Shown piece after piece: positions 1-64,000 of a stretch of DNA of 64,000 nt. The translations under genes and the position numbers were made by a program. A model generated the notes under the pieces. The model did not search any database and had not been told where the DNA came from. It was given only the letters and a program-made list of their open reading frames with translations. Each line of letters starts with the position of its first letter. Position 1 is the stretch's first letter. This DNA is from an uncultured virus (IMG/VR IMGVR_UViG_3300037044_000254) (Duplodnaviria; Heunggongvirae; Uroviricota; Caudoviricetes), in the IMG/VR virus record IMGVR_UViG_3300037044_000254, one strand, 5' to 3'.

Positions 1-309
1 CTAATTTACCTCCATCTTTGCGGCCTTTTCCGAGGACGGAGGCACCACCTTCCCCTCAACACCGGCGATGGTTTGGCTGAAGGTAGTCTTTGAGAACATC
101 GAGGCCCCCAGGCCCCCGGTAGCCGCACCCAGCATCCCCAGAAGCAGGTTCACCGTGGGGCCGTCAAGTCCCTTTTTCAAGATAAACACATGAAAGATAA
201 TAGAGGCTGAGGCAATGGCCACCACCGGGGCGGCGAGAACTACGGCGAGAACCGCCATGGAATTGACGATCTGATTGCTGCCGCTAACAAATTCCCGCCA
301 GAAGTTCAT
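1..309 (-). CDS. Holin-like membrane protein
   Basis: 102 aa with two hydrophobic segments and a charged C-terminus, directly after the endolysins. Confidence 0.55.
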   Translation of the reverse strand: MNFWREFVSGSNQIVNSMAVLAVVLAAPVVAIASASIIFHVFILKKGLDGPTVNLLLGMLGAATGGLGASMFSKTTFSQTIAGVEGKVVPPSSEKAAKMEVN

Positions 310-836
310 GCCGCATACCCCTTAACCAGTTGGATAAACCCGACCTTGTCCACATTATTACCCGGGCAATGATGGGTAGTCCGGGGGTCTTCCCGATGCA
401 ACCTCATGGTGTCGGGATCGATGCCCAGGACGGCGCTCAGGATGGCGATGGCGGCCACGGTGTTGTCCCGCACCATCGCACCCCGCCCTAGGTCGAAATC
501 CTCCGTGTCATAGTCGCCTAACATTTCAATGCCCAAGGCTAGGCTATTCCACGATGGGGAGTGGACGCCCGGGACGGTGAGGGGGGTGAACACCCAGATT
601 TGCCGATCGTCAATGAACAGGTGGGGCCCCCCGGACCAGCCCTGGTCGTACCGATAGTAGGATTGTAATCCCAGGATATGCTGGTAGATAAGGCCATTCG
701 GCCTATTAGCCAAGTTGGGCTCCCCGGTGTTGTGCAGGACAACAAAGTCCGGTTGCCAGGCATCCCAAATCAAGTTCTGGACATACTCCTTAAAGGTTTC
801 AGGAATGAAGTTCTGTCCTACAATACCTTTCCACAT
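306..836 (-). CDS. N-acetylmuramoyl-L-alanine amidase (Amidase_2-type endolysin)
   Basis: Motifs VVLHNT, GIEMLG, LHRE and HCPG typical of Zn amidases. Confidence 0.85.
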   Translation of the reverse strand: MWKGIVGQNFIPETFKEYVQNLIWDAWQPDFVVLHNTGEPNLANRPNGLIYQHILGLQSYYRYDQGWSGGPHLFIDDRQIWVFTPLTVPGVHSPSWNSLALGIEMLGDYDTEDFDLGRGAMVRDNTVAAIAILSAVLGIDPDTMRLHREDPRTTHHCPGNNVDKVGFIQLVKGYAA

Positions 837-846
837 CGAACACCTC

Positions 847-1389
847 CTATGCCAAGGCCTGCGCCAGGGTCAGGGCCCGGGCTCGAACATCGCTCGAATA
901 ATTCCTTCCTGTCGTCCGGGCATCCGGGTCCTGCCCGGCGGCCACCGCCTTGGAGACATTTCCGGCGCCACAGTTATAAGCCGCCACCGTCCCCCAGAAA
1001 AGCCGGGTATAGTCTTCGCCGAAAAAGCCGAAACGGTCTGCCAGGTAATTGTAAGATGGTAGGATCACGTTCTTCCGCACATACTCCAGCGAGGTGGCCA
1101 AGTCCTGCCATTGCCCCGAGTCGCAAAAAGCCCTATGGCTCCGGTCATCAATTTGGATCTCGCCGTGACCATGCCCGGCATCTCCCAGGCCGTCCTCATC
1201 CAAGAGCAATCCGAAGCGACTCTCCCGGCTGTCAATGGCCATGAGAACCCAAACCATCCACCGGGGCCCCAGTTCGGCCTGGAGGGCCTGTTCCAGCTCC
1301 GGGGGCCACTGGTAGGCGTCCGCCGCCGCCTGAAAGATGGGCAGACGTTCTCTGGCCAGTCCCAATTCGCCTTCTTTAAAGAGGGACAT
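847..1389 (-). CDS. Goose-type lysozyme / GH23 lytic enzyme
   Basis: AIDSRES, GDAGHGHGEIQIDDRSH, AAYNCGAGNV and TTGRNYSSDVRARA parallel lysozyme g motifs. Confidence 0.85.
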   Translation of the reverse strand: MSLFKEGELGLARERLPIFQAAADAYQWPPELEQALQAELGPRWMVWVLMAIDSRESRFGLLLDEDGLGDAGHGHGEIQIDDRSHRAFCDSGQWQDLATSLEYVRKNVILPSYNYLADRFGFFGEDYTRLFWGTVAAYNCGAGNVSKAVAAGQDPDARTTGRNYSSDVRARALTLAQALA

Positions 1390-1811
1390 TAGGACTTTCC
1401 TCCACGATGTCCTTGTTGATAATTGGTCTCCACGGTAAGCTTCGCCATGGCAATCTTGATCTCGCCAACGCCTCCTTCAATAACCTCCAGTTTCTTAAAA
1501 AACTTGTCTTTGAACTGGTGAAATTCGCCGTCCAGTTTCGCGATCTTGGCTTTGTTTTCCTCAGACCGTTCGTACTCGGCTTGATGAGCCGTGCAATTTT
1601 TAGGATCAATAAGGCAAGGAGCAATACTGCTGTGGGCTTCGCCTTTCCCCCCTGCCCCGACAATGACGTTGACTTCACCTTTACCCAAAAATTTTTTCAG
1701 AAGCGGCACCAGCAATGCCCCCATACCTTTGCCGGCCGAGATGGCGATGATGACCACTAAAAGCACGCCGATGATGAGAAGCAGTTGGCGGGGCTCGCAC
1801 AGTTCCGTCAT
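1389..1811 (-). CDS. Membrane-anchored coiled-coil protein of lysis cassette (holin/spanin-like)
   Basis: Start revised to ATG 1811 (GGGGGTG RBS); N-terminal TM helix and coiled coil. Confidence 0.5.
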   Translation of the reverse strand: MTELCEPRQLLLIIGVLLVVIIAISAGKGMGALLVPLLKKFLGKGEVNVIVGAGGKGEAHSSIAPCLIDPKNCTAHQAEYERSEENKAKIAKLDGEFHQFKDKFFKKLEVIEGGVGEIKIAMAKLTVETNYQQGHRGGKS

Positions 1812-1958
1812 TTCGTCACCCCCGCCGGTTGGTGCCGTCCCTGGCGAAGGAGATCGACCAGCGGCTCCGAGGCCCAGGGAAATCCCAGGCCCCATTCCCC
1901 ATAGCTAAATAAGGCCTCCTGTATCCGCGCTTTCTGCACGCAGTTACCCTCCCTTGGG

Positions 1959-2210
1959 TTAGGGGTTGACGCTCCCGGCCAGGCCGGCCAGCAGTTCGAA
2001 GTACCGGCGCCAGAGCCCAGCGGCTACCCGGCGGCCCTCATCCGGGGATCCCACCCGGACGCTCTTCAGACCCGGCAGCTTGGGGAAAACGAAAAAGGCT
2101 CGCTCCCCGGTATGAAAGGCCACGGTAAACAGGGTGTAAGGGCCCACCTTGCCGTTCGAGTTCCCCGTTTTGTCTGGGCTCCAGGTCAATGAAGGCTCTG
2201 GCACGATCAC
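1959..2210 (-). CDS. Hypothetical phage protein
   Basis: 83 aa ORF with AAGGAGG RBS, in operon. Confidence 0.6.
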   Translation of the reverse strand: MIVPEPSLTWSPDKTGNSNGKVGPYTLFTVAFHTGERAFFVFPKLPGLKSVRVGSPDEGRRVAAGLWRRYFELLAGLAGSVNP

Positions 2211-2216
2211 CTCCTT

Positions 2217-3860
2217 TTACAGAATATTAGTTACCGGGAACTTTCTCTTGCCCCACTGTGTCTGCCAGCGCATCAACCGGGTGGGCACCGGGAAAACCCG
2301 GCGTGTATTGGTCGGGTCCTCAGTGCTATAAGCCACCTGTATCCCGGCTGCGTGCATCCCTACATTCGCATCTTCGGGCACCAGAGAATACGCAGCCTGG
2401 ATCCCCACGGCAAACTGCACCGGACCTCCAACCTGGGGGCCGCTGAACCATCCTTGTCTGATCCGCTCGAAGTCAGCCTCGGAGAGCAGGTCGTTATACA
2501 CTACCGCCTGGGAGATGAGCGTATTGCATGAGGCCGTCACCCCGTCAGTCCCCAGCCCGATGGAGAACGGGGCGTCGCAAACGTACAGTTCGTTGGTGAA
2601 GGTGAAATTCTGGGTCATGGGCCGGTAAGCTCCGGTGTACGCGGTCCACACGTAAAGGGAGCCATACTTGTTCACCCCGTCAATGGACACCCCGAGGAAA
2701 GCCCAGTAGTTCGGGGTCACAGGAGCGTACCAATGGCTGGTGAGCAAATCGAGGGTCTGGGCGCTGGCTCCGTTGTTATACCCGAGGTAAAGCCTGGGCG
2801 TATTGCCGCCGGATAGCAAGACCGCCAGGCTCCGCTTGTTGCCCGTGGTCTTGTACTTCGACGCCAGGATGACGTCCGAGTAAGCCCGGTGCTTAAACAT
2901 GATGCAGAAAGCAAACTTCTTGACGGGATCGCCGCTCTTGAGAGGAAAGCCGGCTGACAGGTCGGTATCGTTGCGGTACAGGTAATTCGACCTCGAGGCC
3001 AGCAGGTCGATGCCATACTGTCCTTCCGCGGTCTCGGAGGTCCACACCGCCGAGCTGTTCAGCGTAAGGTGGTTACCGTGTCGCTCATCGTTGCAGTTTC
3101 CCTCAAACCTCCAGTGCCCGGCGATCCGGGTATCCTGGGAGAAATCATTGACCGCAAAACGGCCGAGGCGGATATTGTCGATCTCCACATCCCACAACCT
3201 GCGGTTGAAGACGACCACCTCGTCCAGGATGCCGTCAAAATAATTGGCTCCTGCCTCGCTCCCAACGGTAAACGGGGCATCGCATATCCGCAACTCGTTG
3301 GTGAACGTCTTGTCGTAGCTGGTGACTGTTCCGTCAGTTTCATTGTAGAGTCGCACATGGCAAGTCTTTGCAATCCCGTCGAAACTGATCCCAACGTGGT
3401 ACCACTTATTGGCCACCAGACCCACGTAGCCAACGCTCCAAGACTCATAGGTTTGTCCAGACCCCCCATATCCCCACCGAACGTATAGGTAGCCATTACT
3501 TACATAGACAGCAAGACTGATCTTGCTCCCGGCATAGTCCCACTTGCCCACCACGCAGTCATAATTGCCGGACCCGGGGTTAGTCTCTGACCGCATCCAG
3601 AAGCAGATGGTCCCAACCTTAAGGACATCACCATTTTTAAGAGGGAAACCGGCATCCAGGGCGGCATCGTCAACGCTGAAGTACTGGGAGAGGCTGTCCT
3701 CGAAGTCTGCTGCCTTACTGCCTTCCTTACAGGTCGCCGACTCCGCCACACCGCCATGGTTTGTCAGGGTGTTGTTGCCCTTCGAGTCCACCAGGAGGGC
3801 CCCGGCCTCGAAACGATACAGCGCCCTACAAAAGGTGTCCCGGGAAAAGTCGTTAGCCAC
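2217..3860 (-). CDS. Tandem LamG/concanavalin-like domain virion protein (putative receptor binding)
   Basis: Two LamG-like repeats (WYHVGISFD...FDGILDEVVVFNRRL); internal duplication. Confidence 0.8.
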   Translation of the reverse strand: MANDFSRDTFCRALYRFEAGALLVDSKGNNTLTNHGGVAESATCKEGSKAADFEDSLSQYFSVDDAALDAGFPLKNGDVLKVGTICFWMRSETNPGSGNYDCVVGKWDYAGSKISLAVYVSNGYLYVRWGYGGSGQTYESWSVGYVGLVANKWYHVGISFDGIAKTCHVRLYNETDGTVTSYDKTFTNELRICDAPFTVGSEAGANYFDGILDEVVVFNRRLWDVEIDNIRLGRFAVNDFSQDTRIAGHWRFEGNCNDERHGNHLTLNSSAVWTSETAEGQYGIDLLASRSNYLYRNDTDLSAGFPLKSGDPVKKFAFCIMFKHRAYSDVILASKYKTTGNKRSLAVLLSGGNTPRLYLGYNNGASAQTLDLLTSHWYAPVTPNYWAFLGVSIDGVNKYGSLYVWTAYTGAYRPMTQNFTFTNELYVCDAPFSIGLGTDGVTASCNTLISQAVVYNDLLSEADFERIRQGWFSGPQVGGPVQFAVGIQAAYSLVPEDANVGMHAAGIQVAYSTEDPTNTRRVFPVPTRLMRWQTQWGKRKFPVTNIL

Positions 3861-3863
3861 GAT

Positions 3864-4871
3864 CTATGCTCCCCTGGCTTCCAGGACCAGGTTCAGGTTA
3901 TTGACGGCACCAGAAGTCCAGTTGCCCCCGACCGGGTTCTGGTTACAGAGCCAGGACGCCTGGGCCTGGGACAACATCATGTTCATCTCATCAGACATAT
4001 AGGGAGTACCCCCGATATCGAACCCCAGTTTGAGTTTGTCCGGGGGCAACATCGCTCCCTTGACTCCCCAGAAGTCTGCCTGGACGCATTTGACAGTGAG
4101 CGCCTCAGCGGGCAGGGACTCCAGCCGGAAACTTTCGATCTCACCCTGAGCCATCCCCTTCAACCAGTCCGCGTTGTTCGGGGGGCGGTCATCCACCAAG
4201 TCGTAATGGTTGCCCGGCACACTTGGGATCCACTCGTTCTGGCCCGCATCTCCAACGGGCCGAAGCAGTATGATCTTCACGCCGTTCGGCCAGGTGTTGT
4301 TCACGGGTCCGTTGGCATCGAAGAACACCACGTCATCCGCATAGTTGCCGCCGGTCCCGGTCGTGTGGCCCCAATGGAGCCGGGAAACGCCGGTGTCGGC
4401 CCCGACTTTGGTATCTCCAACAAAGGTCCCCTCCAGGTTACCGTCCACCCGGAACTCCACCAGGCCGCTTACATCGGAGACTATGACGTGGGCCTCCACC
4501 ACATACCAGACGTTGTTCAGGATCGGAGTCTGCCCGACGACAAGGCCCGGGAAAACCTCGTATCCCAGGCAGAAGTGGAGAACGCCGGAAGCATTCCGGC
4601 ATACCGAGAACATGTAGTTCCCGCCCGGGCCAAGCAGGCCGAAAACCGGGTGCGTGTGGGAAACCGGATACTGGATGGCGCACTGGAGGTAGAACTCACT
4701 GTACGGGCCACCCGGCAGCGTTTTGTAGGCGTGCTGGCCGTTGCCATAAGTAAGCGAGTAGACGCCTCCCCGGCTCCTGCTATTGGTGACGGAAACCCCG
4801 CCATCGGCGGTGGTCAGCTCCAGCTTGGTGCCCCACTCAAACCCGCTCATCCAGACAAGTCCCATCTCCAA
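3864..4871 (-). CDS. Tail-associated beta-sandwich virion protein
   Basis: 335 aa beta-rich ORF coupled within tail module (start may be ATG 4865). Confidence 0.6.
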   Translation of the reverse strand: MEMGLVWMSGFEWGTKLELTTADGGVSVTNSRSRGGVYSLTYGNGQHAYKTLPGGPYSEFYLQCAIQYPVSHTHPVFGLLGPGGNYMFSVCRNASGVLHFCLGYEVFPGLVVGQTPILNNVWYVVEAHVIVSDVSGLVEFRVDGNLEGTFVGDTKVGADTGVSRLHWGHTTGTGGNYADDVVFFDANGPVNNTWPNGVKIILLRPVGDAGQNEWIPSVPGNHYDLVDDRPPNNADWLKGMAQGEIESFRLESLPAEALTVKCVQADFWGVKGAMLPPDKLKLGFDIGGTPYMSDEMNMMLSQAQASWLCNQNPVGGNWTSGAVNNLNLVLEARGA

Positions 4872-4876
4872 ATCTC

Positions 4877-6739
4877 CTAGGCGAACTGCTCGGCCTTGAT
4901 GTCGAGTGAATATGTGCCCTGATGCAAGGTGTCCCGGTTGACGATCCGCACCCTTAAGTGCCTGCCGGCAAGCTGGTCGTAAATCCAGAATGGCAGGTGA
5001 TCCTCGAACGGGGTCCCCGGAACGATGTTCTCTACTTTGTAGAGTAGGACCGAGAAGCCGGCGTCAGCGTACAGGTGGACATCATAAACGTTGGTGGCCT
5101 GGCCCCCGGTTTCGGCGATCTTGAAGTAGTGCACCAAGCCCCGGTTGCAGAATGCATCGATGGTCAATTCGACCGTGGCTCCGGCGCCCACCTGGATGTT
5201 CGAGCGGCTGATGGTCTTCTCCTGGGTGCCGACCCCCATCACCTCTTCAAAGAAACCCAGAAGGTAAACCGCCAGGCCGGCGGTGTCGGCCCCGGAAGCG
5301 AACAGGAAGAACTCGGCCGTCCGGTCATCCCCCAGGGGAATGATGAGGTCGGCTGCTTTTTGCTCTGCATCCGATTCATCGGACCAGACGGTGAAAGCCG
5401 TGGCAGGACTGGCTGCGCCTCCGCCCTTCTTGAACATAACCTTGGTGCCGATCCCAGGAGCCGAGTCCCGGAAGAAGACCCGGAGGACCACAGCATTGAC
5501 GCCGAACTGCGGAGCCCCGAGATAATCGGTCAGGTCGATAGGTTCGTAGTCTTCGCCCAACGTTCCGCCGCGCTCAACTTCGGAATAGACCAAAGGCGGA
5601 TCGTCCTGGGGGACGTACTTGGTGAATTGCTGGGCCGCCAGAGAGAGGTCCACTTCGCCCAGGGCCCACCAGGAATCGCCTCCATCGTTGGAATATTCCC
5701 AGCGGTTCGTGTCTCGGTTGAATTTCAGGTAGCCAGCCGGATCATTGCCGTTGTTCACCTTGAGGCCAGCCCGCCCGGTGGGGGTGCCGGCAGCATCCCG
5801 GTCGATTTCGTACTCGTCCGCGGTGGTGCCCACGTCCGTATTCTGCGTGTGGCCGCCGCCGCCCCCGCCCCCGGTGCCGGCCGTCGTCCAGGTCCGCAGG
5901 TCAGTGATCACGGTAAGCGCCCCGTTGGCGGCGGCCACCTGGAAGAGCGGGATCTTGCCGGAGGTAAAGCCGCTGGTGGTTCTGGCTACGATCCCGGTGG
6001 CCGGGTCGACCTCCACGTAGTTTGTGGCGTTGTCCGTTAAGGCCACGTGACCATCCGGGGTGGTGCTGATTACCGAATCGTTTCTGACCTTGCCGCCTTT
6101 GTAATTGAAGTTGAGGCCGTCGGCGTGGTCATAGGCATAGAACCCGATCATCGCCCCCAGCAGTTGCTCAATCTCTTCCAGGCGGTCAGCCAGCTTGGTA
6201 AAGCTCTTGTTCCGAGCGGCGCTGTCCAGACAGTCGGCAAAGTCATCACCATCGAATAAAACCGAGATCCCCTGATAGAGGGCCTTGGCGGAAACAACGT
6301 GGGCGCCGCTATCCCAATGAAACTGCCGGACGGTATCTGCCTTGGCCGAATCACTCAGGGCCGGAGCCCCGGAGCCGTCCAGGTAGATGTACCAGATGCC
6401 GGTAGCTCGGCCAGACATGGACAGAGAGGTCGAAGTCGTCTTGTGCAGGAAGGTGGTGCCGGACCAATAAGCCCCCGAGTTGACGCCCAGGTTATAGCCG
6501 GGGCCGACCAGGGCGCCCTCGGAAAAATCGTAAGAGCCGATGCCGATGATCCCGGCGCGGTCGAAGATCTCCTGCAGGCCCACGGGAACCGACAAGTCGC
6601 CGCCCGATTGCCCGGTGAGCATGGAGAGGATGTAGTTAAGCTTGTCTTCGATGGTGGTATAGTTGGCGTTGTGCTTGGCTATGTAATCGGTCATACCGGC
6701 CACGAAGTTCTTAAATAGCGTGACTAAATTGGTAGTCAT
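4877..6739 (-). CDS. Tail fibre/tail-tip protein
   Basis: 620 aa, Gly/Thr-rich, poly-Gly linker, multi-domain, tail position. Confidence 0.6.
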   Translation of the reverse strand: MTTNLVTLFKNFVAGMTDYIAKHNANYTTIEDKLNYILSMLTGQSGGDLSVPVGLQEIFDRAGIIGIGSYDFSEGALVGPGYNLGVNSGAYWSGTTFLHKTTSTSLSMSGRATGIWYIYLDGSGAPALSDSAKADTVRQFHWDSGAHVVSAKALYQGISVLFDGDDFADCLDSAARNKSFTKLADRLEEIEQLLGAMIGFYAYDHADGLNFNYKGGKVRNDSVISTTPDGHVALTDNATNYVEVDPATGIVARTTSGFTSGKIPLFQVAAANGALTVITDLRTWTTAGTGGGGGGGHTQNTDVGTTADEYEIDRDAAGTPTGRAGLKVNNGNDPAGYLKFNRDTNRWEYSNDGGDSWWALGEVDLSLAAQQFTKYVPQDDPPLVYSEVERGGTLGEDYEPIDLTDYLGAPQFGVNAVVLRVFFRDSAPGIGTKVMFKKGGGAASPATAFTVWSDESDAEQKAADLIIPLGDDRTAEFFLFASGADTAGLAVYLLGFFEEVMGVGTQEKTISRSNIQVGAGATVELTIDAFCNRGLVHYFKIAETGGQATNVYDVHLYADAGFSVLLYKVENIVPGTPFEDHLPFWIYDQLAGRHLRVRIVNRDTLHQGTYSLDIKAEQFA

Positions 6740-7218
6740 CAGAGCTGCTCCATGATCTCGACGAAGGCGCCGTCAGCTTTGAATTTCCCCTGCACCCCGT
6801 AAGGCAGGGTCCCATACCCCGGGGGAGCCACCAGCGTGCCCAACTCTCCATAGGTCAGGGGCCGAATAACGAATCCCCGCAGGCTCTTGCCGAGAATGGT
6901 ATAGGTGTCATCCCTAAAGGCCATATAGATGTAATGCACCGTCGAATTGCGAGACTTGGCCAGGCCGGTGATGACCCACTTGCCATTATTAAGCCGAGAC
7001 AGGGTGACCGCCCGGCCTTGTTCGGCATAAATCAGTTCCCGGTTATTGGCGGCCACCGGCACGCACCGGATGACCTGTTCATCGCCCAGGTCCACGTCAC
7101 AGGCCCAGACCCACTGGCCCGCCGAGTCGTAATACTGGTAGAAGGGACCGGCGATGTTGCCGATCTGCTGCCCCCGGGCGTCTTCAATGGCCCAGTCGAT
7201 GATCTTGCGGATGCTCAT
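6739..7218 (-). CDS. Tail-tip protein (possible OB-fold spike-like)
   Basis: Start revised to ATG 7218, overlapping the upstream stop (ATGA). Confidence 0.55.
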   Translation of the reverse strand: MSIRKIIDWAIEDARGQQIGNIAGPFYQYYDSAGQWVWACDVDLGDEQVIRCVPVAANNRELIYAEQGRAVTLSRLNNGKWVITGLAKSRNSTVHYIYMAFRDDTYTILGKSLRGFVIRPLTYGELGTLVAPPGYGTLPYGVQGKFKADGAFVEIMEQL

Positions 7219-7499
7219 GGCTGCAGAATCCCCTCTCTCAATCCCCAGCGAAAAAGTGAAGCTATGTCGTTCACACCCGTCTTGATTCGCAAATTGGAGA
7301 GATGGGCATCTACGGTTTTTACAGAAACAAAACGCCGGTTGGCTATCTCTTTGACCGACACGCCGTCCCAACGAAGGCGCAATATCTCAACCTCATTCAT
7401 AGTCAGGGGCGCCCACTTCATCATGTGGCCACAACCGCAGGGACAAAAAAGCAAGCCTTTCTTTAAGGCGCCATCCTCGGCCAGGGGGATTTCGCTCAT
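7215..7499 (-). CDS. LuxR/GerE-type HTH protein with N-terminal CPCGC motif
   Basis: LTMNEVEILRL...KEIANRRFVSVKTVDAHLSNLRIK matches LuxR C-terminal HTH. Confidence 0.8.
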   Translation of the reverse strand: MSEIPLAEDGALKKGLLFCPCGCGHMMKWAPLTMNEVEILRLRWDGVSVKEIANRRFVSVKTVDAHLSNLRIKTGVNDIASLFRWGLREGILQP

Positions 7500-9145
7500 G
7501 CCGTTAAGACCTTGCTCCCGTCCAACACCAGGGTAGAGACCTCGCCCCGCTTAATGGTCTTGGACATGCCGGTGAGCACCACCTTCCGGCCATCCGGCAG
7601 GCCGATGATGTCGCCGATCTCCAGGCGTGGGTCATCCGCCACCGCAATCTTGCGGGGAGCTCCCTGGCACTTCTGCCAGATCAGCTCGGTCATGGCGATG
7701 ATGTCCGCTTGGTCATGGGTCCCGATGAAGTCGTTCTTGAGGTCCAGGTTGTTTTCCAGCCAATAGTCCAGCCCGTCTTCAATGGCGATGGACTTCTTTT
7801 CCAGGTAGGCGTAATCGTAGGGGGTGCCCCAGATCTCGTACTGGGCGCTGCCCATGGACATCATGATCACCAGGATGCCGAGCATGGCCTGGGCCTGGAG
7901 GATGCGGCCAACCGAGACGGTCCATTGCCCCAGGGTGGTTGGATTGACCGTAATGGTCCCCACCACCGGACCGCCACCAACTGCAGTACTAAGCACCGTC
8001 CCAGGCCCGGGGACCGTGACTACCGCCGGTGAGGTCCTGTCCGGGGCCTTGGCGGCCAGAAGATATTCGGCCAGCATCACCGTGGCCAGGATGGGTACCC
8101 AGACACTGATATTCACGTCGATTTGACCGTGGAATTCATCCACCTGACGGTAGGATTCGGTGCCCACCGGGAGCAGCCCCGAGTTAACCGACTTGATCAC
8201 CTTCATGCTGGTGCCGTCGGCCCGCTGCCGATGATCTTCGGACCACCAGCAGGGTAAGGTTTCATGCATGGAGAAGAAGCCGGTGGTCACCTGGGCCTGG
8301 CCCAACTTCTGGTAGGGACCGTCTACCCGTTCCAACTGGGAATCAAGGAAGGTCACGGTCACCTTATTCACCGCGTCCTGGCTTCTCTCCGGGACATTTA
8401 GCTCTATGATCCGGTCACCGTTCTGGTACAAACGCGCCGGCGGCCGGTGCAGGCTCTTGTTGATATAGGAGAGTTTCCCTTCGCCATCGAAATAGGGCTG
8501 ATAGCAGACCACTTCCAGCAGGGAACAGATGCCGTCCCAGGGCGTGACCTGGGAAAGCTGGTTGGTCTTGTGTTTGAACTGGCGACCCAGGGTGAACGGA
8601 ATCCGCATCTCCCGCTTGGTGAGGCCCAGGAAGGTCTCGCACATATCGGAGAGGGCGATCCCGAGGTCCGTGCCCACCGAATATTCTTTGCTGGTGACCT
8701 TTCGCCGCTTGAAAGCCTGGGTTTCACCGCGGCCAAAGACCGACACCCGGGAAGACATCTTGGCGGATTGCCGCGATTTGCTCCAGCCTATCTGCCCATG
8801 AATCTGGCCGGAAAAAGTGATGGTCCAGTCGGCTTCGGGCACCGTTTCATCGCCTTCCAGCAGGCGAATAATGGCCGCGTCCCGCAGATAATTCTTGTAC
8901 TGGCCGAAGTCCGGATGGAAGCGGCTATCGGGATCCGCCAGGGTGAAGCTCAGCTGCCGGTCCGACCAGCTCAGGTCGGAGGCATAGGGCGTCAGGTCAA
9001 CCGGGGCCGGATCATCGAGAATCCCCATGGCGCTCACCACTGCTGAGATGGTGGTGGCCGTGGGGTCCCAGGCAAAGATTTTATAAGCGGGACGCCGCAG
9101 GCCGCCGTCTATCACCTGCTGCATGGCGGCCGAAATATTCCTCAT
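7496..9145 (-). CDS. Tail-tip/baseplate hub-like protein
   Basis: 549 aa; C-terminal DPRLEIGDII motif typical of hub/Tal proteins. Confidence 0.6.
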   Translation of the reverse strand: MRNISAAMQQVIDGGLRRPAYKIFAWDPTATTISAVVSAMGILDDPAPVDLTPYASDLSWSDRQLSFTLADPDSRFHPDFGQYKNYLRDAAIIRLLEGDETVPEADWTITFSGQIHGQIGWSKSRQSAKMSSRVSVFGRGETQAFKRRKVTSKEYSVGTDLGIALSDMCETFLGLTKREMRIPFTLGRQFKHKTNQLSQVTPWDGICSLLEVVCYQPYFDGEGKLSYINKSLHRPPARLYQNGDRIIELNVPERSQDAVNKVTVTFLDSQLERVDGPYQKLGQAQVTTGFFSMHETLPCWWSEDHRQRADGTSMKVIKSVNSGLLPVGTESYRQVDEFHGQIDVNISVWVPILATVMLAEYLLAAKAPDRTSPAVVTVPGPGTVLSTAVGGGPVVGTITVNPTTLGQWTVSVGRILQAQAMLGILVIMMSMGSAQYEIWGTPYDYAYLEKKSIAIEDGLDYWLENNLDLKNDFIGTHDQADIIAMTELIWQKCQGAPRKIAVADDPRLEIGDIIGLPDGRKVVLTGMSKTIKRGEVSTLVLDGSKVLTA

Positions 9146-9699
9146 GCGACCACCTCTCCCACGATCCGGAACTGCAAAACCACTTCAAATGGGATCAAGT
9201 CGCCTTTCAGAGCAACCCAGTCGAAGCTGATAATATCCTGGCCCCCAACGCTGATGCCTTCGATCTGGATTTTGTAGCCCTGCCCGGTGCGGTCCTTGGG
9301 CCACCAGGTGATATAGTCGCCATCCGGCAGGCTCACGAAGTATTCATAGAGCCGGCGCAGCATATAGGTTGACATTCTGGAAGTGTTGTCCGTCCCCTTC
9401 CAATACTCCTTGACCGGCTTGTCCGGGAGATAACCGCGCCACTGGACGACCTGCGCCCAAGATAGCGTCGGCTCCACTTTCACCTGGGGCCGGTCGGTCA
9501 TGGGGGCCGAATCGAAGTTTTCCCAACGATCCGGGTTTTCCTCATAGATAAAGGGCGGCAAGAGGTCGCCAGGATAGCGCAGCTCCCGCAGAGCCAGGGT
9601 CCCGGTATTCTCGGGGTAGAGGTAGAGGTCCACCGCTTCCTCGAAATGTTCCGGCGCCGCCAGGATATTGAAAGTCGTCTCCGATGTCAGGGTGGTCAT
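9142..9699 (-). CDS. Distal tail-like protein
   Basis: 185 aa, ATGA-coupled, tail module. Confidence 0.5.
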   Translation of the reverse strand: MTTLTSETTFNILAAPEHFEEAVDLYLYPENTGTLALRELRYPGDLLPPFIYEENPDRWENFDSAPMTDRPQVKVEPTLSWAQVVQWRGYLPDKPVKEYWKGTDNTSRMSTYMLRRLYEYFVSLPDGDYITWWPKDRTGQGYKIQIEGISVGGQDIISFDWVALKGDLIPFEVVLQFRIVGEVVA

Positions 9700-10832
9700 A
9701 TGGTTTCCTCGACCGTTGTTTCCAGGGACAGGGTTTCTTCACAGGCCTGGTCGGGTGCCTGATATTGAAAGCAGACCCGGCCGTTCATCTCGGTCCCGGA
9801 GAAGGGAGTAACTAAGCGGCCCTCCACAGGCTCTGCCAGTTCTCCGTTGACCGTATAAGGAGTCACCCCTTCCCCCGCTTCCCCGATCAGGTGGGCCACC
9901 AGGATCACCCGCTTCCCGGCTCGCAAGGAGGTCACCGGCACCGGCTGGGTAAGCTGGGCCGGACTGACCATGGGATAGTAGAACTCCAGCTGGTGCTGGC
10001 AGCCCCCATCGGCAGCATCGGGGCGGGACCGGAACACTACGATCTGCTTGCGCCTGGTGTCGAAGGCAATGGCGAAGTCGGTAGCAGACACGCCGGGGTT
10101 TTGCACCTTGGAAATCATCTCCCAGCGGGGAATCTGGTAATCCACCTTGCAGATCACCCCGTCTTTGGTGATGATCCAGCAGTAATTGCGAGACTCATAG
10201 GCCAGATACCCCAGCACGTTCGGCAGCCGCAGTTGGGCGAAGCGTTGCGGAGTGGTGCCGATGTTCTTCCAACAATCCAGGGTCCACGAGGAAACCCCGG
10301 CCAGGTAGTTGTCGATGCGGTTGACCACCGCGGCCGAGAAAATGGACTTGGGATTCCAAGTATAAGGGTTGACTGACCAGCCCCCGGAAACCGGGTTCAG
10401 AGTGAACTGGTCTACCTCATTGATTTGGGTCCCCGTGTTCATGCAGGCATAGAGTTTGTTGAAGCTCCCCATGGTCGACTTGCCCGTCCAGGCCGAGCCC
10501 CAAATCCCCACAAAGACCTTCCTGGCCAGGACATCGGCACGATTGACCCATTCTCCTGTTTCTGCACTAAAATCCAGGCGCTGCACGTCCCAGCTGGGCC
10601 AGTAGGTGGTGCTGTACACGACGATTGCCCGAAGGAGATCAGCCCCCGGATCATAGTAGAAATGGCTCAGGCTGCTGTCCCCCTGCCTGTAGTGCCTCGG
10701 GCAGGTAACCAGGTGGCCGTTGTAAGTCAAACCATCGGGACCCCATAGTGGCGGCGGCTGGGGATAACAAGCTTTGCCGAGTTCAATGTATTCCATACAA
10801 GGGGCGACCGTGCGCAGACACCAGAGGCTCAT
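9696..10832 (-). CDS. Tail protein, beta-propeller-like plus Ig-like C-terminus
   Basis: 378 aa, W/Y beta-rich; C-terminus resembles that of the upstream gene. Confidence 0.5.
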   Translation of the reverse strand: MSLWCLRTVAPCMEYIELGKACYPQPPPLWGPDGLTYNGHLVTCPRHYRQGDSSLSHFYYDPGADLLRAIVVYSTTYWPSWDVQRLDFSAETGEWVNRADVLARKVFVGIWGSAWTGKSTMGSFNKLYACMNTGTQINEVDQFTLNPVSGGWSVNPYTWNPKSIFSAAVVNRIDNYLAGVSSWTLDCWKNIGTTPQRFAQLRLPNVLGYLAYESRNYCWIITKDGVICKVDYQIPRWEMISKVQNPGVSATDFAIAFDTRRKQIVVFRSRPDAADGGCQHQLEFYYPMVSPAQLTQPVPVTSLRAGKRVILVAHLIGEAGEGVTPYTVNGELAEPVEGRLVTPFSGTEMNGRVCFQYQAPDQACEETLSLETTVEETI

Positions 10833-11779
10833 CAGTTAAGCTCCGTCCACGCCTTGATCTTGCATGGCCCGATGGTGTTGTCGTCGGGGCCGAAATAAAT
10901 GTTCCAGGCGTACCCGGCCTTGTCCGTCTTGCTGACGTACTTGTCGAGATAACCCAGGGGGGCGCCGCCCGCGCTTGCCAGTTCCCAATGAACCCACCAG
11001 CCCGGGCAAGGCTCCCCTTCCTGGCCGGTCAGCCGCACCTTGACGGTGTTCCCTTGTAAGCCGTAGACCGTGGCCGGATCGAAGACCGGATTCGACAGGG
11101 CTGAAGGCCAGGCTTCCCGGCAGTAGACCCTGGTCTTGTTGTCGACTCCGATGGACACCAGCACTTGAAAGGCGCTATCATAAGCAGCGACGCGGTGCGG
11201 GTCGATTCTTCCGGCTTCCACCACGTTCAGGTCGAACAGGTAATCCATGATCTTGATCTTGCCGCTGCCGCTACAGATCCCAGCCACCTGGCCATGCTGC
11301 ACCCAATTGAGGCTCTTAAAATATTCCCCCGTATTGTGGGTGATCGTGCCCAGGATTGTCCCGATCCTCAGGTCATAAACTCTTACCGAGTTGGCGTTTG
11401 GTTGGTAAAGGTACCGCTGGTTTTGGTCATCCAGAAAAGCGCCAACATTGGTCCAGGGAGCCAGGGCATAAGGGATCGGCCAATCCGGGTTCAGAACCTC
11501 GTTAGGATTGGGAAGTTGGTCTATCTCATAGGCTCCGTAGATGCGCCCGGAGCCACTATAAAAGCAGGTGTATCCGCCCACTCTCGGAAGGGCGGTATAT
11601 CCTCCAGACGGGGTACCATAGGCGACCTTCGTCCCATCCCGGAAGACCCGGGCCCACTCCCATGTATTGGCGCAGAAGAAGGCATCCCACGGGGTCACGA
11701 AGATCATCTGGGTCCAGTTGGCGGGCGACGCTCCTCCTGGAGTAACCAGTTTCGTGCTCTCGAAGGTCTTCTCGTACAC
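10832..11779 (-). CDS. Tail protein, beta-propeller-like plus Ig-like C-terminus
   Basis: Start revised to GTG 11779 (TAGTG overlap with upstream stop). Confidence 0.5.
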   Translation of the reverse strand: MYEKTFESTKLVTPGGASPANWTQMIFVTPWDAFFCANTWEWARVFRDGTKVAYGTPSGGYTALPRVGGYTCFYSGSGRIYGAYEIDQLPNPNEVLNPDWPIPYALAPWTNVGAFLDDQNQRYLYQPNANSVRVYDLRIGTILGTITHNTGEYFKSLNWVQHGQVAGICSGSGKIKIMDYLFDLNVVEAGRIDPHRVAAYDSAFQVLVSIGVDNKTRVYCREAWPSALSNPVFDPATVYGLQGNTVKVRLTGQEGEPCPGWWVHWELASAGGAPLGYLDKYVSKTDKAGYAWNIYFGPDDNTIGPCKIKAWTELN

Positions 11780-12102
11780 TACTCCACCACCTTGACCGTC
11801 ACCCGGTCCCAGAGGCCGGATGGTTGCCCCACGACGCATTCGCCGACCCTGTAGTGCATGCCCACCCGGATTTGCGGGGTGTGCTCCGGCCCCAGGTAGA
11901 TATTGGTGGCCCGCTTCGAGGCGTCCGTTTTCCGGCGCTGCCACCGGAGGGTGCCCACCGGGGGCCAAGGGCCCAGCCCCGGGCGCGGGTCCATGGCTTC
12001 CAAGAACCAATGGACCGCCTGGTTAACGCCGGTACCGATGTAGGTTAGGACCCCACCGCCTTTAACCCTGGCAGTAAAGGGGGCTTTCAGTCTAGCCCCC
12101 AC
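11779..12102 (-). CDS. Hypothetical tail protein
   Basis: 107 aa coupled ORF. Confidence 0.55.
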   Translation of the reverse strand: MGARLKAPFTARVKGGGVLTYIGTGVNQAVHWFLEAMDPRPGLGPWPPVGTLRWQRRKTDASKRATNIYLGPEHTPQIRVGMHYRVGECVVGQPSGLWDRVTVKVVE

Positions 12103-12304
12103 GGGACAGTTCCTCCAGTTCGGCCACTGCCTCGGCTTTCAGCCCCTCCAGGTAGCTGATTTGAAATTTGGTGCGCCAGATCCGCTCTTGGAGGAAATCG
12201 CGGCGTAATTTAGTTACGAGTCCCTGGAGTTGCTGGTTTGTCAGGCGAAGCTCCCCGTTCTCTTCCAGCAGATCTTCGAGGCCTTGTTCAAGCTGTTCGT
12301 CCAT
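12092..12304 (-). CDS. Small coiled-coil protein (possible fibre chaperone)
   Basis: Start revised to ATG 12304 (TAATG overlap); heptad pattern. Confidence 0.5.
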   Translation of the reverse strand: MDEQLEQGLEDLLEENGELRLTNQQLQGLVTKLRRDFLQERIWRTKFQISYLEGLKAEAVAELEELSRGG

Positions 12305-13305
12305 TAAATGATTATCCCGATACCCAACAGCCCCAGGCTCTGTAACCGTATCTCCAGTTCCAGACAGCGGGTCTGGAGGTTGGCGATTACCGCCATCGCC
12401 GTCTTGAATTCGTCCGCCGTGGAAAAACCCCAACCGGTGTTCTGGACCGGGGCCGCCAGGTCATAGTCGTCAAAGCCGGGAGCATCACAGGTCAAGGTGG
12501 CAAGCTGCGCCGTCAGCGGCGCAGGCTTAGTCACAGGGCCTTCCCCGAAGAAGCCCATTTTGTTTCCCAGAATCTTGAACATCAGGGCCAGGGCGTTATC
12601 GACCCCGCCCGGAAATCCGGCCGGGCAGCCGTAGACCTCCACGCCACTTTCTCCGGAGCCAGTAGAAACGCCCGGTTGCAGCCTCAGGATGCCCCCCGCT
12701 TTGTTGGTGGCCCCGGTCGTGGCGCCTCCGGCCCCCAGGGTGAAGCTCCGGCCGGCCGAGTCCGCGGTGCTGCGCCGCCCCTGTTGGATCGCTCGATCAG
12801 CCGTTTCGCCACCGAATCCCAGGTCGCCGGTCATAGTGTCGCCAGCTTTGGCAACCTTCCCGGCAATAGCGGTGTCATGAGCCGCATCGGCGGCTGCCCT
12901 GGTATTTGCCTCGGCCGCTATTCCGGCATCGACATAAGACTTCCGGGTCAACTGGTTGCCGGTGGTGGGATCGGCGTTGGGCCCCTCGGGGATGGTGGCA
13001 AAGGTCTTTTTCCCGGTAATCGACTGATCCCCCGCCTTGGCCACCAGCCCCGCCGCATCGGGGGTCTTCGGGGCCCAGGCGCCCCCGGCCCGCCCGAACA
13101 CGTCGCCGTCAATGCCGCCATTGAACGCCGCGGCGGTGTGACGATGACCGGGATCCGCTTGCTCCGGATTCGTCAGCTTGTAGGTGAGGGACCCCGGCTC
13201 AGTGGAGCCCACCACCCCGATATAGTCCTCTATGGCGTTGAACCACCAGGCGTCGAGTTCGGTGACCCCATCCACCCAGGCGGTCTTGTCAATCGGGTAT
13301 GCCAT
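12304..13305 (-). CDS. Tail fibre-like protein
   Basis: Gly/Ala/Thr-rich; fibre-type motifs TRKSYVD and KVAKAGDTMTGDL; C-terminal coiled coil. Confidence 0.65.
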   Translation of the reverse strand: MAYPIDKTAWVDGVTELDAWWFNAIEDYIGVVGSTEPGSLTYKLTNPEQADPGHRHTAAAFNGGIDGDVFGRAGGAWAPKTPDAAGLVAKAGDQSITGKKTFATIPEGPNADPTTGNQLTRKSYVDAGIAAEANTRAAADAAHDTAIAGKVAKAGDTMTGDLGFGGETADRAIQQGRRSTADSAGRSFTLGAGGATTGATNKAGGILRLQPGVSTGSGESGVEVYGCPAGFPGGVDNALALMFKILGNKMGFFGEGPVTKPAPLTAQLATLTCDAPGFDDYDLAAPVQNTGWGFSTADEFKTAMAVIANLQTRCLELEIRLQSLGLLGIGIII

Positions 13306-13308
13306 TGG

Positions 13309-13674
13309 CTACTCCAGGTGCATGGCCACATTCGGGCCATATTTTTCTTTGAGCGCCTCAATCTCAGTCGCGCCATTAATCGCACAGGTCTCTAAAACAT
13401 GGCCGGTGAGGTCATCGATCACGGCGGCCATCCCGCCCTGCACCCGGACTGTATAGCCCCAGGTGTGCAGCTCATGCAGCTTCGAAAGGAGCGCGTCGAT
13501 CACTTCCCGGGGCCGGAGCATCAAGGCCTGGAAGCTCTCGGGGATCATGGTGCCCGGGATGGGGGCCGGTTTGGCTATCTCCGGGTCGGCCAGTTGGTCG
13601 GTAGTCTTGCTCAACCAGCAATCCAGCTTCTCCCGGCCGCCGAACAGGACCGCGATCAATGGTTCGAGATTCAT
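13309..13674 (-). CDS. Hypothetical phage protein
   Basis: 121 aa coupled to tape measure stop. Confidence 0.55.
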   Translation of the reverse strand: MNLEPLIAVLFGGREKLDCWLSKTTDQLADPEIAKPAPIPGTMIPESFQALMLRPREVIDALLSKLHELHTWGYTVRVQGGMAAVIDDLTGHVLETCAINGATEIEALKEKYGPNVAMHLE

Positions 13675-16364
13675 CAGCTCCTGGCCCCCAACATGAGATA
13701 GTTCTGAAAATACCGTTCCATGGCCGCATTAACCGCCTCTTCAATGCCCTGGATGGTCACCCGGACATCTAAGGGGCCGGCGGCGCCGCTTCCGCCGCCC
13801 CTGGTATTGCCTTCAATGGCGAGCAGGATGCCGTTGGTTTCCACCAGGGCGTCCTTCAGGCTATCGCCGATCTGGGCAATGGGGATGGAGGTTTCCCCGG
13901 CAATGATCCCCCGCACCGCCTCATGGCCGGTGACCGCAGACTGCACCCCGGATGAGGTGAAGGAGGAGTTACTGCCGCCGCTGGTGAGCAACATGCCGAT
14001 GAGGCCAATGACCCCCATAATGGCGCTGCCCACGGCGCTGCCGGCCGCCCCGAAGAGTTCCTTGAAGCCGTTCATCAGGAGCTGCTGCAGTTCCTTCAGC
14101 CCGGGTTTCATCGCCTCGGTGAAGACCGCCTTGAAGAGACCATTCAAGGTCTTCTTCAGGTCCTGACCGCCTTGCATAATGGCGTCCACCGCGGAACTGA
14201 ACCATTGGGTGATGGCGCTGGCCATGCCCGCCGCTTGCTCCGCCTGGGGCCCGGCGTTCCAGGTCTTACGGCCGTAGGCCGTTTCCATGCGGGCCAGCAG
14301 TTCCGGCGAGACGCCCTGCTGAATGGCTTCGGCCTTGGCCCGCTGCCAGTCCAGGTAGAGTTGCTGCAGCTTGGCTTCCTGCTCTTCAATGGGCCCCCAG
14401 GCGGTGGCCAATTCCAGGTCCTCCACCTTCTGCTTAAACTGCTTCTGGATCTCGAACTGCTTTTTCAGCTCCTCGGTGACCTTCTTCTCGCCGTCCAGTT
14501 TGACCTTGGCCGCCTCCGCAGCCAGTTGGGCCAGGGCCATACGCTTCTTGCTGTCTTCCTCCTGGCGGCGGTAGCCTGCCATCTCCGGGCTCATCTCCTG
14601 CCGGGCCAGGTCGGCCAGGGCGTCCTCATGTGCCTTGATCTGGGCTTGGCGTTTCTTGTCGATCAGGGCCAGGGCCGCGGCGGTCTCGCCGCTCTCCATC
14701 TCCCGCAGCCGGGCATAATAGGTCTGGCCGTCAATCAGGCCCTCGGCCAGGTCCTTGTCCATTTCGGCCTTTTTCTTTTCATTGGTGGCCTTGAGTAGGT
14801 CGAGGGAACTCTGGGCGTCCTGGATCTCCACCTGGCGCAGTTGCTCCCGCACTTTCAGGTACTCGCCGAACAGGTCTTCTGCGGCCCCGGTGGCGCCCTT
14901 GCCACCGCCCTTGCCACCCCCGGCCTTGTCGCCGAACATATCTTTCCATTTTGCCATGGCATCCTGGACCTGCTTATCCAGGTTGCCGGTGACGCTGGCC
15001 GCGGATAACTGGCTTTGGAGTTCCTGATATTGTTTTTGCTGTTCGGGTGTTAGGTCTTTGAGTTTTTCTTCAGTGGATTTATGGACGCCACTCCGGGCTT
15101 TCTCTCGGGCTTCCGCCGTCCGATCTTCTGCCAATGCCGCGGCCCGGTCCTGATCGGACTGGACAAATTCGGCCTCCCCCATGAGCATGGACCGGGCCAC
15201 CGAGGGCTTTTCTTGGGCGATCTGGGCAATCTTGTAGGCCCCCAGGGAGGCCAGGGCCACCAACACCTGGATCAGAATCGCCAGCCACCCGCCGAACGCC
15301 GCCTTGACCACCGTGGCCCCCGTGGCCAGGGCATAGAGGGCGGGGACCGCCCCTCGTATGGCTGTGCCCAGGGCGATGATGTAACCGGATAGCTTGAAAA
15401 GGACAGCCAATTCAACAAAGGTCTTGAGGAGGTCACCGTTGGCCACCACCCAGGCAATCACCGCAGCAATCATGCCCCAGACCATGCGGATGAATTCCCC
15501 GATGGTCTGCCCCCATTTCTGCAACTCAGCGCGGTTCGCAGTCAGCCAGCCCAGCAGATCGCTCCAGACCTTGATCTTCTCACCGGTAATGGCTGTGAGA
15601 AGCGGCTGCATGAAGTCCCATAAAACCTCTTTGGCTTGGTTGGCCATGTATTTGATCTGACCCAGTTGCCGGGAATAGGACCCTGCCGTAGATTCCGACA
15701 CCCCCTGCACGGTCTGGGCGTATTTCATGATCAAGTCGATCATGACCTGGGAGCGTTCCTGGGCCGAAAGCTTCAGGTTATCATCCAGGCTCTTACCTTC
15801 GGCCAGAACCGAATCTTGGAATTCCTTGATGGGAATCTTGGCCTGCCTCAAGGCCCGGGGCGTGCCGGTGACGATGGAGTCAACCAGGAGGCTGAACATC
15901 TCCTGGGGGGATTTGCCGGCCGCTACCGCCAGGTCCCGAGAGGCCTGGGCAATGGAAGCCAATTGGCGGGGATCCAGACCATGGCTGATGAATTGACTGA
16001 CGGCCTCATAGGCATCTGAGGTGGCGACCTTGAATTTTTTCAGATCATTGACCAGCAGGTCTATATTGGAGGAGGTGTAACCGAAGTTCTGTCCCACGGC
16101 ATAAGAGGCGAGCTTGACGGTTTCGAGCTTGGCCCCGACCTCCGTCACGCCCTGAAGCAGGCCTTTAAATTCCATCAGCAGGGCGCCGATGCCCAGGGCC
16201 CTCACGGTAAAGGTGAGGGCTTTTTTTACCTGTGCCCCAACGCCTTCCGCCATGGTCTTGAAGGAAGTGAGCTCATTGCGACCGTCCTGCAGCCCCTTTT
16301 TCAGGTCGGCTACATCCACCGCAATCTTGCTGAGCAGAACCCCGAGATCTTCCTGGTCGGCCAT
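13674..16364 (-). CDS. Tail tape measure protein
   Basis: 896 aa, helical Ala/Leu/Gln-rich with hydrophobic segments, after tail chaperones. Confidence 0.85.
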   Translation of the reverse strand: MADQEDLGVLLSKIAVDVADLKKGLQDGRNELTSFKTMAEGVGAQVKKALTFTVRALGIGALLMEFKGLLQGVTEVGAKLETVKLASYAVGQNFGYTSSNIDLLVNDLKKFKVATSDAYEAVSQFISHGLDPRQLASIAQASRDLAVAAGKSPQEMFSLLVDSIVTGTPRALRQAKIPIKEFQDSVLAEGKSLDDNLKLSAQERSQVMIDLIMKYAQTVQGVSESTAGSYSRQLGQIKYMANQAKEVLWDFMQPLLTAITGEKIKVWSDLLGWLTANRAELQKWGQTIGEFIRMVWGMIAAVIAWVVANGDLLKTFVELAVLFKLSGYIIALGTAIRGAVPALYALATGATVVKAAFGGWLAILIQVLVALASLGAYKIAQIAQEKPSVARSMLMGEAEFVQSDQDRAAALAEDRTAEAREKARSGVHKSTEEKLKDLTPEQQKQYQELQSQLSAASVTGNLDKQVQDAMAKWKDMFGDKAGGGKGGGKGATGAAEDLFGEYLKVREQLRQVEIQDAQSSLDLLKATNEKKKAEMDKDLAEGLIDGQTYYARLREMESGETAAALALIDKKRQAQIKAHEDALADLARQEMSPEMAGYRRQEEDSKKRMALAQLAAEAAKVKLDGEKKVTEELKKQFEIQKQFKQKVEDLELATAWGPIEEQEAKLQQLYLDWQRAKAEAIQQGVSPELLARMETAYGRKTWNAGPQAEQAAGMASAITQWFSSAVDAIMQGGQDLKKTLNGLFKAVFTEAMKPGLKELQQLLMNGFKELFGAAGSAVGSAIMGVIGLIGMLLTSGGSNSSFTSSGVQSAVTGHEAVRGIIAGETSIPIAQIGDSLKDALVETNGILLAIEGNTRGGGSGAAGPLDVRVTIQGIEEAVNAAMERYFQNYLMLGARS

Positions 16365-16366
16365 GG

Positions 16367-17091
16367 CTATTCCTTTTGGGTCACGACCGGGGCACCATTA
16401 AAAAAGGCCCTGGTGTTGGGGGAGAGGGAAGGGCGTCGCCCCTCCTGGGAGTCTCCCGGACCGTCAATCGCCTTTAGCCAGTTATCCAAAATCTTCCCCT
16501 TACAGCCGCCAAAGGCCGCATCCAGGGCGTTCATCACGGCTACCGACAACCCCAGGACATTGACCTTGATCTGTTCTCTCCGGTTCTCCATGGCCGCCCG
16601 GTGCAGGTTCAGCACTAAATCTATCGGGTAGTCATGGAGCAGGGACTGGAGGTCGTGGCCCCGGCTAACCAGGACCTCCAGGATCCGGGTAAAACTTAAG
16701 TCGCCCTGATCACGGCCTTGATCTGGCCCATGATCAGGGGCAAGGAGTTTTTTATTCGCTCAATATTTTGGGAAATGATGGTGAGGCCGATGGCCGCGGC
16801 CTGGCCGAAATCCATCTCATCCACCTCTTCTTCCGGGATATCCAGGGTGGCCGCAATCAAAGCAGCGAAGGCCGGCAGGATGGCCCCTACGATCTCCAGA
16901 CCCCTTTCCAGCAGAACTTCCTGGGCGTTCTCGGAAGTGAGGCCCAGGTTCTTCAGGGCCGGAATTATCCCGATCAAGGCCGGATAGACCTTTTTAAAAC
17001 GCCCGAAGGACCAGGGTTCGATTTTGTAAGGGCCGATCTCGACCACGGAAAGCAGGATCGCGACCTCGTCTTTAGCCTTACCAGGCGGCAT
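16367..17091 (-). CDS. Tail assembly chaperone GT (via -1 frameshift)
   Basis: The -1 frame from slippery site 16747-16753 is open into ORF 16367..16615. Confidence 0.75.
16696..17091 (-). CDS. Tail assembly chaperone G
   Basis: 131 aa between tail tube and tape measure. Confidence 0.75.
   Translation of the reverse strand: MPPGKAKDEVAILLSVVEIGPYKIEPWSFGRFKKVYPALIGIIPALKNLGLTSENAQEVLLERGLEIVGAILPAFAALIAATLDIPEEEVDEMDFGQAAAIGLTIISQNIERIKNSLPLIMGQIKAVIRAT
16747..16753 (-). promoter_or_regulatory. Programmed -1 frameshift slippery heptamer A AAA AAC
   Basis: In-frame ATA AAA AAC near the end of G; -1 frame open for more than 120 codons. Confidence 0.75.
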
Positions 17092-17109
17092 GATTCCTCC
17101 AGGGATTGA

Positions 17110-18264
17110 TTACTGCTCGTTCAGACATTCCCAATAGCCGTAAGGGGCGCCAGGATTGGTGGCGGAGGCGTCCACGACCTCCAGGATCATGGGCAACTCC
17201 ATCGGCTTCTTATCGTCAAAGGTCAGCTTGCCGTTCGGCTTCAGTTGGCACTTGGGAATGATGTAACTCCACTGGAACCCCCGAGAGGGCCGGAATTGCA
17301 GACGAGCCGCACCCCGTTGATAGTCTGCGCTGGCCACCGGGAACCGCAGGGATTCCCAGGTCGCATAGGTATAGCTGACCTTCACCTCCTCGCCATCAGC
17401 CAGGAAGCCCGAGGCCAAACGGCCGATGCGCCCATTCAGGAGGCTGTTCGCCACCTGGCCCGGGTCCACGATGTAATCAGTGTTCTGCACCGCGTTCTGC
17501 CGGGCGCAGTTGCAGGTGGCAACGATGGTCACCGCGGTGCACTTCACCCGCACCCAAAAGAGGGGATCGGAGCTGTTGACGATGGTGGTGGCCCAATCGC
17601 CCGGAATGGTCCAGTTGACCTTGCCGTCGGCATTCAGGCTATGGCCAGCCCCACCGGTCACCAGGGGCTGCCAGGCCGAACCGTCCCAGTATTCCCAGGC
17701 CACCCCGGTGTAGTTGCCGTTCACCGCCAGGTCCAGGTAAAGCTCTTTGAATTTGGTGGCCTTGCCGAAATAGACGAAATCGTCGGCCCCAGCCAGGAGA
17801 TCGAAGGGCGTCCCGGCCAGGCTGTCGGCTTCCGCCGAAAGGTCCGTATAGGCGGCCCCGTCATATACCAGACACTTATTCAGGAACTGGCGCACGGTGA
17901 CTGCCGAGATGCCATATTTGCCGATGGAGACAGGCAACTGGCCGTTCAGGATAAGCTTTTGGTCCACCATTGCGGCGCTGCCAGCCCCCACGATTTCAAG
18001 GGGGCCTCCCTTGAAAAAGGCCTGTATATTGGCGGCCACCAGTTCCTGGAGTTTGAAGTTCCAAATGACCTCTTCCTCGGTGCTGAAGGTCTTGACCAGC
18101 CGGCGCTGGCCGGAACGGTTGCTGAAAACCTTGATCTCAGAAGATTTGGGCTCCACGTCCGGGGGCTCTTCGATCAGACCCAGGTCCCTTTCACCCGTGC
18201 CCGGATCGAAAAAGAAAATGATCCCGCCAGCCAGAAATATATTTTCAACGTTGGGCGCTTGCAT
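17110..18264 (-). CDS. Major tail tube protein with inserted accessory domain
   Basis: Tube-like termini (ERDLGLIE...; IPKCQLKPNGKLTF) flanking a W-rich insertion. Confidence 0.7.
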   Translation of the reverse strand: MQAPNVENIFLAGGIIFFFDPGTGERDLGLIEEPPDVEPKSSEIKVFSNRSGQRRLVKTFSTEEEVIWNFKLQELVAANIQAFFKGGPLEIVGAGSAAMVDQKLILNGQLPVSIGKYGISAVTVRQFLNKCLVYDGAAYTDLSAEADSLAGTPFDLLAGADDFVYFGKATKFKELYLDLAVNGNYTGVAWEYWDGSAWQPLVTGGAGHSLNADGKVNWTIPGDWATTIVNSSDPLFWVRVKCTAVTIVATCNCARQNAVQNTDYIVDPGQVANSLLNGRIGRLASGFLADGEEVKVSYTYATWESLRFPVASADYQRGAARLQFRPSRGFQWSYIIPKCQLKPNGKLTFDDKKPMELPMILEVVDASATNPGAPYGYWECLNEQ

Positions 18265-18278
18265 CGCGGCATACCTCC

Positions 18279-18740
18279 TTAAGTGATTTGCGTAGTGAAG
18301 GCATCGCCCGCGGCGTGCCCGTAAGTGATGCGATATCTCAGGACCAATTCCCCAAAGGTTTCGTTGCCTATGGCCTTGCGCCTGGGGTCTTCCTCGGCCT
18401 GGATCACCAGGCCCTTAAGGCCCGGGCTCGACTGGATCACCATGTAAACCCGACCGGCGATGGTATCCGCCAGGTCGTAAAAGGCCTGGAAGCCTGGGTC
18501 TTTGCTCCTGGGGACAAGTCGGACGAAAACCGCCATCTCCACCCGGATAATTCCCCACCTCAGCCGGTTGTGCCGGGCTCCGCTTTCATCGTCTTCATAA
18601 AGATACAGGGCCGGGAGACCGACTTTATCCAGGTCCGTCCCCACCGGCTCCCGCCGGACCACCGTCTTGACTTCCGGGACCCCGGCTCTCAGGACGGTTT
18701 CCAGGGCCTTCATCACTTGAGTTTTAACGGTATCCGCCAT
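18279..18740 (-). CDS. Tail terminator-like protein
   Basis: Position, size and LPALYLY motif. Confidence 0.6.
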   Translation of the reverse strand: MADTVKTQVMKALETVLRAGVPEVKTVVRREPVGTDLDKVGLPALYLYEDDESGARHNRLRWGIIRVEMAVFVRLVPRSKDPGFQAFYDLADTIAGRVYMVIQSSPGLKGLVIQAEEDPRRKAIGNETFGELVLRYRITYGHAAGDAFTTQIT

Positions 18741-18745
18741 GGCCT

Positions 18746-19426
18746 TTATCCAGCCTTGAGAAGCCCGGCCTTTTTAATTTCCCCGGCTAAAATGGGCTTG
18801 GCCCATTGAGCCAAATCCACCTTGGGGTCGATCCGGCGCTTGATGACCACGGAGTCCTTGAGGACGAAGAGGGGGATTAACTCTCCTTCTTCCATGGCCT
18901 TCTTGGCATAGGAAAGACTGACCGCGTTGCCCTGGCCGCCGGTGACCGTCTTTTGCCGCGTTCCCATATCCGCCCTGCCGGTTTTGTAGCCCCAGATAAT
19001 CAGGTTGCCGGCCTTGCTCCGGAAGCACTTGGTAGGCCCCCAGATACCCGAAGTGGGTCCGCCCCGGGCCACCCCGGCCCCGGTCTTGGCCGCGGCCAGT
19101 GGAATAGCCAGCATCTTGGCCTTGACCGGGGTAATGGTCACTTCGCTGCCACGGGGGCCGAAATGGACCTTGGCATAAATCACCCCGGCATAGAGCTTGG
19201 CGGCTACCAGGGTGCCGCCGGCTTCCACCGCGGCCGGCTCCAGATGTATGGAACGGGCCGCGGTACCAGTGCGCTTGGCCAGAGAATTGTCCCCGGGTCC
19301 GGACATATGTTTCCGGAGCAACTTCTCCTCGATCTTCTTCCCGGTGGCGTTGACCGCCTGGATCGCCTTGGCGATAATCGCCTGTTCGATCTTCTGAAGC
19401 GAGGTTATGGGGTCTTTGGGAGCCAT
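18746..19426 (-). CDS. Neck/tail completion protein (HK97 gp10-like)
   Basis: Basic protein with KRTGTAARSI and YAKVHFG motifs. Confidence 0.6.
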   Translation of the reverse strand: MAPKDPITSLQKIEQAIIAKAIQAVNATGKKIEEKLLRKHMSGPGDNSLAKRTGTAARSIHLEPAAVEAGGTLVAAKLYAGVIYAKVHFGPRGSEVTITPVKAKMLAIPLAAAKTGAGVARGGPTSGIWGPTKCFRSKAGNLIIWGYKTGRADMGTRQKTVTGGQGNAVSLSYAKKAMEEGELIPLFVLKDSVVIKRRIDPKVDLAQWAKPILAGEIKKAGLLKAG

Positions 19427-20034
19427 CAGCCGGGTCTTATCCGATACCGTTTAAGGGTTTTCTCCACCGACTCCAGCCACTCGCCCACGTCCATCTTGTT
19501 GATCGTGCCATCCGGCAAGGACACCGACCTGATCCCGACATCGTTGCGCCGTCGCCATTCATAAACGACCTGCTGGCAGACGGCGCCCTCCAGGTCCCCC
19601 GGGATCGGGACATAGCCTTCAGGAAGATCCTCTCCTGCCGCCGGGGCCGGATCATACCCGCCGGTGGATTTCACCCGCAGGGCCTTGGCCCCTTCCGGCC
19701 ACAAGCCCCACTTGAACCCCACCATCCCGGCTTTCGGGTTGACCAGGGCATAATCGGAGGGGCCGTAAACCGTGGCCGAATCCCACTCCCAGGAATAGGA
19801 ATAGAGGACCTCAGTAATCTCCTGGACCGGCGGTTCATTCAGATAGAGATAACGCCCCCCACCGTCATGATAGGAAATCCTTTCCTCCCGCCGGAAAATC
19901 CGATTGCCAAAGGACGCGGCCCGGGCCGAAACCTCGGCGATCTTGGCTTCGAGCTGGGCCTGCGTGTCGGCGTCTATCTCATCAGATGCAACCGCCAGCA
20001 GTCGGATGACGCTTTCCAGGGTAGTCAGGTTCAC
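19426..20034 (-). CDS. Head-tail connector/adaptor protein
   Basis: TTLESV start, YDP...IPGDLEGAV motif, position after capsid. Confidence 0.7.
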   Translation of the reverse strand: MNLTTLESVIRLLAVASDEIDADTQAQLEAKIAEVSARAASFGNRIFRREERISYHDGGGRYLYLNEPPVQEITEVLYSYSWEWDSATVYGPSDYALVNPKAGMVGFKWGLWPEGAKALRVKSTGGYDPAPAAGEDLPEGYVPIPGDLEGAVCQQVVYEWRRRNDVGIRSVSLPDGTINKMDVGEWLESVEKTLKRYRIRPG

Positions 20035-20051
20035 GGCTTCCTCTCTCGCGC

Positions 20052-20282
20052 TTACTTTTTCACCGGAGGCCTCTTGATCATGCGGTCCCGGGGCGGAGCC
20101 TCCACGTCCTTGGTTACCGGTTTCGGTTCCTCTTGCACCGGTTCGACCTCCTTTACCGGTTCGACTTTCCAGCCCTGGCTCTCCAGGACCTTCTGGTCAG
20201 GCTCAAAGATGGTCCCAGGGGATAAGGTCTGTCTATTCTCCAGGTGGACCACATAGCCCTCCCTGACTCGATATAGGGCCAT
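20052..20282 (-). CDS. Small hypothetical head-associated protein
   Basis: 76 aa, ends PPRDRMIKRPPVKK. Confidence 0.55.
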   Translation of the reverse strand: MALYRVREGYVVHLENRQTLSPGTIFEPDQKVLESQGWKVEPVKEVEPVQEEPKPVTKDVEAPPRDRMIKRPPVKK

Positions 20283-20285
20283 GGT

Positions 20286-20726
20286 TTAGCTCAGGTTGAA
20301 GGCCAGGGCGTTGACCTGGGAAACCGGCAACTCCCTCGCCTGATGCAGGGTCACCAGGGCAGAAACCAAGGCGGTTTCAGCGGCCCCGACCAGCGTGGCC
20401 ACCACCCGGATATACCGTTTCCGGCCTGCCAGGTTGAGGCGGCCCACATAGACCCCGGAGGTTACCAGGGCGCCGCCGGCTATATCGGCGAAGGCGGCAG
20501 CTTCGATGTCGTCAAAGCCCTCGTCGGCGTCGGTATCGGATTCCTGCACCTTGCAGCTCAGGGTCCCGCCGTCAGAGACGGCCCCATGTTGCAGGGTCAC
20601 CAGGCCCTCCTCGAAGCCCCGACAATCAACCGCCTGACCTTCAACAGTGGTCCCGGGAGCCGCGGCGCCGGTGATCTCCTGAGGGTCGATCCCGATAGGG
20701 TGCTTGATGTTCTCGTTGCCTTTCAT
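20286..20726 (-). CDS. Capsid decoration/cement-like protein
   Basis: 146 aa beta-sandwich-like (KVQESD...KRYIRVV) right after capsid; AAGGAG RBS. Confidence 0.6.
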   Translation of the reverse strand: MKGNENIKHPIGIDPQEITGAAAPGTTVEGQAVDCRGFEEGLVTLQHGAVSDGGTLSCKVQESDTDADEGFDDIEAAAFADIAGGALVTSGVYVGRLNLAGRKRYIRVVATLVGAAETALVSALVTLHQARELPVSQVNALAFNLS

Positions 20727-20746
20727 AGTCGTTCTCCTTATAAAGC

Positions 20747-20781
20747 GGGGCCGGGGTTGGCCGATCTTCGGTCCCGGCCCC
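20747..20781 (-). terminator. GC-rich hairpin after major capsid gene
   Basis: GGGGCCGGG...CCCGGCCCC inverted repeat followed by a short T run. Confidence 0.45.
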
Positions 20782-20796
20782 TATGCGGTGATCAGG

Positions 20797-22035
20797 TTAA
20801 GCCGCGATCTTGGCGTCGCTGCACAGGCACATGCTGGCCGCATGGCGCAGGGCGATGTCCACCTGGGAGATGATGCGCACCCAGGTCTGGTCGGAGGCGA
20901 AGGCGGTCCCCGCCACATTGGAGGCCAGGATTTCGAACCCCAGCCACTGGCCAATGAGCACTTCCGCCCAGTTGCCGAAGAAGATTTCGGTGCAGTTGGT
21001 GGCTTCGCCCTTTTTCAGGTTGACCGGGGTCTGGGTGGTCATGCCGAACTTGTAGCCCAGGTAGGCTTCCAGTTGGGCATCACTGAAGGGGGCAATCACA
21101 TATTCGCCCCCGGCGTCGTTGGAGAACTGGGCGATCTTCAGCTTTTTGAGCAGGCGGCGAATCGCCGGATGGAACACGAATCCCAGGTTGCCCCGGAGGG
21201 CGTTATTCACGCTCACCTCATATTCCATGTCGGTGAAGGTGTCGAAATTCGGCAACCCGCCATTATCCCCCAGGATCACGGTATTGATGCCAGGGGTGTT
21301 GGCGATCCCCAGGGGCTGGTTTTCCGAACCGGACCCCCGCAGAGTCGCCAGGTCAACGGCCAGGCCCAGGGCGACGGCAAAGTCCTGGCGGGTCATGGCC
21401 TCGGCGCCGGGACTGGACATGCGGATCAGCTCGTTGCTCAGCTTGGTCAGAGCCGCCACCTTTTTAGGGATCATCTTGAGCTCGCCCACGGAGAGGGCGC
21501 TTTCGGTGATTTCCTTGTTTTCGCCGACCCAGTAGGCGGTGGCCCCGCCGGTCTGCCGGGTGAAGGTTACCGGGGCCCCGGTGAGGCCGTCGATGACCCG
21601 GGCCCCCATGCGGATGCAAACCGCCTCGGCCCGGAACATTTCGATGAACTCCGGCATGGCCTGAGCCGGGACCAGGTAGCCGCCGGAGCTATCGTCGCCG
21701 GTGGACAAAGCCCGGGTCTGCCGGAAGACATCGGCCTCGAACTGGGCCTTGTCCCAGTTGTTGGTGCGCATGGCATACAACGCCCGGCACAGGGAAAACT
21801 TATCCTTTTCCAGTTCCAGGCCGGCAAGGCCGGTGGCCCATTTGCGGGTCTTGACCTGGTTTTCGAACTCTTCCAGGCGCTTTTCCAGGGAGGTGTATTT
21901 CTCCTGGAGAGCCGGGAACATCTTGAAGACGTCGAGCAGTTTGATGACCTGTCCGTCCTCGGTTTTGGTTTCGAGCTGGCCCTTGACCTCCTCCAGCATG
22001 GTTTTGATTTGTTCCGCAAGTGCTGTATTCGGCAT
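20797..22035 (-). CDS. Major capsid protein, HK97 fold
   Basis: N-terminal coiled-coil delta domain; GGYLVP, AYWVGE, PKKVAAL, GSGSENQPLGI, FFGNW. Confidence 0.95.
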   Translation of the reverse strand: MPNTALAEQIKTMLEEVKGQLETKTEDGQVIKLLDVFKMFPALQEKYTSLEKRLEEFENQVKTRKWATGLAGLELEKDKFSLCRALYAMRTNNWDKAQFEADVFRQTRALSTGDDSSGGYLVPAQAMPEFIEMFRAEAVCIRMGARVIDGLTGAPVTFTRQTGGATAYWVGENKEITESALSVGELKMIPKKVAALTKLSNELIRMSSPGAEAMTRQDFAVALGLAVDLATLRGSGSENQPLGIANTPGINTVILGDNGGLPNFDTFTDMEYEVSVNNALRGNLGFVFHPAIRRLLKKLKIAQFSNDAGGEYVIAPFSDAQLEAYLGYKFGMTTQTPVNLKKGEATNCTEIFFGNWAEVLIGQWLGFEILASNVAGTAFASDQTWVRIISQVDIALRHAASMCLCSDAKIAA

Positions 22036-22046
22036 GATCTCGCTCC

Positions 22047-23045
22047 TTAGCCCGGATTGGACGGGCAGGTTAGCTGGTGCAATTCTTTGGCGCCTGCCAA
22101 GATTTCAGCCAGATTGACAGAATCCCCCGCTGGTCTCCCCCCCTGAGGCTCTTGGCCGGGGTTCAACGCGAGAGAGTAGATGCTTTGGTTAGGGGTGGCG
22201 GCAAGGCCGTCGGAGGAGGAGCTTTCGGCCGCGGTCAGAACCTGGCTGATCAGGTCCCGGGCCTGGGTCAGGGCCTCCTTGTTCTTGGCGTTCAGGACGG
22301 CGCCGGCCTTGGCAATGGCAGCCTCCACCGCGGTCTGCAGTAGGGCCGTCTGCTCATCGGAGAGGGTGAGATTGAGGCCGATGCCGGGGACCTCGGCCAG
22401 GCGCTCCTGAAGTTGTTCCACCAGATCGCAGAGGGCCGGGGTGGTTTGGTCGCTGGACGGTTCGAGGCCCAGCTTGGCCAGCCTCTGGTCGATATCGCTC
22501 AAGGGTGGATCCGAGGGAGCTTCCTTGGGGAAGCCGGCCGCCTCCTCCTGGGTGATAATTCCTTTTTGGACCGCCATCATAATGGCGTCGGGGTTGGCCG
22601 GGACTGTCACACCGCTCAGTTCGTAAAGCTCTTGCTTGAGGAAGTGCCAGCCGGTCTGCCGGCCTTCGTTCTTCTTGTCGATGATCGGTTCCCGCTCCAG
22701 GTCCTGGAAGCCCACGCTGGTCGCCTTAAGGAAGCCGCCCAGGTAGAGCCGGTAAATCGTGTCGGCAAAAGCATATTCCTCGGCGGTGGCAAACATGATC
22801 TGAAAGACCAGGGCGTCATCGGTGACCTTGACGCTTACCGCCTTGCCGATGGGTGGCATCGAATAATTGTGCCCCCAGAGAAAAACCGGGTTTTTCTTAT
22901 AGTTCTTCAGATCCCAGCCGGCTGGTTCGATGATGTCGCCGTACCGATCCACCGTGGCGGTGCTCCCGATAAACTCCAGGGTGCGGTCCTCGGGGGTGCC
23001 GACCTGCCGGACTTGAAAATCTAAAGCCTTATGAATCAATTGCAT
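22047..23045 (-). CDS. HK97-family prohead protease
   Basis: Start revised to ATG 23045; VDRYGDII, NPVFLWGHN, SVGF, ELSGVTVPANPDA. Confidence 0.9.
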   Translation of the reverse strand: MQLIHKALDFQVRQVGTPEDRTLEFIGSTATVDRYGDIIEPAGWDLKNYKKNPVFLWGHNYSMPPIGKAVSVKVTDDALVFQIMFATAEEYAFADTIYRLYLGGFLKATSVGFQDLEREPIIDKKNEGRQTGWHFLKQELYELSGVTVPANPDAIMMAVQKGIITQEEAAGFPKEAPSDPPLSDIDQRLAKLGLEPSSDQTTPALCDLVEQLQERLAEVPGIGLNLTLSDEQTALLQTAVEAAIAKAGAVLNAKNKEALTQARDLISQVLTAAESSSSDGLAATPNQSIYSLALNPGQEPQGGRPAGDSVNLAEILAGAKELHQLTCPSNPG

Positions 23046-23298
23046 GGCCTTCCTCCTTTTCGTAGACCGGGGCCTGCCATTCCACCGGGCCCGGGGCCTT
23101 TTTGTTGTGCTCGGCAAAGACCAGGAAGAATTCCCCGGTTTCCTGGTCCACGCCACTGTTCACCAGGTGGTAATTCTCCGGAATGCCGTTCGAGGTCAGC
23201 CGGGCCGCAAAGTCATGGCTACCGGTGACTCTGGCGCCGACACGAACCAGCATCTCCAAAACCCTTGGCGAAAACTTGACGCCCAGCTTCGTGGCCAT
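23029..23298 (-). CDS. Hypothetical phage protein
   Basis: Start at ATG 23298, between portal and protease. Confidence 0.5.
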   Translation of the reverse strand: MATKLGVKFSPRVLEMLVRVGARVTGSHDFAARLTSNGIPENYHLVNSGVDQETGEFFLVFAEHNKKAPGPVEWQAPVYEKEEGHAIDS

Positions 23299-23302
23299 GG
23301 AC

Positions 23303-25426
23303 TCAATCCTTCTCCAAAACGGGAATACCCACACACCGGCAGTTGATCACTTCTTCCGCCGCGCCGGCCGGGTCACAGGGGTAAGCGCAGCCATTGGGGA
23401 AAAGCTCGCCCCGTTTTATCGGCCCCAGGGACGCATTGAGCGTATGGGTTTCCCGCACCTCCCCGTCCCCGGCGGTGCCCCATTCGATTTTCTCTACCTT
23501 CAACTGGTCCATGGCCGCATCCCGGGCCGCCCCCATGGACTGGCCCGTTTCCGTGCGGGCAATGGTGAGGCTCCGGGCCTCGGTAAAATTGAAGGTGTCC
23601 CTCACCCGCTGCTGCAACTCGCTTACGGACTCCGTATTCGCTAACCCCTCCGCGAGCGTTTTCCGAAGCATCTCCCGGGTGAGGTCGTTGATCTCCACCA
23701 CCTTGATCAACTTCGTCTTGAGCACCTCCAGGGCGGCGCTGTCCTGGATGACGAAATCGCTCAGGTCGGCTCCCAGCTCGGCATAAAGGGCCTGCCCCGC
23801 TTCCTGGCCGATGTTCAGGTAGAGGGACCAGGCCACCTTTTTCAATTTGCTGTTGGCTTCGTCCAGGTCGAACAGGAGGTCGTCGGGATCAATCTTTTTG
23901 GTCGTGTTGACCTGGTTAAACAGGGCCTTGCCGCCCAGCTTGTCGGCCAGGAGCTGCAACTGGAACTTGCGCTGCTCGAAGAAATAGCGCTTGATCTTGC
24001 TCTGAAACCTCTCCTCCAGGGCGGAGCGTAGCTTGTTGTAATGCTGCCAGTAGCTCTTGGCGTCACGCTTAGTCGGGCCCGGGAGTTGGAGAGAGGCGGC
24101 CTTGAAAGGGGGCAACAAGGCCGCCTTCCCCGGTGGTGCAGGTGCGGCGGCAGGCGGCGCAGGCGGAGTTGCAGCTCCCACCGGCACCATGTTGAACGGC
24201 AGATAACCGGTGTCTCCGCCCTCGATCTGGGGGAAACCGAGCCCCAAGGTTTCATTGATGGTGTTAAAAGGCACGCCCATGCCCCAAAACTTCTGACTGG
24301 TTTCCAGGAGGGTTGCCAGGTCCTCCTTCAGGGCGTCGATGGCGGTACGGTCGAACTCGGCCCAGATCTCCGGACCTGCGAGTTTCGAGAGAAACTGGGA
24401 CCAGACGATGTTCTCAAAGAGCAACATCTTGGGGAGCAGAGTCTTGGTCCAGAAGACCTTGTCCATGGTCTTGGCGGTGGCGAAATTGATCTGCTCATAA
24501 AGCCCCAGTTCGCTCTTGGGGACTTTATAGACCGCCATGACCTCTTCGCGGTTGTATTTGCGGCCCTCCAGGAAATCCATATCCTTTTGAGAGAGGCCGG
24601 CTTCCTTGTATTTGAGTCCACCTTCCAAAAGACCAATCTGGTGAGCCTTGGAGACTCCCTGGTGCCGGTCATTAAACTGTGCCAGGATTCGGTCAAATTC
24701 ATCTGGGCTCAGGTTTTCATCAGTCTCCAGATATCCCCGAAGTTGGGCCCCATTGCGGAAAAAATTGGCGTTGTATTGGGCGGCCCAGAAATCCTGATCA
24801 ACCCCCAGCTTGGCCGCCTGGAGCGGGGAGAGGCCGCGGTAATCATCGTCCGGATTGAAGTAGCGAAAGAACAGGACCTCGTGAGGTTCCAGGGGGATTC
24901 GCTTCGTTCCTCTGGTATACACCCAGCCCCTTATCAGACCGGAGTCTTCATCAACGACATGCTGGAACCGGCTGGGATGGAAGGTCCAAATCTCCCTGGG
25001 AACTTCGGTGATGTTGCCCCGATCCAGAATATAAAAGGCCTCCCCGGTGATCCCCAGGAAAACATAGGTGGCCTCGGTTAGCTGGGCCCCGGACATCATG
25101 GGATTCGGGGTCTCCATGACCTGGACCAGGGGGCCGGTCTCCACGATCTTTTTGTTCTTGCGGCTGCCGGTACAAAAAAGGAGGGGGACGCCGGCGATGT
25201 TCTGGGCGATGGCGTTGACGCAGGCATGAACCCAGACGTGTTGCCTGTAGGGGTGCGTGACGCCGCCGAACTGTGAGGCCCAGCCGCTGAAGGTCTGGGC
25301 GAAGAAAAGGCGGTCTACATCGGGGAAAGAGGGGCCACCGGAAAGAGGGACGTCAGGTACCTGGCGCCCCACCCCAAGGCCGCTTAGTCTTTGCGCATAA
25401 TTGAACCCTCTGCGAATGAGCCCCAA
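23303..25426 (-). CDS. Portal protein fused to C-terminal MuF/head morphogenesis domain
   Basis: HK97 portal motifs (VHACVNAIAQNIA, GLSPL, LEGGLKY) then IARTE...DGEVRETH...INCRC. Confidence 0.9.
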   Translation of the reverse strand: MGLIRRGFNYAQRLSGLGVGRQVPDVPLSGGPSFPDVDRLFFAQTFSGWASQFGGVTHPYRQHVWVHACVNAIAQNIAGVPLLFCTGSRKNKKIVETGPLVQVMETPNPMMSGAQLTEATYVFLGITGEAFYILDRGNITEVPREIWTFHPSRFQHVVDEDSGLIRGWVYTRGTKRIPLEPHEVLFFRYFNPDDDYRGLSPLQAAKLGVDQDFWAAQYNANFFRNGAQLRGYLETDENLSPDEFDRILAQFNDRHQGVSKAHQIGLLEGGLKYKEAGLSQKDMDFLEGRKYNREEVMAVYKVPKSELGLYEQINFATAKTMDKVFWTKTLLPKMLLFENIVWSQFLSKLAGPEIWAEFDRTAIDALKEDLATLLETSQKFWGMGVPFNTINETLGLGFPQIEGGDTGYLPFNMVPVGAATPPAPPAAAPAPPGKAALLPPFKAASLQLPGPTKRDAKSYWQHYNKLRSALEERFQSKIKRYFFEQRKFQLQLLADKLGGKALFNQVNTTKKIDPDDLLFDLDEANSKLKKVAWSLYLNIGQEAGQALYAELGADLSDFVIQDSAALEVLKTKLIKVVEINDLTREMLRKTLAEGLANTESVSELQQRVRDTFNFTEARSLTIARTETGQSMGAARDAAMDQLKVEKIEWGTAGDGEVRETHTLNASLGPIKRGELFPNGCAYPCDPAGAAEEVINCRCVGIPVLEKD

Positions 25427-25465
25427 AGTACCATCCTGATATGGAGTGTTAAGCTATCTGGGGCC

Positions 25466-25494
25466 ATTATCCGGGGGGCTGGAAATTCCGACAA
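25466..25494 (-). promoter_or_regulatory. Putative sigma70-like late promoter
   Basis: TTGTCG-N17-GATAAT about 40 bp upstream of the portal start. Confidence 0.5.
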
Positions 25495-25737
25495 GGTGGC
25501 AAAATGGGGGTAAAATAGGGGCATTTTGGTTTAGGACGATTTTTTGAGATTTCCAGGGGGAGGGCTTATGCTCCTTCATTTAGCATTACCCCCACGACGG
25601 GGGAGAAGGCGCTCCGTCTAAGCGGGAAAGTTCTTGACTTCGCTTCTCTTTATCATAATGATATATCATCTGACGGATCGCTTGATATGAATCGTGATTC
25701 GATCAGCTCCCTTGTCGGATTTGAAAGGAGTAAGGCA

Positions 25738-25971
25738 TTGAATCCCCAGGCTGACATACCCCGATTAGTCCGAGATCTCCGTGAGCGGACGGGACTAACC
25801 CAGGAGAAATTTGCGGCCAAGCTTGGCGTGACCTTCCCAACCATCAACCGGTGGGAGAACGGTCGCGCCAAGCCATCGCCGCTGGCGTTGAAACAGATCG
25901 AGGACTTGCTTTGCAATCTCGGCGAACGAGGGCGCGACCTCCTTGAAGAGTATTTCGGGAAAGAGGAATAG
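25738..25971 (+). CDS. XRE-family HTH regulator (controller-like)
   Basis: LTQEKFAAKLGVTFPTINRWENG; probable TTG start after AAGGAG (longer start 25687 possible). Confidence 0.85.
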   Translation: MNPQADIPRLVRDLRERTGLTQEKFAAKLGVTFPTINRWENGRAKPSPLALKQIEDLLCNLGERGRDLLEEYFGKEE

Positions 25972-25973
25972 GC

Positions 25974-28088
25974 ATGGCCCAGCTTGAACACATTGAGGCC
26001 ATCGAGAAACGCCTCTGGAACGCGGCCGATACTTTGCGGGCCAATTCTAACTATGCAAGCAACGAGTACTTCCTGCCCGTGATGGGACTGATTTTTCTGC
26101 GGCACGCGTATAGCCGGTACCTTGGCGTCAAGGATGAGATCGAGGCCAACCTGCCGACCCGGGGCGGCAAGAAACGAGGCTTGACCAAAGAGGACTTCTC
26201 GCAAAAGAGCGCCATCTTCCTGCAACCCAAGGCCCAGTTCGACACCCTCGTCACCCTCACCGACAGCGATGACCGCGCCAAGGCCATTATCGAGGCCATG
26301 GAATCCATCGAGGCCGACTACAAGAACCTGCGGGGCGAGCTACCTAAGAGCGAATATCAGGAATTGGAAAATAGCGTTCTCGGCCAGCTCCTGCGCACGC
26401 TCAATCCCGATGAGCTCAAACGCGCCTCCGGCGATGTTTTCGGGCGCATCTATGAGTACTTCTTGACGCAGTTCGCCGACCTCAAGGCGCATGACAACGG
26501 CGAGTTTTTCACACCGGTCTCCCTGGTTTCTCTGATCGCCAACGTACTGGAACCGGAAGGCGGCACGGTGTTGGACCCGGCCTGCGGCTCCGGTGGCATG
26601 TTTGTGCAGAGCGCCCTCTTTGTCGAGCGGCGTCACGAGAACCCCACCGACAAGCTCACCTTCCGGGGTCTGGAGAAGAATGCCACCACCATCCGTCTGG
26701 CCAAGATGAACCTGGCCGTGCACGGGTTGGAAGGCGATATCCAAAGGGCCATCACTTATTACGAAGATCCTCACGAATTGCTGGGGAAGGCCGACTTCGT
26801 GATGGCCAATCCACCTTTCAACGTGGACGAGATCGACGCCGACAAGGTCAAGAACGACCCGCGTCTGCCGTTTGGCCTGCCCGGCGTGAACAAGAAAGAA
26901 AAGGTCTCCAACGGCAACTTCATCTGGATCAGTTATTTTTACAGCTATCTCGCCGAAGCCGGCCGCGCCGGGTTCGTCATGTCGTCCCAGGCTTCCAGCG
27001 CCGGCCGTGATGAGGCCAAGGTGCGTCAGAAACTCATCGAAACCGGCGATGTGGACCTTATGATCGCCATCCGTTCCAACTTTTTTTATACCCGCACCGT
27101 TCCTTGTGAGCTTTGGTTTCTCAATCGGGCCAAACCGGAGGAGCATCGCGACAAAGTGCTCATGATTGACGCCCGCAACATCTACCGCAAGGTCACCCGC
27201 AAGATTTATGACTTCAGCCCGGAGCAGGAGCAGAATCTCCTGGCCATTGTCTGGCTCTACCGCGGCCGGACCGAGCGCTTTCTCGACCTGGTGGCGGGCT
27301 ACTGCACCCGCCTGCTCTATGAAGGCGACGCCTGTTTCTCATATGAGGATGACGACGGCAATCTGGTCGACTCCTTGCCGGCGTTTTCTACTTCACTTGG
27401 TGCGCTGCGGCAGGCCCTCCAACCCTTCCTGAACACGCTGGGCGAAGATACGCCACCTTCGGAGGTGGCGCAGGAGCTGGACTCCGCCGCCCAAGCTTTC
27501 ACCGCTGATGTAGAGTCGTTCAAAAAGGCCGTGGAAAAGGAACAGGCGGCCTGGAAGAACCAGGCGACCACCAACGGGGCGCTGAAAGGAGCTGTTAAGC
27601 GGTTGGCGCCCCTGGCCGAAACCAGCCGCGACCTCATCAAACAGACGGACCTGATCTACAAGCTCGCCTGCCGGGTGATTGAAGCCTGTGAAAACGACTA
27701 CGACGCCCGGGACAGCGACCAGTGGGCTAACCGGGAGATCACCCGGGCCCGCAAAGCCGCCGACGAGGCCCGGCAGGCGGCCGTGGAACAGCTCAAACAG
27801 GTGCGCTATTTCCACCGCCAGGCCCACTGGCTGACGGAACGCTTCCCCGAAGCCAAGCTCCGCGATGTGGAGGGGCTGGTCAAGCTCGTGGACCGCGCCG
27901 AACTGGCAACTAACGACTGGAGCCTCACCCCCGGACGCTACGTGGGCGTGACACCCGAGGCAGAGGACGAGAACTTCGACTTCGAGGAGGCCCTGCGCGA
28001 CATTCACGTTGAGCTTGACGACCTCAACGCCGAGGCGGCCCAACTTGCTGCGAAGATCAAGAGGAACTTCGAGGAGTTGGGGGCATGA
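25974..28088 (+). CDS. hsdM: Type I R-M methyltransferase subunit M
   Basis: GEFFTP, LDPACGSGGM, ANPPFN motifs; N-terminal LWNAADTLR. Confidence 0.95.
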   Translation: MAQLEHIEAIEKRLWNAADTLRANSNYASNEYFLPVMGLIFLRHAYSRYLGVKDEIEANLPTRGGKKRGLTKEDFSQKSAIFLQPKAQFDTLVTLTDSDDRAKAIIEAMESIEADYKNLRGELPKSEYQELENSVLGQLLRTLNPDELKRASGDVFGRIYEYFLTQFADLKAHDNGEFFTPVSLVSLIANVLEPEGGTVLDPACGSGGMFVQSALFVERRHENPTDKLTFRGLEKNATTIRLAKMNLAVHGLEGDIQRAITYYEDPHELLGKADFVMANPPFNVDEIDADKVKNDPRLPFGLPGVNKKEKVSNGNFIWISYFYSYLAEAGRAGFVMSSQASSAGRDEAKVRQKLIETGDVDLMIAIRSNFFYTRTVPCELWFLNRAKPEEHRDKVLMIDARNIYRKVTRKIYDFSPEQEQNLLAIVWLYRGRTERFLDLVAGYCTRLLYEGDACFSYEDDDGNLVDSLPAFSTSLGALRQALQPFLNTLGEDTPPSEVAQELDSAAQAFTADVESFKKAVEKEQAAWKNQATTNGALKGAVKRLAPLAETSRDLIKQTDLIYKLACRVIEACENDYDARDSDQWANREITRARKAADEARQAAVEQLKQVRYFHRQAHWLTERFPEAKLRDVEGLVKLVDRAELATNDWSLTPGRYVGVTPEAEDENFDFEEALRDIHVELDDLNAEAAQLAAKIKRNFEELGA

Positions 28089-29284
28089 AATTCCGAGAAA
28101 TGGAGTTGGGGGAAGCGCTCCACATTAAGCATGGATATGCTTTCAAAGGTCAGTTTTTCTCTGACGCAGGCACGCATATTGTCCTCACACCCGGTAACTT
28201 CAATGAAGAGGGGGGATTTCGCCTGCGTCCCGGGAAAGATCGGTATTATTCAGGCAACATCCCTGAAGACTTCATTTTGGGGGAAGGAGATCTTATTGTC
28301 GCAATGACGGAACAAGGCCCTGGACTGCTTGGTAGCTCTGCAATTATCCCGGAAGATGGGCACTACCTTCATAATCAGCGGCTTGGTCTTGTCAATCACT
28401 TAGATGAATCACTGTTGGAAAAGCGGTTCTTGTACTATCTATTCAACACAAGGCCAGTCAGAGGACAAATCGATGGCAGCGCTTCCGGAACAAAAGTCAG
28501 ACATACTGCACCAGAGCGAATATATAGAGTAAAAGTTCGCATACCCGATGTTTTAGTTCAAGGTAAAATTGCCTCTATCCTCTCCGCTTACGACGACCTG
28601 ATCGAGAACAACCGGCGGCGGATTCAGTTGCTGGAACAGGCGGCGAGGCAGCTCTATCAGGAATGGTTTGTTCGCCTCCGCTTCCCCGGCCACGAACACG
28701 CCAAGACCAAAAATGGCGTGCCCGAGGGGTGGGAGAAAAGGTCGTTCTCTGATATCGCGACATTCATGAACGGCTATGCTTTTAAACCTACCCAGCTTGG
28801 TGAATCAGGACTACCAGTAGTTAAGATCCCTGAGCTACGGGATGGTCCGACATCAAAAACACCTAAAAATCCAGGGGATACGATACCTGATAAGTATGCC
28901 ATCAACACTGGAGATATTCTTTTCTCTTGGTCGGGCACTTTATGGGTCAACATTTGGAACCACGGACAAGCATTATTGAATCAGCATCTATTCAAAGTCA
29001 CCCCCAATGACCCTAATCTTCGCTCTCTTGTCTATCTTGCTCTCATTGCTGCCCTTGATTTGTTCTATAACCAAACTACCGGTGCGACTATGAAGCATAT
29101 TCGAAAGGGGGCATTGGAGAGCGTGACTACACTTGTTCCATCAACCATCTTGCTAAAGCAATTTGAGGACGCCACATTTCATATGCTCCAGCAGATTAGT
29201 GTCTTGCAGCAACAGATAGAACGCCTCCAACAGGCCCGCGACCTCCTCCTACCCCGCCTCATGAATGGAGAAATGACCGTATGA
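28085..29284 (+). CDS. hsdS: Type I R-M specificity subunit S
   Basis: Two TRDs with conserved spacers (ILSAYDDLIENNRRRI; RDLLLPRLMNGE). Confidence 0.95.
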   Translation: MKFREMELGEALHIKHGYAFKGQFFSDAGTHIVLTPGNFNEEGGFRLRPGKDRYYSGNIPEDFILGEGDLIVAMTEQGPGLLGSSAIIPEDGHYLHNQRLGLVNHLDESLLEKRFLYYLFNTRPVRGQIDGSASGTKVRHTAPERIYRVKVRIPDVLVQGKIASILSAYDDLIENNRRRIQLLEQAARQLYQEWFVRLRFPGHEHAKTKNGVPEGWEKRSFSDIATFMNGYAFKPTQLGESGLPVVKIPELRDGPTSKTPKNPGDTIPDKYAINTGDILFSWSGTLWVNIWNHGQALLNQHLFKVTPNDPNLRSLVYLALIAALDLFYNQTTGATMKHIRKGALESVTTLVPSTILLKQFEDATFHMLQQISVLQQQIERLQQARDLLLPRLMNGEMTV

Positions 29285-31536
29285 GCGAAACCGTCTTTAC
29301 AAAAGTGGATTACGACCTGGGATTGCTGGTTAAGTATATTGCCATGGGCGAGATCGGCTTACCGGATATCCAACGTCCCTTCGTTTGGAAGAACGCCAAG
29401 GTGCGCGATCTGTTCGACTCCATGTACAAGGGCTATCCGGTGGGCTACTTGCTCTTCTGGCAGAACGGCCTGGCGGCCGGAGAGCGCGCCATCGGCACGG
29501 ACCACAAGCAGAAGCCCCCGCGGCTCGTTATCGTCGACGGTCAACAGCGGCTGACGTCCCTGTACGCAGTAGTGAAAGGCGTTTCCGTGGTGCGCGAGAA
29601 CTTTGAAAGTGAACAAATTTATATCGCCTTCAATCCCCTGGAAGAAAGGTTCGAGGTGGCCGACGCAGCGATTCGACGAGACACAGCCTATATTCCGGAT
29701 ATCTCCCGGCTTTGGAGCACTGAGACCAATTTGATGAAATTTGCTAGAGATTATCTTTCCGGATTGAAGGCATCCCGTGAGGTTTCCAATGAAGACGAGG
29801 AGAAGATAGAGGACTCGATCACGAAACTAAATGGGCTCTTAACTTTTCCGTTCACCGCACTTGAACTTTCGGCTGATATCTCGGAGGAGAATGTTTCGGA
29901 TGTTTTCGTCCGCATCAACAGCAAGGGAACACCACTCAACCAGGCGGATTTTATCTTAACGCTGATGTCGGTCTTCTGGGATGAGGGGCGCAAGGAATTA
30001 GAGCAATTCTGCCGCGCCTCCAGGAAGCCTTCGAAAGCCGGACAGCCTTCACCGTTCAACTACTTTATCGAGCCGGACCCTGACCAGCTTCTGCGCGTCA
30101 GTGTCGGGGTGGCATTCAAACGGGCGCGGCTACAATATGTTTATTCCATCTTGCGCGGGAAGGACCTGGAGACCGAGAAGTTCAGCGATGAGCGGCGGGT
30201 TGAGCAGTTTGAAGTTTTGAAGAAGGCCCAGGCACGGGTGTTGAACCCGCAGTACTGGCTGGATTTTATGAATTGTATTCGGCAAGCCGGTTTTAAAAGT
30301 GGGAAGATGATTAGTTCCCAGAACAACTTGTTATTCTCCTACATGCTGTATTTGATCGGGCGGACAGAATACAAAATTGGTGAATTTGATCTGCGCCGGG
30401 TCATCGCGCGCTGGTTTTTCATGGCGAGCGTGACCGGCCGATTTACCGGATCGCCTGAATCCGCCATGGAGTTTGATCTGGCGCGCTTTCGCGATATTAA
30501 AGACGGGGGTCAATTCCTCGGCATTCTGGAGCAGGTCTGCAATATCACTCTGACCAACGATTTCTGGAGTGTCTCGTTGCCCAACGATTTGGCGACATCT
30601 TCGCCACGGAGTCCCTCGCTCTTTGCTTACTATGCCGCACTGGTTTTGCTGGACGCCCGGGCGCTTTTCTCCAAAGTGCGCGTGGCGGAACTGCTGGACC
30701 CGGCCCTGAACGCGCCTCGCTCGGCCGTGGAGCGTCACCACCTGTTTCCCAAGGGGTACCTCAAGACAATGGGATTAACCAGCACGCGGGACACCAACCA
30801 GATTGCCAACTACGCGCTGGTGGAATGGGGGGACAATACACATATTGCAGATCAACCGCCGGCGGCGTACCTCCCTGAACTAAAATCGCGTTTTGGAGCA
30901 GATGAATTGTCTCGGATGTATTACTGGCATGCGTTGCCGGAGAACTGGGAGCACTTAGATTACCGCGACTTCCTCGAAAAGAGACGAGAGCTAATGGCGC
31001 AGGTCATCGCCGCGGGCTATCGGACCCTGACTGCTGAGCCGGTACAGGAGGCGGGGCCTGTGGAGTTGGACCTGAGCCGGGTTATTGTGAACGGCGAATC
31101 GGCGGGCGTGGAATTCAAATCCGCGCTGCGGACTAACCTGCATACGGGCAATAAAGATCCACGCATTGAGCTATCCGTGCTGAAAACGCTGGCCGGTTTT
31201 CTGAATACCAACGGTGGGACTCTGATTATCGGCGTATCCGATGATGGCACTCCTCTGGGGATCGGAGTCGACGGTTTCGCGAACGAAGACAAGATGAGTC
31301 TGCACCTGGTAAATTTGGTCAACAGCAGGATGGGACCACAGGCCATGACCAGCATGCACGCTCATTTCGAGGATTATGAGGATAACCGTGTAATGGTCGT
31401 GAAGTGTGGCAAGGCGCCTAAACCGGCGTTTGTGAAAGACGGAGACATTGAGCGGTTTTATATTCGCACAGGCCCGTCTACGACCGAGCTCAGTGCGAGT
31501 CAGACCCAGGATTATATTAAGCAGAGATTTCCATAA
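29281..31536 (+). CDS. DUF262 (GmrSD-like) + HNH-like + C-terminal AlbA_2/Schlafen-domain protein
   Basis: QRPFVW, DGQQRLT, FVRINSKG; ERHHLFP...N; VEFKS...AGFLNTNGGTLIIGVSD. Confidence 0.85.
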   Translation: MSETVFTKVDYDLGLLVKYIAMGEIGLPDIQRPFVWKNAKVRDLFDSMYKGYPVGYLLFWQNGLAAGERAIGTDHKQKPPRLVIVDGQQRLTSLYAVVKGVSVVRENFESEQIYIAFNPLEERFEVADAAIRRDTAYIPDISRLWSTETNLMKFARDYLSGLKASREVSNEDEEKIEDSITKLNGLLTFPFTALELSADISEENVSDVFVRINSKGTPLNQADFILTLMSVFWDEGRKELEQFCRASRKPSKAGQPSPFNYFIEPDPDQLLRVSVGVAFKRARLQYVYSILRGKDLETEKFSDERRVEQFEVLKKAQARVLNPQYWLDFMNCIRQAGFKSGKMISSQNNLLFSYMLYLIGRTEYKIGEFDLRRVIARWFFMASVTGRFTGSPESAMEFDLARFRDIKDGGQFLGILEQVCNITLTNDFWSVSLPNDLATSSPRSPSLFAYYAALVLLDARALFSKVRVAELLDPALNAPRSAVERHHLFPKGYLKTMGLTSTRDTNQIANYALVEWGDNTHIADQPPAAYLPELKSRFGADELSRMYYWHALPENWEHLDYRDFLEKRRELMAQVIAAGYRTLTAEPVQEAGPVELDLSRVIVNGESAGVEFKSALRTNLHTGNKDPRIELSVLKTLAGFLNTNGGTLIIGVSDDGTPLGIGVDGFANEDKMSLHLVNLVNSRMGPQAMTSMHAHFEDYEDNRVMVVKCGKAPKPAFVKDGDIERFYIRTGPSTTELSASQTQDYIKQRFP

Positions 31537-34500
31537 TGGTGGCTTGGGATTACACCGAAGATACCTTGGTGCAGCAGACCACGGCTGAGTACCTGAAAAG
31601 GCAGCTCGGCTGGGAGTCGGTCTATGCCTACAACACCGAGACCTTCGGTCCTACGGGCACGCTGGGCCGAGCGTCGGACCGGGAAGTGGTGCTCACCCGC
31701 TACCTGCGGAAGAAGCTCGTCCAGCTGAATCCAGAGCTGCCAGAGGACGCCTACGACGATGCGGTGCGGCAGATCGTAACGATCACCGCCACGCAGACAC
31801 CCTTCGCCACGAACCGTGAGAAGTACGCCATGGTCAAGGACGGCGTGCAGGTGACTTTCCGCAACGCGAAAGGGGAACGGGTCAAACAGCGACTGCGAGT
31901 GTTCGATTTCGAGACGCCGGAGAATAACCACTTCCTTTGTGTGCGCGAGCTGTGGGTGCGCGGGGAGCTCTACCGCCGCCGGGTGGACATCGTCGGGTTC
32001 GTCAACGGTTTGCCGCTGTTGTTCATGGAACTGAAGAACGTCAGCAAGGACATTCGCGCCGCTTACGAGAAAAACCTGGCCGACTACAAGGACACCGTCC
32101 CGCACCTATTCCACCACAACGCCTTTGTTGTATTGGCCAATGGCGTGGACGCCAAGTTGGGTTCTGTGTCCAGCCGGTTCGAGCACATCCACGAGTGGAA
32201 ACGCCTGGAGGAAGATGAACCGGGAGCGGTGGACATGGAAACACTGCTCAAGGGAGTCTGTGGGAAGCGCAACTTCTTAGATTTGCTGGAGAACTTCATT
32301 GTCTTCGACGATTCCTCCGGCGAATCTCGCAAAATCCTCGCCCGCAACCACCAATTCCTTGGCGTTAACCGCGCCATCGAGGCCTTGAAAGACCGGAGGA
32401 ACCGCCAGGGCAAGCTGGGCGTGTTTTGGCATACCCAGGGGGCGGGCAAGAGCTACTCGATGGTCATGTTCACCCGCAAGGTTCATCGCAAGCTTGGCGG
32501 TAACTTCACCTTTGTGATCCTCACTGATCGCAACGACCTGGACACCCAAATCTACAAAACCTACGCCGGCTGCGGCCTCGTGGACCACGACCGGGACCCG
32601 TGCCGGGCCGCCGACGGTGAGCACGTGGGTCAGCTTCTGGCGCAACACAAGTCCTACGTCTTCTCGCTGATCCAGAAGTTCAACCGGGACGTGAACCCGG
32701 ACGAGGGTTATACGCAGCGCGACGACATCATCGTCATTACTGACGAAGCGCATCGAACGCAGTACGGCACGTTGGCCCTGAACTTGCGCAACGCCCTGCC
32801 CAACGCCAGCTACATCGGCTTTACCGGTACGCCGTTGTTCACAGACGACGAGATCACCCGGCGGGTATTTGGGGATTACGTCTCCACCTATGACTTTCAG
32901 CGCGCCGTTGAAGACAAGGCCACCGTACCCTTATATTACGATGCCCGGGGCGACAAGCTCGGCGTGGCCGTGGTCGACCTGAACGAACGGATCGCTGCCA
33001 AGCTGGAGGAGTTGGAGACCCAGAACGTTGATGTCGAGCAACGTCTGGAGAAGGAACTCAAGCGCGACTATCACATCATCACTGCGGACAAGCGCCTGAA
33101 TCAGGTTGCTCGGGACTTTGTCAGGCATTATTCGACGGCCTGGGAGAGCGGCAAGGCCATGATAGTCTGCATCGACAAGATCACCTGCGTGCGGATGTAC
33201 CACCTGATCGCTAAGTACTGGGACAAACGCATCCGGGAATTAGAGGGGGAACTGGGCACGGCCGCTGATGAGCAGGAGGAGGTTTATCGCCGCCGGCAGA
33301 TCGACTGGATGCGTGAGACACGCACGGCGGTCGTGGTCAGCGAAGAGCAAGGCGAAGTCGAGAAGTTCCGCAAGTGGAATCTTGACATTACCCCGCACCG
33401 CAAGCTGATCAAGGAGGGAATGGATCTGCCGGAATCCATGCGTGTTAGGCCGCAATTCCGGAATATGCAACGCATGGACCTGGATGAGGCGTTCAAGGAG
33501 GAAGAGCACCCATTCCGGATCGCCATCGTCTGCGCCATGTGGCTTACCGGTTTCGACGTGCCCAGCCTATCCACGCTTTATTTGGACAAGCCGTTGAAGG
33601 CCCATACGCTCATGCAGGCAATCGCCCGGGCCAACCGGGTGAACGAGGGCAAGAATAACGGCCTCGTAGTCGACTATTGCGGCATTCTCAAAAATTTGCG
33701 AAGGGCCTTGGCCACGTTCGCGGGTCAGGCGGACGGCGGCCATGGCGGCGAGGGCAGCGAACAAGACCCGACAAAGCCCGAGGAAGAGCTGTTGGCCGAC
33801 ATGGAAGAGGCCATTGCCTTGGTCCGGGCATTCCTGACCGAGCGCGGAGCGTCACTTCAAGACATCATCAAGAAAACCGGATTCGAGCGCAATGCTGCCA
33901 TCTTGGTGGCTAAGGAAGCAGCCAACGAAAATGACGAGACGCGGAAGCGATTCGAGGTTATGTGCCGGGAGGTCTTCAAGAAGTTTAAGGCCTGCCTAAA
34001 CATCAAGGGAATCAACGAGCACCGAAAGGAATACGACGCGATAAACATAGTCTATAGGAGCCTTCAGCAGGACCGGGAGCAGGCTGACATCACCGACATT
34101 ATTCGCGGGCTTCACCAGGTGGTCGACGAAGCCATCGAGACGAAAACTATCGGCGAGTTGGAGGACAGGCCGCCCTTCGACATCAGCAAGATAGACTTCG
34201 AGCGGCTGAGGAAGGAATTCGAACGGAGCCCAGTCAAACGCAGCACAGCCCAGAATTTGAAACAGGCCATCGAACGGAGGCTCCAGCGACTCTTAGCCCA
34301 GAACCCCCTGCGCACGGACTTCCAGCGCCATTACGAGGAGATCGTATCCGACTACAACCGGGAGAAGGACCGTGTGACCATCGAACAGACCTTCGAGGCC
34401 TTACTCAAACTGGTGCAGGAATTAGACGAGGAAGAGAGCCGAGCAATGCGGGAAGGCCTGGATGAGGAGTCACTATCCTTATTCGACCTTTTGAAAAAGC

Positions 34501-34781
34501 CCGACTTAAGCGCACCAACCATCAAACGGATCAAAATGGTCGCTATTGAACTCCTTGCAACGCTCAAGGCTGAAAAGCTCAAGATCGACCATTGGCGCGA
34601 TAAGGAATCGACGCGCGACGCAGTGCGAATCGCGATTCGTGATTTCTTGTGGAACGAAGATACAGGGTTACCGGTAGATTCCTACACCGAGGACGAAGTG
34701 AGCGTCAAGTCGGAAGATGTTTTTAGGCATGTGTACCGGGCGTATCCGACCGTACAATCACCATATTATGCAGCTGCTTGA
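31536..34781 (+). CDS. hsdR: Type I R-M restriction subunit R
   Basis: DIVGFVNGLPLLFMELK, WHTQGAGKS, DEAHR, GFTGTP, MWLTGFD, QAIARANR. Confidence 0.95.
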   Translation: MVAWDYTEDTLVQQTTAEYLKRQLGWESVYAYNTETFGPTGTLGRASDREVVLTRYLRKKLVQLNPELPEDAYDDAVRQIVTITATQTPFATNREKYAMVKDGVQVTFRNAKGERVKQRLRVFDFETPENNHFLCVRELWVRGELYRRRVDIVGFVNGLPLLFMELKNVSKDIRAAYEKNLADYKDTVPHLFHHNAFVVLANGVDAKLGSVSSRFEHIHEWKRLEEDEPGAVDMETLLKGVCGKRNFLDLLENFIVFDDSSGESRKILARNHQFLGVNRAIEALKDRRNRQGKLGVFWHTQGAGKSYSMVMFTRKVHRKLGGNFTFVILTDRNDLDTQIYKTYAGCGLVDHDRDPCRAADGEHVGQLLAQHKSYVFSLIQKFNRDVNPDEGYTQRDDIIVITDEAHRTQYGTLALNLRNALPNASYIGFTGTPLFTDDEITRRVFGDYVSTYDFQRAVEDKATVPLYYDARGDKLGVAVVDLNERIAAKLEELETQNVDVEQRLEKELKRDYHIITADKRLNQVARDFVRHYSTAWESGKAMIVCIDKITCVRMYHLIAKYWDKRIRELEGELGTAADEQEEVYRRRQIDWMRETRTAVVVSEEQGEVEKFRKWNLDITPHRKLIKEGMDLPESMRVRPQFRNMQRMDLDEAFKEEEHPFRIAIVCAMWLTGFDVPSLSTLYLDKPLKAHTLMQAIARANRVNEGKNNGLVVDYCGILKNLRRALATFAGQADGGHGGEGSEQDPTKPEEELLADMEEAIALVRAFLTERGASLQDIIKKTGFERNAAILVAKEAANENDETRKRFEVMCREVFKKFKACLNIKGINEHRKEYDAINIVYRSLQQDREQADITDIIRGLHQVVDEAIETKTIGELEDRPPFDISKIDFERLRKEFERSPVKRSTAQNLKQAIERRLQRLLAQNPLRTDFQRHYEEIVSDYNREKDRVTIEQTFEALLKLVQELDEEESRAMREGLDEESLSLFDLLKKPDLSAPTIKRIKMVAIELLATLKAEKLKIDHWRDKESTRDAVRIAIRDFLWNEDTGLPVDSYTEDEVSVKSEDVFRHVYRAYPTVQSPYYAAA

Positions 34782-34946
34782 TAAATGCTGTTAGAGCAGT
34801 CATTCATGGGCCTTCGACCTACCCGTAAATTATGAAAAGATATTATGTCAAATTAAGGCTAAGGAATATTTATAGTAATATTCTGTTATTATTTATAATT
34901 TTATGACCAGCAAAAACTTTTCTAAGCAGATCGCTGGGGGTGTTCT

Positions 34947-37925
34947 TTGGCGGTTCTAAGAAGAAAAGTAAATGGGAATTATATCATTCTGGGGCCAGAT
35001 TTCCCTGGCATGCCCTGTATCACAAGGCAGATCCAGCCAGAAGGCGTTGAATGGTTGAGACAAAAGGGAATCATACTGGGCAACCAAGTCCCCCGCGATC
35101 TTATACAGTTATTAGAAGATAATGGTTGGGTCTGGACATATGGCGAACCTTCGACTCTTTCATCTCCACCGGGTCCGGACGAACCAACTGATGATGAAAG
35201 AGAATTACTTTCATTCTTGGAACAATGGAGCCGGGATGGTGATCCAAGAGTGTTTGAACGTGAGCTTGGTAATCGAAGGAAAGTGGTATCTCTCCATAAA
35301 TGCTTTGACAAGGCCTTTCTAAGCTGGGTTGTGGCCATACAGGAGGCTATAACTCCGCTACAACTTTGCGATCTCACCCTTTATGAAATTCAGGAAAATT
35401 TTTTTAGAAGTAAAGTTGCACAATTTTCTAGATTACACCGGCAGCTTTGGGATAGGGAAAGGGGCAAATGGGTTATCTGTCATTGGTTGATCTGGATATC
35501 GGAAGTTTACCTATTGAGTAAGCAGGGTAAGCCTTGCCCGGATTTATGGCAAGGTAGAGTCCACGGAGTTATTTACCGTCTTCTTGCTGACCTCGATGAA
35601 ATCCAGGTTACCCCGCTATCTAATCTTTGGAAAAGGAACAAATCCTTTATTCGCTGGAACTTTAGGGAGGGTATGATTGAACTTGTCTTTCCAGAGCAAA
35701 AAGGTCCCGAAAATTGCAGAATAGAGTTTGATTTGAATGGAATTTTGCAGACCCTGAAGCTGGAAAAAGTTAAGGGGGCTTGTCGCTGGAAAGAAGAAGT
35801 CTTTCGGATTGATGAGCCTGAACCCCCCATATTCTGGGAATTTAGTTATTACCGTAATGAAGAACTATATGGGAAAATATTTTCCCGTTTTCCAGGATCG
35901 GGAATTTTGCTCTGGGATGAAACAGGCATATACCTGGAGCCAGAAACACAATCAGGAAAGCTGCTCAGCGAGAAGCATTATTACCTTCTTGCCCATAATG
36001 ATAGAAAAACAGAGATTGCCTCTCTGGGAATCATCTTAACCTCTGACAATGAGCTGCTCGAGCCGGTGGGATGGTGGGATTGGGTTGCCTTTCACATTTT
36101 TATCCCTGGAAGTGTTGAAAAACTCGGGCCATATCCTTTCCAACGGCCCGAGCTTCCCTTGTCTATTGAACTATCAACTCCGCCTCAACTCCCGGTGGAA
36201 TTCGCCCATCAGGTCCCGGTTTACTTGGGAGACTGGCCTCTTTGCAGATTTGACGATATGGTTGGAGCACTCTCAGCAAAATTGGTTATTGTTGGCGATG
36301 CCTGTATCCATACTCATCAGTTTCCGAGCCAAGAAGGTAGGTCTCTCAACCTCAATGCAATCGATGCGCTGAAGCACCATTTTGGGCTGGCTACCCTGGA
36401 ATTTTCGGCCCTTTCCCCCAAAGGCCGGGACCGACAGGAGATGCAGTTTATGCGACTCCCCGCCTGGGCCTTTAACATCATTGATGACCCAGGAGGCCGC
36501 AGCGTCAAGGCTCTATCAGTATCTGGAGTATTTGAGGGGAGCATGGCCTCTGGGGCTAACTGTGAAGTAATCCCTGGGGAACAGGGACACTTTGTAATCA
36601 CCGCACAGGACCCATGCCGAAACCCGGTAGTCACAGTGTCATGGCAGAACCGTCATGACCAAGGGAAAATTTCCTTTAGTGTTCGACTTCCGGTAAATCG
36701 AGGGACGATATTGCGTTATGGAGCTGAATTCCCCTCTTGGCAAGGCCTACCCTTAACCGCACCGTCTGATTTCCTTGCCTCCACCAGAGAAGGGGAGATC
36801 AGACTTGAACTGCTGCATCCCCATCCTCACCGTGAAGTTTGGGTAAAAGCTAGTGGGGAGGGGGCGGTTCAGTGTGGTCAGCTCTTGGGGCGAGTAGTGC
36901 GTCTTCCTTGCCATCGCATACGGGACTACTTAGGAACCAGATTTGCCACCCTGTTTGTTGAAACTGCAGGGGGGTGGGAACCTTTCTTGAACCAGGCCGA
37001 ACGGCCAGAACTACCGCCATCCCAGTCGTTTCCACCAGAAATAGATAAGTTTACAAAGGAATTATGGTGGGCGGATAGAGGAACCCTGCAAAACTATTGG
37101 GACGAGGCCCAGGTTAATTTCATAGAAAAGGCAGAGACCCATCCCATCCAAGACAGCCTCCTGGTCAAGACGATTTTTCTTGCGGCGCACCTGGGAGACT
37201 GGTTTGGGATAAAAGAATTCTTCGATGCAGTCCAGATCCCGGAAGCTGAAATCATTAAAATTCGACGCCACTTGCGAATAGATTTAAAGAAAGAGCAAGA
37301 TTTAAAAGAATCCAGACGATGGGTTGAGGCCTTGCCCCCTGACAGTTATAAAACTCATGCAGAAGGAGAGTGGTGGTATCGGTTTGCTCGTCAACGAAAT
37401 ACGATGGCGCCGGGGGCTCTCGCAACAAGTTACCATCGTTTAAGTGACAATATTTGGGGAGATCCGGTGAGCGCCGTGGAAGCCTTTTCCCTATCTTCCA
37501 TGTCTGCCTTGCTGGGAAGTGGAGAAATTCCATCGGCTTACCCTAACCTGCAAAGCCCCTATTATCAACTTTTTAGCAATATTTATAACTGGTTATCAAC
37601 GGAATTAAAAAAAATTGACCAACTTCTTCTCCCCCCTGAGATACCGTATCCCCTTGAGTACATCCTGGTACCGCAAGATATTCTGTTTTTGAGTACTTGT
37701 ATCGCTCAGATGCGTCGGGAAGTAGGACTGGCCGGGCAGTTGCTATCTCAGCTTGAGCATTTTTCTCAGCAGTTCCCGATATCCTTTCTATTGCTGAAGG
37801 CACGTCAATACCGTTTTTCTGGCTTTCGTGAACAAGCTGTCTCGGTTTATCGGGAATTGATGAATTTATCGGATATTCCTGATAGGATGCTGCAAGTCAT
37901 TCTTAATGAGACAAATTCCTGGTGA
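34947..37925 (+). CDS. Large hypothetical protein, first gene of helicase operon (possibly DruH/DruF-like accessory)
   Basis: 992 aa, TTG start; beta-rich middle and helical TPR-like C-terminus; no catalytic motif recognised. Confidence 0.6.
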   Translation: MAVLRRKVNGNYIILGPDFPGMPCITRQIQPEGVEWLRQKGIILGNQVPRDLIQLLEDNGWVWTYGEPSTLSSPPGPDEPTDDERELLSFLEQWSRDGDPRVFERELGNRRKVVSLHKCFDKAFLSWVVAIQEAITPLQLCDLTLYEIQENFFRSKVAQFSRLHRQLWDRERGKWVICHWLIWISEVYLLSKQGKPCPDLWQGRVHGVIYRLLADLDEIQVTPLSNLWKRNKSFIRWNFREGMIELVFPEQKGPENCRIEFDLNGILQTLKLEKVKGACRWKEEVFRIDEPEPPIFWEFSYYRNEELYGKIFSRFPGSGILLWDETGIYLEPETQSGKLLSEKHYYLLAHNDRKTEIASLGIILTSDNELLEPVGWWDWVAFHIFIPGSVEKLGPYPFQRPELPLSIELSTPPQLPVEFAHQVPVYLGDWPLCRFDDMVGALSAKLVIVGDACIHTHQFPSQEGRSLNLNAIDALKHHFGLATLEFSALSPKGRDRQEMQFMRLPAWAFNIIDDPGGRSVKALSVSGVFEGSMASGANCEVIPGEQGHFVITAQDPCRNPVVTVSWQNRHDQGKISFSVRLPVNRGTILRYGAEFPSWQGLPLTAPSDFLASTREGEIRLELLHPHPHREVWVKASGEGAVQCGQLLGRVVRLPCHRIRDYLGTRFATLFVETAGGWEPFLNQAERPELPPSQSFPPEIDKFTKELWWADRGTLQNYWDEAQVNFIEKAETHPIQDSLLVKTIFLAAHLGDWFGIKEFFDAVQIPEAEIIKIRRHLRIDLKKEQDLKESRRWVEALPPDSYKTHAEGEWWYRFARQRNTMAPGALATSYHRLSDNIWGDPVSAVEAFSLSSMSALLGSGEIPSAYPNLQSPYYQLFSNIYNWLSTELKKIDQLLLPPEIPYPLEYILVPQDILFLSTCIAQMRREVGLAGQLLSQLEHFSQQFPISFLLLKARQYRFSGFREQAVSVYRELMNLSDIPDRMLQVILNETNSW

Positions 37926-37958
37926 ACCAACCACAATGTTAAAAATAAGAAGGAATAG

Positions 37959-39374
37959 GTGATGATGTTCAAGAAAACCGATTTATTGGAGAGGCTCTCG
38001 GCCCTTGACAAGGATTCAAAGAAAAAAACTGTGCCTGAACTTGAGGAATTAAAAGAGACGATAACAGAAGTTGTAGAAAATGCGGCGAATTTTTCTAAAT
38101 TTCTTCAGTCATTGAGCAAAGAAAAATGGAATCCCAAGACCCTAGAAATTTTTTCTGAATGCATGGGCAGGCGCCTCTCCGAGGAAGGTGGCCAGGAAGG
38201 GAATGAAGAAACCCTTCTGGCCATTTTGCGGGCGAATTATCGAGGAGTGTGGCTCCCTGGGCTGGTAAAAAGCTTACTACGTTTGTTGCAAAGGGGGAAT
38301 GCTTACGCCTTGGATCTTTTGAAGGATATTTTGACCAAACCCCGCAAATCCAAGGAAAGCGACGCCTGGAGCTTCTACGAAAAGAACTTTGCCTCGATTC
38401 TCCAGCCCAATAACGGCCTTCCCTATCTCATGAGCCTTTCTCTAGAGTCATGGCCAGAAGAACCTTCAAAACAGATAAGATTAATTCTGAAGAAACTCAT
38501 GGAGAGATATGCCAATGAAAGATCACCGCTGTCCAATAAAGAATCCTTGGCAGCATTAGAGGCTTACTTAATACAACGTTGTGCCGATATGTCCCGACCT
38601 TGGAAGGAAATGGAATTTTCCATTCTAAAACTTGTGGCGAACCAAAACATTCCGGAATGGACAGAATACATCGCAAAGATTGTCGCGAAGCTGAAAGAAG
38701 CCCAAGAATCCAGAGCGATTAATTGGGCGGAGTTCATTATTAAGCAATTGGATAAGACTAAGACATGGAAGGATGAGCCAATAAAAGAGACCTCGAAATC
38801 CCCACAACCTGGAATGCCAGATGGTATAGCCTCGCTGGAAGATTTTGAGGAAAGGACCGTACATTTTTTTTCTGCGTTAGAAACAATTGTTCGCGAATAC
38901 AAAAATATGAAATTAAAATATCAGCAAAATCTTCAAGACATTGCCGATTTGCGAAAGCAAGCCGAAAATTTAGAAGATGATATCAAAAAGAAAAACCATA
39001 TAATTACAGAAAAGAATGACTTCATTAGAACTCTCCGCATAGAAAAATCACAAATATCTACAGAGATGCTAACTTTGCATAAATCAGTTGTTGAATATCA
39101 AACACAATTACGAGAAGAGATAGAGAGATCAGATGTAAGGATTCATCAGATTCAAATGGAGGCGAAAATGCAGCTTCGCCAGTTCAAGAACATGCTTTGG
39201 CAACGTATTAACCCTGATTTAGATGATCTCATCCATGGAACCTTGCAAGAGGATGATTATGCCTCACCGGAGCGAGGTCGTAGCCTTTATCGCCGTCTGC
39301 AAGACATTATCAGAAAGCTTAGAGATCTTGAGGTAATCCCTGGATCTGACAATTATCGGGGGGGTGAAAATTGA
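37959..39374 (+). CDS. Helical/coiled-coil protein
   Basis: 471 aa with long heptad region near the C-terminus; stop overlaps the Hsp70-like start. Confidence 0.7.
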   Translation: MMMFKKTDLLERLSALDKDSKKKTVPELEELKETITEVVENAANFSKFLQSLSKEKWNPKTLEIFSECMGRRLSEEGGQEGNEETLLAILRANYRGVWLPGLVKSLLRLLQRGNAYALDLLKDILTKPRKSKESDAWSFYEKNFASILQPNNGLPYLMSLSLESWPEEPSKQIRLILKKLMERYANERSPLSNKESLAALEAYLIQRCADMSRPWKEMEFSILKLVANQNIPEWTEYIAKIVAKLKEAQESRAINWAEFIIKQLDKTKTWKDEPIKETSKSPQPGMPDGIASLEDFEERTVHFFSALETIVREYKNMKLKYQQNLQDIADLRKQAENLEDDIKKKNHIITEKNDFIRTLRIEKSQISTEMLTLHKSVVEYQTQLREEIERSDVRIHQIQMEAKMQLRQFKNMLWQRINPDLDDLIHGTLQEDDYASPERGRSLYRRLQDIIRKLRDLEVIPGSDNYRGGEN

Positions 39375-40855
39375 GAAGCGCCATCGGCATTGATTTTGGG
39401 ACCACCAATACCCGCTTAGCTTTTTGCGATGGTATCCAAGTGCGCATCCTCACCGAACCCCAGGCAGTGTCACCCTTCATCCCCAGTACTATTGCATATA
39501 GACAAGGCAGACCCATTGCCTATGGTCAAGAGGCAAGAACAATCCACGGAGATGAGGCCATTGCTTCCCTGAAGTGGTTATTGGCTCAGGATGCTACCTT
39601 AGATGTGGGAATTCCGGACCGAGGAATAAGCCCAACAGAGGTGGTGGCCGACTTTGTTGGACATTTAAAGAGAATATTTCTGGCGAACCGGGTTGACCCA
39701 GAGGAGCATATGGTAGCGGTGACCGTGCCAGTCGGTTATCCGCTCCGGGCAAGGCGAGCGCTGGTTGCAGCTTTTCAAAAGGGAGGGGTGCCGATAAGCG
39801 TGCTGTATCCTGAACCGGTGGCAGCGCTTTATGCTGCTGCTCCCGCGACCACCAGAGAGGGTAAGGTTTGCGCCATACTGGACTGGGGGGGAGGGACCCT
39901 TGATATCGCCTGCCTGAGAATAAAGGAGGGAAAGGCCTACGTTTTGAGCACCGAAGGACTCAAGGAGGGGGGAGATGATTTTGATGCATGGATTGCCCGC
40001 GACGCTTTAGACGTTTTCCTTTCGCGTAATTTAGACCTGCAAAATGATCGAGATTTAATATGGAAGACCAAACAAAAGGGGTTGTTGCTAAGGGCTGAGA
40101 GTGCCAAGTGGGATTACAATTATAATCCCACCTTACGCTGGGATGGTTTTGTGGGCAACTATGATCTGGAATACCGGCTTGACGCCGATCTCTTCCGGGA
40201 GCGCCTGAAAAATCCGGTGAGCAAGGCCATCAGACTCTTTTCCCAAGCGGTTAAAGATAGTGGCGAACCTGAACGTTTAATAAAACCGATAATTCTCTCT
40301 GGTGGAACACGCAACCTGGACTTTGTCCGTCACAGTTTAGAAGGAGAATTTGGAGATCGGATTATAGATGAGCTTCCGAAAACCGGACATTTCAAGGATG
40401 TGGATAAAAATCGTATTGATTCGGCCACAGCGCTGGGCGCAGCGCTCCTTATGGCAAATGAGAGTCGCCCGGTATTCTCCCGGTCCATTGGGGTGCGGAT
40501 GGCCGACGCCCGCCATACGGCCGACATGGATCTGTTCTGGCCGATCTTCCACCGGGGTGAAATTATCCAGCCGCAGAAAACTAAGGAGGTTGAACTTTTT
40601 GTCACCAATCCCTCCTGTGGGGTGGCGCGCCTCTTGATTTGCGACCAACTTGAGCCGGATTTGGAACCTGCTGGTCGTCTCCTGCGGTTTTTCCCAGTGC
40701 CAGTGTCAAAAGAAGAAATAAGCATTTTTGCAAAATTTAGGGTCACTGAGGACCTACTCCTTGAGGTGACCGTAATCGGTGCGATCGCCGGCATCAACCC
40801 AGAAGATTCCCGATGCTATATTGCCAACTTGGCCTTTGGTTTTGATTTACCCTAA
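39371..40855 (+). CDS. Divergent Hsp70-family ATPase lacking the helical lid
   Basis: GIDFGTTNT, VTVP, EPVAA, LDWGGGTLD, GGDDFD, LSGG, ALGAA; short SBD-beta-like tail; 494 aa. Confidence 0.9.
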   Translation: MRSAIGIDFGTTNTRLAFCDGIQVRILTEPQAVSPFIPSTIAYRQGRPIAYGQEARTIHGDEAIASLKWLLAQDATLDVGIPDRGISPTEVVADFVGHLKRIFLANRVDPEEHMVAVTVPVGYPLRARRALVAAFQKGGVPISVLYPEPVAALYAAAPATTREGKVCAILDWGGGTLDIACLRIKEGKAYVLSTEGLKEGGDDFDAWIARDALDVFLSRNLDLQNDRDLIWKTKQKGLLLRAESAKWDYNYNPTLRWDGFVGNYDLEYRLDADLFRERLKNPVSKAIRLFSQAVKDSGEPERLIKPIILSGGTRNLDFVRHSLEGEFGDRIIDELPKTGHFKDVDKNRIDSATALGAALLMANESRPVFSRSIGVRMADARHTADMDLFWPIFHRGEIIQPQKTKEVELFVTNPSCGVARLLICDQLEPDLEPAGRLLRFFPVPVSKEEISIFAKFRVTEDLLLEVTVIGAIAGINPEDSRCYIANLAFGFDLP

Positions 40856-40873
40856 ATTCTTTAGAGGAAAGCC

Positions 40874-41440
40874 ATGCTATCTAATCTCACCGTGCGGTCC
40901 AATGTGATCGAGAACCGCCGCACTCCCCAAGACTATAGAATAAGAGGAGAACTGGTGGTATCTCCCCTGGCTAGAATTTCTGCCCGAGATCTACATGAAC
41001 TATCAACCCTGAACCCGATTGGTTTGGGCAATGTTTTCGATAAAGAAACATTGAAAACGAGGCCATACGGCTTGCCCACATCGGAACAGCTAACACAATA
41101 TAAAAGTTACCTTTTCTATGGTGATAAGACAGTTTCCCTTGTTGACGAGGGACGGTTAATCAAATGCTGGTGTGCAGCAGCAGAACATCTATTGCGAACG
41201 TGGGAAGAAATAAAATATCACTTAGATATAGAGAAAACTGTGGAATGTCTTTGTATTTTTATCGCAATAGAAATAAATCTTCAGGTTAAAGAAGCGCTTA
41301 ACAATGGTCTCTCCCCTGAAGAGTTAGAATTATTGTTTGAAATCAAAAAAGCCGTGGAAACTATGTTAGAAGAAGAGAAGGATTGGGAAACATTCCAAGT
41401 ATACCAACGCGCCAGCGAAATCTTGGGTTTAAGAGATTAA
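40874..41440 (+). CDS. Hypothetical protein
   Basis: 188 aa, GAGGA RBS, helical C-terminus. Confidence 0.65.
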   Translation: MLSNLTVRSNVIENRRTPQDYRIRGELVVSPLARISARDLHELSTLNPIGLGNVFDKETLKTRPYGLPTSEQLTQYKSYLFYGDKTVSLVDEGRLIKCWCAAAEHLLRTWEEIKYHLDIEKTVECLCIFIAIEINLQVKEALNNGLSPEELELLFEIKKAVETMLEEEKDWETFQVYQRASEILGLRD

Positions 41441-41454
41441 TCGGGAGGCGACTG

Positions 41455-44400
41455 ATGGCCATTGATCCCATCCAGATTTCACACAATATAAAGGGGCGTT
41501 TTCTCTCTTATCTTAAGACGACCTTTAAGGTGTCGGAGAGGTACACTGATCTCAATTCAAGGCTTAAAGATTTGCTGAGTAAGGAGCAACGTTTTTTCCG
41601 GGGGCCATATTTGCAGGGACTGCCTCCATACCAAACCGATCGGTCTCTTGAGGAATTGGTGCAGGAAGGGGTTCTGCCTCAGGAAATTCTGAAGACCCCC
41701 TTCTTTGACAACGTCCGGCGCCCCCTTTATCGTCACCAAGTGGATACCATTCGCCTGTTGCGCAAAGGAGAAAACGTTATCCTGGCAAGCGGTACCGGAA
41801 GCGGTAAGACCTTGGCGTTCCTAATCCCCATCCTGGCAGGCATCCTGGAAGACCCGCGACCGGGCATTCACGCCCTCTTACTTTACCCAATGAACGCGTT
41901 GGTGAACGATCAGTTGAAGTTACTCAGGCGCCTGTTAAAAGACTATCCGGAGATTCGCTTCGGCCGTTATATCAATAAAGAAGTGACCCCTGAAAGGGAG
42001 AGGGAGGCCAGGGACCTTCCCCAAAATCAAAATGCCCCCGCAAACGAAGTGCTCTCTCGTGAAGTCTTTCGGAAACATCCGCCACACCTGCTCATCACCA
42101 ATTATTCAATGTTGGAGTATCTGCTCCTCCGTCCCAAAGACTCACCCCTTTTTCAGGGTCCGTGGCGCTTCATGGTAGTGGACGAGGCCCATACCTACAC
42201 TGGAGCCAAGGGAAGCGAAGTTGCTCTGCTTTTGCGAAGGGTTCGGGACAGGATAAAGGCTCCCGGAGAAAAGCCTCCCCAATATGTAGCCACTAGCGCT
42301 ACCATGGGCGATGAACAACAAGAAAGCCTCAAGAGAATTACCGAGTTCGGGAGGCATTTCTTCGCCGCTCCTTTTTCAGAGAATAATGTAATAAGGGAGC
42401 TCACAACCCATGCTCCCTTGGGAAATCAAGAGTTAAAGGTGCCCAGGGAAGTTTATGGAGCGCCGATTGTGACCAGGGCGCTGGAGAGCCGCAACTGGTC
42501 GCCGGAATTATCTGCCCTCTTGGAGCAGGCCGGTTTTGCGGCGGCGGCGGTGCACCAGGCCGCGGCGCTTGCTGCGACGGACTTCCCCGGCGCTCTCTAT
42601 TCCGTCTTCTGCCATGACTCCCGAGTCCAGAGCTTGCGCGAAGAAGTGGAGTTGGTCCCGGACCTTCCCAGCGCTGCCGCCCATGTGTTTGGCAGCGAAG
42701 CCGCGGTGGATGATCTCATTCATATGGTAAGAATATTCAGCTTGGCTCGTATGCCGGGAACGGAGGCCCGGCTGGTACCCTGTCGCTACCACTTTTTTCT
42801 CAAAGGACTTAACGGGGTTCTGGTGAGCTTTTCGCCAGAGGGCGGGAGTGGGAGAAATCCAGACCCATATCCTTCTTTGGATCCGGCGATAACTGATCTA
42901 CAGACGGAAAGCAAAACCCTGCAACTATATTTTTGTCGCAAGTGCCGGCAACCCTATCTTTTCGGATATGCTTTAGAGAGAATTCTCAAGGCCCTGGGCT
43001 CTCCCATAGAGGAACGGGGCAAACCTCTCTTACTGGCTTGGGACCTTCCCCAAGAACGACTGCCTGAAGAAGATGCAGAGTTCTCTGAAACCACTGAAAG
43101 CGACCTTCCCAGGATAGAATGGTGTGTGAATTGTGGATGTTATTGGGATCAGGGAGGGAATTCTTGCGATTGCCCTGAAGCGCATAGAATGCTTCTGTGG
43201 AAATTGTCCGAAGGCCAGGAGGATCTCCCAAAATGCAAGGTGTGTGGCGGCCAACACAGCGTGACCCCGATGGTATCGGAAGCTGAAGCAGCCCAGGCAG
43301 TAACGACCCAGGCTATCTATGATTGTTTGCCTCCTTCAACAGAGGAAAAAGCCTCATATTATCCAGGTCGAGGCCGCAAGCTACTCATCTTTTCGGATTC
43401 ACGCCAAAAGGCTGCCCGGTTTGCGCCATATCTAGAGATGACAAGAACCCCCTTGGCTATTCGTTGGCTCATCTTGCAGGCTCTAAAGGAGGCCGGGGGG
43501 TATGAGCGAGGCATCACAGCCTCATCTCTTTTGGATTATATGTTGCGCCTAGCTGAGGAAACCGGCCTTTTTCTCCAAAATGACCGTGATGAGTTGGTCA
43601 CGGAATTTAAAAGAAATCTGGCGCAGGAATTTTGTTTGCCTGTAAGTCGCCGGAGTTCCCTGGAGTCTTATGCCTTGGTGCAAGTATCCTGCGAGTTGGG
43701 CAGGTTCTTTAAGCTGCCCGAGGTCTTTACGAGCTATGGATTGGCCGAGAAAGAGGCATTAAGTTTATTTCAGTTCTTTCTTCAGACCATGCGCTTGCAG
43801 AAGGCAGTCACCTTTCCCAGCCCTCTAACTGCCGCTGATCCAGCATTTGCCCCTATCCTAAAAAAGATCGCATTCTTGGATCAGGAATCTGAACAAGGCG
43901 TTGGCTTTACCTCACATGCCTTCGTACCTGCGTCAAGCCATGTGGACCGTCAGCGGCGATCAGTTTTTCTTAAAAAGGTGATAGAACGGAAATGTGGCCG
44001 AAGCCTGAACCAGGCAGAAACCCTAGACCTCTTAAGTGCTTGTTGGCGAGCCCTCTCTGCTGTGGAAGCCCCCTTCCCACCTCTGAAAAGGGTAGAGGTA
44101 GCCCATGGAAGAATGGGATTTCAGATCCCTTGGGAAAATCTCAGATTTGGTTTAAGCGGGGAATGGCATCAATGCCGAAGCTGTGGACAATGGACCGACA
44201 AAGCAGTGGCGGAAATCTGCCCCCACCTGGGCTGTAAAGGAATCCTGCAAAGGAAAATCCCCTCTGACTTTTTCAGGGACCACTACTATTGGGATATTTA
44301 TTCCAACTCCAAACCGCCAACCCCTTTCACCGCTAGGGAACATACGGCCCAGTTAAGCGCTGCTCTTGCTTCGGCATATCAAATTGCTTTCGAGAAGGGT

Positions 44401-47238
44401 TGGCAGCCCGACCATGGTCAAATCAACATTCTCAGTTGCTCTACCACCTTTGAATTAGGAGTGGACCTGGGAGACCTAGAAGCGGTGTTATTGAGGGACG
44501 TGCCGCCTACGCCGGCTAATTACCAGCAGCGCGCTGGACGGGCCGGGCGGGGTGTGGGGACTGCCGCCTTTGTCACCACTTTTGCTTTATCCAGGTCCCA
44601 TGACGAACACTACTACTCTTGCCCTGAGGAAATGGTTAGGGGCCGCATCAAGCCCCCCCGACTCAATCTCGAAAACGCTTTAATTGTGGACCGTCATATC
44701 AATGCCGTCATGCTCTCTCGCCTTGTACGCCAAATAAGCCAGACCATCCATGAAGTTGTGAGCATCGATAGTTTTTGGAGGGGTTGTGACAGCTGGTTGG
44801 AACAAAGCGGACTGGAAGGATTATACCATCTCTATCAGGAGGCCAAGCGGGAGATAGCTGCTTTGATTCCAGACTCCTTCCCACAAGATTATGGCGACAA
44901 TAGCCCCGCCCGTCTTCAAAATTCACTTGAGGCAGCCAGAGATTATTACCTTGCCGAGCTAAGCATGTATAAAAAAGCTCAAAAGGAGGCAAAATTAGTA
45001 AGAGATCAAATGGAGAAGGAAGGGAGATCAACCATTAATATAGCCCGTTACATGGATTATCTCCGCCGGCGGATGAACGACATCAAGGCGACCGATTGGA
45101 TCAGCTTCTTGTGTGCCAGGGTGGTTTTGCCCGGCTATGCGTTTCCAATCTATAATGTGATTTTAGAAACTACTGATAAAGACTTAAAATTGGAGCGGGA
45201 TCTCAAAATCGCTTTATCGGAGTATGCACCCGGCAGTGAAATTGTAGCCAAAGGACTAGTTTGGAAGAGTGAAGGGTTGCGTCTCCCCCCTAATAGAGCA
45301 TTGCCCCAAAAATATTATGCCCGTTGCCCGAATTGTGGCCACGTAGAAAGGCATCTGGAGCACACACAGATTTTTAGAGGCGGAAGTTGCAGGGTATGCG
45401 GCGATGCTGGCCGGGGACCTCGGCCCAGACGAAAAGCTCTCTATTGGATTCCTCTCTATGGGTTTTTAACAGACCCGCAGAAAGGCGGTAGAAAAATCGA
45501 TTTCACCCGCGGCATGTCAATGCTCCCGTCTTCCAGGGTGTTTTATGTGGCGCAACAAGAGGACAATCCTGATAAATCGTTGGAACTTTCTTCCACGCAG
45601 CAGGTTTGGGTTTCCGTAAAAACCAACAAGTCCGCAGATTTTTTTGTCTTTAATCCCGGCAAAAACGGGCAGGGATTCACCCTCTGCAGATCTTGCGGAA
45701 GACTTCTGAGTGATAGGGATGTTAGACAGGGACACGATAAATTCTGGGGTGGTAGGTGCCAGGGAAGGGCTTCTCAGCCGGTTCGGTTGGCCCACGAATT
45801 TCAGACCAGTGTCTGTCGGCTTCTTTTTCATCACACGGAAAGAAGTTTTGTAGATAACGGTTTTTGGTTGTCTCTCTTATACGCCGTGCTATCAGGCATG
45901 GCTGCGGCTTTGGGAATTGAGGAGTCAGACATTGACGGCGTCGTCAGTCCGGCTTCAATAGGCGCAGGAATCCCCGTTCAGGAACTCGTCATCTTCGACA
46001 ATGTGCCGGGAGGAGCGGGACACATTGAATCCTTTGCCAGAGAAGAGGATCTGCGGACCGTTATCCACGCAGCTCACCGTTTGGTATCCCAGTGCGGTTG
46101 TGCCCCGGATACCGCCTGTTATGGCTGTCTGCGGCGGTACCAAAACCAATACTGTCATGACATTCTGGCTCGCGGGCCGGTAGCAGCATATTTGGAGCGC
46201 CTTTTGGAGGATATTGAAACCGCCCAGAGCGATGATCGCACCTACTATTCCCCGGATAAGGCTCGGTTTTTAAGGTCGCAACTTGAGCAATCAAAGGGGT
46301 TGACGATTATCGCCGATACCCTGTTGGAAAGTGCTCCCGGTGAGATTGGTTCGTGGTTTCTTGCCCTACAAAATCTGGCCGATCGCCTGGGAGAAAATTT
46401 CACCCTATGTCTGAAAACCTTTGACTCAGCGACAGAAGGCCACCTAACTGCCTGCCTAATACTTTTGCTCCATAGCGGCGCCCGATTGTATCGGGTGGCC
46501 GCCCAGGCTCCGGCGCCCCCCTATCATTTCTTCTCCGCTGCCCCAAATGCACCGCAAATGGGCATTAAATGGGTTGACCAAGATTTGCCCGTATTGGACG
46601 GCACCATCCACTCAAAGAAGTTTGTTTACAACACCTTTCCAGACCGGCTACGAGAAGCAGAAGAGGAATTGAGGGTGTGGCTCAAGAAACACGCTACCCC
46701 TGTTGCCATCGCCAATTTGCAGATGAGAGGTGTCTCGGCTGTATCTATTGGTAAAAACGATTTGGTTGACTACGAGAGCATTTGTCGAGACTTCCGGAAA
46801 CCAGGGTATGAAAAGATTATCATCCAGGACCCCTATCTCCAAAACCAGCACCAGCTGGATTGTTTGCAGCGCTTTCTATCAGCGGGGTTATCATTGGAAG
46901 GGCGTCTGGATGCGGCATCCTTTCTACTCCGCACTCGCTTAGCGCAGCCATCGACTGATCGGTTCGCCTTTAGTCCCTTGGAACACCGAAAGAAACTGGA
47001 GCATTTCTTGAGTAATCTGCCTGATTTTCAGAAAGATCTGGACTTACGGAGCACCTACGATAAGATGCACACTCGTTTCGCCTATTTTTCCTGGAATGAC
47101 GGTGTTGAGTTGCTTTACCTTCCAGAACGTGGTTTCGATATCTTAAAACCAGGAACCGAAAGAGCCCGAGCAGATACCGTTATCCTGAAATTTGTGGAAA
47201 TTGACCCCAAAATGAGAAATATTTTGAACTTATTTTAA
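41455..47238 (+). CDS. DEAD/DEAH SF2 helicase with DUF1998 and C-terminal MIT_C/PLD-like domain (DruE-like)
   Basis: Start ATG 41455 (GGGAGG); LYRHQ, GTGSGKT, YPMNALVNDQ, DEAH, SAT, FSDSR, ELGVDLG, QRAGRAGR, CGC...ACYGCL, QDPYL..HQ. Confidence 0.9.
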   Translation: MAIDPIQISHNIKGRFLSYLKTTFKVSERYTDLNSRLKDLLSKEQRFFRGPYLQGLPPYQTDRSLEELVQEGVLPQEILKTPFFDNVRRPLYRHQVDTIRLLRKGENVILASGTGSGKTLAFLIPILAGILEDPRPGIHALLLYPMNALVNDQLKLLRRLLKDYPEIRFGRYINKEVTPEREREARDLPQNQNAPANEVLSREVFRKHPPHLLITNYSMLEYLLLRPKDSPLFQGPWRFMVVDEAHTYTGAKGSEVALLLRRVRDRIKAPGEKPPQYVATSATMGDEQQESLKRITEFGRHFFAAPFSENNVIRELTTHAPLGNQELKVPREVYGAPIVTRALESRNWSPELSALLEQAGFAAAAVHQAAALAATDFPGALYSVFCHDSRVQSLREEVELVPDLPSAAAHVFGSEAAVDDLIHMVRIFSLARMPGTEARLVPCRYHFFLKGLNGVLVSFSPEGGSGRNPDPYPSLDPAITDLQTESKTLQLYFCRKCRQPYLFGYALERILKALGSPIEERGKPLLLAWDLPQERLPEEDAEFSETTESDLPRIEWCVNCGCYWDQGGNSCDCPEAHRMLLWKLSEGQEDLPKCKVCGGQHSVTPMVSEAEAAQAVTTQAIYDCLPPSTEEKASYYPGRGRKLLIFSDSRQKAARFAPYLEMTRTPLAIRWLILQALKEAGGYERGITASSLLDYMLRLAEETGLFLQNDRDELVTEFKRNLAQEFCLPVSRRSSLESYALVQVSCELGRFFKLPEVFTSYGLAEKEALSLFQFFLQTMRLQKAVTFPSPLTAADPAFAPILKKIAFLDQESEQGVGFTSHAFVPASSHVDRQRRSVFLKKVIERKCGRSLNQAETLDLLSACWRALSAVEAPFPPLKRVEVAHGRMGFQIPWENLRFGLSGEWHQCRSCGQWTDKAVAEICPHLGCKGILQRKIPSDFFRDHYYWDIYSNSKPPTPFTAREHTAQLSAALASAYQIAFEKGWQPDHGQINILSCSTTFELGVDLGDLEAVLLRDVPPTPANYQQRAGRAGRGVGTAAFVTTFALSRSHDEHYYSCPEEMVRGRIKPPRLNLENALIVDRHINAVMLSRLVRQISQTIHEVVSIDSFWRGCDSWLEQSGLEGLYHLYQEAKREIAALIPDSFPQDYGDNSPARLQNSLEAARDYYLAELSMYKKAQKEAKLVRDQMEKEGRSTINIARYMDYLRRRMNDIKATDWISFLCARVVLPGYAFPIYNVILETTDKDLKLERDLKIALSEYAPGSEIVAKGLVWKSEGLRLPPNRALPQKYYARCPNCGHVERHLEHTQIFRGGSCRVCGDAGRGPRPRRKALYWIPLYGFLTDPQKGGRKIDFTRGMSMLPSSRVFYVAQQEDNPDKSLELSSTQQVWVSVKTNKSADFFVFNPGKNGQGFTLCRSCGRLLSDRDVRQGHDKFWGGRCQGRASQPVRLAHEFQTSVCRLLFHHTERSFVDNGFWLSLLYAVLSGMAAALGIEESDIDGVVSPASIGAGIPVQELVIFDNVPGGAGHIESFAREEDLRTVIHAAHRLVSQCGCAPDTACYGCLRRYQNQYCHDILARGPVAAYLERLLEDIETAQSDDRTYYSPDKARFLRSQLEQSKGLTIIADTLLESAPGEIGSWFLALQNLADRLGENFTLCLKTFDSATEGHLTACLILLLHSGARLYRVAAQAPAPPYHFFSAAPNAPQMGIKWVDQDLPVLDGTIHSKKFVYNTFPDRLREAEEELRVWLKKHATPVAIANLQMRGVSAVSIGKNDLVDYESICRDFRKPGYEKIIIQDPYLQNQHQLDCLQRFLSAGLSLEGRLDAASFLLRTRLAQPSTDRFAFSPLEHRKKLEHFLSNLPDFQKDLDLRSTYDKMHTRFAYFSWNDGVELLYLPERGFDILKPGTERARADTVILKFVEIDPKMRNILNLF

Positions 47239-47265
47239 CTATTACCAAAATTATCGATATTAATA

Positions 47266-47490
47266 TTATTCCGTTAGGGTGATCCAAGTAGTATAACCAG
47301 AGCCACTCTTTGCGGGTCTCCTCTCAGTATACCAGTTGCCTTCCCCAAAAAGCTCATTTATTGCCCGGGGAACTATGGAATAAGCAAAGTCCTCCCGTCT
47401 TCCAAGCACATCGGGAAGCAATTCGGCAAGTTGAACCTGAACTCCCTTCCATGGCTTCCCCATTTGTACTAATCTCAGTGATCAAAATAT
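47266..47490 (-). pseudogene. 3-prime gene fragment (possibly an ATPase C-terminus)
   Basis: Protein-like 65 aa tail, apparent frameshift just upstream, no RBS. Confidence 0.3.
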
Positions 47491-47600
47491 CCTGTGGATG
47501 GACATGCAATAGGGGCAACAACGTATCTGTGAAGCGCTGTCTAAGTAGTCATACCTAACATAGCCAGCACCTGACCTCTGACAGCCTCTTTGGCTTGGCT

Positions 47601-47663
47601 GACCATGTCCATCTTTCCCAGGCCCACCTGGCCGAAGCGGCGGAGAAGGCAAGGGTTGGGTAG
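47601..47663 (+). pseudogene. Possible tyrosine-integrase C-terminal remnant
   Basis: Reads HLSQAHLAEAAEKARVG-stop, like the YAHLS..HL.EAV tail; GC-rich patch in AT-rich DNA. Confidence 0.35.
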
Positions 47664-47732
47664 TGAAGGGAAATTGTCGACCTGAGAGGAAAAAGCTATT
47701 GAAAAGAAATTGAGTTAAAGGCAGGATGCTTT

Positions 47733-48896
47733 TTAGAAAATAAGACGATCATTGTATGGCAGAGCCGGTTGAGGATAGTTCGGATCCGTCTTCTCATGCA
47801 GAATGTCAGATTGACGTTGGGCAAATTTATCCCCAAGTTTCTTCCAGGTATCGGGAGGAAGTTCAGCTGCTTGACAGAAATATCGAACTGTTAGCTCAGC
47901 ACGCTTAAGGATTAAAAGTTCGGATTTGCCTGTAAGTTGAAGAAACGATCTATTATGTATCAAGTCCAGCGCTGCAAGTCGCAAAATTTGAGGAACTTGA
48001 AATGATATCTTGGGAGCCTCAAGGGACTCACGCACAAGCTGGAGAAAAGAATCCCATTGAGGCAAAGCAAGGGGAGTCTCTTCTCCTTTAGATTGTCCCT
48101 TTGCGATTAAAAGATCTGAACGGAGCTTAGAAATAAATTGATATTGGCTCCTCCCCCCCCAAATCACTACTTTAAGGGCCTCATCGAGTCTTGCTTTAGT
48201 CTCTGGCATTAGGTATTGAGTAAATATAAGGCCCACACATGTTGCGAGCGCAATACTAAAAACACTTACGCCTTCAAGAATAATAGCTAAGTGATCACTT
48301 CTTTCCGGGTCTATTTCTCTGCGAATGGCTTTAGCTTGTCCTAAGATCTTGCGAAGTATCTCCCAATGAGATGGTTCGTTCCATGCTTTTGCATATATAT
48401 AATAAACAAATGTCCCTAAGGGAGGGAATCGCTTAATTAAATCCCTTATATCAATTAATTCTTTAGCCGTGTAAATGCATTGTGCTGATCCTGAGGGATA
48501 TACCAATGCTCGGTCATATCTATTAAATTCTACTTCGTCCAGCAGGTTAATCCCTAGAGAACCTGCAAAGAGCTTATGGTCTGGTTCAATTTTATTTCCC
48601 TTTTTCCTTTGTAAAAGAATAATGCCAGAACTGGCCGATATCCTGTCCATTAATCCCCGAAGCCAAACAGCCCTATTTGCAGGTGATTGACCCTTGAGAG
48701 TTTTACAATCCCCGAGAACCAGCTCCCATCGAAGATCTGAGCCAGGACGTAGGCCAAGAACATCGATATCTGTAATAACTTTATTTTCCTCGTCGAGGCC
48801 ACCAGCAGGAAAAACTGGAATTTCGACGAGAGCATACCAACCTTGAGCGGTAAAATGCTTAAATATCATTTCTTTCTGAGCAGCATCCTTCATCAT
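47733..48896 (-). CDS. Putative PD-(D/E)xK restriction-endonuclease-fold protein
   Basis: N-terminal E...TDIDVLG...GDCKT motif, then helical domain. Confidence 0.65.
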   Translation of the reverse strand: MMKDAAQKEMIFKHFTAQGWYALVEIPVFPAGGLDEENKVITDIDVLGLRPGSDLRWELVLGDCKTLKGQSPANRAVWLRGLMDRISASSGIILLQRKKGNKIEPDHKLFAGSLGINLLDEVEFNRYDRALVYPSGSAQCIYTAKELIDIRDLIKRFPPLGTFVYYIYAKAWNEPSHWEILRKILGQAKAIRREIDPERSDHLAIILEGVSVFSIALATCVGLIFTQYLMPETKARLDEALKVVIWGGRSQYQFISKLRSDLLIAKGQSKGEETPLALPQWDSFLQLVRESLEAPKISFQVPQILRLAALDLIHNRSFLQLTGKSELLILKRAELTVRYFCQAAELPPDTWKKLGDKFAQRQSDILHEKTDPNYPQPALPYNDRLIF

Positions 48897-50179
48897 TGCC
48901 CCCTCAGCAAAAAATCGTCAATTGCGTTCTTTGACTCATCATCCAAAGCGAGTCGGTCCAGTTTTACAAATCGTTTTCTGCCTATTAAAGAATCTACATA
49001 CTCCTCCCCTTGGCGTAGAGCTAAAACAATATCCTCACTGGGGGCCACTTCCGGTTGCTCACCTGAAACCATAACTTTGGCCAGCCTAATTGCTTCTTTA
49101 TTTTCAGGATTATCGATAAGTTCAAAGCGATACCAAGATCCACTCCGTACGAGTTTCCCAACCCGGAGTGTGACCAGCTTCCTATATTGTTCCCATGCTT
49201 CTGTATTCGCTTTAATATATCCTCTATCTTCAAGCGCACTTAGCAGTGCACGAGGGGAATGAATTCTATATTTATCAAAGAGTAACTGACCTTGGCGCAC
49301 GGCTGCAACCATAGCCATGGCAGCCTCATAAATTGGCTTCTTAAATGCTGGAATTCTTGGTGGGCCAGGACGAGGTCCAAAAAGGAAGAAGTTTTCTCCT
49401 GCATGAGTAGTTGTTATGGCTGGAGGTGGGATGAATCCATCACCTGCCAGCTTTTGAAAGACTGCTATGTCAGGATCATCAAGGTGAGTTCCACCGAGTT
49501 CACGATGATTAAGAATTTCGGAAAGTGGCCAACCTTGATTTTTTCCCAGAAGATCTAAGACCTTCTTTATCCTTCCTGAGGTATTAGATGCAACTAGATC
49601 AGCATACGCATCTTTGTTCTCAGCAAAATATGCTGGGGACAACAGAACATCTCGACCACGAGCCCGTCGACTTACAATGAATGATCCCTGTGTTCCGATA
49701 CGAATAACTCGATCTACAAGTTTCTTTTCTGCTCCTAAAGAATAAGCATGGTCTACTATAATAGGAGAGGCAGATAGCCTTTTTATCAGTGCCAACGTTA
49801 ATTCTTCTGGCTCTGAGAATCCGTATGTGCTTGCAACATCCCCCAACCCTGTGAATAAGTCATCAAAGTAAGGAACTTGCGGTATAATGGTTTTAATACT
49901 CTTGCCTTCCTTAACTAATTGAACAAATTCTGCTTCAGCCAACAATTCTACCACAGAGGCTACAGCTGTAGTTGGAATATCTAAAAGATAGACTGCAACT
50001 TTTTTAATTATGTCATATTTAACTGCCTGAACTCCCCTTAAATGTAATGCGAGCCGGACAGCCATTCCCAACCGATGAAGTATCTCAAATTCATCAACGG
50101 TAGTTTGTTCAAGGCAGACAGCTATGTCATGTGATCTGACGGAAATTTCACTTGGAGTTAATCCATCGGTTATAGGCAT
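48893..50179 (-). CDS. Hypothetical protein (possible repeated winged-helix)
   Basis: 428 aa, ATGA-coupled to the nuclease gene, low GC. Confidence 0.7.
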   Translation of the reverse strand: MPITDGLTPSEISVRSHDIAVCLEQTTVDEFEILHRLGMAVRLALHLRGVQAVKYDIIKKVAVYLLDIPTTAVASVVELLAEAEFVQLVKEGKSIKTIIPQVPYFDDLFTGLGDVASTYGFSEPEELTLALIKRLSASPIIVDHAYSLGAEKKLVDRVIRIGTQGSFIVSRRARGRDVLLSPAYFAENKDAYADLVASNTSGRIKKVLDLLGKNQGWPLSEILNHRELGGTHLDDPDIAVFQKLAGDGFIPPPAITTTHAGENFFLFGPRPGPPRIPAFKKPIYEAAMAMVAAVRQGQLLFDKYRIHSPRALLSALEDRGYIKANTEAWEQYRKLVTLRVGKLVRSGSWYRFELIDNPENKEAIRLAKVMVSGEQPEVAPSEDIVLALRQGEEYVDSLIGRKRFVKLDRLALDDESKNAIDDFLLRGQ

Positions 50180-50342
50180 ACCTAATTCCTAAAAAAGAAG
50201 ATGCAATCGTTACAAGGGTGAGGATAGTTAGTGTCAGAAAATATAGACATGAACTGTCTTGCGGGCACTGAGATCCCCGCCAATTCCTCCTTTCATGCTC
50301 TTTTCAGCTCTCGAGCTGCTCTTGCTAAATTAATCTCCCCCT

Positions 50343-51527
50343 TTATTCCCGCTTTTTGTCGAATGGGATTACCGTTCCCCCTGAAGGATCTTTGGATACC
50401 ATAGGTTTGCGCACTTGGGGTAAATATTCAATATTAGAATTATTGGTTAAATAGCCCTTTGGCAAACTTAGCAGTTCTTCAATATCGTTAGAAGTAAAAG
50501 CAAGATTGCCAAGAATTCCTTCACGCGATTGAATTTTTTCATTAATTATAAGTTCTACACACCTACGATTAAACATAGGTTCTTCAACTGGTAATTCATT
50601 ATCGAAGGGCTCTTCTTTTGCCCACCTTCTTTGATTATAGTTCATATATAATCTTTTTGCATCATCATCATCAATAATATTTAAATCATAGCATCGTTTT
50701 ATCATAGCTTTAATTGATACCTTCCATTTTCTTTTAATCGATAAAAATGAATTCAATGTAGGATAACTAAAATCTTTTGTAAATGCCTCTGCTGGCAGTA
50801 AAAATGCAGAAGCAAATCGTGATGCTTGAACCTCAACTTCTTTAAAATAACGTCCGATCTTTTCAATGGACCGATGTAAGACAAGATGTCCTAATTCGTG
50901 AGCGCTATCAAACCGCAACCTTACTGCACTACACTTATCATTCCCTATAACAATAATGGGGGTATTTAAATACCATATAGAAAAAGAATCCAAATTGTTA
51001 GCATCAAGCCTTAATAAGGCTATCATTGTACCTTGATTTTCAAGTAATCGCACGACATTAGAGATAGGGCCATCACCTAACCCCCATTCACGCCTACACT
51101 CCTTAGCGATTTTTTCAATATCATTATTATGTAAATTATGTGGAGTCTTCCCAACATCAAAATCAGGTATATTTACTGGCAGGAAGTCTATAAACTCCCT
51201 CAAATAATCGATGGTTTCTTCTAACCACTCCAGCCGTCTTTTAGCTCGAGTACGAGCTTGCTTAGTTGCAGCGCTTAGGGCTCTGAAAAAGATTCTACTA
51301 TTATCTCGGTCCTGGTAGGGCCTAAGAAAAAACTGCGTTGGTAAATTCAACTTATCAGCAATTCGCTCTAAAACTGAATGACTGGGACTTTGTTTACCAT
51401 TTTCATAGTTTGAGATAGATTGTCGAGAAATACCGCAGAGGTCAGCCAATACAGTAAGAGACAGACCGCGCGCCTCTCTGGCCTGCGTTAAACGCATAGG
51501 GGTAAAGCCGGGAATTGCTGTTCTCAT
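50343..51527 (-). CDS. XRE HTH + ImmA/IrrE (M78) metallopeptidase
   Basis: N-terminal HTH (ISRQSISNYENG); RFDSAHELGHLVLH, EVQASRFASAFLLP. Confidence 0.9.
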   Translation of the reverse strand: MRTAIPGFTPMRLTQAREARGLSLTVLADLCGISRQSISNYENGKQSPSHSVLERIADKLNLPTQFFLRPYQDRDNSRIFFRALSAATKQARTRAKRRLEWLEETIDYLREFIDFLPVNIPDFDVGKTPHNLHNNDIEKIAKECRREWGLGDGPISNVVRLLENQGTMIALLRLDANNLDSFSIWYLNTPIIVIGNDKCSAVRLRFDSAHELGHLVLHRSIEKIGRYFKEVEVQASRFASAFLLPAEAFTKDFSYPTLNSFLSIKRKWKVSIKAMIKRCYDLNIIDDDDAKRLYMNYNQRRWAKEEPFDNELPVEEPMFNRRCVELIINEKIQSREGILGNLAFTSNDIEELLSLPKGYLTNNSNIEYLPQVRKPMVSKDPSGGTVIPFDKKRE

Positions 51528-52183
51528 TATTGCTTCTTTTTAGTTTGAATTTCCTTGCGCAGTTCAGGATGAGCCTTATCTTCACCTGGCTCCTCTTTGG
51601 TTTCAGGATATAGTTCCAAATTGCAGTATTCAATAAGGTCAATGGGCGGATGTAGATAAGCAAGTTCCGGAGAAGGAAACCTTAGAGTGGCAAATCCAAC
51701 CCTAGATAGATTTTCATATGACTCGCCAGGTTTAGGGGAATCTGGGCCATGTAAAATAACCCCAAAAATCTGGCCTTCTTCAAGATTGGGGTGCAATTCT
51801 TCTAGAGAAAAAAGTAGACCCTGTCTCTTAGCTAAAGAATTTCTCCTTATAGAAGGCCGAACTTTTCTTGATGGACCATCAACGGCATGAAATAAAAATT
51901 TGAAGGGTCCTATTTCTATTTCAGCCTGAGGACAATTGCCCCCCCAATTGCCCTTCCTATTTTTGCGAACGGAGAATTTAAGACCATGGTCTTTCGCAAC
52001 CTTTTTAATGCCCGCCTCTGTCATAGCTCGACGGAGAAGTGGAATTAGCCACTTTGCATCAGACCCGGGGAGATCAAGGTCTTTGTGGGCAAATCTAAAA
52101 CCATCATCGTAAATTCTAACCAATTCAAGGATACAGTCCGCAAAAAAGGCTTCTGGCACTTCTCTTTTTATAAGAGTGATCAC
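51527..52183 (-). CDS. Hypothetical protein, putative toxin partner of the ImmA/IrrE gene
   Basis: 218 aa, TAATG overlap with the peptidase gene. Confidence 0.6.
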   Translation of the reverse strand: MITLIKREVPEAFFADCILELVRIYDDGFRFAHKDLDLPGSDAKWLIPLLRRAMTEAGIKKVAKDHGLKFSVRKNRKGNWGGNCPQAEIEIGPFKFLFHAVDGPSRKVRPSIRRNSLAKRQGLLFSLEELHPNLEEGQIFGVILHGPDSPKPGESYENLSRVGFATLRFPSPELAYLHPPIDLIEYCNLELYPETKEEPGEDKAHPELRKEIQTKKKQ

Positions 52184-52212
52184 GTTAACCCCCCTGCGAT
52201 GTTGTTCGTAAA

Positions 52213-52242
52213 CTTATACTACAGATCGCCAGATAATGTCAA
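52213..52242 (-). promoter_or_regulatory. Putative sigma70 promoter of the two-gene cassette
   Basis: TTGACA-N18-TATAAG. Confidence 0.5.
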
Positions 52243-52274
52243 GGGGAAAAGATAATTTATGATATTTCGTCAAG

Positions 52275-52474
52275 TTATGAAGTTTTGGCTTTTTCCCATC
52301 GGGCTTTTGCGGCTTTCCTGGCAGCTTCTTTCCGTTCTTCGGCAGGTTCACCCTCAGTGGCGAGATCAACGATCGTCTTAAGACAAGAAATTGACCTTCA
52401 TCACGAAATCAATAATAAAGACCCGGGATCCCCGAAGGGAGCCCGGCGCTGGGTTCGTTAAGTATATAACCACC
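52275..52474 (-). mobile_element. Possible IS1595-family end and small accessory ORF remnant
   Basis: GGTGGTTATATACTTAACG end-like motif plus remnant LKTIVDLATEG...RKEAARKAAKARW. Confidence 0.35.
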
Positions 52475-52476
52475 GC

Positions 52477-54279
52477 TTAACCGGTGGCCTGTTCCCGCAT
52501 CTCCGGTATCACCGGAGCGATCCTACCATCCTCCAACCACCAGACCTGGATCTCCGGTACCGGGGAGGGCTTGGCTTCATCCGAAGTGGCGAAAACGAGG
52601 ATGGTATCGAAGTCCTGGCGCACTGCCAGCAGGAAGTCAATCAGTTGGGCTCTGTTCAAGGGGTCGAGAATGTCCGCCTCGTCGATCATCAGGAGGCGGG
52701 CGCCGGCCAGGGTGGCCAGCACATATTGGAAGCAAATCCCGGCCCGGTATCTGGCGGACTTACTCAGGCAGGCGTAGGGTGAACTGCGGTAAACCTCCAA
52801 GTCTTGGGTGAGCACCAGGGGGCAGTCCTCGTATTCTGGGAACAGGTAGCTTGAGGCCAGGTAGAGCTTCTTGTTGAACGGCTCCAGGGCCTCAGCAATG
52901 AGTTGGGAGGGGATGCCGTCCGCGGCCAGGGCCTTGGCAAGGGCGTCGTAAAGGGTGATCTCCTTTTCGGCCTGGGCGACTTTGGCCGTGACCGCTTCGG
53001 CTGCCTCCTTTTTGCGCCAGAAGTCCCGCACCGCGTCCAGGAGTTCATAACCCGTCTTCATCCGGGCATCCAGGACAGCGATTTTCTGATCCAGTTGAGC
53101 CGTCGCCGTCGCCTGCTCCTGCTGCTCCTTGAGCTTGGTGATCTTGTCGGAAAGCTTCTGGTAGCTTTCCTGGAACTCATTAAAGGCTTTCTCCCTAACT
53201 TGGGCGACCTTTAGTTCGGCCCCCAGGCGTTCAACCTCTTCTTGCTGCTCGTTAAGGTCGGCCTTCAATTTCTCAACCTTGGCCGTGTCGGAGGGCGGGG
53301 CGCCCGGGATTGCCACCGCACCGAACCGGGGACATGCGAGGCCAGAGCCAGGAAAGGCGGGACACGCCTCTGGCCACAATTGATCAGCCGTGCCGGATTC
53401 CACGGCCTCGTTTGCGGCCATAAGCTTTTCCAGAATCGGCCGGTTGATGTTCAGGTACTTCACCAGTGTTTCGATTTCCCCGGGGGTCGGGGGCGTAGAC
53501 AGATTTTCTTCCATGGCCGCCAGTTCCGATTCCATTTCAGGGAGCTTGTCAGTCTGCGCTTCCACCTTGCCGCGCTTCTGTAGGAGCTTGTCCCGGGCGG
53601 CCCGGAGCGTCGCTATGCCGTCTTTGACTTCCTCCTCCTTGATGTCCGGGAGGATGTATTCGGTTCCGCCGATGGTGGCCCGATCCTCCGGTTCCTCCAC
53701 CTTGGCCTCATCCCGCACCCGCTTGGCGATGCGCCGCCGGGTGATGGCTTCGGTTTCGGTGGCTTTGAAACCTTTAAAGGCAGCCAGAGTAGCCACTTCA
53801 TGGGGAATAGCTGACCCCGTGTCAAAGTCCGGGATCATTGTCTTGAGCTTTTGAAAGATTTCTTCCCCAGTCGGATTAAGCCCCGGGATCAGCCGGAACA
53901 GAATCTCCCGCCTCTTGTCATCGGGCAAGGAGAGAAAGTTTAACGGGTCACAAAGGATGCTGGCCATAACCTGATCGTCCGGGACTGGCCCGGTAACTCC
54001 GGCCGGGGTCTTGGGGGTTTTCTTGCGGGCGATGGCCTGGCCGTCCGCCAGGGCAATGGTGACCTCCGCGGCCCTGGCCCCTTGCCGGATCAGGTACGCC
54101 TGATCCTGGTGGGTCTTGAGCCCCCGGGCCTGGCCCGTGAGGCACCATTGGATAGCATCCCGAATACTAGATTTCCCGGCCTCATTGGCGCCGGCGATGA
54201 TGTTGATCGGGGCCTGGAGGTTGAGGGTCGCCTGCTCCAGGGCCAGAAAGTTTTTGATGTCGATGGTTTGGATTTTCAT
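52477..54279 (-). CDS. SMC/Rad50-like AAA ATPase
   Basis: GANEAGKSS Walker A, coiled coil with central Cys pair, LSKSA signature, LMIDEAD Walker B. Confidence 0.85.
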   Translation of the reverse strand: MKIQTIDIKNFLALEQATLNLQAPINIIAGANEAGKSSIRDAIQWCLTGQARGLKTHQDQAYLIRQGARAAEVTIALADGQAIARKKTPKTPAGVTGPVPDDQVMASILCDPLNFLSLPDDKRREILFRLIPGLNPTGEEIFQKLKTMIPDFDTGSAIPHEVATLAAFKGFKATETEAITRRRIAKRVRDEAKVEEPEDRATIGGTEYILPDIKEEEVKDGIATLRAARDKLLQKRGKVEAQTDKLPEMESELAAMEENLSTPPTPGEIETLVKYLNINRPILEKLMAANEAVESGTADQLWPEACPAFPGSGLACPRFGAVAIPGAPPSDTAKVEKLKADLNEQQEEVERLGAELKVAQVREKAFNEFQESYQKLSDKITKLKEQQEQATATAQLDQKIAVLDARMKTGYELLDAVRDFWRKKEAAEAVTAKVAQAEKEITLYDALAKALAADGIPSQLIAEALEPFNKKLYLASSYLFPEYEDCPLVLTQDLEVYRSSPYACLSKSARYRAGICFQYVLATLAGARLLMIDEADILDPLNRAQLIDFLLAVRQDFDTILVFATSDEAKPSPVPEIQVWWLEDGRIAPVIPEMREQATG

Positions 54280-54443
54280 AAATTCCCCTTAAAAAAGTTA
54301 TGTCCCGTCTGGTGGGGCCGACCCCTGGTGCATAGGATTACCGCCTGAATGATTGATTGCCCTCGACGGCTTAACTTGCGCATCCCAGCGTTTATCCCGT
54401 CAGCGCGCCGGGTTGGAGACAGAGGGCCCTGTGGAAAAGGGTT

Positions 54444-55556
54444 TTATTTAACCTTACAAAATTGGATGCTTTCGGTAGGTTTGCTCGGGGCCAGCTCCAA
54501 GACCTTTGGAATAAGGTCTTTGCGTCTGAGCTTTTTCAGGCCGCGTTCCAAGTTGGTCTTGGTGAGGTTGAGAAGCCCCCAGGCCTGATCGTTCTCCAGA
54601 CCGGCATCATTTAGGAGATAATCGGTTATCTCCTTGGGATCCAGCTCGTAGCTGATGGAGACTTTAGGGCCATAGACGACATCGCCCACCGGGACCGGCC
54701 CGTTCTCCTTGACGTAGCGTTTCAGGTTGTTCTTCAGCTCCGTGTCCATCGTCTGGATGGCCAGGAGCAAGGTAGCCGCCTTAACCGCGTCCTCTCGGGT
54801 GGTGGGGTAGAGAATATTCACCGGCACGATAGCCTGGGCCATAACCGGGCAATGAGCCATAACCCCGCACCAGCCGCAGAACGAGCCCGGGGTCGGCTCA
54901 AAGTCCTTGTCTTTCCTGGATTCGATCCGCTCGATTCTTTCCTCAAGTTCCTTGGGAACCGTTGTCAGGTCATCCGGGAGAAGGATGACTTCCCGGTCCG
55001 CCCCGTAGCGGAGAAAGTGGAGGCGCAAGAGGATCTCTTGAGCCGTGGGAAAGGTGGCTTCCCGCACTCCCCAGCCATAGATTCGCAATTGCAGATTTTT
55101 CTCCACCGTTTCAGGGATCACGCGGTTAGATTTCCAATCCTGCACCACCACCAGCTCACCCTGCCGGTAGGTCCAATCCACCACCATGCGGAAGAAGGCA
55201 TCGTCGCTGAAATATCCGGTGGGCTTCCAGCGCCGGTCAAAGGCCAGCTTCAATTCCACCCCAGGAAATTCCATGGGCGGCAGAATGAAGGAGTTGAAGA
55301 ATCGCGGCCAGATCTCGAAAACGTCATCCGGGGCCTCTTTGGGCGTGAGCTGCTCGGCCCAGGCCCAGTCGGTTTGGAGTTTGGCCCCGATCAGCCGATC
55401 CAGATATTGCGCCGCCAACTCGTGGAGCATTTTCCCGATGACCAGCGGCTCCGTTTCTGCCCTGGGAATCCGCTCGATGTAGATCTTCTGATAAGCAAAG
55501 GGGCATTTCTCGTCCGTCTCCAGCTTGCTGAAGGAATAGCTTGGTTTCTTGGCCAT
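54444..55556 (-). CDS. PD-(D/E)xK Cas4/AddB-like exonuclease
   Basis: SFSKL..CP, GKMLHE, VD..QDWKS, QLRIY, CGWC..HCP (Fe-S type Cys). Confidence 0.85.
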   Translation of the reverse strand: MAKKPSYSFSKLETDEKCPFAYQKIYIERIPRAETEPLVIGKMLHELAAQYLDRLIGAKLQTDWAWAEQLTPKEAPDDVFEIWPRFFNSFILPPMEFPGVELKLAFDRRWKPTGYFSDDAFFRMVVDWTYRQGELVVVQDWKSNRVIPETVEKNLQLRIYGWGVREATFPTAQEILLRLHFLRYGADREVILLPDDLTTVPKELEERIERIESRKDKDFEPTPGSFCGWCGVMAHCPVMAQAIVPVNILYPTTREDAVKAATLLLAIQTMDTELKNNLKRYVKENGPVPVGDVVYGPKVSISYELDPKEITDYLLNDAGLENDQAWGLLNLTKTNLERGLKKLRRKDLIPKVLELAPSKPTESIQFCKVK

Positions 55557-55566
55557 GGTCCCTCCC

Positions 55567-55818
55567 TTACCCGTCGAGGTGCTGGGCCGGTATTGTGGGA
55601 GCTATAAAGGATTGGATCACGGCGTCTTCCCCGAGTGATTTTGCCAAGCACATAGCCGCCAAATGGCCCGCGGCGATTCCCACACAAATGGCGATGACCG
55701 CCTTGTCTGAGAAGTTATGGTTCGAGATTCCCAGCTCCTGCATGCACCGCCGAGCTTCCGAAATCAGAAACCGTTTTTTCTGGCGTTTCTTGCGCCATTT
55801 CTTGAACCGGTTGAACAT
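55567..55818 (-). CDS. Hypothetical protein
   Basis: 83 aa with AAGGAGG RBS. Confidence 0.55.
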   Translation of the reverse strand: MFNRFKKWRKKRQKKRFLISEARRCMQELGISNHNFSDKAVIAICVGIAAGHLAAMCLAKSLGEDAVIQSFIAPTIPAQHLDG

Positions 55819-55830
55819 CAGGGCCTCCTT

Positions 55831-55860
55831 AAAAAAGTAGGGGGCCCGGAAAGGCCCCCT
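55831..55860 (-). terminator. Intrinsic terminator-like hairpin
   Basis: AGGGGGCC/GGCCCCCT stem followed by ACTTTTTT on the minus strand. Confidence 0.6.
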
Positions 55861-55884
55861 TGGTTTAAAGGGATAGGTGAGAGG

Positions 55885-57468
55885 TTAAAACAGTGACTTA
55901 CGGGCGTCCTGGGGCCTGCTGTTGCCTCTGGCCTGGGGTGGCGGGGGTGTGATGGCCGGGCCCGGGGTGCCCTCCCAACCCGGGGGGATCACTTCTTCCT
56001 GCTGCTGGGTCGGCCCGGGGCAGTTCGTGCACCGCTGGAGCCCCTGCTCATCCCGCCAGGTGGCCGGAAGGTCCGGGTGATAATCGCAGGGGCCGGTGAC
56101 CGGGGGCGGAGTAGTGGGTGCTGAGGAAAACCGATCATCGGCCCCCAGCACCTTGAGGTTGGCCACGGTGACCGTGATCCCAGCCTCCGCGAATGACTTA
56201 ACGACCATCTCCGGGGTCAGGCCGTCGGCGATTTCCTTGAGGTTCGGGGCCAGCTCAAGCACCAGAGAGTAGCTCCAGGACTCTCCTTCCGGCTGGCGCT
56301 CCCATTCCTTCAGAATGGCTAGGTTGCCCATCCCGGGTTTGTGGGACCGGATAGGAAGCTGTAACGGCAGCTCCTGGCCCTTGTGGCACATCTCCATCAA
56401 CTCGGGCAGGGTAACGGGTTGGGGCTCGGTCCGCTTGGTTCCCTGGGGAGGCTGGGGGCCGGGTCCGGCCTTGGCGGCGGCAGCCCTCGGCTTCTTGGGT
56501 GCGCCGTCGCCAGCCGGGGCAGTATTGAGGTTTTCAGGAACATACGGGCCAGGAGGTGCGGTGAACCCAACATCCGCGGCTTCATGGTAAAACTCTGCCG
56601 CCGTTTCTGCCTGATCCTGGGGGGCTTCCTGATGCGGCGCCACTAAAAGCTTCCGGGCTTCCACTTCCAGGGTCTCCATCCTGATCTGGCGGTCAATGCG
56701 TTTCTTGGTAATGTCGTAACCCAGCTCAGCCAATTTTTCTTCCGGTCCCCGATATTCCAGAGACATCACATAAACCACCATGTTCTGGCCCGCGGTGGGA
56801 CCGGCGGGCACGGTGACCGTTTTGGGACTCAGGACCAGGTGGAGGAGAATGCCCGATAAGACTCCGCCAGTGATGGTTTTGATCAGCACCAGACTGGACA
56901 GGATGGCATTGACGCTATTCCAGCTCGTCGTCCTGAACCTCCAGACACCACCCACCCGGTCCACCCCCTCCAGAAGCACTTGCAACGTGCCCATGGGCTT
57001 ACATTTATCCCTTTGGGCGTAGGTGGACTCGACCCGTTCGCAAGGACAAGAAACCGTCCCATATTCGTTGGGCTTTGCCAGCCGAACTGTGCCCGGGGTA
57101 GTATCGGGAATTTCCCCTTCTCCCAACCGTTGGGCCCTTTCTCCATCCCCGGTGCACCAGCATTGGTTTCCCTTATAGCAGGAGTACCGGGTCGGGAAGT
57201 TGAGATCAATGTCATCATACAGCAGCCGCACCGGGATCTCGGTGAGCTTCTGGACGTTCTGGGCTTGCCTGATTTTTTCCATCAGGGTCGTGTCCGGAAT
57301 GAGGCGCCCGGCCTGGTCCCGTTGCATGGTGGTGATGGTGATGTAATCGTGCTTTACCGGGAGGCGGTAGGTTTCATTGCTCCCCTGCTTCTTCCGTTCA
57401 TCCCCCAGGCCGCCGATCTTGATCTTGCCGCGTTCGGCCAGCTGGGGGGTCAATCCTTTAATCGCCAT
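55885..57468 (-). CDS. Gp3-like / recombination-directionality-factor-like phage protein
   Basis: GKIKIG, PVRLLYDD, CTGDGE, CKPMGTL, GVWRFRTTSWNS; Pro-rich C-terminus. Confidence 0.7.
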   Translation of the reverse strand: MAIKGLTPQLAERGKIKIGGLGDERKKQGSNETYRLPVKHDYITITTMQRDQAGRLIPDTTLMEKIRQAQNVQKLTEIPVRLLYDDIDLNFPTRYSCYKGNQCWCTGDGERAQRLGEGEIPDTTPGTVRLAKPNEYGTVSCPCERVESTYAQRDKCKPMGTLQVLLEGVDRVGGVWRFRTTSWNSVNAILSSLVLIKTITGGVLSGILLHLVLSPKTVTVPAGPTAGQNMVVYVMSLEYRGPEEKLAELGYDITKKRIDRQIRMETLEVEARKLLVAPHQEAPQDQAETAAEFYHEAADVGFTAPPGPYVPENLNTAPAGDGAPKKPRAAAAKAGPGPQPPQGTKRTEPQPVTLPELMEMCHKGQELPLQLPIRSHKPGMGNLAILKEWERQPEGESWSYSLVLELAPNLKEIADGLTPEMVVKSFAEAGITVTVANLKVLGADDRFSSAPTTPPPVTGPCDYHPDLPATWRDEQGLQRCTNCPGPTQQQEEVIPPGWEGTPGPAITPPPPQARGNSRPQDARKSLF

Positions 57469-57499
57469 AAAATGTCCTCCTTACCCTTGGTCAGAAAAG

Positions 57500-57625
57500 T
57501 TATTTGCCGTCGATTAACCAGGCCCCGATGAAGATAGAGGCCCAGCCGCCGATTAGTAAAAAAAAGAGCGCGACCGCTTTCAGCCGCTCTCGCCAGGTCC
57601 CACCCCGCAGGGGCCAGAGGTTCAT
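57500..57625 (-). CDS. 41-aa single-pass membrane peptide (not in ORF track)
   Basis: MNLWPLRGGTWRERLKAVALFFLLIGGWASIFIGAWLIDGK; GAGGTG RBS; fills operon gap. Confidence 0.5.
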   Translation of the reverse strand: MNLWPLRGGTWRERLKAVALFFLLIGGWASIFIGAWLIDGK

Positions 57626-57637
57626 CAGGGGATCACC

Positions 57638-58777
57638 TCACATCGACATGGGCATGACGATGCTGAAGTAATGGGGGTCCGCGGGGGACGAGAGTTTGGC
57701 CGGCCGCTCCGGGTCGTTGATCTCCAGGACCACCTGGTCGCCTTCCATCATCAGCAATGGCTCCAGGAAGTACCGGGCATTGAAGCCCATCTCCAGGGGA
57801 AGCGGTTTCTCCAGGTCATTTTTCCCAACCGTGAAATGTTCGAGGATTTCCTGACCGTCGCCCACATCCGGGCTTTGATGTGAAACTTCCGCAGCCTCTC
57901 CGGAGAGCTTAAAGATCACACCCTTGAACCGCTCAGAGGTAATCAGGGAAAGCCGTTTGACGGTGCTGAAAAGCTCCTCTCGGTTGAACGTAAACTGGGA
58001 AAGGAGGGCCTCCGGGATGATCCGGCGATATTCCGGGAACTTCGCCTCAAGAAGCCGGATAGAGAGAAGTTTGTCGCCTGCCAGCACCGTCAGCATTTTT
58101 TCGTGAAGGTTCAGGGAAACCTTCTCCTCCTCGCCCAGAAAGCGGATGATCTCCCCGGCGGCCTTCCGGGGAATGAGGATTCCCTTATCCAGGCCGAAGA
58201 GCAAGCCGACAAACGGGTTCTCTCGCTGGATAAAAGTGAGCCTGTGGCCGTCGGTGGTGACCATGCGGAGGTAAGGGCGCCCCTCCTCCTCAACCCCCTC
58301 GCAGAAAACCCCGGTGAGATGGTATTGGAGATCGTCGCCGGTCGATGAGAAGATGACCTTGCGAATCATCTCCTTGAGCACCCTGCTCTCCATCTCGACA
58401 TAGCCGCCTTCCGGCCTCTCCGGAAGCGGAGGAAATTGGTCCGGGTTAATTCCGGAGAGCTGGTATCTGGACTCGCCTCGCTTGATCTTGAGGGTATGCT
58501 TTTTGGTGTCCTTAAGTTCCAGGTCGCCGGCGGGCAGTTCCTTGACCAAGCTGCTGAGCTGGTGTGCCGGGACGGTGACGGCCCCCGCCTCGATGATCTG
58601 CGCCGAGCAGTAGCCCTTATAGCTGATCTCCAGGTCCGTAGCCCCGATTTCCAGGCCATTGCCATTGGTCTTAATAAGCACGTTGCTCAGAATCGGCATG
58701 GTACCCCGTTTGTCTACCACTCCCAGCACCGCGGAGATTGCCTTTAACAAAGTTTCCTGATCTGCCCTGATTTCCAT
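57638..58777 (-). CDS. dnaN: DNA polymerase III beta sliding clamp (phage-borne)
   Basis: TMPILSNVL, ATDLEI, TDGHRL, FPEYRRIIP, GFNARY, VMPM. Confidence 0.95.
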   Translation of the reverse strand: MEIRADQETLLKAISAVLGVVDKRGTMPILSNVLIKTNGNGLEIGATDLEISYKGYCSAQIIEAGAVTVPAHQLSSLVKELPAGDLELKDTKKHTLKIKRGESRYQLSGINPDQFPPLPERPEGGYVEMESRVLKEMIRKVIFSSTGDDLQYHLTGVFCEGVEEEGRPYLRMVTTDGHRLTFIQRENPFVGLLFGLDKGILIPRKAAGEIIRFLGEEEKVSLNLHEKMLTVLAGDKLLSIRLLEAKFPEYRRIIPEALLSQFTFNREELFSTVKRLSLITSERFKGVIFKLSGEAAEVSHQSPDVGDGQEILEHFTVGKNDLEKPLPLEMGFNARYFLEPLLMMEGDQVVLEINDPERPAKLSSPADPHYFSIVMPMSM

Positions 58778-58780
58778 GGT

Positions 58781-58957
58781 CTATGCCTCCTCAAAATTTT
58801 TAGGGGTTTCATAATAAGGGGTGAATGGGACCTCATTCAGGCGTAGTATGAGGTTACCGCACCTGGAACAGATGGCCATGGCATCGTCCGGGCCGGCGAT
58901 CACCGGCTCCTGGAGGCCGCAATTTTTATCCGTGCATTGGAATTGGTAAACCGGCAT
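58781..58957 (-). CDS. FmdB-like zinc-ribbon protein
   Basis: MPVYQFQC..CG...CSRCG. Confidence 0.7.
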   Translation of the reverse strand: MPVYQFQCTDKNCGLQEPVIAGPDDAMAICSRCGNLILRLNEVPFTPYYETPKNFEEA

Positions 58958-60122
58958 CCGCACCCCCTTCCTGGGTTTCTTGTGATTCTTGTATGAGGTT
59001 GGCCACCTCCTGCCGGCTGACATTATCCAGCAGAGCCTTCTTGATAAGGTGGAGGTGATTGATAATCAGGTCGATTTTCTGGAGGTTGACGGCGGAATTG
59101 CCGTTCAACACCCGGGCCAACACCTGGCAATCATCCGGGGAGAAGGATCTGACCACCAGGCCGGTGACCGCATCCAGGGCCTTCTCCCAGCGGGATACCG
59201 TCTCCAGGTCTTCCTTCTTGGGGACCGCGAAGAGGAAGCGCTCTTTCTTGGCGTCCACCAGGGCGTTAACAAACCGTCGAAGGTGGTTATAAGTCGGGAG
59301 TTGCCCGGCCTTGATTTTCTGGAAAACCAGCCCCTGCTCCCCGTGATCCTGGAGGCGGCTGATCTCGAAGGCCTGGGAAGGAGAGATGGCCCCGAAAATC
59401 AGGGCATCCTGGAACTTGGGAGACAGGTTCAGTAACGACAGGCGCTCGTCCACCCGCCACACCTGTTTGAAGCCCAGCTTCTGAGCCAGCTCCTCTTTGG
59501 TGTAACCCTTGTCCAACATTTCCTGGAAGGCCTTGGCCTCTTCCAGTGGGGTGAGGTCCTGCCGCTGTATATTCTCCACCAGGGCCATTTCCGCAATCTG
59601 GTTATCGTCGGCCTCGATCACGCGCACCGGGGCCATGGAAAGGCCGGCCAGTTGACAAGCCCGCCAACGACGCTCACCGGCCACCAGCATAAACTCCTTG
59701 GGGATGGGGGGACCCGGGCTGTCCGCTATGAAGGTGCAGAGTCGCCGCACCACCACCAGAGGCTCGATGAGTCCCTGCTCCTTGATGGACTGCGCTAGCT
59801 CCTCCAGCTTGGCCTGATCAAAAATCTTGCGCGGCTGGAGGGGATTAGGGTATATAAGAGACAGAGCAATTTCGTTACCGGGCTTTGGCGAGTCCGGGGA
59901 AGTGGTTTCGGGGGCCTTGGCAGAAGGCCCCCTTTCTTTTTTCGGCCGGCCGCTCCAGCCGGGGTGAGGGGCTTTGGGCTTCGGGTTCTCGCATAATCCA
60001 TCTGCCCTGGTGCATTTCCCGGTCCCGCCCGGGATGAGTTTGCCCTTGATTGGGCTGCCCTTGCGCTTCCAGAAATCACAGGTTGCGCAGTCGCCGGTTG
60101 CCACAGGTTTTCTTTTCGCCAT
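58926..60122 (-). CDS. ParB/Spo0J-family protein
   Basis: PNPLQPRK, ELAQSIKEQGLIEP, AGERRWRA, LVENIQRQDLTPLEEA; Cys-rich N-terminal extension. Confidence 0.9.
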   Translation of the reverse strand: MAKRKPVATGDCATCDFWKRKGSPIKGKLIPGGTGKCTRADGLCENPKPKAPHPGWSGRPKKERGPSAKAPETTSPDSPKPGNEIALSLIYPNPLQPRKIFDQAKLEELAQSIKEQGLIEPLVVVRRLCTFIADSPGPPIPKEFMLVAGERRWRACQLAGLSMAPVRVIEADDNQIAEMALVENIQRQDLTPLEEAKAFQEMLDKGYTKEELAQKLGFKQVWRVDERLSLLNLSPKFQDALIFGAISPSQAFEISRLQDHGEQGLVFQKIKAGQLPTYNHLRRFVNALVDAKKERFLFAVPKKEDLETVSRWEKALDAVTGLVVRSFSPDDCQVLARVLNGNSAVNLQKIDLIINHLHLIKKALLDNVSRQEVANLIQESQETQEGGADAGLPIPMHG

Positions 60123-60162
60123 AACCATGCCTCCTTAAAAAAGGTGATTTTACTTAAGAGCT

Positions 60163-60438
60163 TCAGCTCAGGTCGATGGCCCGGCGGTAGGTGAACAGGT
60201 CTTTGTCGAAGTTCTCCACCTTGGGGGCCGGGATGTTCTGAAAAGCCGTGAGCATCCCCTTGAGAAACCAGTTAATCGCCCCGCCGTGGATGCTCTTGGC
60301 AAGGACGGTATCGTTGCCCAGGATCTCGATGGTCGTTCCGGAGCCGGAGCTGCTCGGCCGAGAATTTAGCTCGATGACCGGCTGCCCCACCTTTTTCCGA
60401 TAGCCGTTGATCCGCTGGATCATTTCAGCCAAGCTCAT
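60163..60438 (-). CDS. Hypothetical protein
   Basis: Start ATG 60438 after GGAGGA. Confidence 0.55.
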   Translation of the reverse strand: MSLAEMIQRINGYRKKVGQPVIELNSRPSSSGSGTTIEILGNDTVLAKSIHGGAINWFLKGMLTAFQNIPAPKVENFDKDLFTYRRAIDLS

Positions 60439-60748
60439 GGCCTTCCTCCTCAGGAATGCACAGATTTTTGGATCCCCCATAAAAGGCATCCCATATTGAT
60501 GTCTGTGCCAGGATAGTGTAATCCTCGTCGTCCACCTCCAGACAATCCGGGACCGAATCCTCCTCTATGTCGAGATAGGCCACCGCCTCCAGGAGGTCCT
60601 CTCTGGTTCGGCTCTCCCAATAATCCTTGACCCATTGGATTTGATCCTGAACAGACCATTCAAAAAACCCCTCAGGCAGTTGCTCTGGGCTGAGTTTAAG
60701 CATCCCCTGAGCCAAAAACCTGATGTTTAAGCCGGGCTGGGTGCTCAT
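60425..60748 (-). CDS. Acidic hypothetical protein
   Basis: 107 aa, ATGA-coupled, D/E-rich. Confidence 0.6.
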   Translation of the reverse strand: MSTQPGLNIRFLAQGMLKLSPEQLPEGFFEWSVQDQIQWVKDYWESRTREDLLEAVAYLDIEEDSVPDCLEVDDEDYTILAQTSIWDAFYGGSKNLCIPEEEGHELG

Positions 60749-61167
60749 GGCATCACCGCCTCGTTTTTGCCCGCCAAGGGTAAAAACTCCGGATAATCCT
60801 TGGCCAGTTTTTCTTGCAGGGCTTTCAGTCCACCAGTTTTGAGCAAGCCCTTTACCTCCCCCACGTCGATCACATCGCAGACGTATTGAGGTGTCGGGGT
60901 AATGCCCGGCCTGAAATGCATGGTAAAGGCTGGGTTTCCATAATCAGGGACGGTTTCTCGGTCAAAGGGAATCCCTGCGTCTACCAAGGCTTCTTCGATT
61001 TCTTCGAACTCACCCCATCGGGCCTCATAGGATACCAGGGTAAAGATTTCGTCCACCACGCTGTCCTCGGTTTCGTGTTCCTGAATGTACTCGTCGATCA
61101 TCGCCTTAATTTCTGGCGTGATCAGGTGCTTGGGAACATATAAGGTTGCTCCGTAGTAATCAGCCAT
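60745..61167 (-). CDS. Acidic hypothetical protein
   Basis: 140 aa, GGAGG RBS. Confidence 0.6.
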   Translation of the reverse strand: MADYYGATLYVPKHLITPEIKAMIDEYIQEHETEDSVVDEIFTLVSYEARWGEFEEIEEALVDAGIPFDRETVPDYGNPAFTMHFRPGITPTPQYVCDVIDVGEVKGLLKTGGLKALQEKLAKDYPEFLPLAGKNEAVMP

Positions 61168-61369
61168 TTAGGGCCTCCTCCTCTATGGGATCAGCCAGAT
61201 CCTGAATCCCCTCAAGTAGATTTAAGATGCCGTCTCTTTCCGGGCTGCTGATACCCAACCCTGCCAGCCAGGTTATTTGCTTGGAAAGCAGATCCAAGTC
61301 AACGCTGATAACTCCATATTCAGAGCGGTCACAATTCATCAGGCTTGCTATTCTTTTTGGCTGTACCAT
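61160..61369 (-). CDS. Hypothetical protein
   Basis: 69 aa, GGAGG RBS. Confidence 0.55.
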   Translation of the reverse strand: MVQPKRIASLMNCDRSEYGVISVDLDLLSKQITWLAGLGISSPERDGILNLLEGIQDLADPIEEEALNG

Positions 61370-61381
61370 AAACCGCCTCCC

Positions 61382-61882
61382 TTACCCTTCCCCGAAAGGA
61401 TTTAACGATTCTTCTTCCACCTCTGCATCGAAGTGCATCTGGGCCATGTGAATGATGTAATCCGGTTCGATGTCGTTCTCCCGGGCCAGGTGCAGCAGGT
61501 CCGCCACCAGGTCATAAATGCCGGTGGTCAAATCGATGCCCCCTGATTCAATGTCCTCTTTGAAAACGGCCATGACCGCCTTTTCACCTGTCGCAGCCCT
61601 TTCGTTATTGGTCAAAATCAAGTTACCTGCTGCCCGGTGGACAACATCGCCCGCGGCCCAGTTCAACAGTTCAGCCCCCACCTTCCGGGCGGTTTCTTTG
61701 TCGATAATGGCGCTGCCCCGATATGCCCCAGCCGGTCCGCGGATGTCGAGAGAAAGACAGCACGGCATTTGAAAATCGGGATAGAGTTCGATAATCCCAT
61801 GAGATGTTTTGCCGTTTTTCCGATTGGAGTTAGCCCCAAAGCCATCTTTGCTGGTATCGAAGGGAATTTGCAGCATGGTCAT
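61382..61882 (-). CDS. Hypothetical protein
   Basis: 166 aa; C-terminal DLVADLLHLA motif common in MGE leading-region proteins. Confidence 0.6.
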   Translation of the reverse strand: MTMLQIPFDTSKDGFGANSNRKNGKTSHGIIELYPDFQMPCCLSLDIRGPAGAYRGSAIIDKETARKVGAELLNWAAGDVVHRAAGNLILTNNERAATGEKAVMAVFKEDIESGGIDLTTGIYDLVADLLHLARENDIEPDYIIHMAQMHFDAEVEEESLNPFGEG

Positions 61883-61946
61883 GCCTCCTTTACAAAATGC
61901 GGTTCAAATTATTCCTTAAAGGCCGGAGGCGTCCGGCCCCTCAGGG

Positions 61947-62873
61947 TTAGCTCAAGTCGATCATCCGCTTGTAATTCCCGGAGATGGCATTCACGTCCTC
62001 GGTCTTGGAAGCCACCGCGGCCACCTGGTCGGCTAATCCCGCCAACTCAGCTTTGAGGGCGTCGTTGTCCTTGAGGGTCTTGATGTCCACCCCGTCCAGG
62101 CCGGCCTTCAGCTTCGCCAGTTCCTCCTCCAGAGGCTTGTAGCCGAAGATGTTCATGTCCCGGGACCAATCGTGGAGCTTGCGGACCTTCTCCAGCGAGT
62201 CGTTGCGGATGACCTTCCCCTCCCGCATTTTGAGCGACAAGTCGGCCACCACTTCCCGGATGGTCTTCATGTAGTCCAGGAAGGCCAGCTCGACGGCCTC
62301 TTTGCACTTGGCCTCCAGCTCGGCCTTGGCCCGCTGGTAGGCCTCGATGACTTCCGGGGCGCTGGTCTTGGAGGGGGGCTCGGCCGCCTTGATCTCAGTG
62401 ATGGTCCAGAAGAAATCGAATTTCCGCCGCAGGACTTCCCGGGGGGGATAGTGGGGCCTCATCAATTCCCAGGAACCGGGATGCTTCGATTCGCAGAAGG
62501 CTTTCCACTCATCCCGGATGGCGTCGTACTTCTCGCAGAACTCGTCGGCCAGGGCCAGGTATTCTCTCTGCACCTGGGCCAGCCTTTCCAGGGTCTGGGC
62601 CAGCCTGCCTTTGGGAGAGCACCGCACCCATTCCAGCACGAAATCGTAGGTGTTTTCGTTTAAGACGCGCCGCCCCTCACTGATCTTGCGGTTGAAAGCC
62701 TGGCGCCATTCGGCCGGGTAGAGTTTTTTGTTCCCCAGGTGGAAGAACTCCGGGACCTGCTCCATCCCCAGGTCCTCTTTGGTGAGGTTCACGATTCCGG
62801 GCCAGCTTTTGGTGCAGAGCTGGATCGCCACCAGTCCGTCAAAGCCGTTGTCATTCGATTTCTTTGTGCTCAT
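61947..62873 (-). CDS. DUF3150-like protein
   Basis: SWPG..LTKEDLG, LGNKKL, helical; start revised to the ATG after GGAGG. Confidence 0.7.
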   Translation of the reverse strand: MSTKKSNDNGFDGLVAIQLCTKSWPGIVNLTKEDLGMEQVPEFFHLGNKKLYPAEWRQAFNRKISEGRRVLNENTYDFVLEWVRCSPKGRLAQTLERLAQVQREYLALADEFCEKYDAIRDEWKAFCESKHPGSWELMRPHYPPREVLRRKFDFFWTITEIKAAEPPSKTSAPEVIEAYQRAKAELEAKCKEAVELAFLDYMKTIREVVADLSLKMREGKVIRNDSLEKVRKLHDWSRDMNIFGYKPLEEELAKLKAGLDGVDIKTLKDNDALKAELAGLADQVAAVASKTEDVNAISGNYKRMIDLS

Positions 62874-63058
62874 GGTCATGCCTCCAGAAAAAGATAAAGG
62901 CCGGACAATGCCGGCCTTTTGTTGCGGGAACCCGTTCATCCCTTATGTTTCTGTTGTTGACCTCAATTTAGCTTGGTTCAGTTATTATTCAGAAAAAAAA
63001 GACCTAGCAGCTCAAATTCTGCCAGGTCTCCGGATTTGCTTAATCGCGATTAATTTTA

Positions 63059-63388
63059 TTAATTCCCGTCTGCTGCTCCAATAGAGGCTTTCTTTTTATG
63101 TAGGTCTTGAATAAGACCTTGAAGCCTCTCTAAAATTACTTGGATGTCGTATCGTTCCATAAGAACCGCTAAGTCGCTACTAAGATCTTCATTCATTAAT
63201 GTCCCCGATGGGACCGTTAAGATTTTAGCGATACGTGAGAGAATTTTCAATGAAGGGACTCTCTCTCCTCTTTCAATCATGGAAATGTGTGAAGTGGAAA
63301 CTTTGCAGGCTTTTGCCATTTTTTCTTGGGAAAGCCCTTTTTCAAGTCTTAATTGCTTAATTTTCTTACACGAAATGACGTCAGGCAT
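63059..63388 (-). CDS. XRE-family HTH regulator
   Basis: IKQLRLEKGLSQEKMA...HISMIERGERVPSL. Confidence 0.85.
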   Translation of the reverse strand: MPDVISCKKIKQLRLEKGLSQEKMAKACKVSTSHISMIERGERVPSLKILSRIAKILTVPSGTLMNEDLSSDLAVLMERYDIQVILERLQGLIQDLHKKKASIGAADGN

Positions 63389-63525
63389 ATCGCACGCTCA
63401 AGTTGGAAAACGGTTGTTTCCACTACGGGGAACTTTAGAGATTTCTATGACCCCCAAAGCGGCTGACAAATTGGATAATCGATATTTGTTTCATAGCGAC
63501 TCCTCCTTTGTCAGCGATTTTATAT

Positions 63526-63816
63526 TTAGGCTGATATATTAAACAGCCACTGTATAATCTCATAAACCTTTTCAGCCACGCTTACCATTTGTGTTAAAGA
63601 AGCAACCCTATCATTCTTTTTGTTGGCCGCCTTATCGGCCATTTCAGAAATGTCTTGTTCCGAGTCGTTCATAAATTGCTCGGAAATTTCGAGTTGCCGT
63701 CTCATAAGTCTGATTTCGATGCATTCCGCCCGAAATGACTTATGTTTTGCCAGTCGCGCTTCAAGGTCCGTGAGAAATTCTCTGAGTTCCCTGAGTGAGC
63801 GGGATATATTCTTCAT
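63526..63816 (-). CDS. Hypothetical helical protein
   Basis: 96 aa with AAGGAGGAGG RBS. Confidence 0.55.
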   Translation of the reverse strand: MKNISRSLRELREFLTDLEARLAKHKSFRAECIEIRLMRRQLEISEQFMNDSEQDISEMADKAANKKNDRVASLTQMVSVAEKVYEIIQWLFNISA

Positions 63817-63974
63817 TTTACCTCCTCCTTTCAGATCATGTATTTGAAAGTCGGTAGGGAAGACATCCGCCCACTCGCAGCGATATCCTGCAAACTTTTA
63901 TTTTTTGCTTACCGCCTCATTAGCCACCCCCTGTTCGGTTTTCTTATTTTTCGCCCGCCTCCCTCCGAGCTATA

Positions 63975-63993
63975 ATTTCACTTTAAGTGAAAT
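63975..63993. promoter_or_regulatory. Palindromic operator candidate
   Basis: ATTTCACTT-T-AAGTGAAAT, overlapping TATAAT (63971-63976). Confidence 0.45.
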
Positions 63994-64000
63994 ATTGTGT

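Follow-up and report, generated by a model that had tools for sequence, protein, structure and literature searches.

Five genes of the window, by which we mean the whole stretch of 64,000 nucleotides analysed here, probably form one conserved Druantia-family anti-phage (anti-mobile-element) system in which the usual partners of the helicase DruE, namely DruA-D, DruM/F/G or DruH, have been replaced by a dedicated Hsp70 module. The combination of DruE with a lid-less Hsp70, a coiled-coil protein and a peptide-bearing partner looks like an undescribed version of Druantia and was not found in the literature searched. According to the ORF listing of the window, all five ORFs lie in the same orientation between positions 34947 and 47238 (see the table), and the successive intergenic gaps from gene 1 to gene 5 are 33, -4, 18 and 14 nt. 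The last of these follows from placing the DruE start at ATG 41455, which has a GGGAGG Shine-Dalgarno sequence just upstream; the alignments with relatives start near residue 21-25 of the longer ORF, and the length of the protein was set on these two grounds. Promoter and terminator scans of the operon gave no signal above shuffles. Gene order, gaps and the nature of the products (an unknown protein, a coiled coil, an Hsp70-like ATPase, a second unknown protein and an SF2 helicase) had already been proposed in the preliminary description, and are borne out by the ORF listing, the DruE start, Pfam and PADLOC.

Table. Positions of the operon genes and of the gene 4 peptide in the window
Feature	Position	Strand	Remarks
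Gene 1	34947..37925	+	992 aa, ORF
Gene 2	37959..39374	+	471 aa, ORF; stop overlaps gene 3 start by 4 nt
Gene 3 (Hsp70-like)	39371..40855	+	494 aa, ORF
Gene 4	40874..41440	+	188 aa, ORF
Gene 4 N-terminal peptide, residues 3-12	40880..40909	+	instance of S-N-h-x-h-x-S-N-h
Gene 5 (DruE)	41455..47238	+	1927 aa; longer ORF 41383-47238

The operon directly follows hsdR (31536-34781; PADLOC REase_I, 4.2e-167), with 165 nt between the two, and its GC content of 0.46-0.52 is lower than that of the phage-like flanks (0.57-0.62), both in agreement with what had been described before. The neighbouring genes recognised by PADLOC comprise the type I R-M system, a GmrSD_N/AlbA_2 (GmrSD-like) gene and RmrA/RmrT (RosmerTA). 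The operon is part of a low-GC defence island which is placed between the phage modules of a phage-like element.

Gene 5 encodes a YprA/MrfA-family SF2 helicase of the Druantia-family DruE type. The top PADLOC model was DruE1 (2.9e-167, 557 bits), followed by DruE3 (6e-153), while DrmA models matched far more weakly (4.9e-13). The C-terminal part of the protein was aligned by the DruE3 model over residues 982-1926 and by DruE1 over 920-1615. Pfam identified DEAD (8.3e-24), MZB/DUF1998 (5.4e-12) and Helicase_C (2e-08) domains, confirming the Druantia-like DUF1998 helicase initially suspected, and Walker A, DEAH, motif VI and the four-cysteine MZB/DUF1998 domain are conserved. Matches in the PDB included 9tu7_Y, a helicase of 2108 aa (9.8e-70), and MrfA/YprA (6znp, 3.1e-24).

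The product of gene 3 belongs to the Hsp70 superfamily: it consists of an actin-fold nucleotide-binding domain (residues 1-362) and a beta-sandwich domain of the substrate-binding type (368-494), and the phosphate and adenosine motifs are present. Pfam HSP70 matched with 5.6e-23, and the family profile aligned to DnaK in the PDB (6.5e-58) up to profile position ~480. Similarly, the AF2 model (pLDDT 90.5, pTM 0.88) matched DnaK in Foldseek with E 4e-35 and TM 0.73-0.76, among others truncated DnaK with a substrate peptide (7kru_B, TM 0.76, rmsd 4.7) and DnaK lacking SBDalpha (5obu). Residues D8, G10-T12, K68, E148, D171, G173-G175 and S310-G312 are invariant in 45 sequences, and among the 137 Hsp70-like ORFs with 430 aa or more, 125 have kept the beta domain. 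While fold and ATPase residues are shared with canonical DnaK and HscA, the chain stops at residue 494, right after the beta domain, and lacks the alpha-helical lid; identity to the canonical proteins is ~20-23%, and the gene is located in a mobile defence island together with private partners. The scores are also well under the NCBIfam cut-offs (DnaK 79 versus 822 bits, HscA 101 versus 709), and Pfam and NCBIfam revealed neither a J-domain (DnaJ) nor a GrpE-like partner among the operon genes. For these reasons, gene 3 was rejected as a DnaK/HscA equivalog.

Gene 4, directly downstream, has no match in Pfam, PADLOC (even at E<=10), NCBIfam or PHROG-type family searches, and its Atlas model (pLDDT 0.39) yielded no usable structural match. 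Its conserved feature in the family alignment is an N-terminal peptide of the pattern S-N-h-x-h-x-S-N-h. Of the 99 ORFs that immediately follow an Hsp70-like gene, 69 carry this pattern within their 60 N-terminal residues, compared to 0/363 other genes and 2/1980 shuffles; a relaxed pattern gave 76/94 downstream ORFs versus, again, none of the 363. The motif is also present in the small proteins of subgroup B, and in the DrmA-linked sister systems it forms the N-terminus of a UvrD-like helicase itself, a fusion which ties the Hsp70 to the helicase machinery. It accompanies the Hsp70 beta domain at 74 of 88 loci and is found at 2 of 6 loci where this domain is missing, a comparison in which the domain-less loci number just six and the loci are phylogenetically related. 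With its exposed N-terminal position and alternating hydrophobic residues, the motif is of the type of ligand that Hsp70 beta domains bind, and we propose that the Hsp70-like protein docks on the gene 4 peptide or binds it as a client.

The protein encoded by gene 2 has a variable helical N-terminal half and a conserved coiled-coil C-terminal half. No Pfam family was assigned apart from weak coiled-coil-type matches, PADLOC returned coiled-coil noise (E>=0.13), and the HEAT-like Atlas entries for residues 7-285 (TM<0.5, scores <0.9) should be taken as a lead only. Of the 2400 ORF segments from 160 loci, 116 were detected by an iterated gene 2 profile, covered by its matches in the C-terminal half; all of them lie directly upstream of an Hsp70-like gene and none elsewhere. 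Coiled-coil protein and Hsp70 are a portable pair, which also occurs beside DrmA-like and ARMADA-like helicases. Gene 1 codes for a small N-terminal alpha/beta domain (residues 1-64), a helical region (82-214), tandem beta-sandwich domains of the Ig/MG type (234-683) and a TPR-like solenoid (697-990; AF2 pLDDT 83.1, pTM 0.62). All Foldseek matches were proteins with Ig arrays or MG domains (best E 1.8e-5), and residues 694-992 retrieved TPR proteins by VIA with Z up to 11.7. An enzymatic domain was not recognised, and Pfam, PADLOC, NCBIfam and PHROG gave no match and the PDB no sequence relative. The family is small and dedicated, with 49 representatives among 1.84 billion (E<=0.001). We propose that the protein functions as a sensor or scaffold.

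The same gene set recurs elsewhere. Within the close Hsp70 clade (at least 33% identity), DruE is located directly downstream at 11/11 non-self loci with enough downstream DNA; 5 further loci of the clade are cut short and were left out of this count. Co-occurrence of Hsp70 and helicase elsewhere had been set beforehand as a test of the proposed system, which was not refuted by it. One locus (L001) contains all five genes in the same order, and the order gene 1-Hsp70-DruE is repeated in four more (L003, L004, L006, L009), a recurrence which indicates that the arrangement is not due to chance. Relatives of gene 1 were identified upstream in these five, in L005 and L007 and also in L082, L085 and L088. 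As labelled, the hosts are Desulfobacterota, Planctomycetota, Latescibacterota and one short Thermoplasmata MAG contig, in addition to metagenome contigs. Between the window and L001, identities amount to 35% (gene 1), 33% (gene 2), 42% (gene 4), 56% (Hsp70) and 58% (DruE); the same pattern of a fast partner and a slower DruE is reported for the sensor DruH in the available part of 10.64898/2026.05.12.724681. The helicase is exchanged between related loci: DrmA-type helicases adjoin the same Hsp70 module in the sister loci L013 (9.6e-232) and L020 (2.4e-241), and the earlier mention of DISARM thereby fits better than expected.

Based on these features, it might be hypothesized that DruE is the effector, which would load onto invader DNA, unwind it and perhaps cut it, the nuclease role being putative. 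Gene 1, with its Ig-like arrays and TPR-like solenoid, may have a role comparable to that of DruH, as a fast-evolving sensor or scaffold, while the coiled coil of gene 2 and the lid-less Hsp70 could constitute an ATP-driven switch. The gene 4 protein would then be an adaptor whose N-terminal peptide is bound by the Hsp70, most likely within the beta substrate-binding domain, and an ATP-driven, infection-triggered capture or release of this peptide would license the helicase. The idea of an HSP70-family NTPase as a switch between sensor and effector has been published (Kaur et al. 2020, PMC7159879; 10.64898/2026.10.19.760177); as described in the available parts of these sources, the GTPase/tubulin/HSP70 conflict systems comprise TRAFAC GTPases and tubulin along with GrpE and DnaJ domains. 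In contrast, GTPase, tubulin, GrpE and J-domain are all missing from the present operon, whose presumed effector is DruE.

As anticipated, the gene set matches no named system, since genes 1, 3 and 4 have no PADLOC match at E<=10 and gene 2 produced coiled-coil noise; an Hsp70 is also not known from the described versions of Druantia and DISARM, and a search of main texts found no published description of an Hsp70-DruE pairing. As in Druantia I and III, DruE is the last gene. Druantia III is similar in that its DruH, like gene 1, is large, fast-evolving, Ig/Fn3-rich and without a recognisable catalytic domain, and in that the C-terminal part of the operon's DruE aligns with DruE3. Unlike Druantia III, the operon has three more genes, for the coiled coil, the Hsp70-like protein and the small peptide-bearing protein, and assignment to this type was rejected because DruE has four partners rather than DruH (YjiT family, ~1100 aa) alone and gene 1 and 27 relatives have no match in PADLOC, which we take to include DruH models. 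Comparison of gene 1 with a 1142-aa Ralstonia protein gave 0.3% by hhalign; the latter itself matches 0 PADLOC families and is no authentic DruH. In the accessible portions of the 2026 Druantia preprints, the type III partner measures ~1000-1100 aa and DruH is proposed to be a sensor or scaffold and DruE a 3'-to-5' helicase on ssDNA-containing DNA, and DruE is viewed as a shared core whose switching-on is decided by subtype-specific partners; their main texts do not mention an Hsp70 or chaperone. DISARM, consisting of DrmA and DrmB (DUF1998) with DrmC or a methylase, was dismissed, as gene 5 matched DrmA so poorly and the operon lacks a methylase. Druantia II, as defined by Doron and co-workers in 2018, reportedly combines the methyltransferase DruM, DruF and DruG with DruE; neither a methyltransferase nor DruF or DruG was matched by genes 1-4 in PADLOC and Pfam.

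That the operon is a highly diverged Druantia I ('Type IV CoCoNuT' in the nomenclature of Bell et al. 2025), with genes 1-4 representing DruA-D drifted beyond sequence detection, appears improbable to us. In both cases there are five genes with DruE last (PMC7251935, in the part available) and a coiled-coil partner, DruE1 is the top model here, and some similarity to DruC1 appears in 5 of the 10 gene 2 relatives (best E 4.2e-4); the available text of 10.1101/2025.09.15.676423 adds that types I and II possess an McrB-like CnuB which is inactivated and has a coiled coil, and points to unappreciated diversity. However, JetC, LmuB, ZorA and PbeC equal DruC1 in the number of matches among gene 2 relatives, which attributes the similarity to coiled-coil composition, and gene 2 itself meets DruC1 at E 0.74. 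DruA, DruB and DruD were not matched by genes 1, 3 and 4 at E<=10, nor was any PADLOC model by the gene 1 family set (0/28 at E<=1), Pfam gave no DUF4338, all this being a model-profile comparison, and the C-terminus of DruE follows DruE3 rather than DruE1. Bell et al. 2025 (10.1101/2025.09.15.676423) do not use the word Hsp70 in their main text, and the texts searched describe no Hsp70-like ATPase in Druantia I. Even less probable are two adjacent independent systems, an Hsp70-centred one of genes 1-4 and a solitary DruE acting alone or with host factors. Defence genes do cluster, adjacency alone being weak evidence, and the coiled coil-Hsp70-small protein set also exists without an adjacent helicase, as in 36/160 loci with 'other' contexts (e.g. 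L025, L030, L044, L069, L078), but the invariable position of DruE in the close clade, the 14-18 nt gaps with a Shine-Dalgarno sequence and the peptide-helicase fusion argue for a single unit, as does L053, where the module is inserted within an ARMADA-like operon immediately before its YprA helicase.

The system might also be the one we favour and operate differently, with the Hsp70-like protein as a subunit that binds or targets RNA or ssDNA and the motif contacting the coiled-coil protein or DruE; we regard this as unlikely. The precedent is CnuD of CoCoNuT III, which has an Hsp70-like NBD/SBD and HEAT repeats, accompanies the McrB-like GTPase CnuB and CnuC (DUF2357), is frequently encoded near type I R-M and Druantia III, and is argued to bind RNA rather than protein clients in the available part of PMC11090510. 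Helical-repeat and coiled-coil regions are associated there as well, the operon shows neither a recognisable J-domain nor a nucleotide-exchange partner, and the placement of the peptide in the beta domain is a proposal. The case for CnuD, however, builds on Walker-A-like motifs described as degenerate (PMC11090510), whereas phosphate-1, phosphate-2, K68 and E148 are invariant in the 45 sequences. The beta domain is retained, and the motif resembles the ligands of such domains. The operon is further set apart from CnuD, by the latter's description, through its YprA-family partner in place of McrBC. CoCoNuT III as such was rejected, as no McrB/AAA+ or DUF2357 Pfam match occurs in the five genes and the Hsp70-like component is all that is common to both. 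A function outside defence, either as a repair or replication-restart helicase of the MrfA/YprA kind with a private chaperone or on behalf of the phage-like element, is highly improbable. YprA/MrfA helicases do include repair enzymes (MrfA, 6znp; 10.1101/2025.09.15.676423, in part), the island lies between phage modules, and at 6/11 related loci PADLOC recognised no defence neighbour. On the other hand, such neighbours flank the remaining 5/11, the operon itself borders on type I R-M, the GmrSD-like gene and RosmerTA, the best models are those of DruE, with a score of 134 bits for NCBIfam DECH_helic (cut-off 874), and the low GC, the patchy distribution across phyla and the fast-evolving partner proteins speak for an immune role.

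Druantia is among the commonest anti-phage systems, with a mechanism now emerging for the two-gene type III, and the operon adds a new kind of DruE partner set, a catalytically intact Hsp70-family ATPase with a possible built-in client peptide. As the same Hsp70/coiled-coil/peptide module resides beside DrmA-like and ARMADA-like helicases, results on it would bear on the control of several YprA-helicase defence systems. It might be speculated, quite tentatively, that lid-less Hsp70 and coiled coil are a portable chaperone-switch module of prokaryotic immunity: the substrate-binding domain would hold a hard-wired client peptide of the next-encoded adaptor or helicase until an infection cue, received via the Ig/TPR protein, sets off the ATPase cycle and releases or activates DruE, DrmA-like or ARMADA-like YprA-family helicases. 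If true, a client-specific Hsp70 would here be seen for the first time to gate an immune effector, Druantia, DISARM-like and ARMADA-like systems would share one unifying layer of regulation, and Hsp70 biology would extend from general folding to dedicated prokaryotic immune signalling.

According to the 2026 preprints, as far as available, Druantia III-A possesses PLD domains and III-B does not. Compared with the III-A trait of two C-terminal PLD-like domains, the present DruE, aligned by DruE3 up to residue 1926, gave a weak, sub-threshold PLD-like MIT_C match (E 0.001; 19.5 bits for a cut-off of 25) in its conserved C-terminal ~310 aa, and one to MITD1 in the PDB with E 0.28. The PLD motif is H-x-K. 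A conserved H-x-R-[FY] motif is found in this region of gene 5, and its H-x-R deviates from the former.

The five co-oriented genes g1 to g5 form a real and conserved operon which apparently represents an undescribed variant of the Druantia family. All five plus-strand ORFs of the preliminary description proved to be real, and the gaps of 33, -4, 18 and 14 nt between them were reproduced exactly. The type I restriction gene hsdR, which ends at 34781, lies 5' of the operon, and the lower GC content of the latter was also borne out (0.46-0.52, compared to 0.57-0.62 in the flanks). The mechanically called ORF of g5 starts with a TTG at 41383; the true start is the ATG at 41455, which has a GGGAGG Shine-Dalgarno sequence and is located 14 nt past the g4 stop codon, and alignments with g5 relatives begin at around residues 21-25 of the long ORF. 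Scans for promoters and terminators yielded results no better than those obtained with shuffled sequences.

Features of the operon and its surroundings in window coordinates
Feature	Position	Strand	Length	Source or matches
Left phage module	1-25426	-		portal (2.2e-110), head protease/major head, adaptor, tail genes
Low-GC island	25974-52183		~26 kb	contains the operon
hsdM and hsdS				
GmrSD_N/AlbA_2 gene	29281-31536	+	751 aa	GmrSD_N 1.5e-30, Schlafen AlbA_2 8.4e-17, PADLOC HEC-05 1.1e-34
g1, Ig/TPR-rich protein	34947-37925	+	992 aa	ORF listing
g2, coiled-coil protein	37959-39374	+	471 aa	ORF listing
g3, Hsp70-like ATPase	39371-40855	+	494 aa	ORF listing
g4, small protein	40874-41440	+	188 aa	ORF listing
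g5, DruE helicase	41455 (ATG)-47238	+	1927 aa	
First gene of overlapping pair	47733-48896	-	387 aa	without family
Second gene of overlapping pair	48893-50179	-	428 aa	without family
RosmerTA-like pair	50343-52183	-		RmrA (HTH + M78 peptidase) 8.9e-129, weak RmrT 3.5e-07
Right phage module	52477-64000	-		SbcC-like ATPase, exonuclease, Gp3-like, sliding clamp, ParB

Judged from its sequence, g5 is a DruE, and through it the system belongs to the Druantia family. The protein matches the PADLOC models DruE1 (2.9e-167) and DruE3 (6e-153), the alignment with the latter reaching residue 1926, and carries the Pfam domains DEAD, Helicase_C and MZB/DUF1998, which upholds its earlier designation as a Druantia-like DUF1998 SF2 helicase. 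The best PDB relatives are 9tu7, a 2108-aa helicase (9.8e-70), and 6znp (MrfA/YprA). The helicase motifs are intact, as Walker A, DEAH, motif VI and the four MZB cysteines are kept among the g5 relatives. The final ~310 aa, which are conserved inside the close clade (loci with an Hsp70-like protein at least 33% identical to g3), weakly resemble the PLD-like MIT_C domain at an E value of 0.001, which is under the Pfam cut-off (E 0.28 to MITD1).

The Hsp70-like nature previously ascribed to g3 is supported by Pfam (HSP70, 5.6e-23), and a profile of 45 g3-family sequences aligned with DnaK (6.5e-58) through the beta substrate-binding domain. Structural modeling using AF2 (pLDDT 90.5, pTM 0.88) gave an actin-fold nucleotide-binding domain (residues 1-362) and an all-beta domain (368-494), after which the protein ends, and the best Foldseek matches were DnaK structures covering the NBD and SBDbeta, including 7kru (lid-truncated DnaK with bound substrate peptide; TM 0.76) and 5obu (DnaK without SBDalpha). 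The g3 product is a lid-less Hsp70 which retains the beta domain. Its ATPase motifs are intact: D8, G10-T12, K68, E148, D171, G173-175 and S310-G312 are invariant in the family alignment, and by DnaK numbering we take these residues to represent the phosphate-1, catalytic Lys/Glu, phosphate-2 and adenosine motifs. An assignment of g3 as housekeeping DnaK or HscA was rejected, as the scores of 79 and 101 bits compare to cut-offs of 822 and 709, respectively. The extreme C-terminus of g3 (window 40841-40852) is also conserved in the clade, with F491 and P494 being nearly invariant; it might be speculated that this end serves as a docking tail for the TPR-like domain of g1.

To determine the distribution of the gene set, 160 loci from genome and metagenome searches with the Hsp70 clade alignment were compared; one of these, L081, corresponds to the window, and three more (L143, L121 and L153) are duplicates of L040, L029 and L046, respectively. 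Just downstream of the Hsp70-like gene, a DruE-type helicase is encoded in 20 loci, a pair of UvrD-like and 'DEAD' helicases in 58 and other genes in 36, while 46 loci were too short to tell. The co-occurrence of Hsp70 and helicase outside the window, on which the initial proposal depended, was readily found: among the 16 non-self loci of the close clade DruE follows directly in 11, the other five are cut, and none of the informative loci is without DruE. All five genes occur in the same order in a Syntrophobacteraceae MAG (L001), with identities to the window of 35% (g1), 33% (g2), 56% (g3), 42% (g4) and 58% (DruE). The host labels of further close-clade members include Planctomycetota, for which Singulisphaera sp. 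Ch08 contributes a complete genome, as well as Latescibacterota and, for one MAG, Firmicutes. A single contig of 4.7 kb has been binned as a Thermoplasmata archaeon, an assignment which needs caution. A scan of viral contigs identified 30 loci, none of which belongs to the close clade (best identity 26-35%). The same five-gene layout is present in a distant subgroup (L040, L052, L061, L071 and L126), in which DruE comprises ~1610-1650 aa and is devoid of the C-terminal ~310-aa region. In L040 (10932-12581) and L061 (16768-18426) the helicase is followed by a gene for a NERD-UvrD protein (RTasNERD-Hel, 7e-75 and 1e-78), as if this separate protein stood in for the missing C-terminal domain.

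The coiled-coil protein and the Hsp70 form a fixed pair. An iterated g2 profile matched 116 of the 2400 ORF segments in the collected loci, all of which immediately precede an Hsp70-like gene; conservation in these proteins lies in the coiled-coil half. This pair is portable between helicases, demonstrating module exchange among YprA-family helicases. In the UvrD-linked sister system, the 'DEAD' helicase is of the DrmA type (9.6e-232 in L013, 2.4e-241 in L020) and is preceded by a GajB-like UvrD helicase. The array in L053 (41-17201) is ARMADA-like and consists of a DrmD/BrxHII-like helicase, a PglX/IIG-like methylase (two ORFs) and a YprA/DruE-like helicase; inserted ahead of the latter are genes for a 388-aa protein, the coiled-coil protein and the Hsp70-like protein. 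A FastTree phylogeny of 100 Hsp70-like proteins, midpoint-rooted without an outgroup after removal of the 46 cut loci and three duplicates, placed the DruE-linked members in at least three separate clades; DruE linkage requires four changes on this tree, at least three of them forced by supported branches (shuffled mean 15.1).

The sister system itself, observed in L013 (8619-17127), L020 (3608-13896) and 56 further loci, is a four-gene unit in the order coiled-coil protein, Hsp70-like protein, GajB-like UvrD helicase with the N-terminal motif described below and DrmA-type helicase. This unit is frequent among Firmicutes and Actinobacteria of gut and rumen, and in some loci (L020, L047, L066 and L125) a g1-like protein is encoded upstream. 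Its Hsp70-like protein in L013 (9977-11425) weakly matches the PADLOC candidate PDC-M61B (4.9e-06), indicating that at least one Hsp70-like candidate family is already contained in PADLOC; g3 did not match this model. Six loci around 7700-11900 (L025, L030, L044, L069, L078 and L079) carry helicase-free quartets of a ~320-420-aa protein without a Pfam family, the coiled-coil protein, the Hsp70-like protein and, in L025, L030, L044 and L069, a ~95-aa protein with the motif or a close variant of it at the N-terminus. The other two loci, L078 and L079 from Pseudanabaena, yielded no small gene in the same orientation.

A third recurrent element is an N-terminal peptide, S-N-h-x-h-x-S-N-h (h, hydrophobic), which is hard-wired to the gene following the Hsp70. 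The strict motif occurs within the first 60 aa of 69 of the 99 ORFs downstream of Hsp70-like genes, mostly from residues 3-9, as opposed to none of 363 other genes in the same loci and 2 of 1980 shuffles, with ~0.005 occurrences per 60-aa window elsewhere. A relaxed version, picked after near-misses had been seen, was present in 76/94 compared to 0/363. The peptide resides at the N-terminus of the small g4-type proteins in both DruE subgroups, of the ~95-aa proteins in 'other' contexts and of the UvrD-like helicase in the DrmA-linked systems. A fusion as in the last case is classic evidence that the Hsp70 module and the helicase machinery are functionally linked. The motif also coincides with the beta domain of the Hsp70 (74/88 with the domain, 2/6 without; Fisher p 0.012), an association which is weak since the loci are related and only six are without the domain. 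The fixed coiled-coil/Hsp70 pair, its portability between helicases and the conserved peptide on the next gene go beyond the preliminary description, and the module of Hsp70, coiled coil and peptide seems to be a general accessory of defence systems with a YprA helicase.

Searches of g1, g2 and g4 against PADLOC, Pfam, NCBIfam and PHROGs gave nothing usable. A word-indexed homologue search returned two relatives for g1 and three for g2; exhaustive HMMER, used for g1, revealed a small dedicated family of 49 representatives in 1.84 billion (E<=0.001), mostly of ~1000 aa. In the AF2 model of g1 (pLDDT 83), the N-terminus forms a small domain, followed by a helical one, a stretch of ~450 aa made up of tandem beta-sandwiches and, at the C-terminus, a solenoid; Foldseek retrieved only Ig-array and MG-domain proteins. 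Residues 694-992 matched TPR proteins in VIA, including peptide-binding receptors and Hsp70/Hsp90 co-chaperone TPRs, a likeness which extends to the fold class only because Z does not exceed 11.7 for a helical repeat. Foldseek and VIA recognized no catalytic fold in g1, the N-terminal 230 aa being covered only as part of longer queries. For the N-terminal half of g2, the Atlas provided HEAT-like leads below threshold, and the C-terminal half is a coiled coil; the Atlas search of g4 gave no recognisable fold. When the Hsp70-like protein and g4 were modeled as a complex, the ipSAE was 0.47 (runs 0.47, 0.48 and 0.45), which is in the low range and graded as weak support (best of three controls 0.00; partner pLDDT 61-69, with 60 required; at least 33% of contacts shared between runs), and the output contained no interface. 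Of the reference pairs, 116/157 solved complexes and 2/215 mismatched pairs attained the mark, but passes at 0.60 or lower comprised 18/157 solved complexes and both passing mismatches; as a pass at such an ipSAE is mistaken in the majority of cases, save for pairs that were likely beforehand, we discarded this prediction as evidence.

As suspected earlier, the operon falls outside the named types: within reach of the PADLOC and Pfam models, it fails the tests for Druantia I, II and III. An authentic type I Druantia was not found in the plasmid search, which returned type III-like and ARMADA-like loci instead. A further DruE pairing without classification is L191 (5564-14895) on the Ralstonia solanacearum megaplasmid CP023017.1, where an ORF of 1142 aa precedes DruE (DruE1 2.4e-175). 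This ORF, mostly unannotated in the record, matched none of the PADLOC models including DruH, and its product is unrelated to g1 (hhalign 0.3%). A link of DruH to DnaJ through its 'J-like' domains was dropped, as these are phage baseplate J-family folds. In 2026 preprints, type III DruE is described as a helicase of 3'-to-5' polarity which is loaded onto DNA containing ssDNA, and the host partners listed for E. coli DruE (SerA, RcdB, H-NS and StpA) include no chaperone. The closest published idea we encountered is the Hsp70-like CnuD of type III CoCoNuTs (PMC11090510); however, CnuD is described there as working with McrB-like GTPases and as having degenerate ATPase motifs, while those of g3 are intact. 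Hsp70-family NTPases have been considered as switches in GTPase/tubulin conflict systems (Kaur et al. 2020, PMC7159879), an idea also raised in the discussion of a 2026 preprint (10.64898/2026.10.19.760177). A census of YprA proteins (Bell et al. 2025, 10.1101/2025.09.15.676423) mentions unappreciated Druantia diversity, and the word Hsp70 is absent from its main text and legends. Except for the CoCoNuT work, full-text search returned no publication joining Hsp70 with DruE, DUF1998 or DrmA; such operons may be contained in supplements of bioRxiv preprints under another label.

It might be hypothesized that DruE acts as the effector, in analogy to type III DruE, and that g1, being Ig-rich and fast-evolving as is DruH, serves as sensor or scaffold. 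The pair of g2 and g3 would constitute an ATP-driven switch and g4 an adaptor, the N-terminal peptide of which would be the client of the Hsp70, so that capture or release of the peptide might license DruE. GrpE is a coiled coil and exchange factors of the HspBP1/Fes1 type are helical repeats; on these grounds, g2 could be a dedicated nucleotide-exchange or regulatory partner.

With respect to the genomic context, the phage modules bracket the low-GC island, and the window may be a prophage or phage-plasmid with defence cargo. No terminase was recognized beside the portal at the start of the island, and the window contains no tRNA gene. Embedded in the type I R-M operon, the GmrSD_N/AlbA_2 gene separates hsdS from hsdR, and stop and start codons overlap here. 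Among the 11 related DruE-linked loci, known defence genes flank five and none occur at the other six; the neighbours are type I R-M S subunits, a PD-T4-6/mad6-like kinase, PDC-S68, IetAS and DrmD. The minus-strand pair between DruE and RosmerTA (47733-50179), neither gene of which has a Pfam, PADLOC, NCBIfam or PHROG match, occupies the part of the island with the lowest GC content (0.39-0.43) and may constitute a further candidate defence system of two genes.
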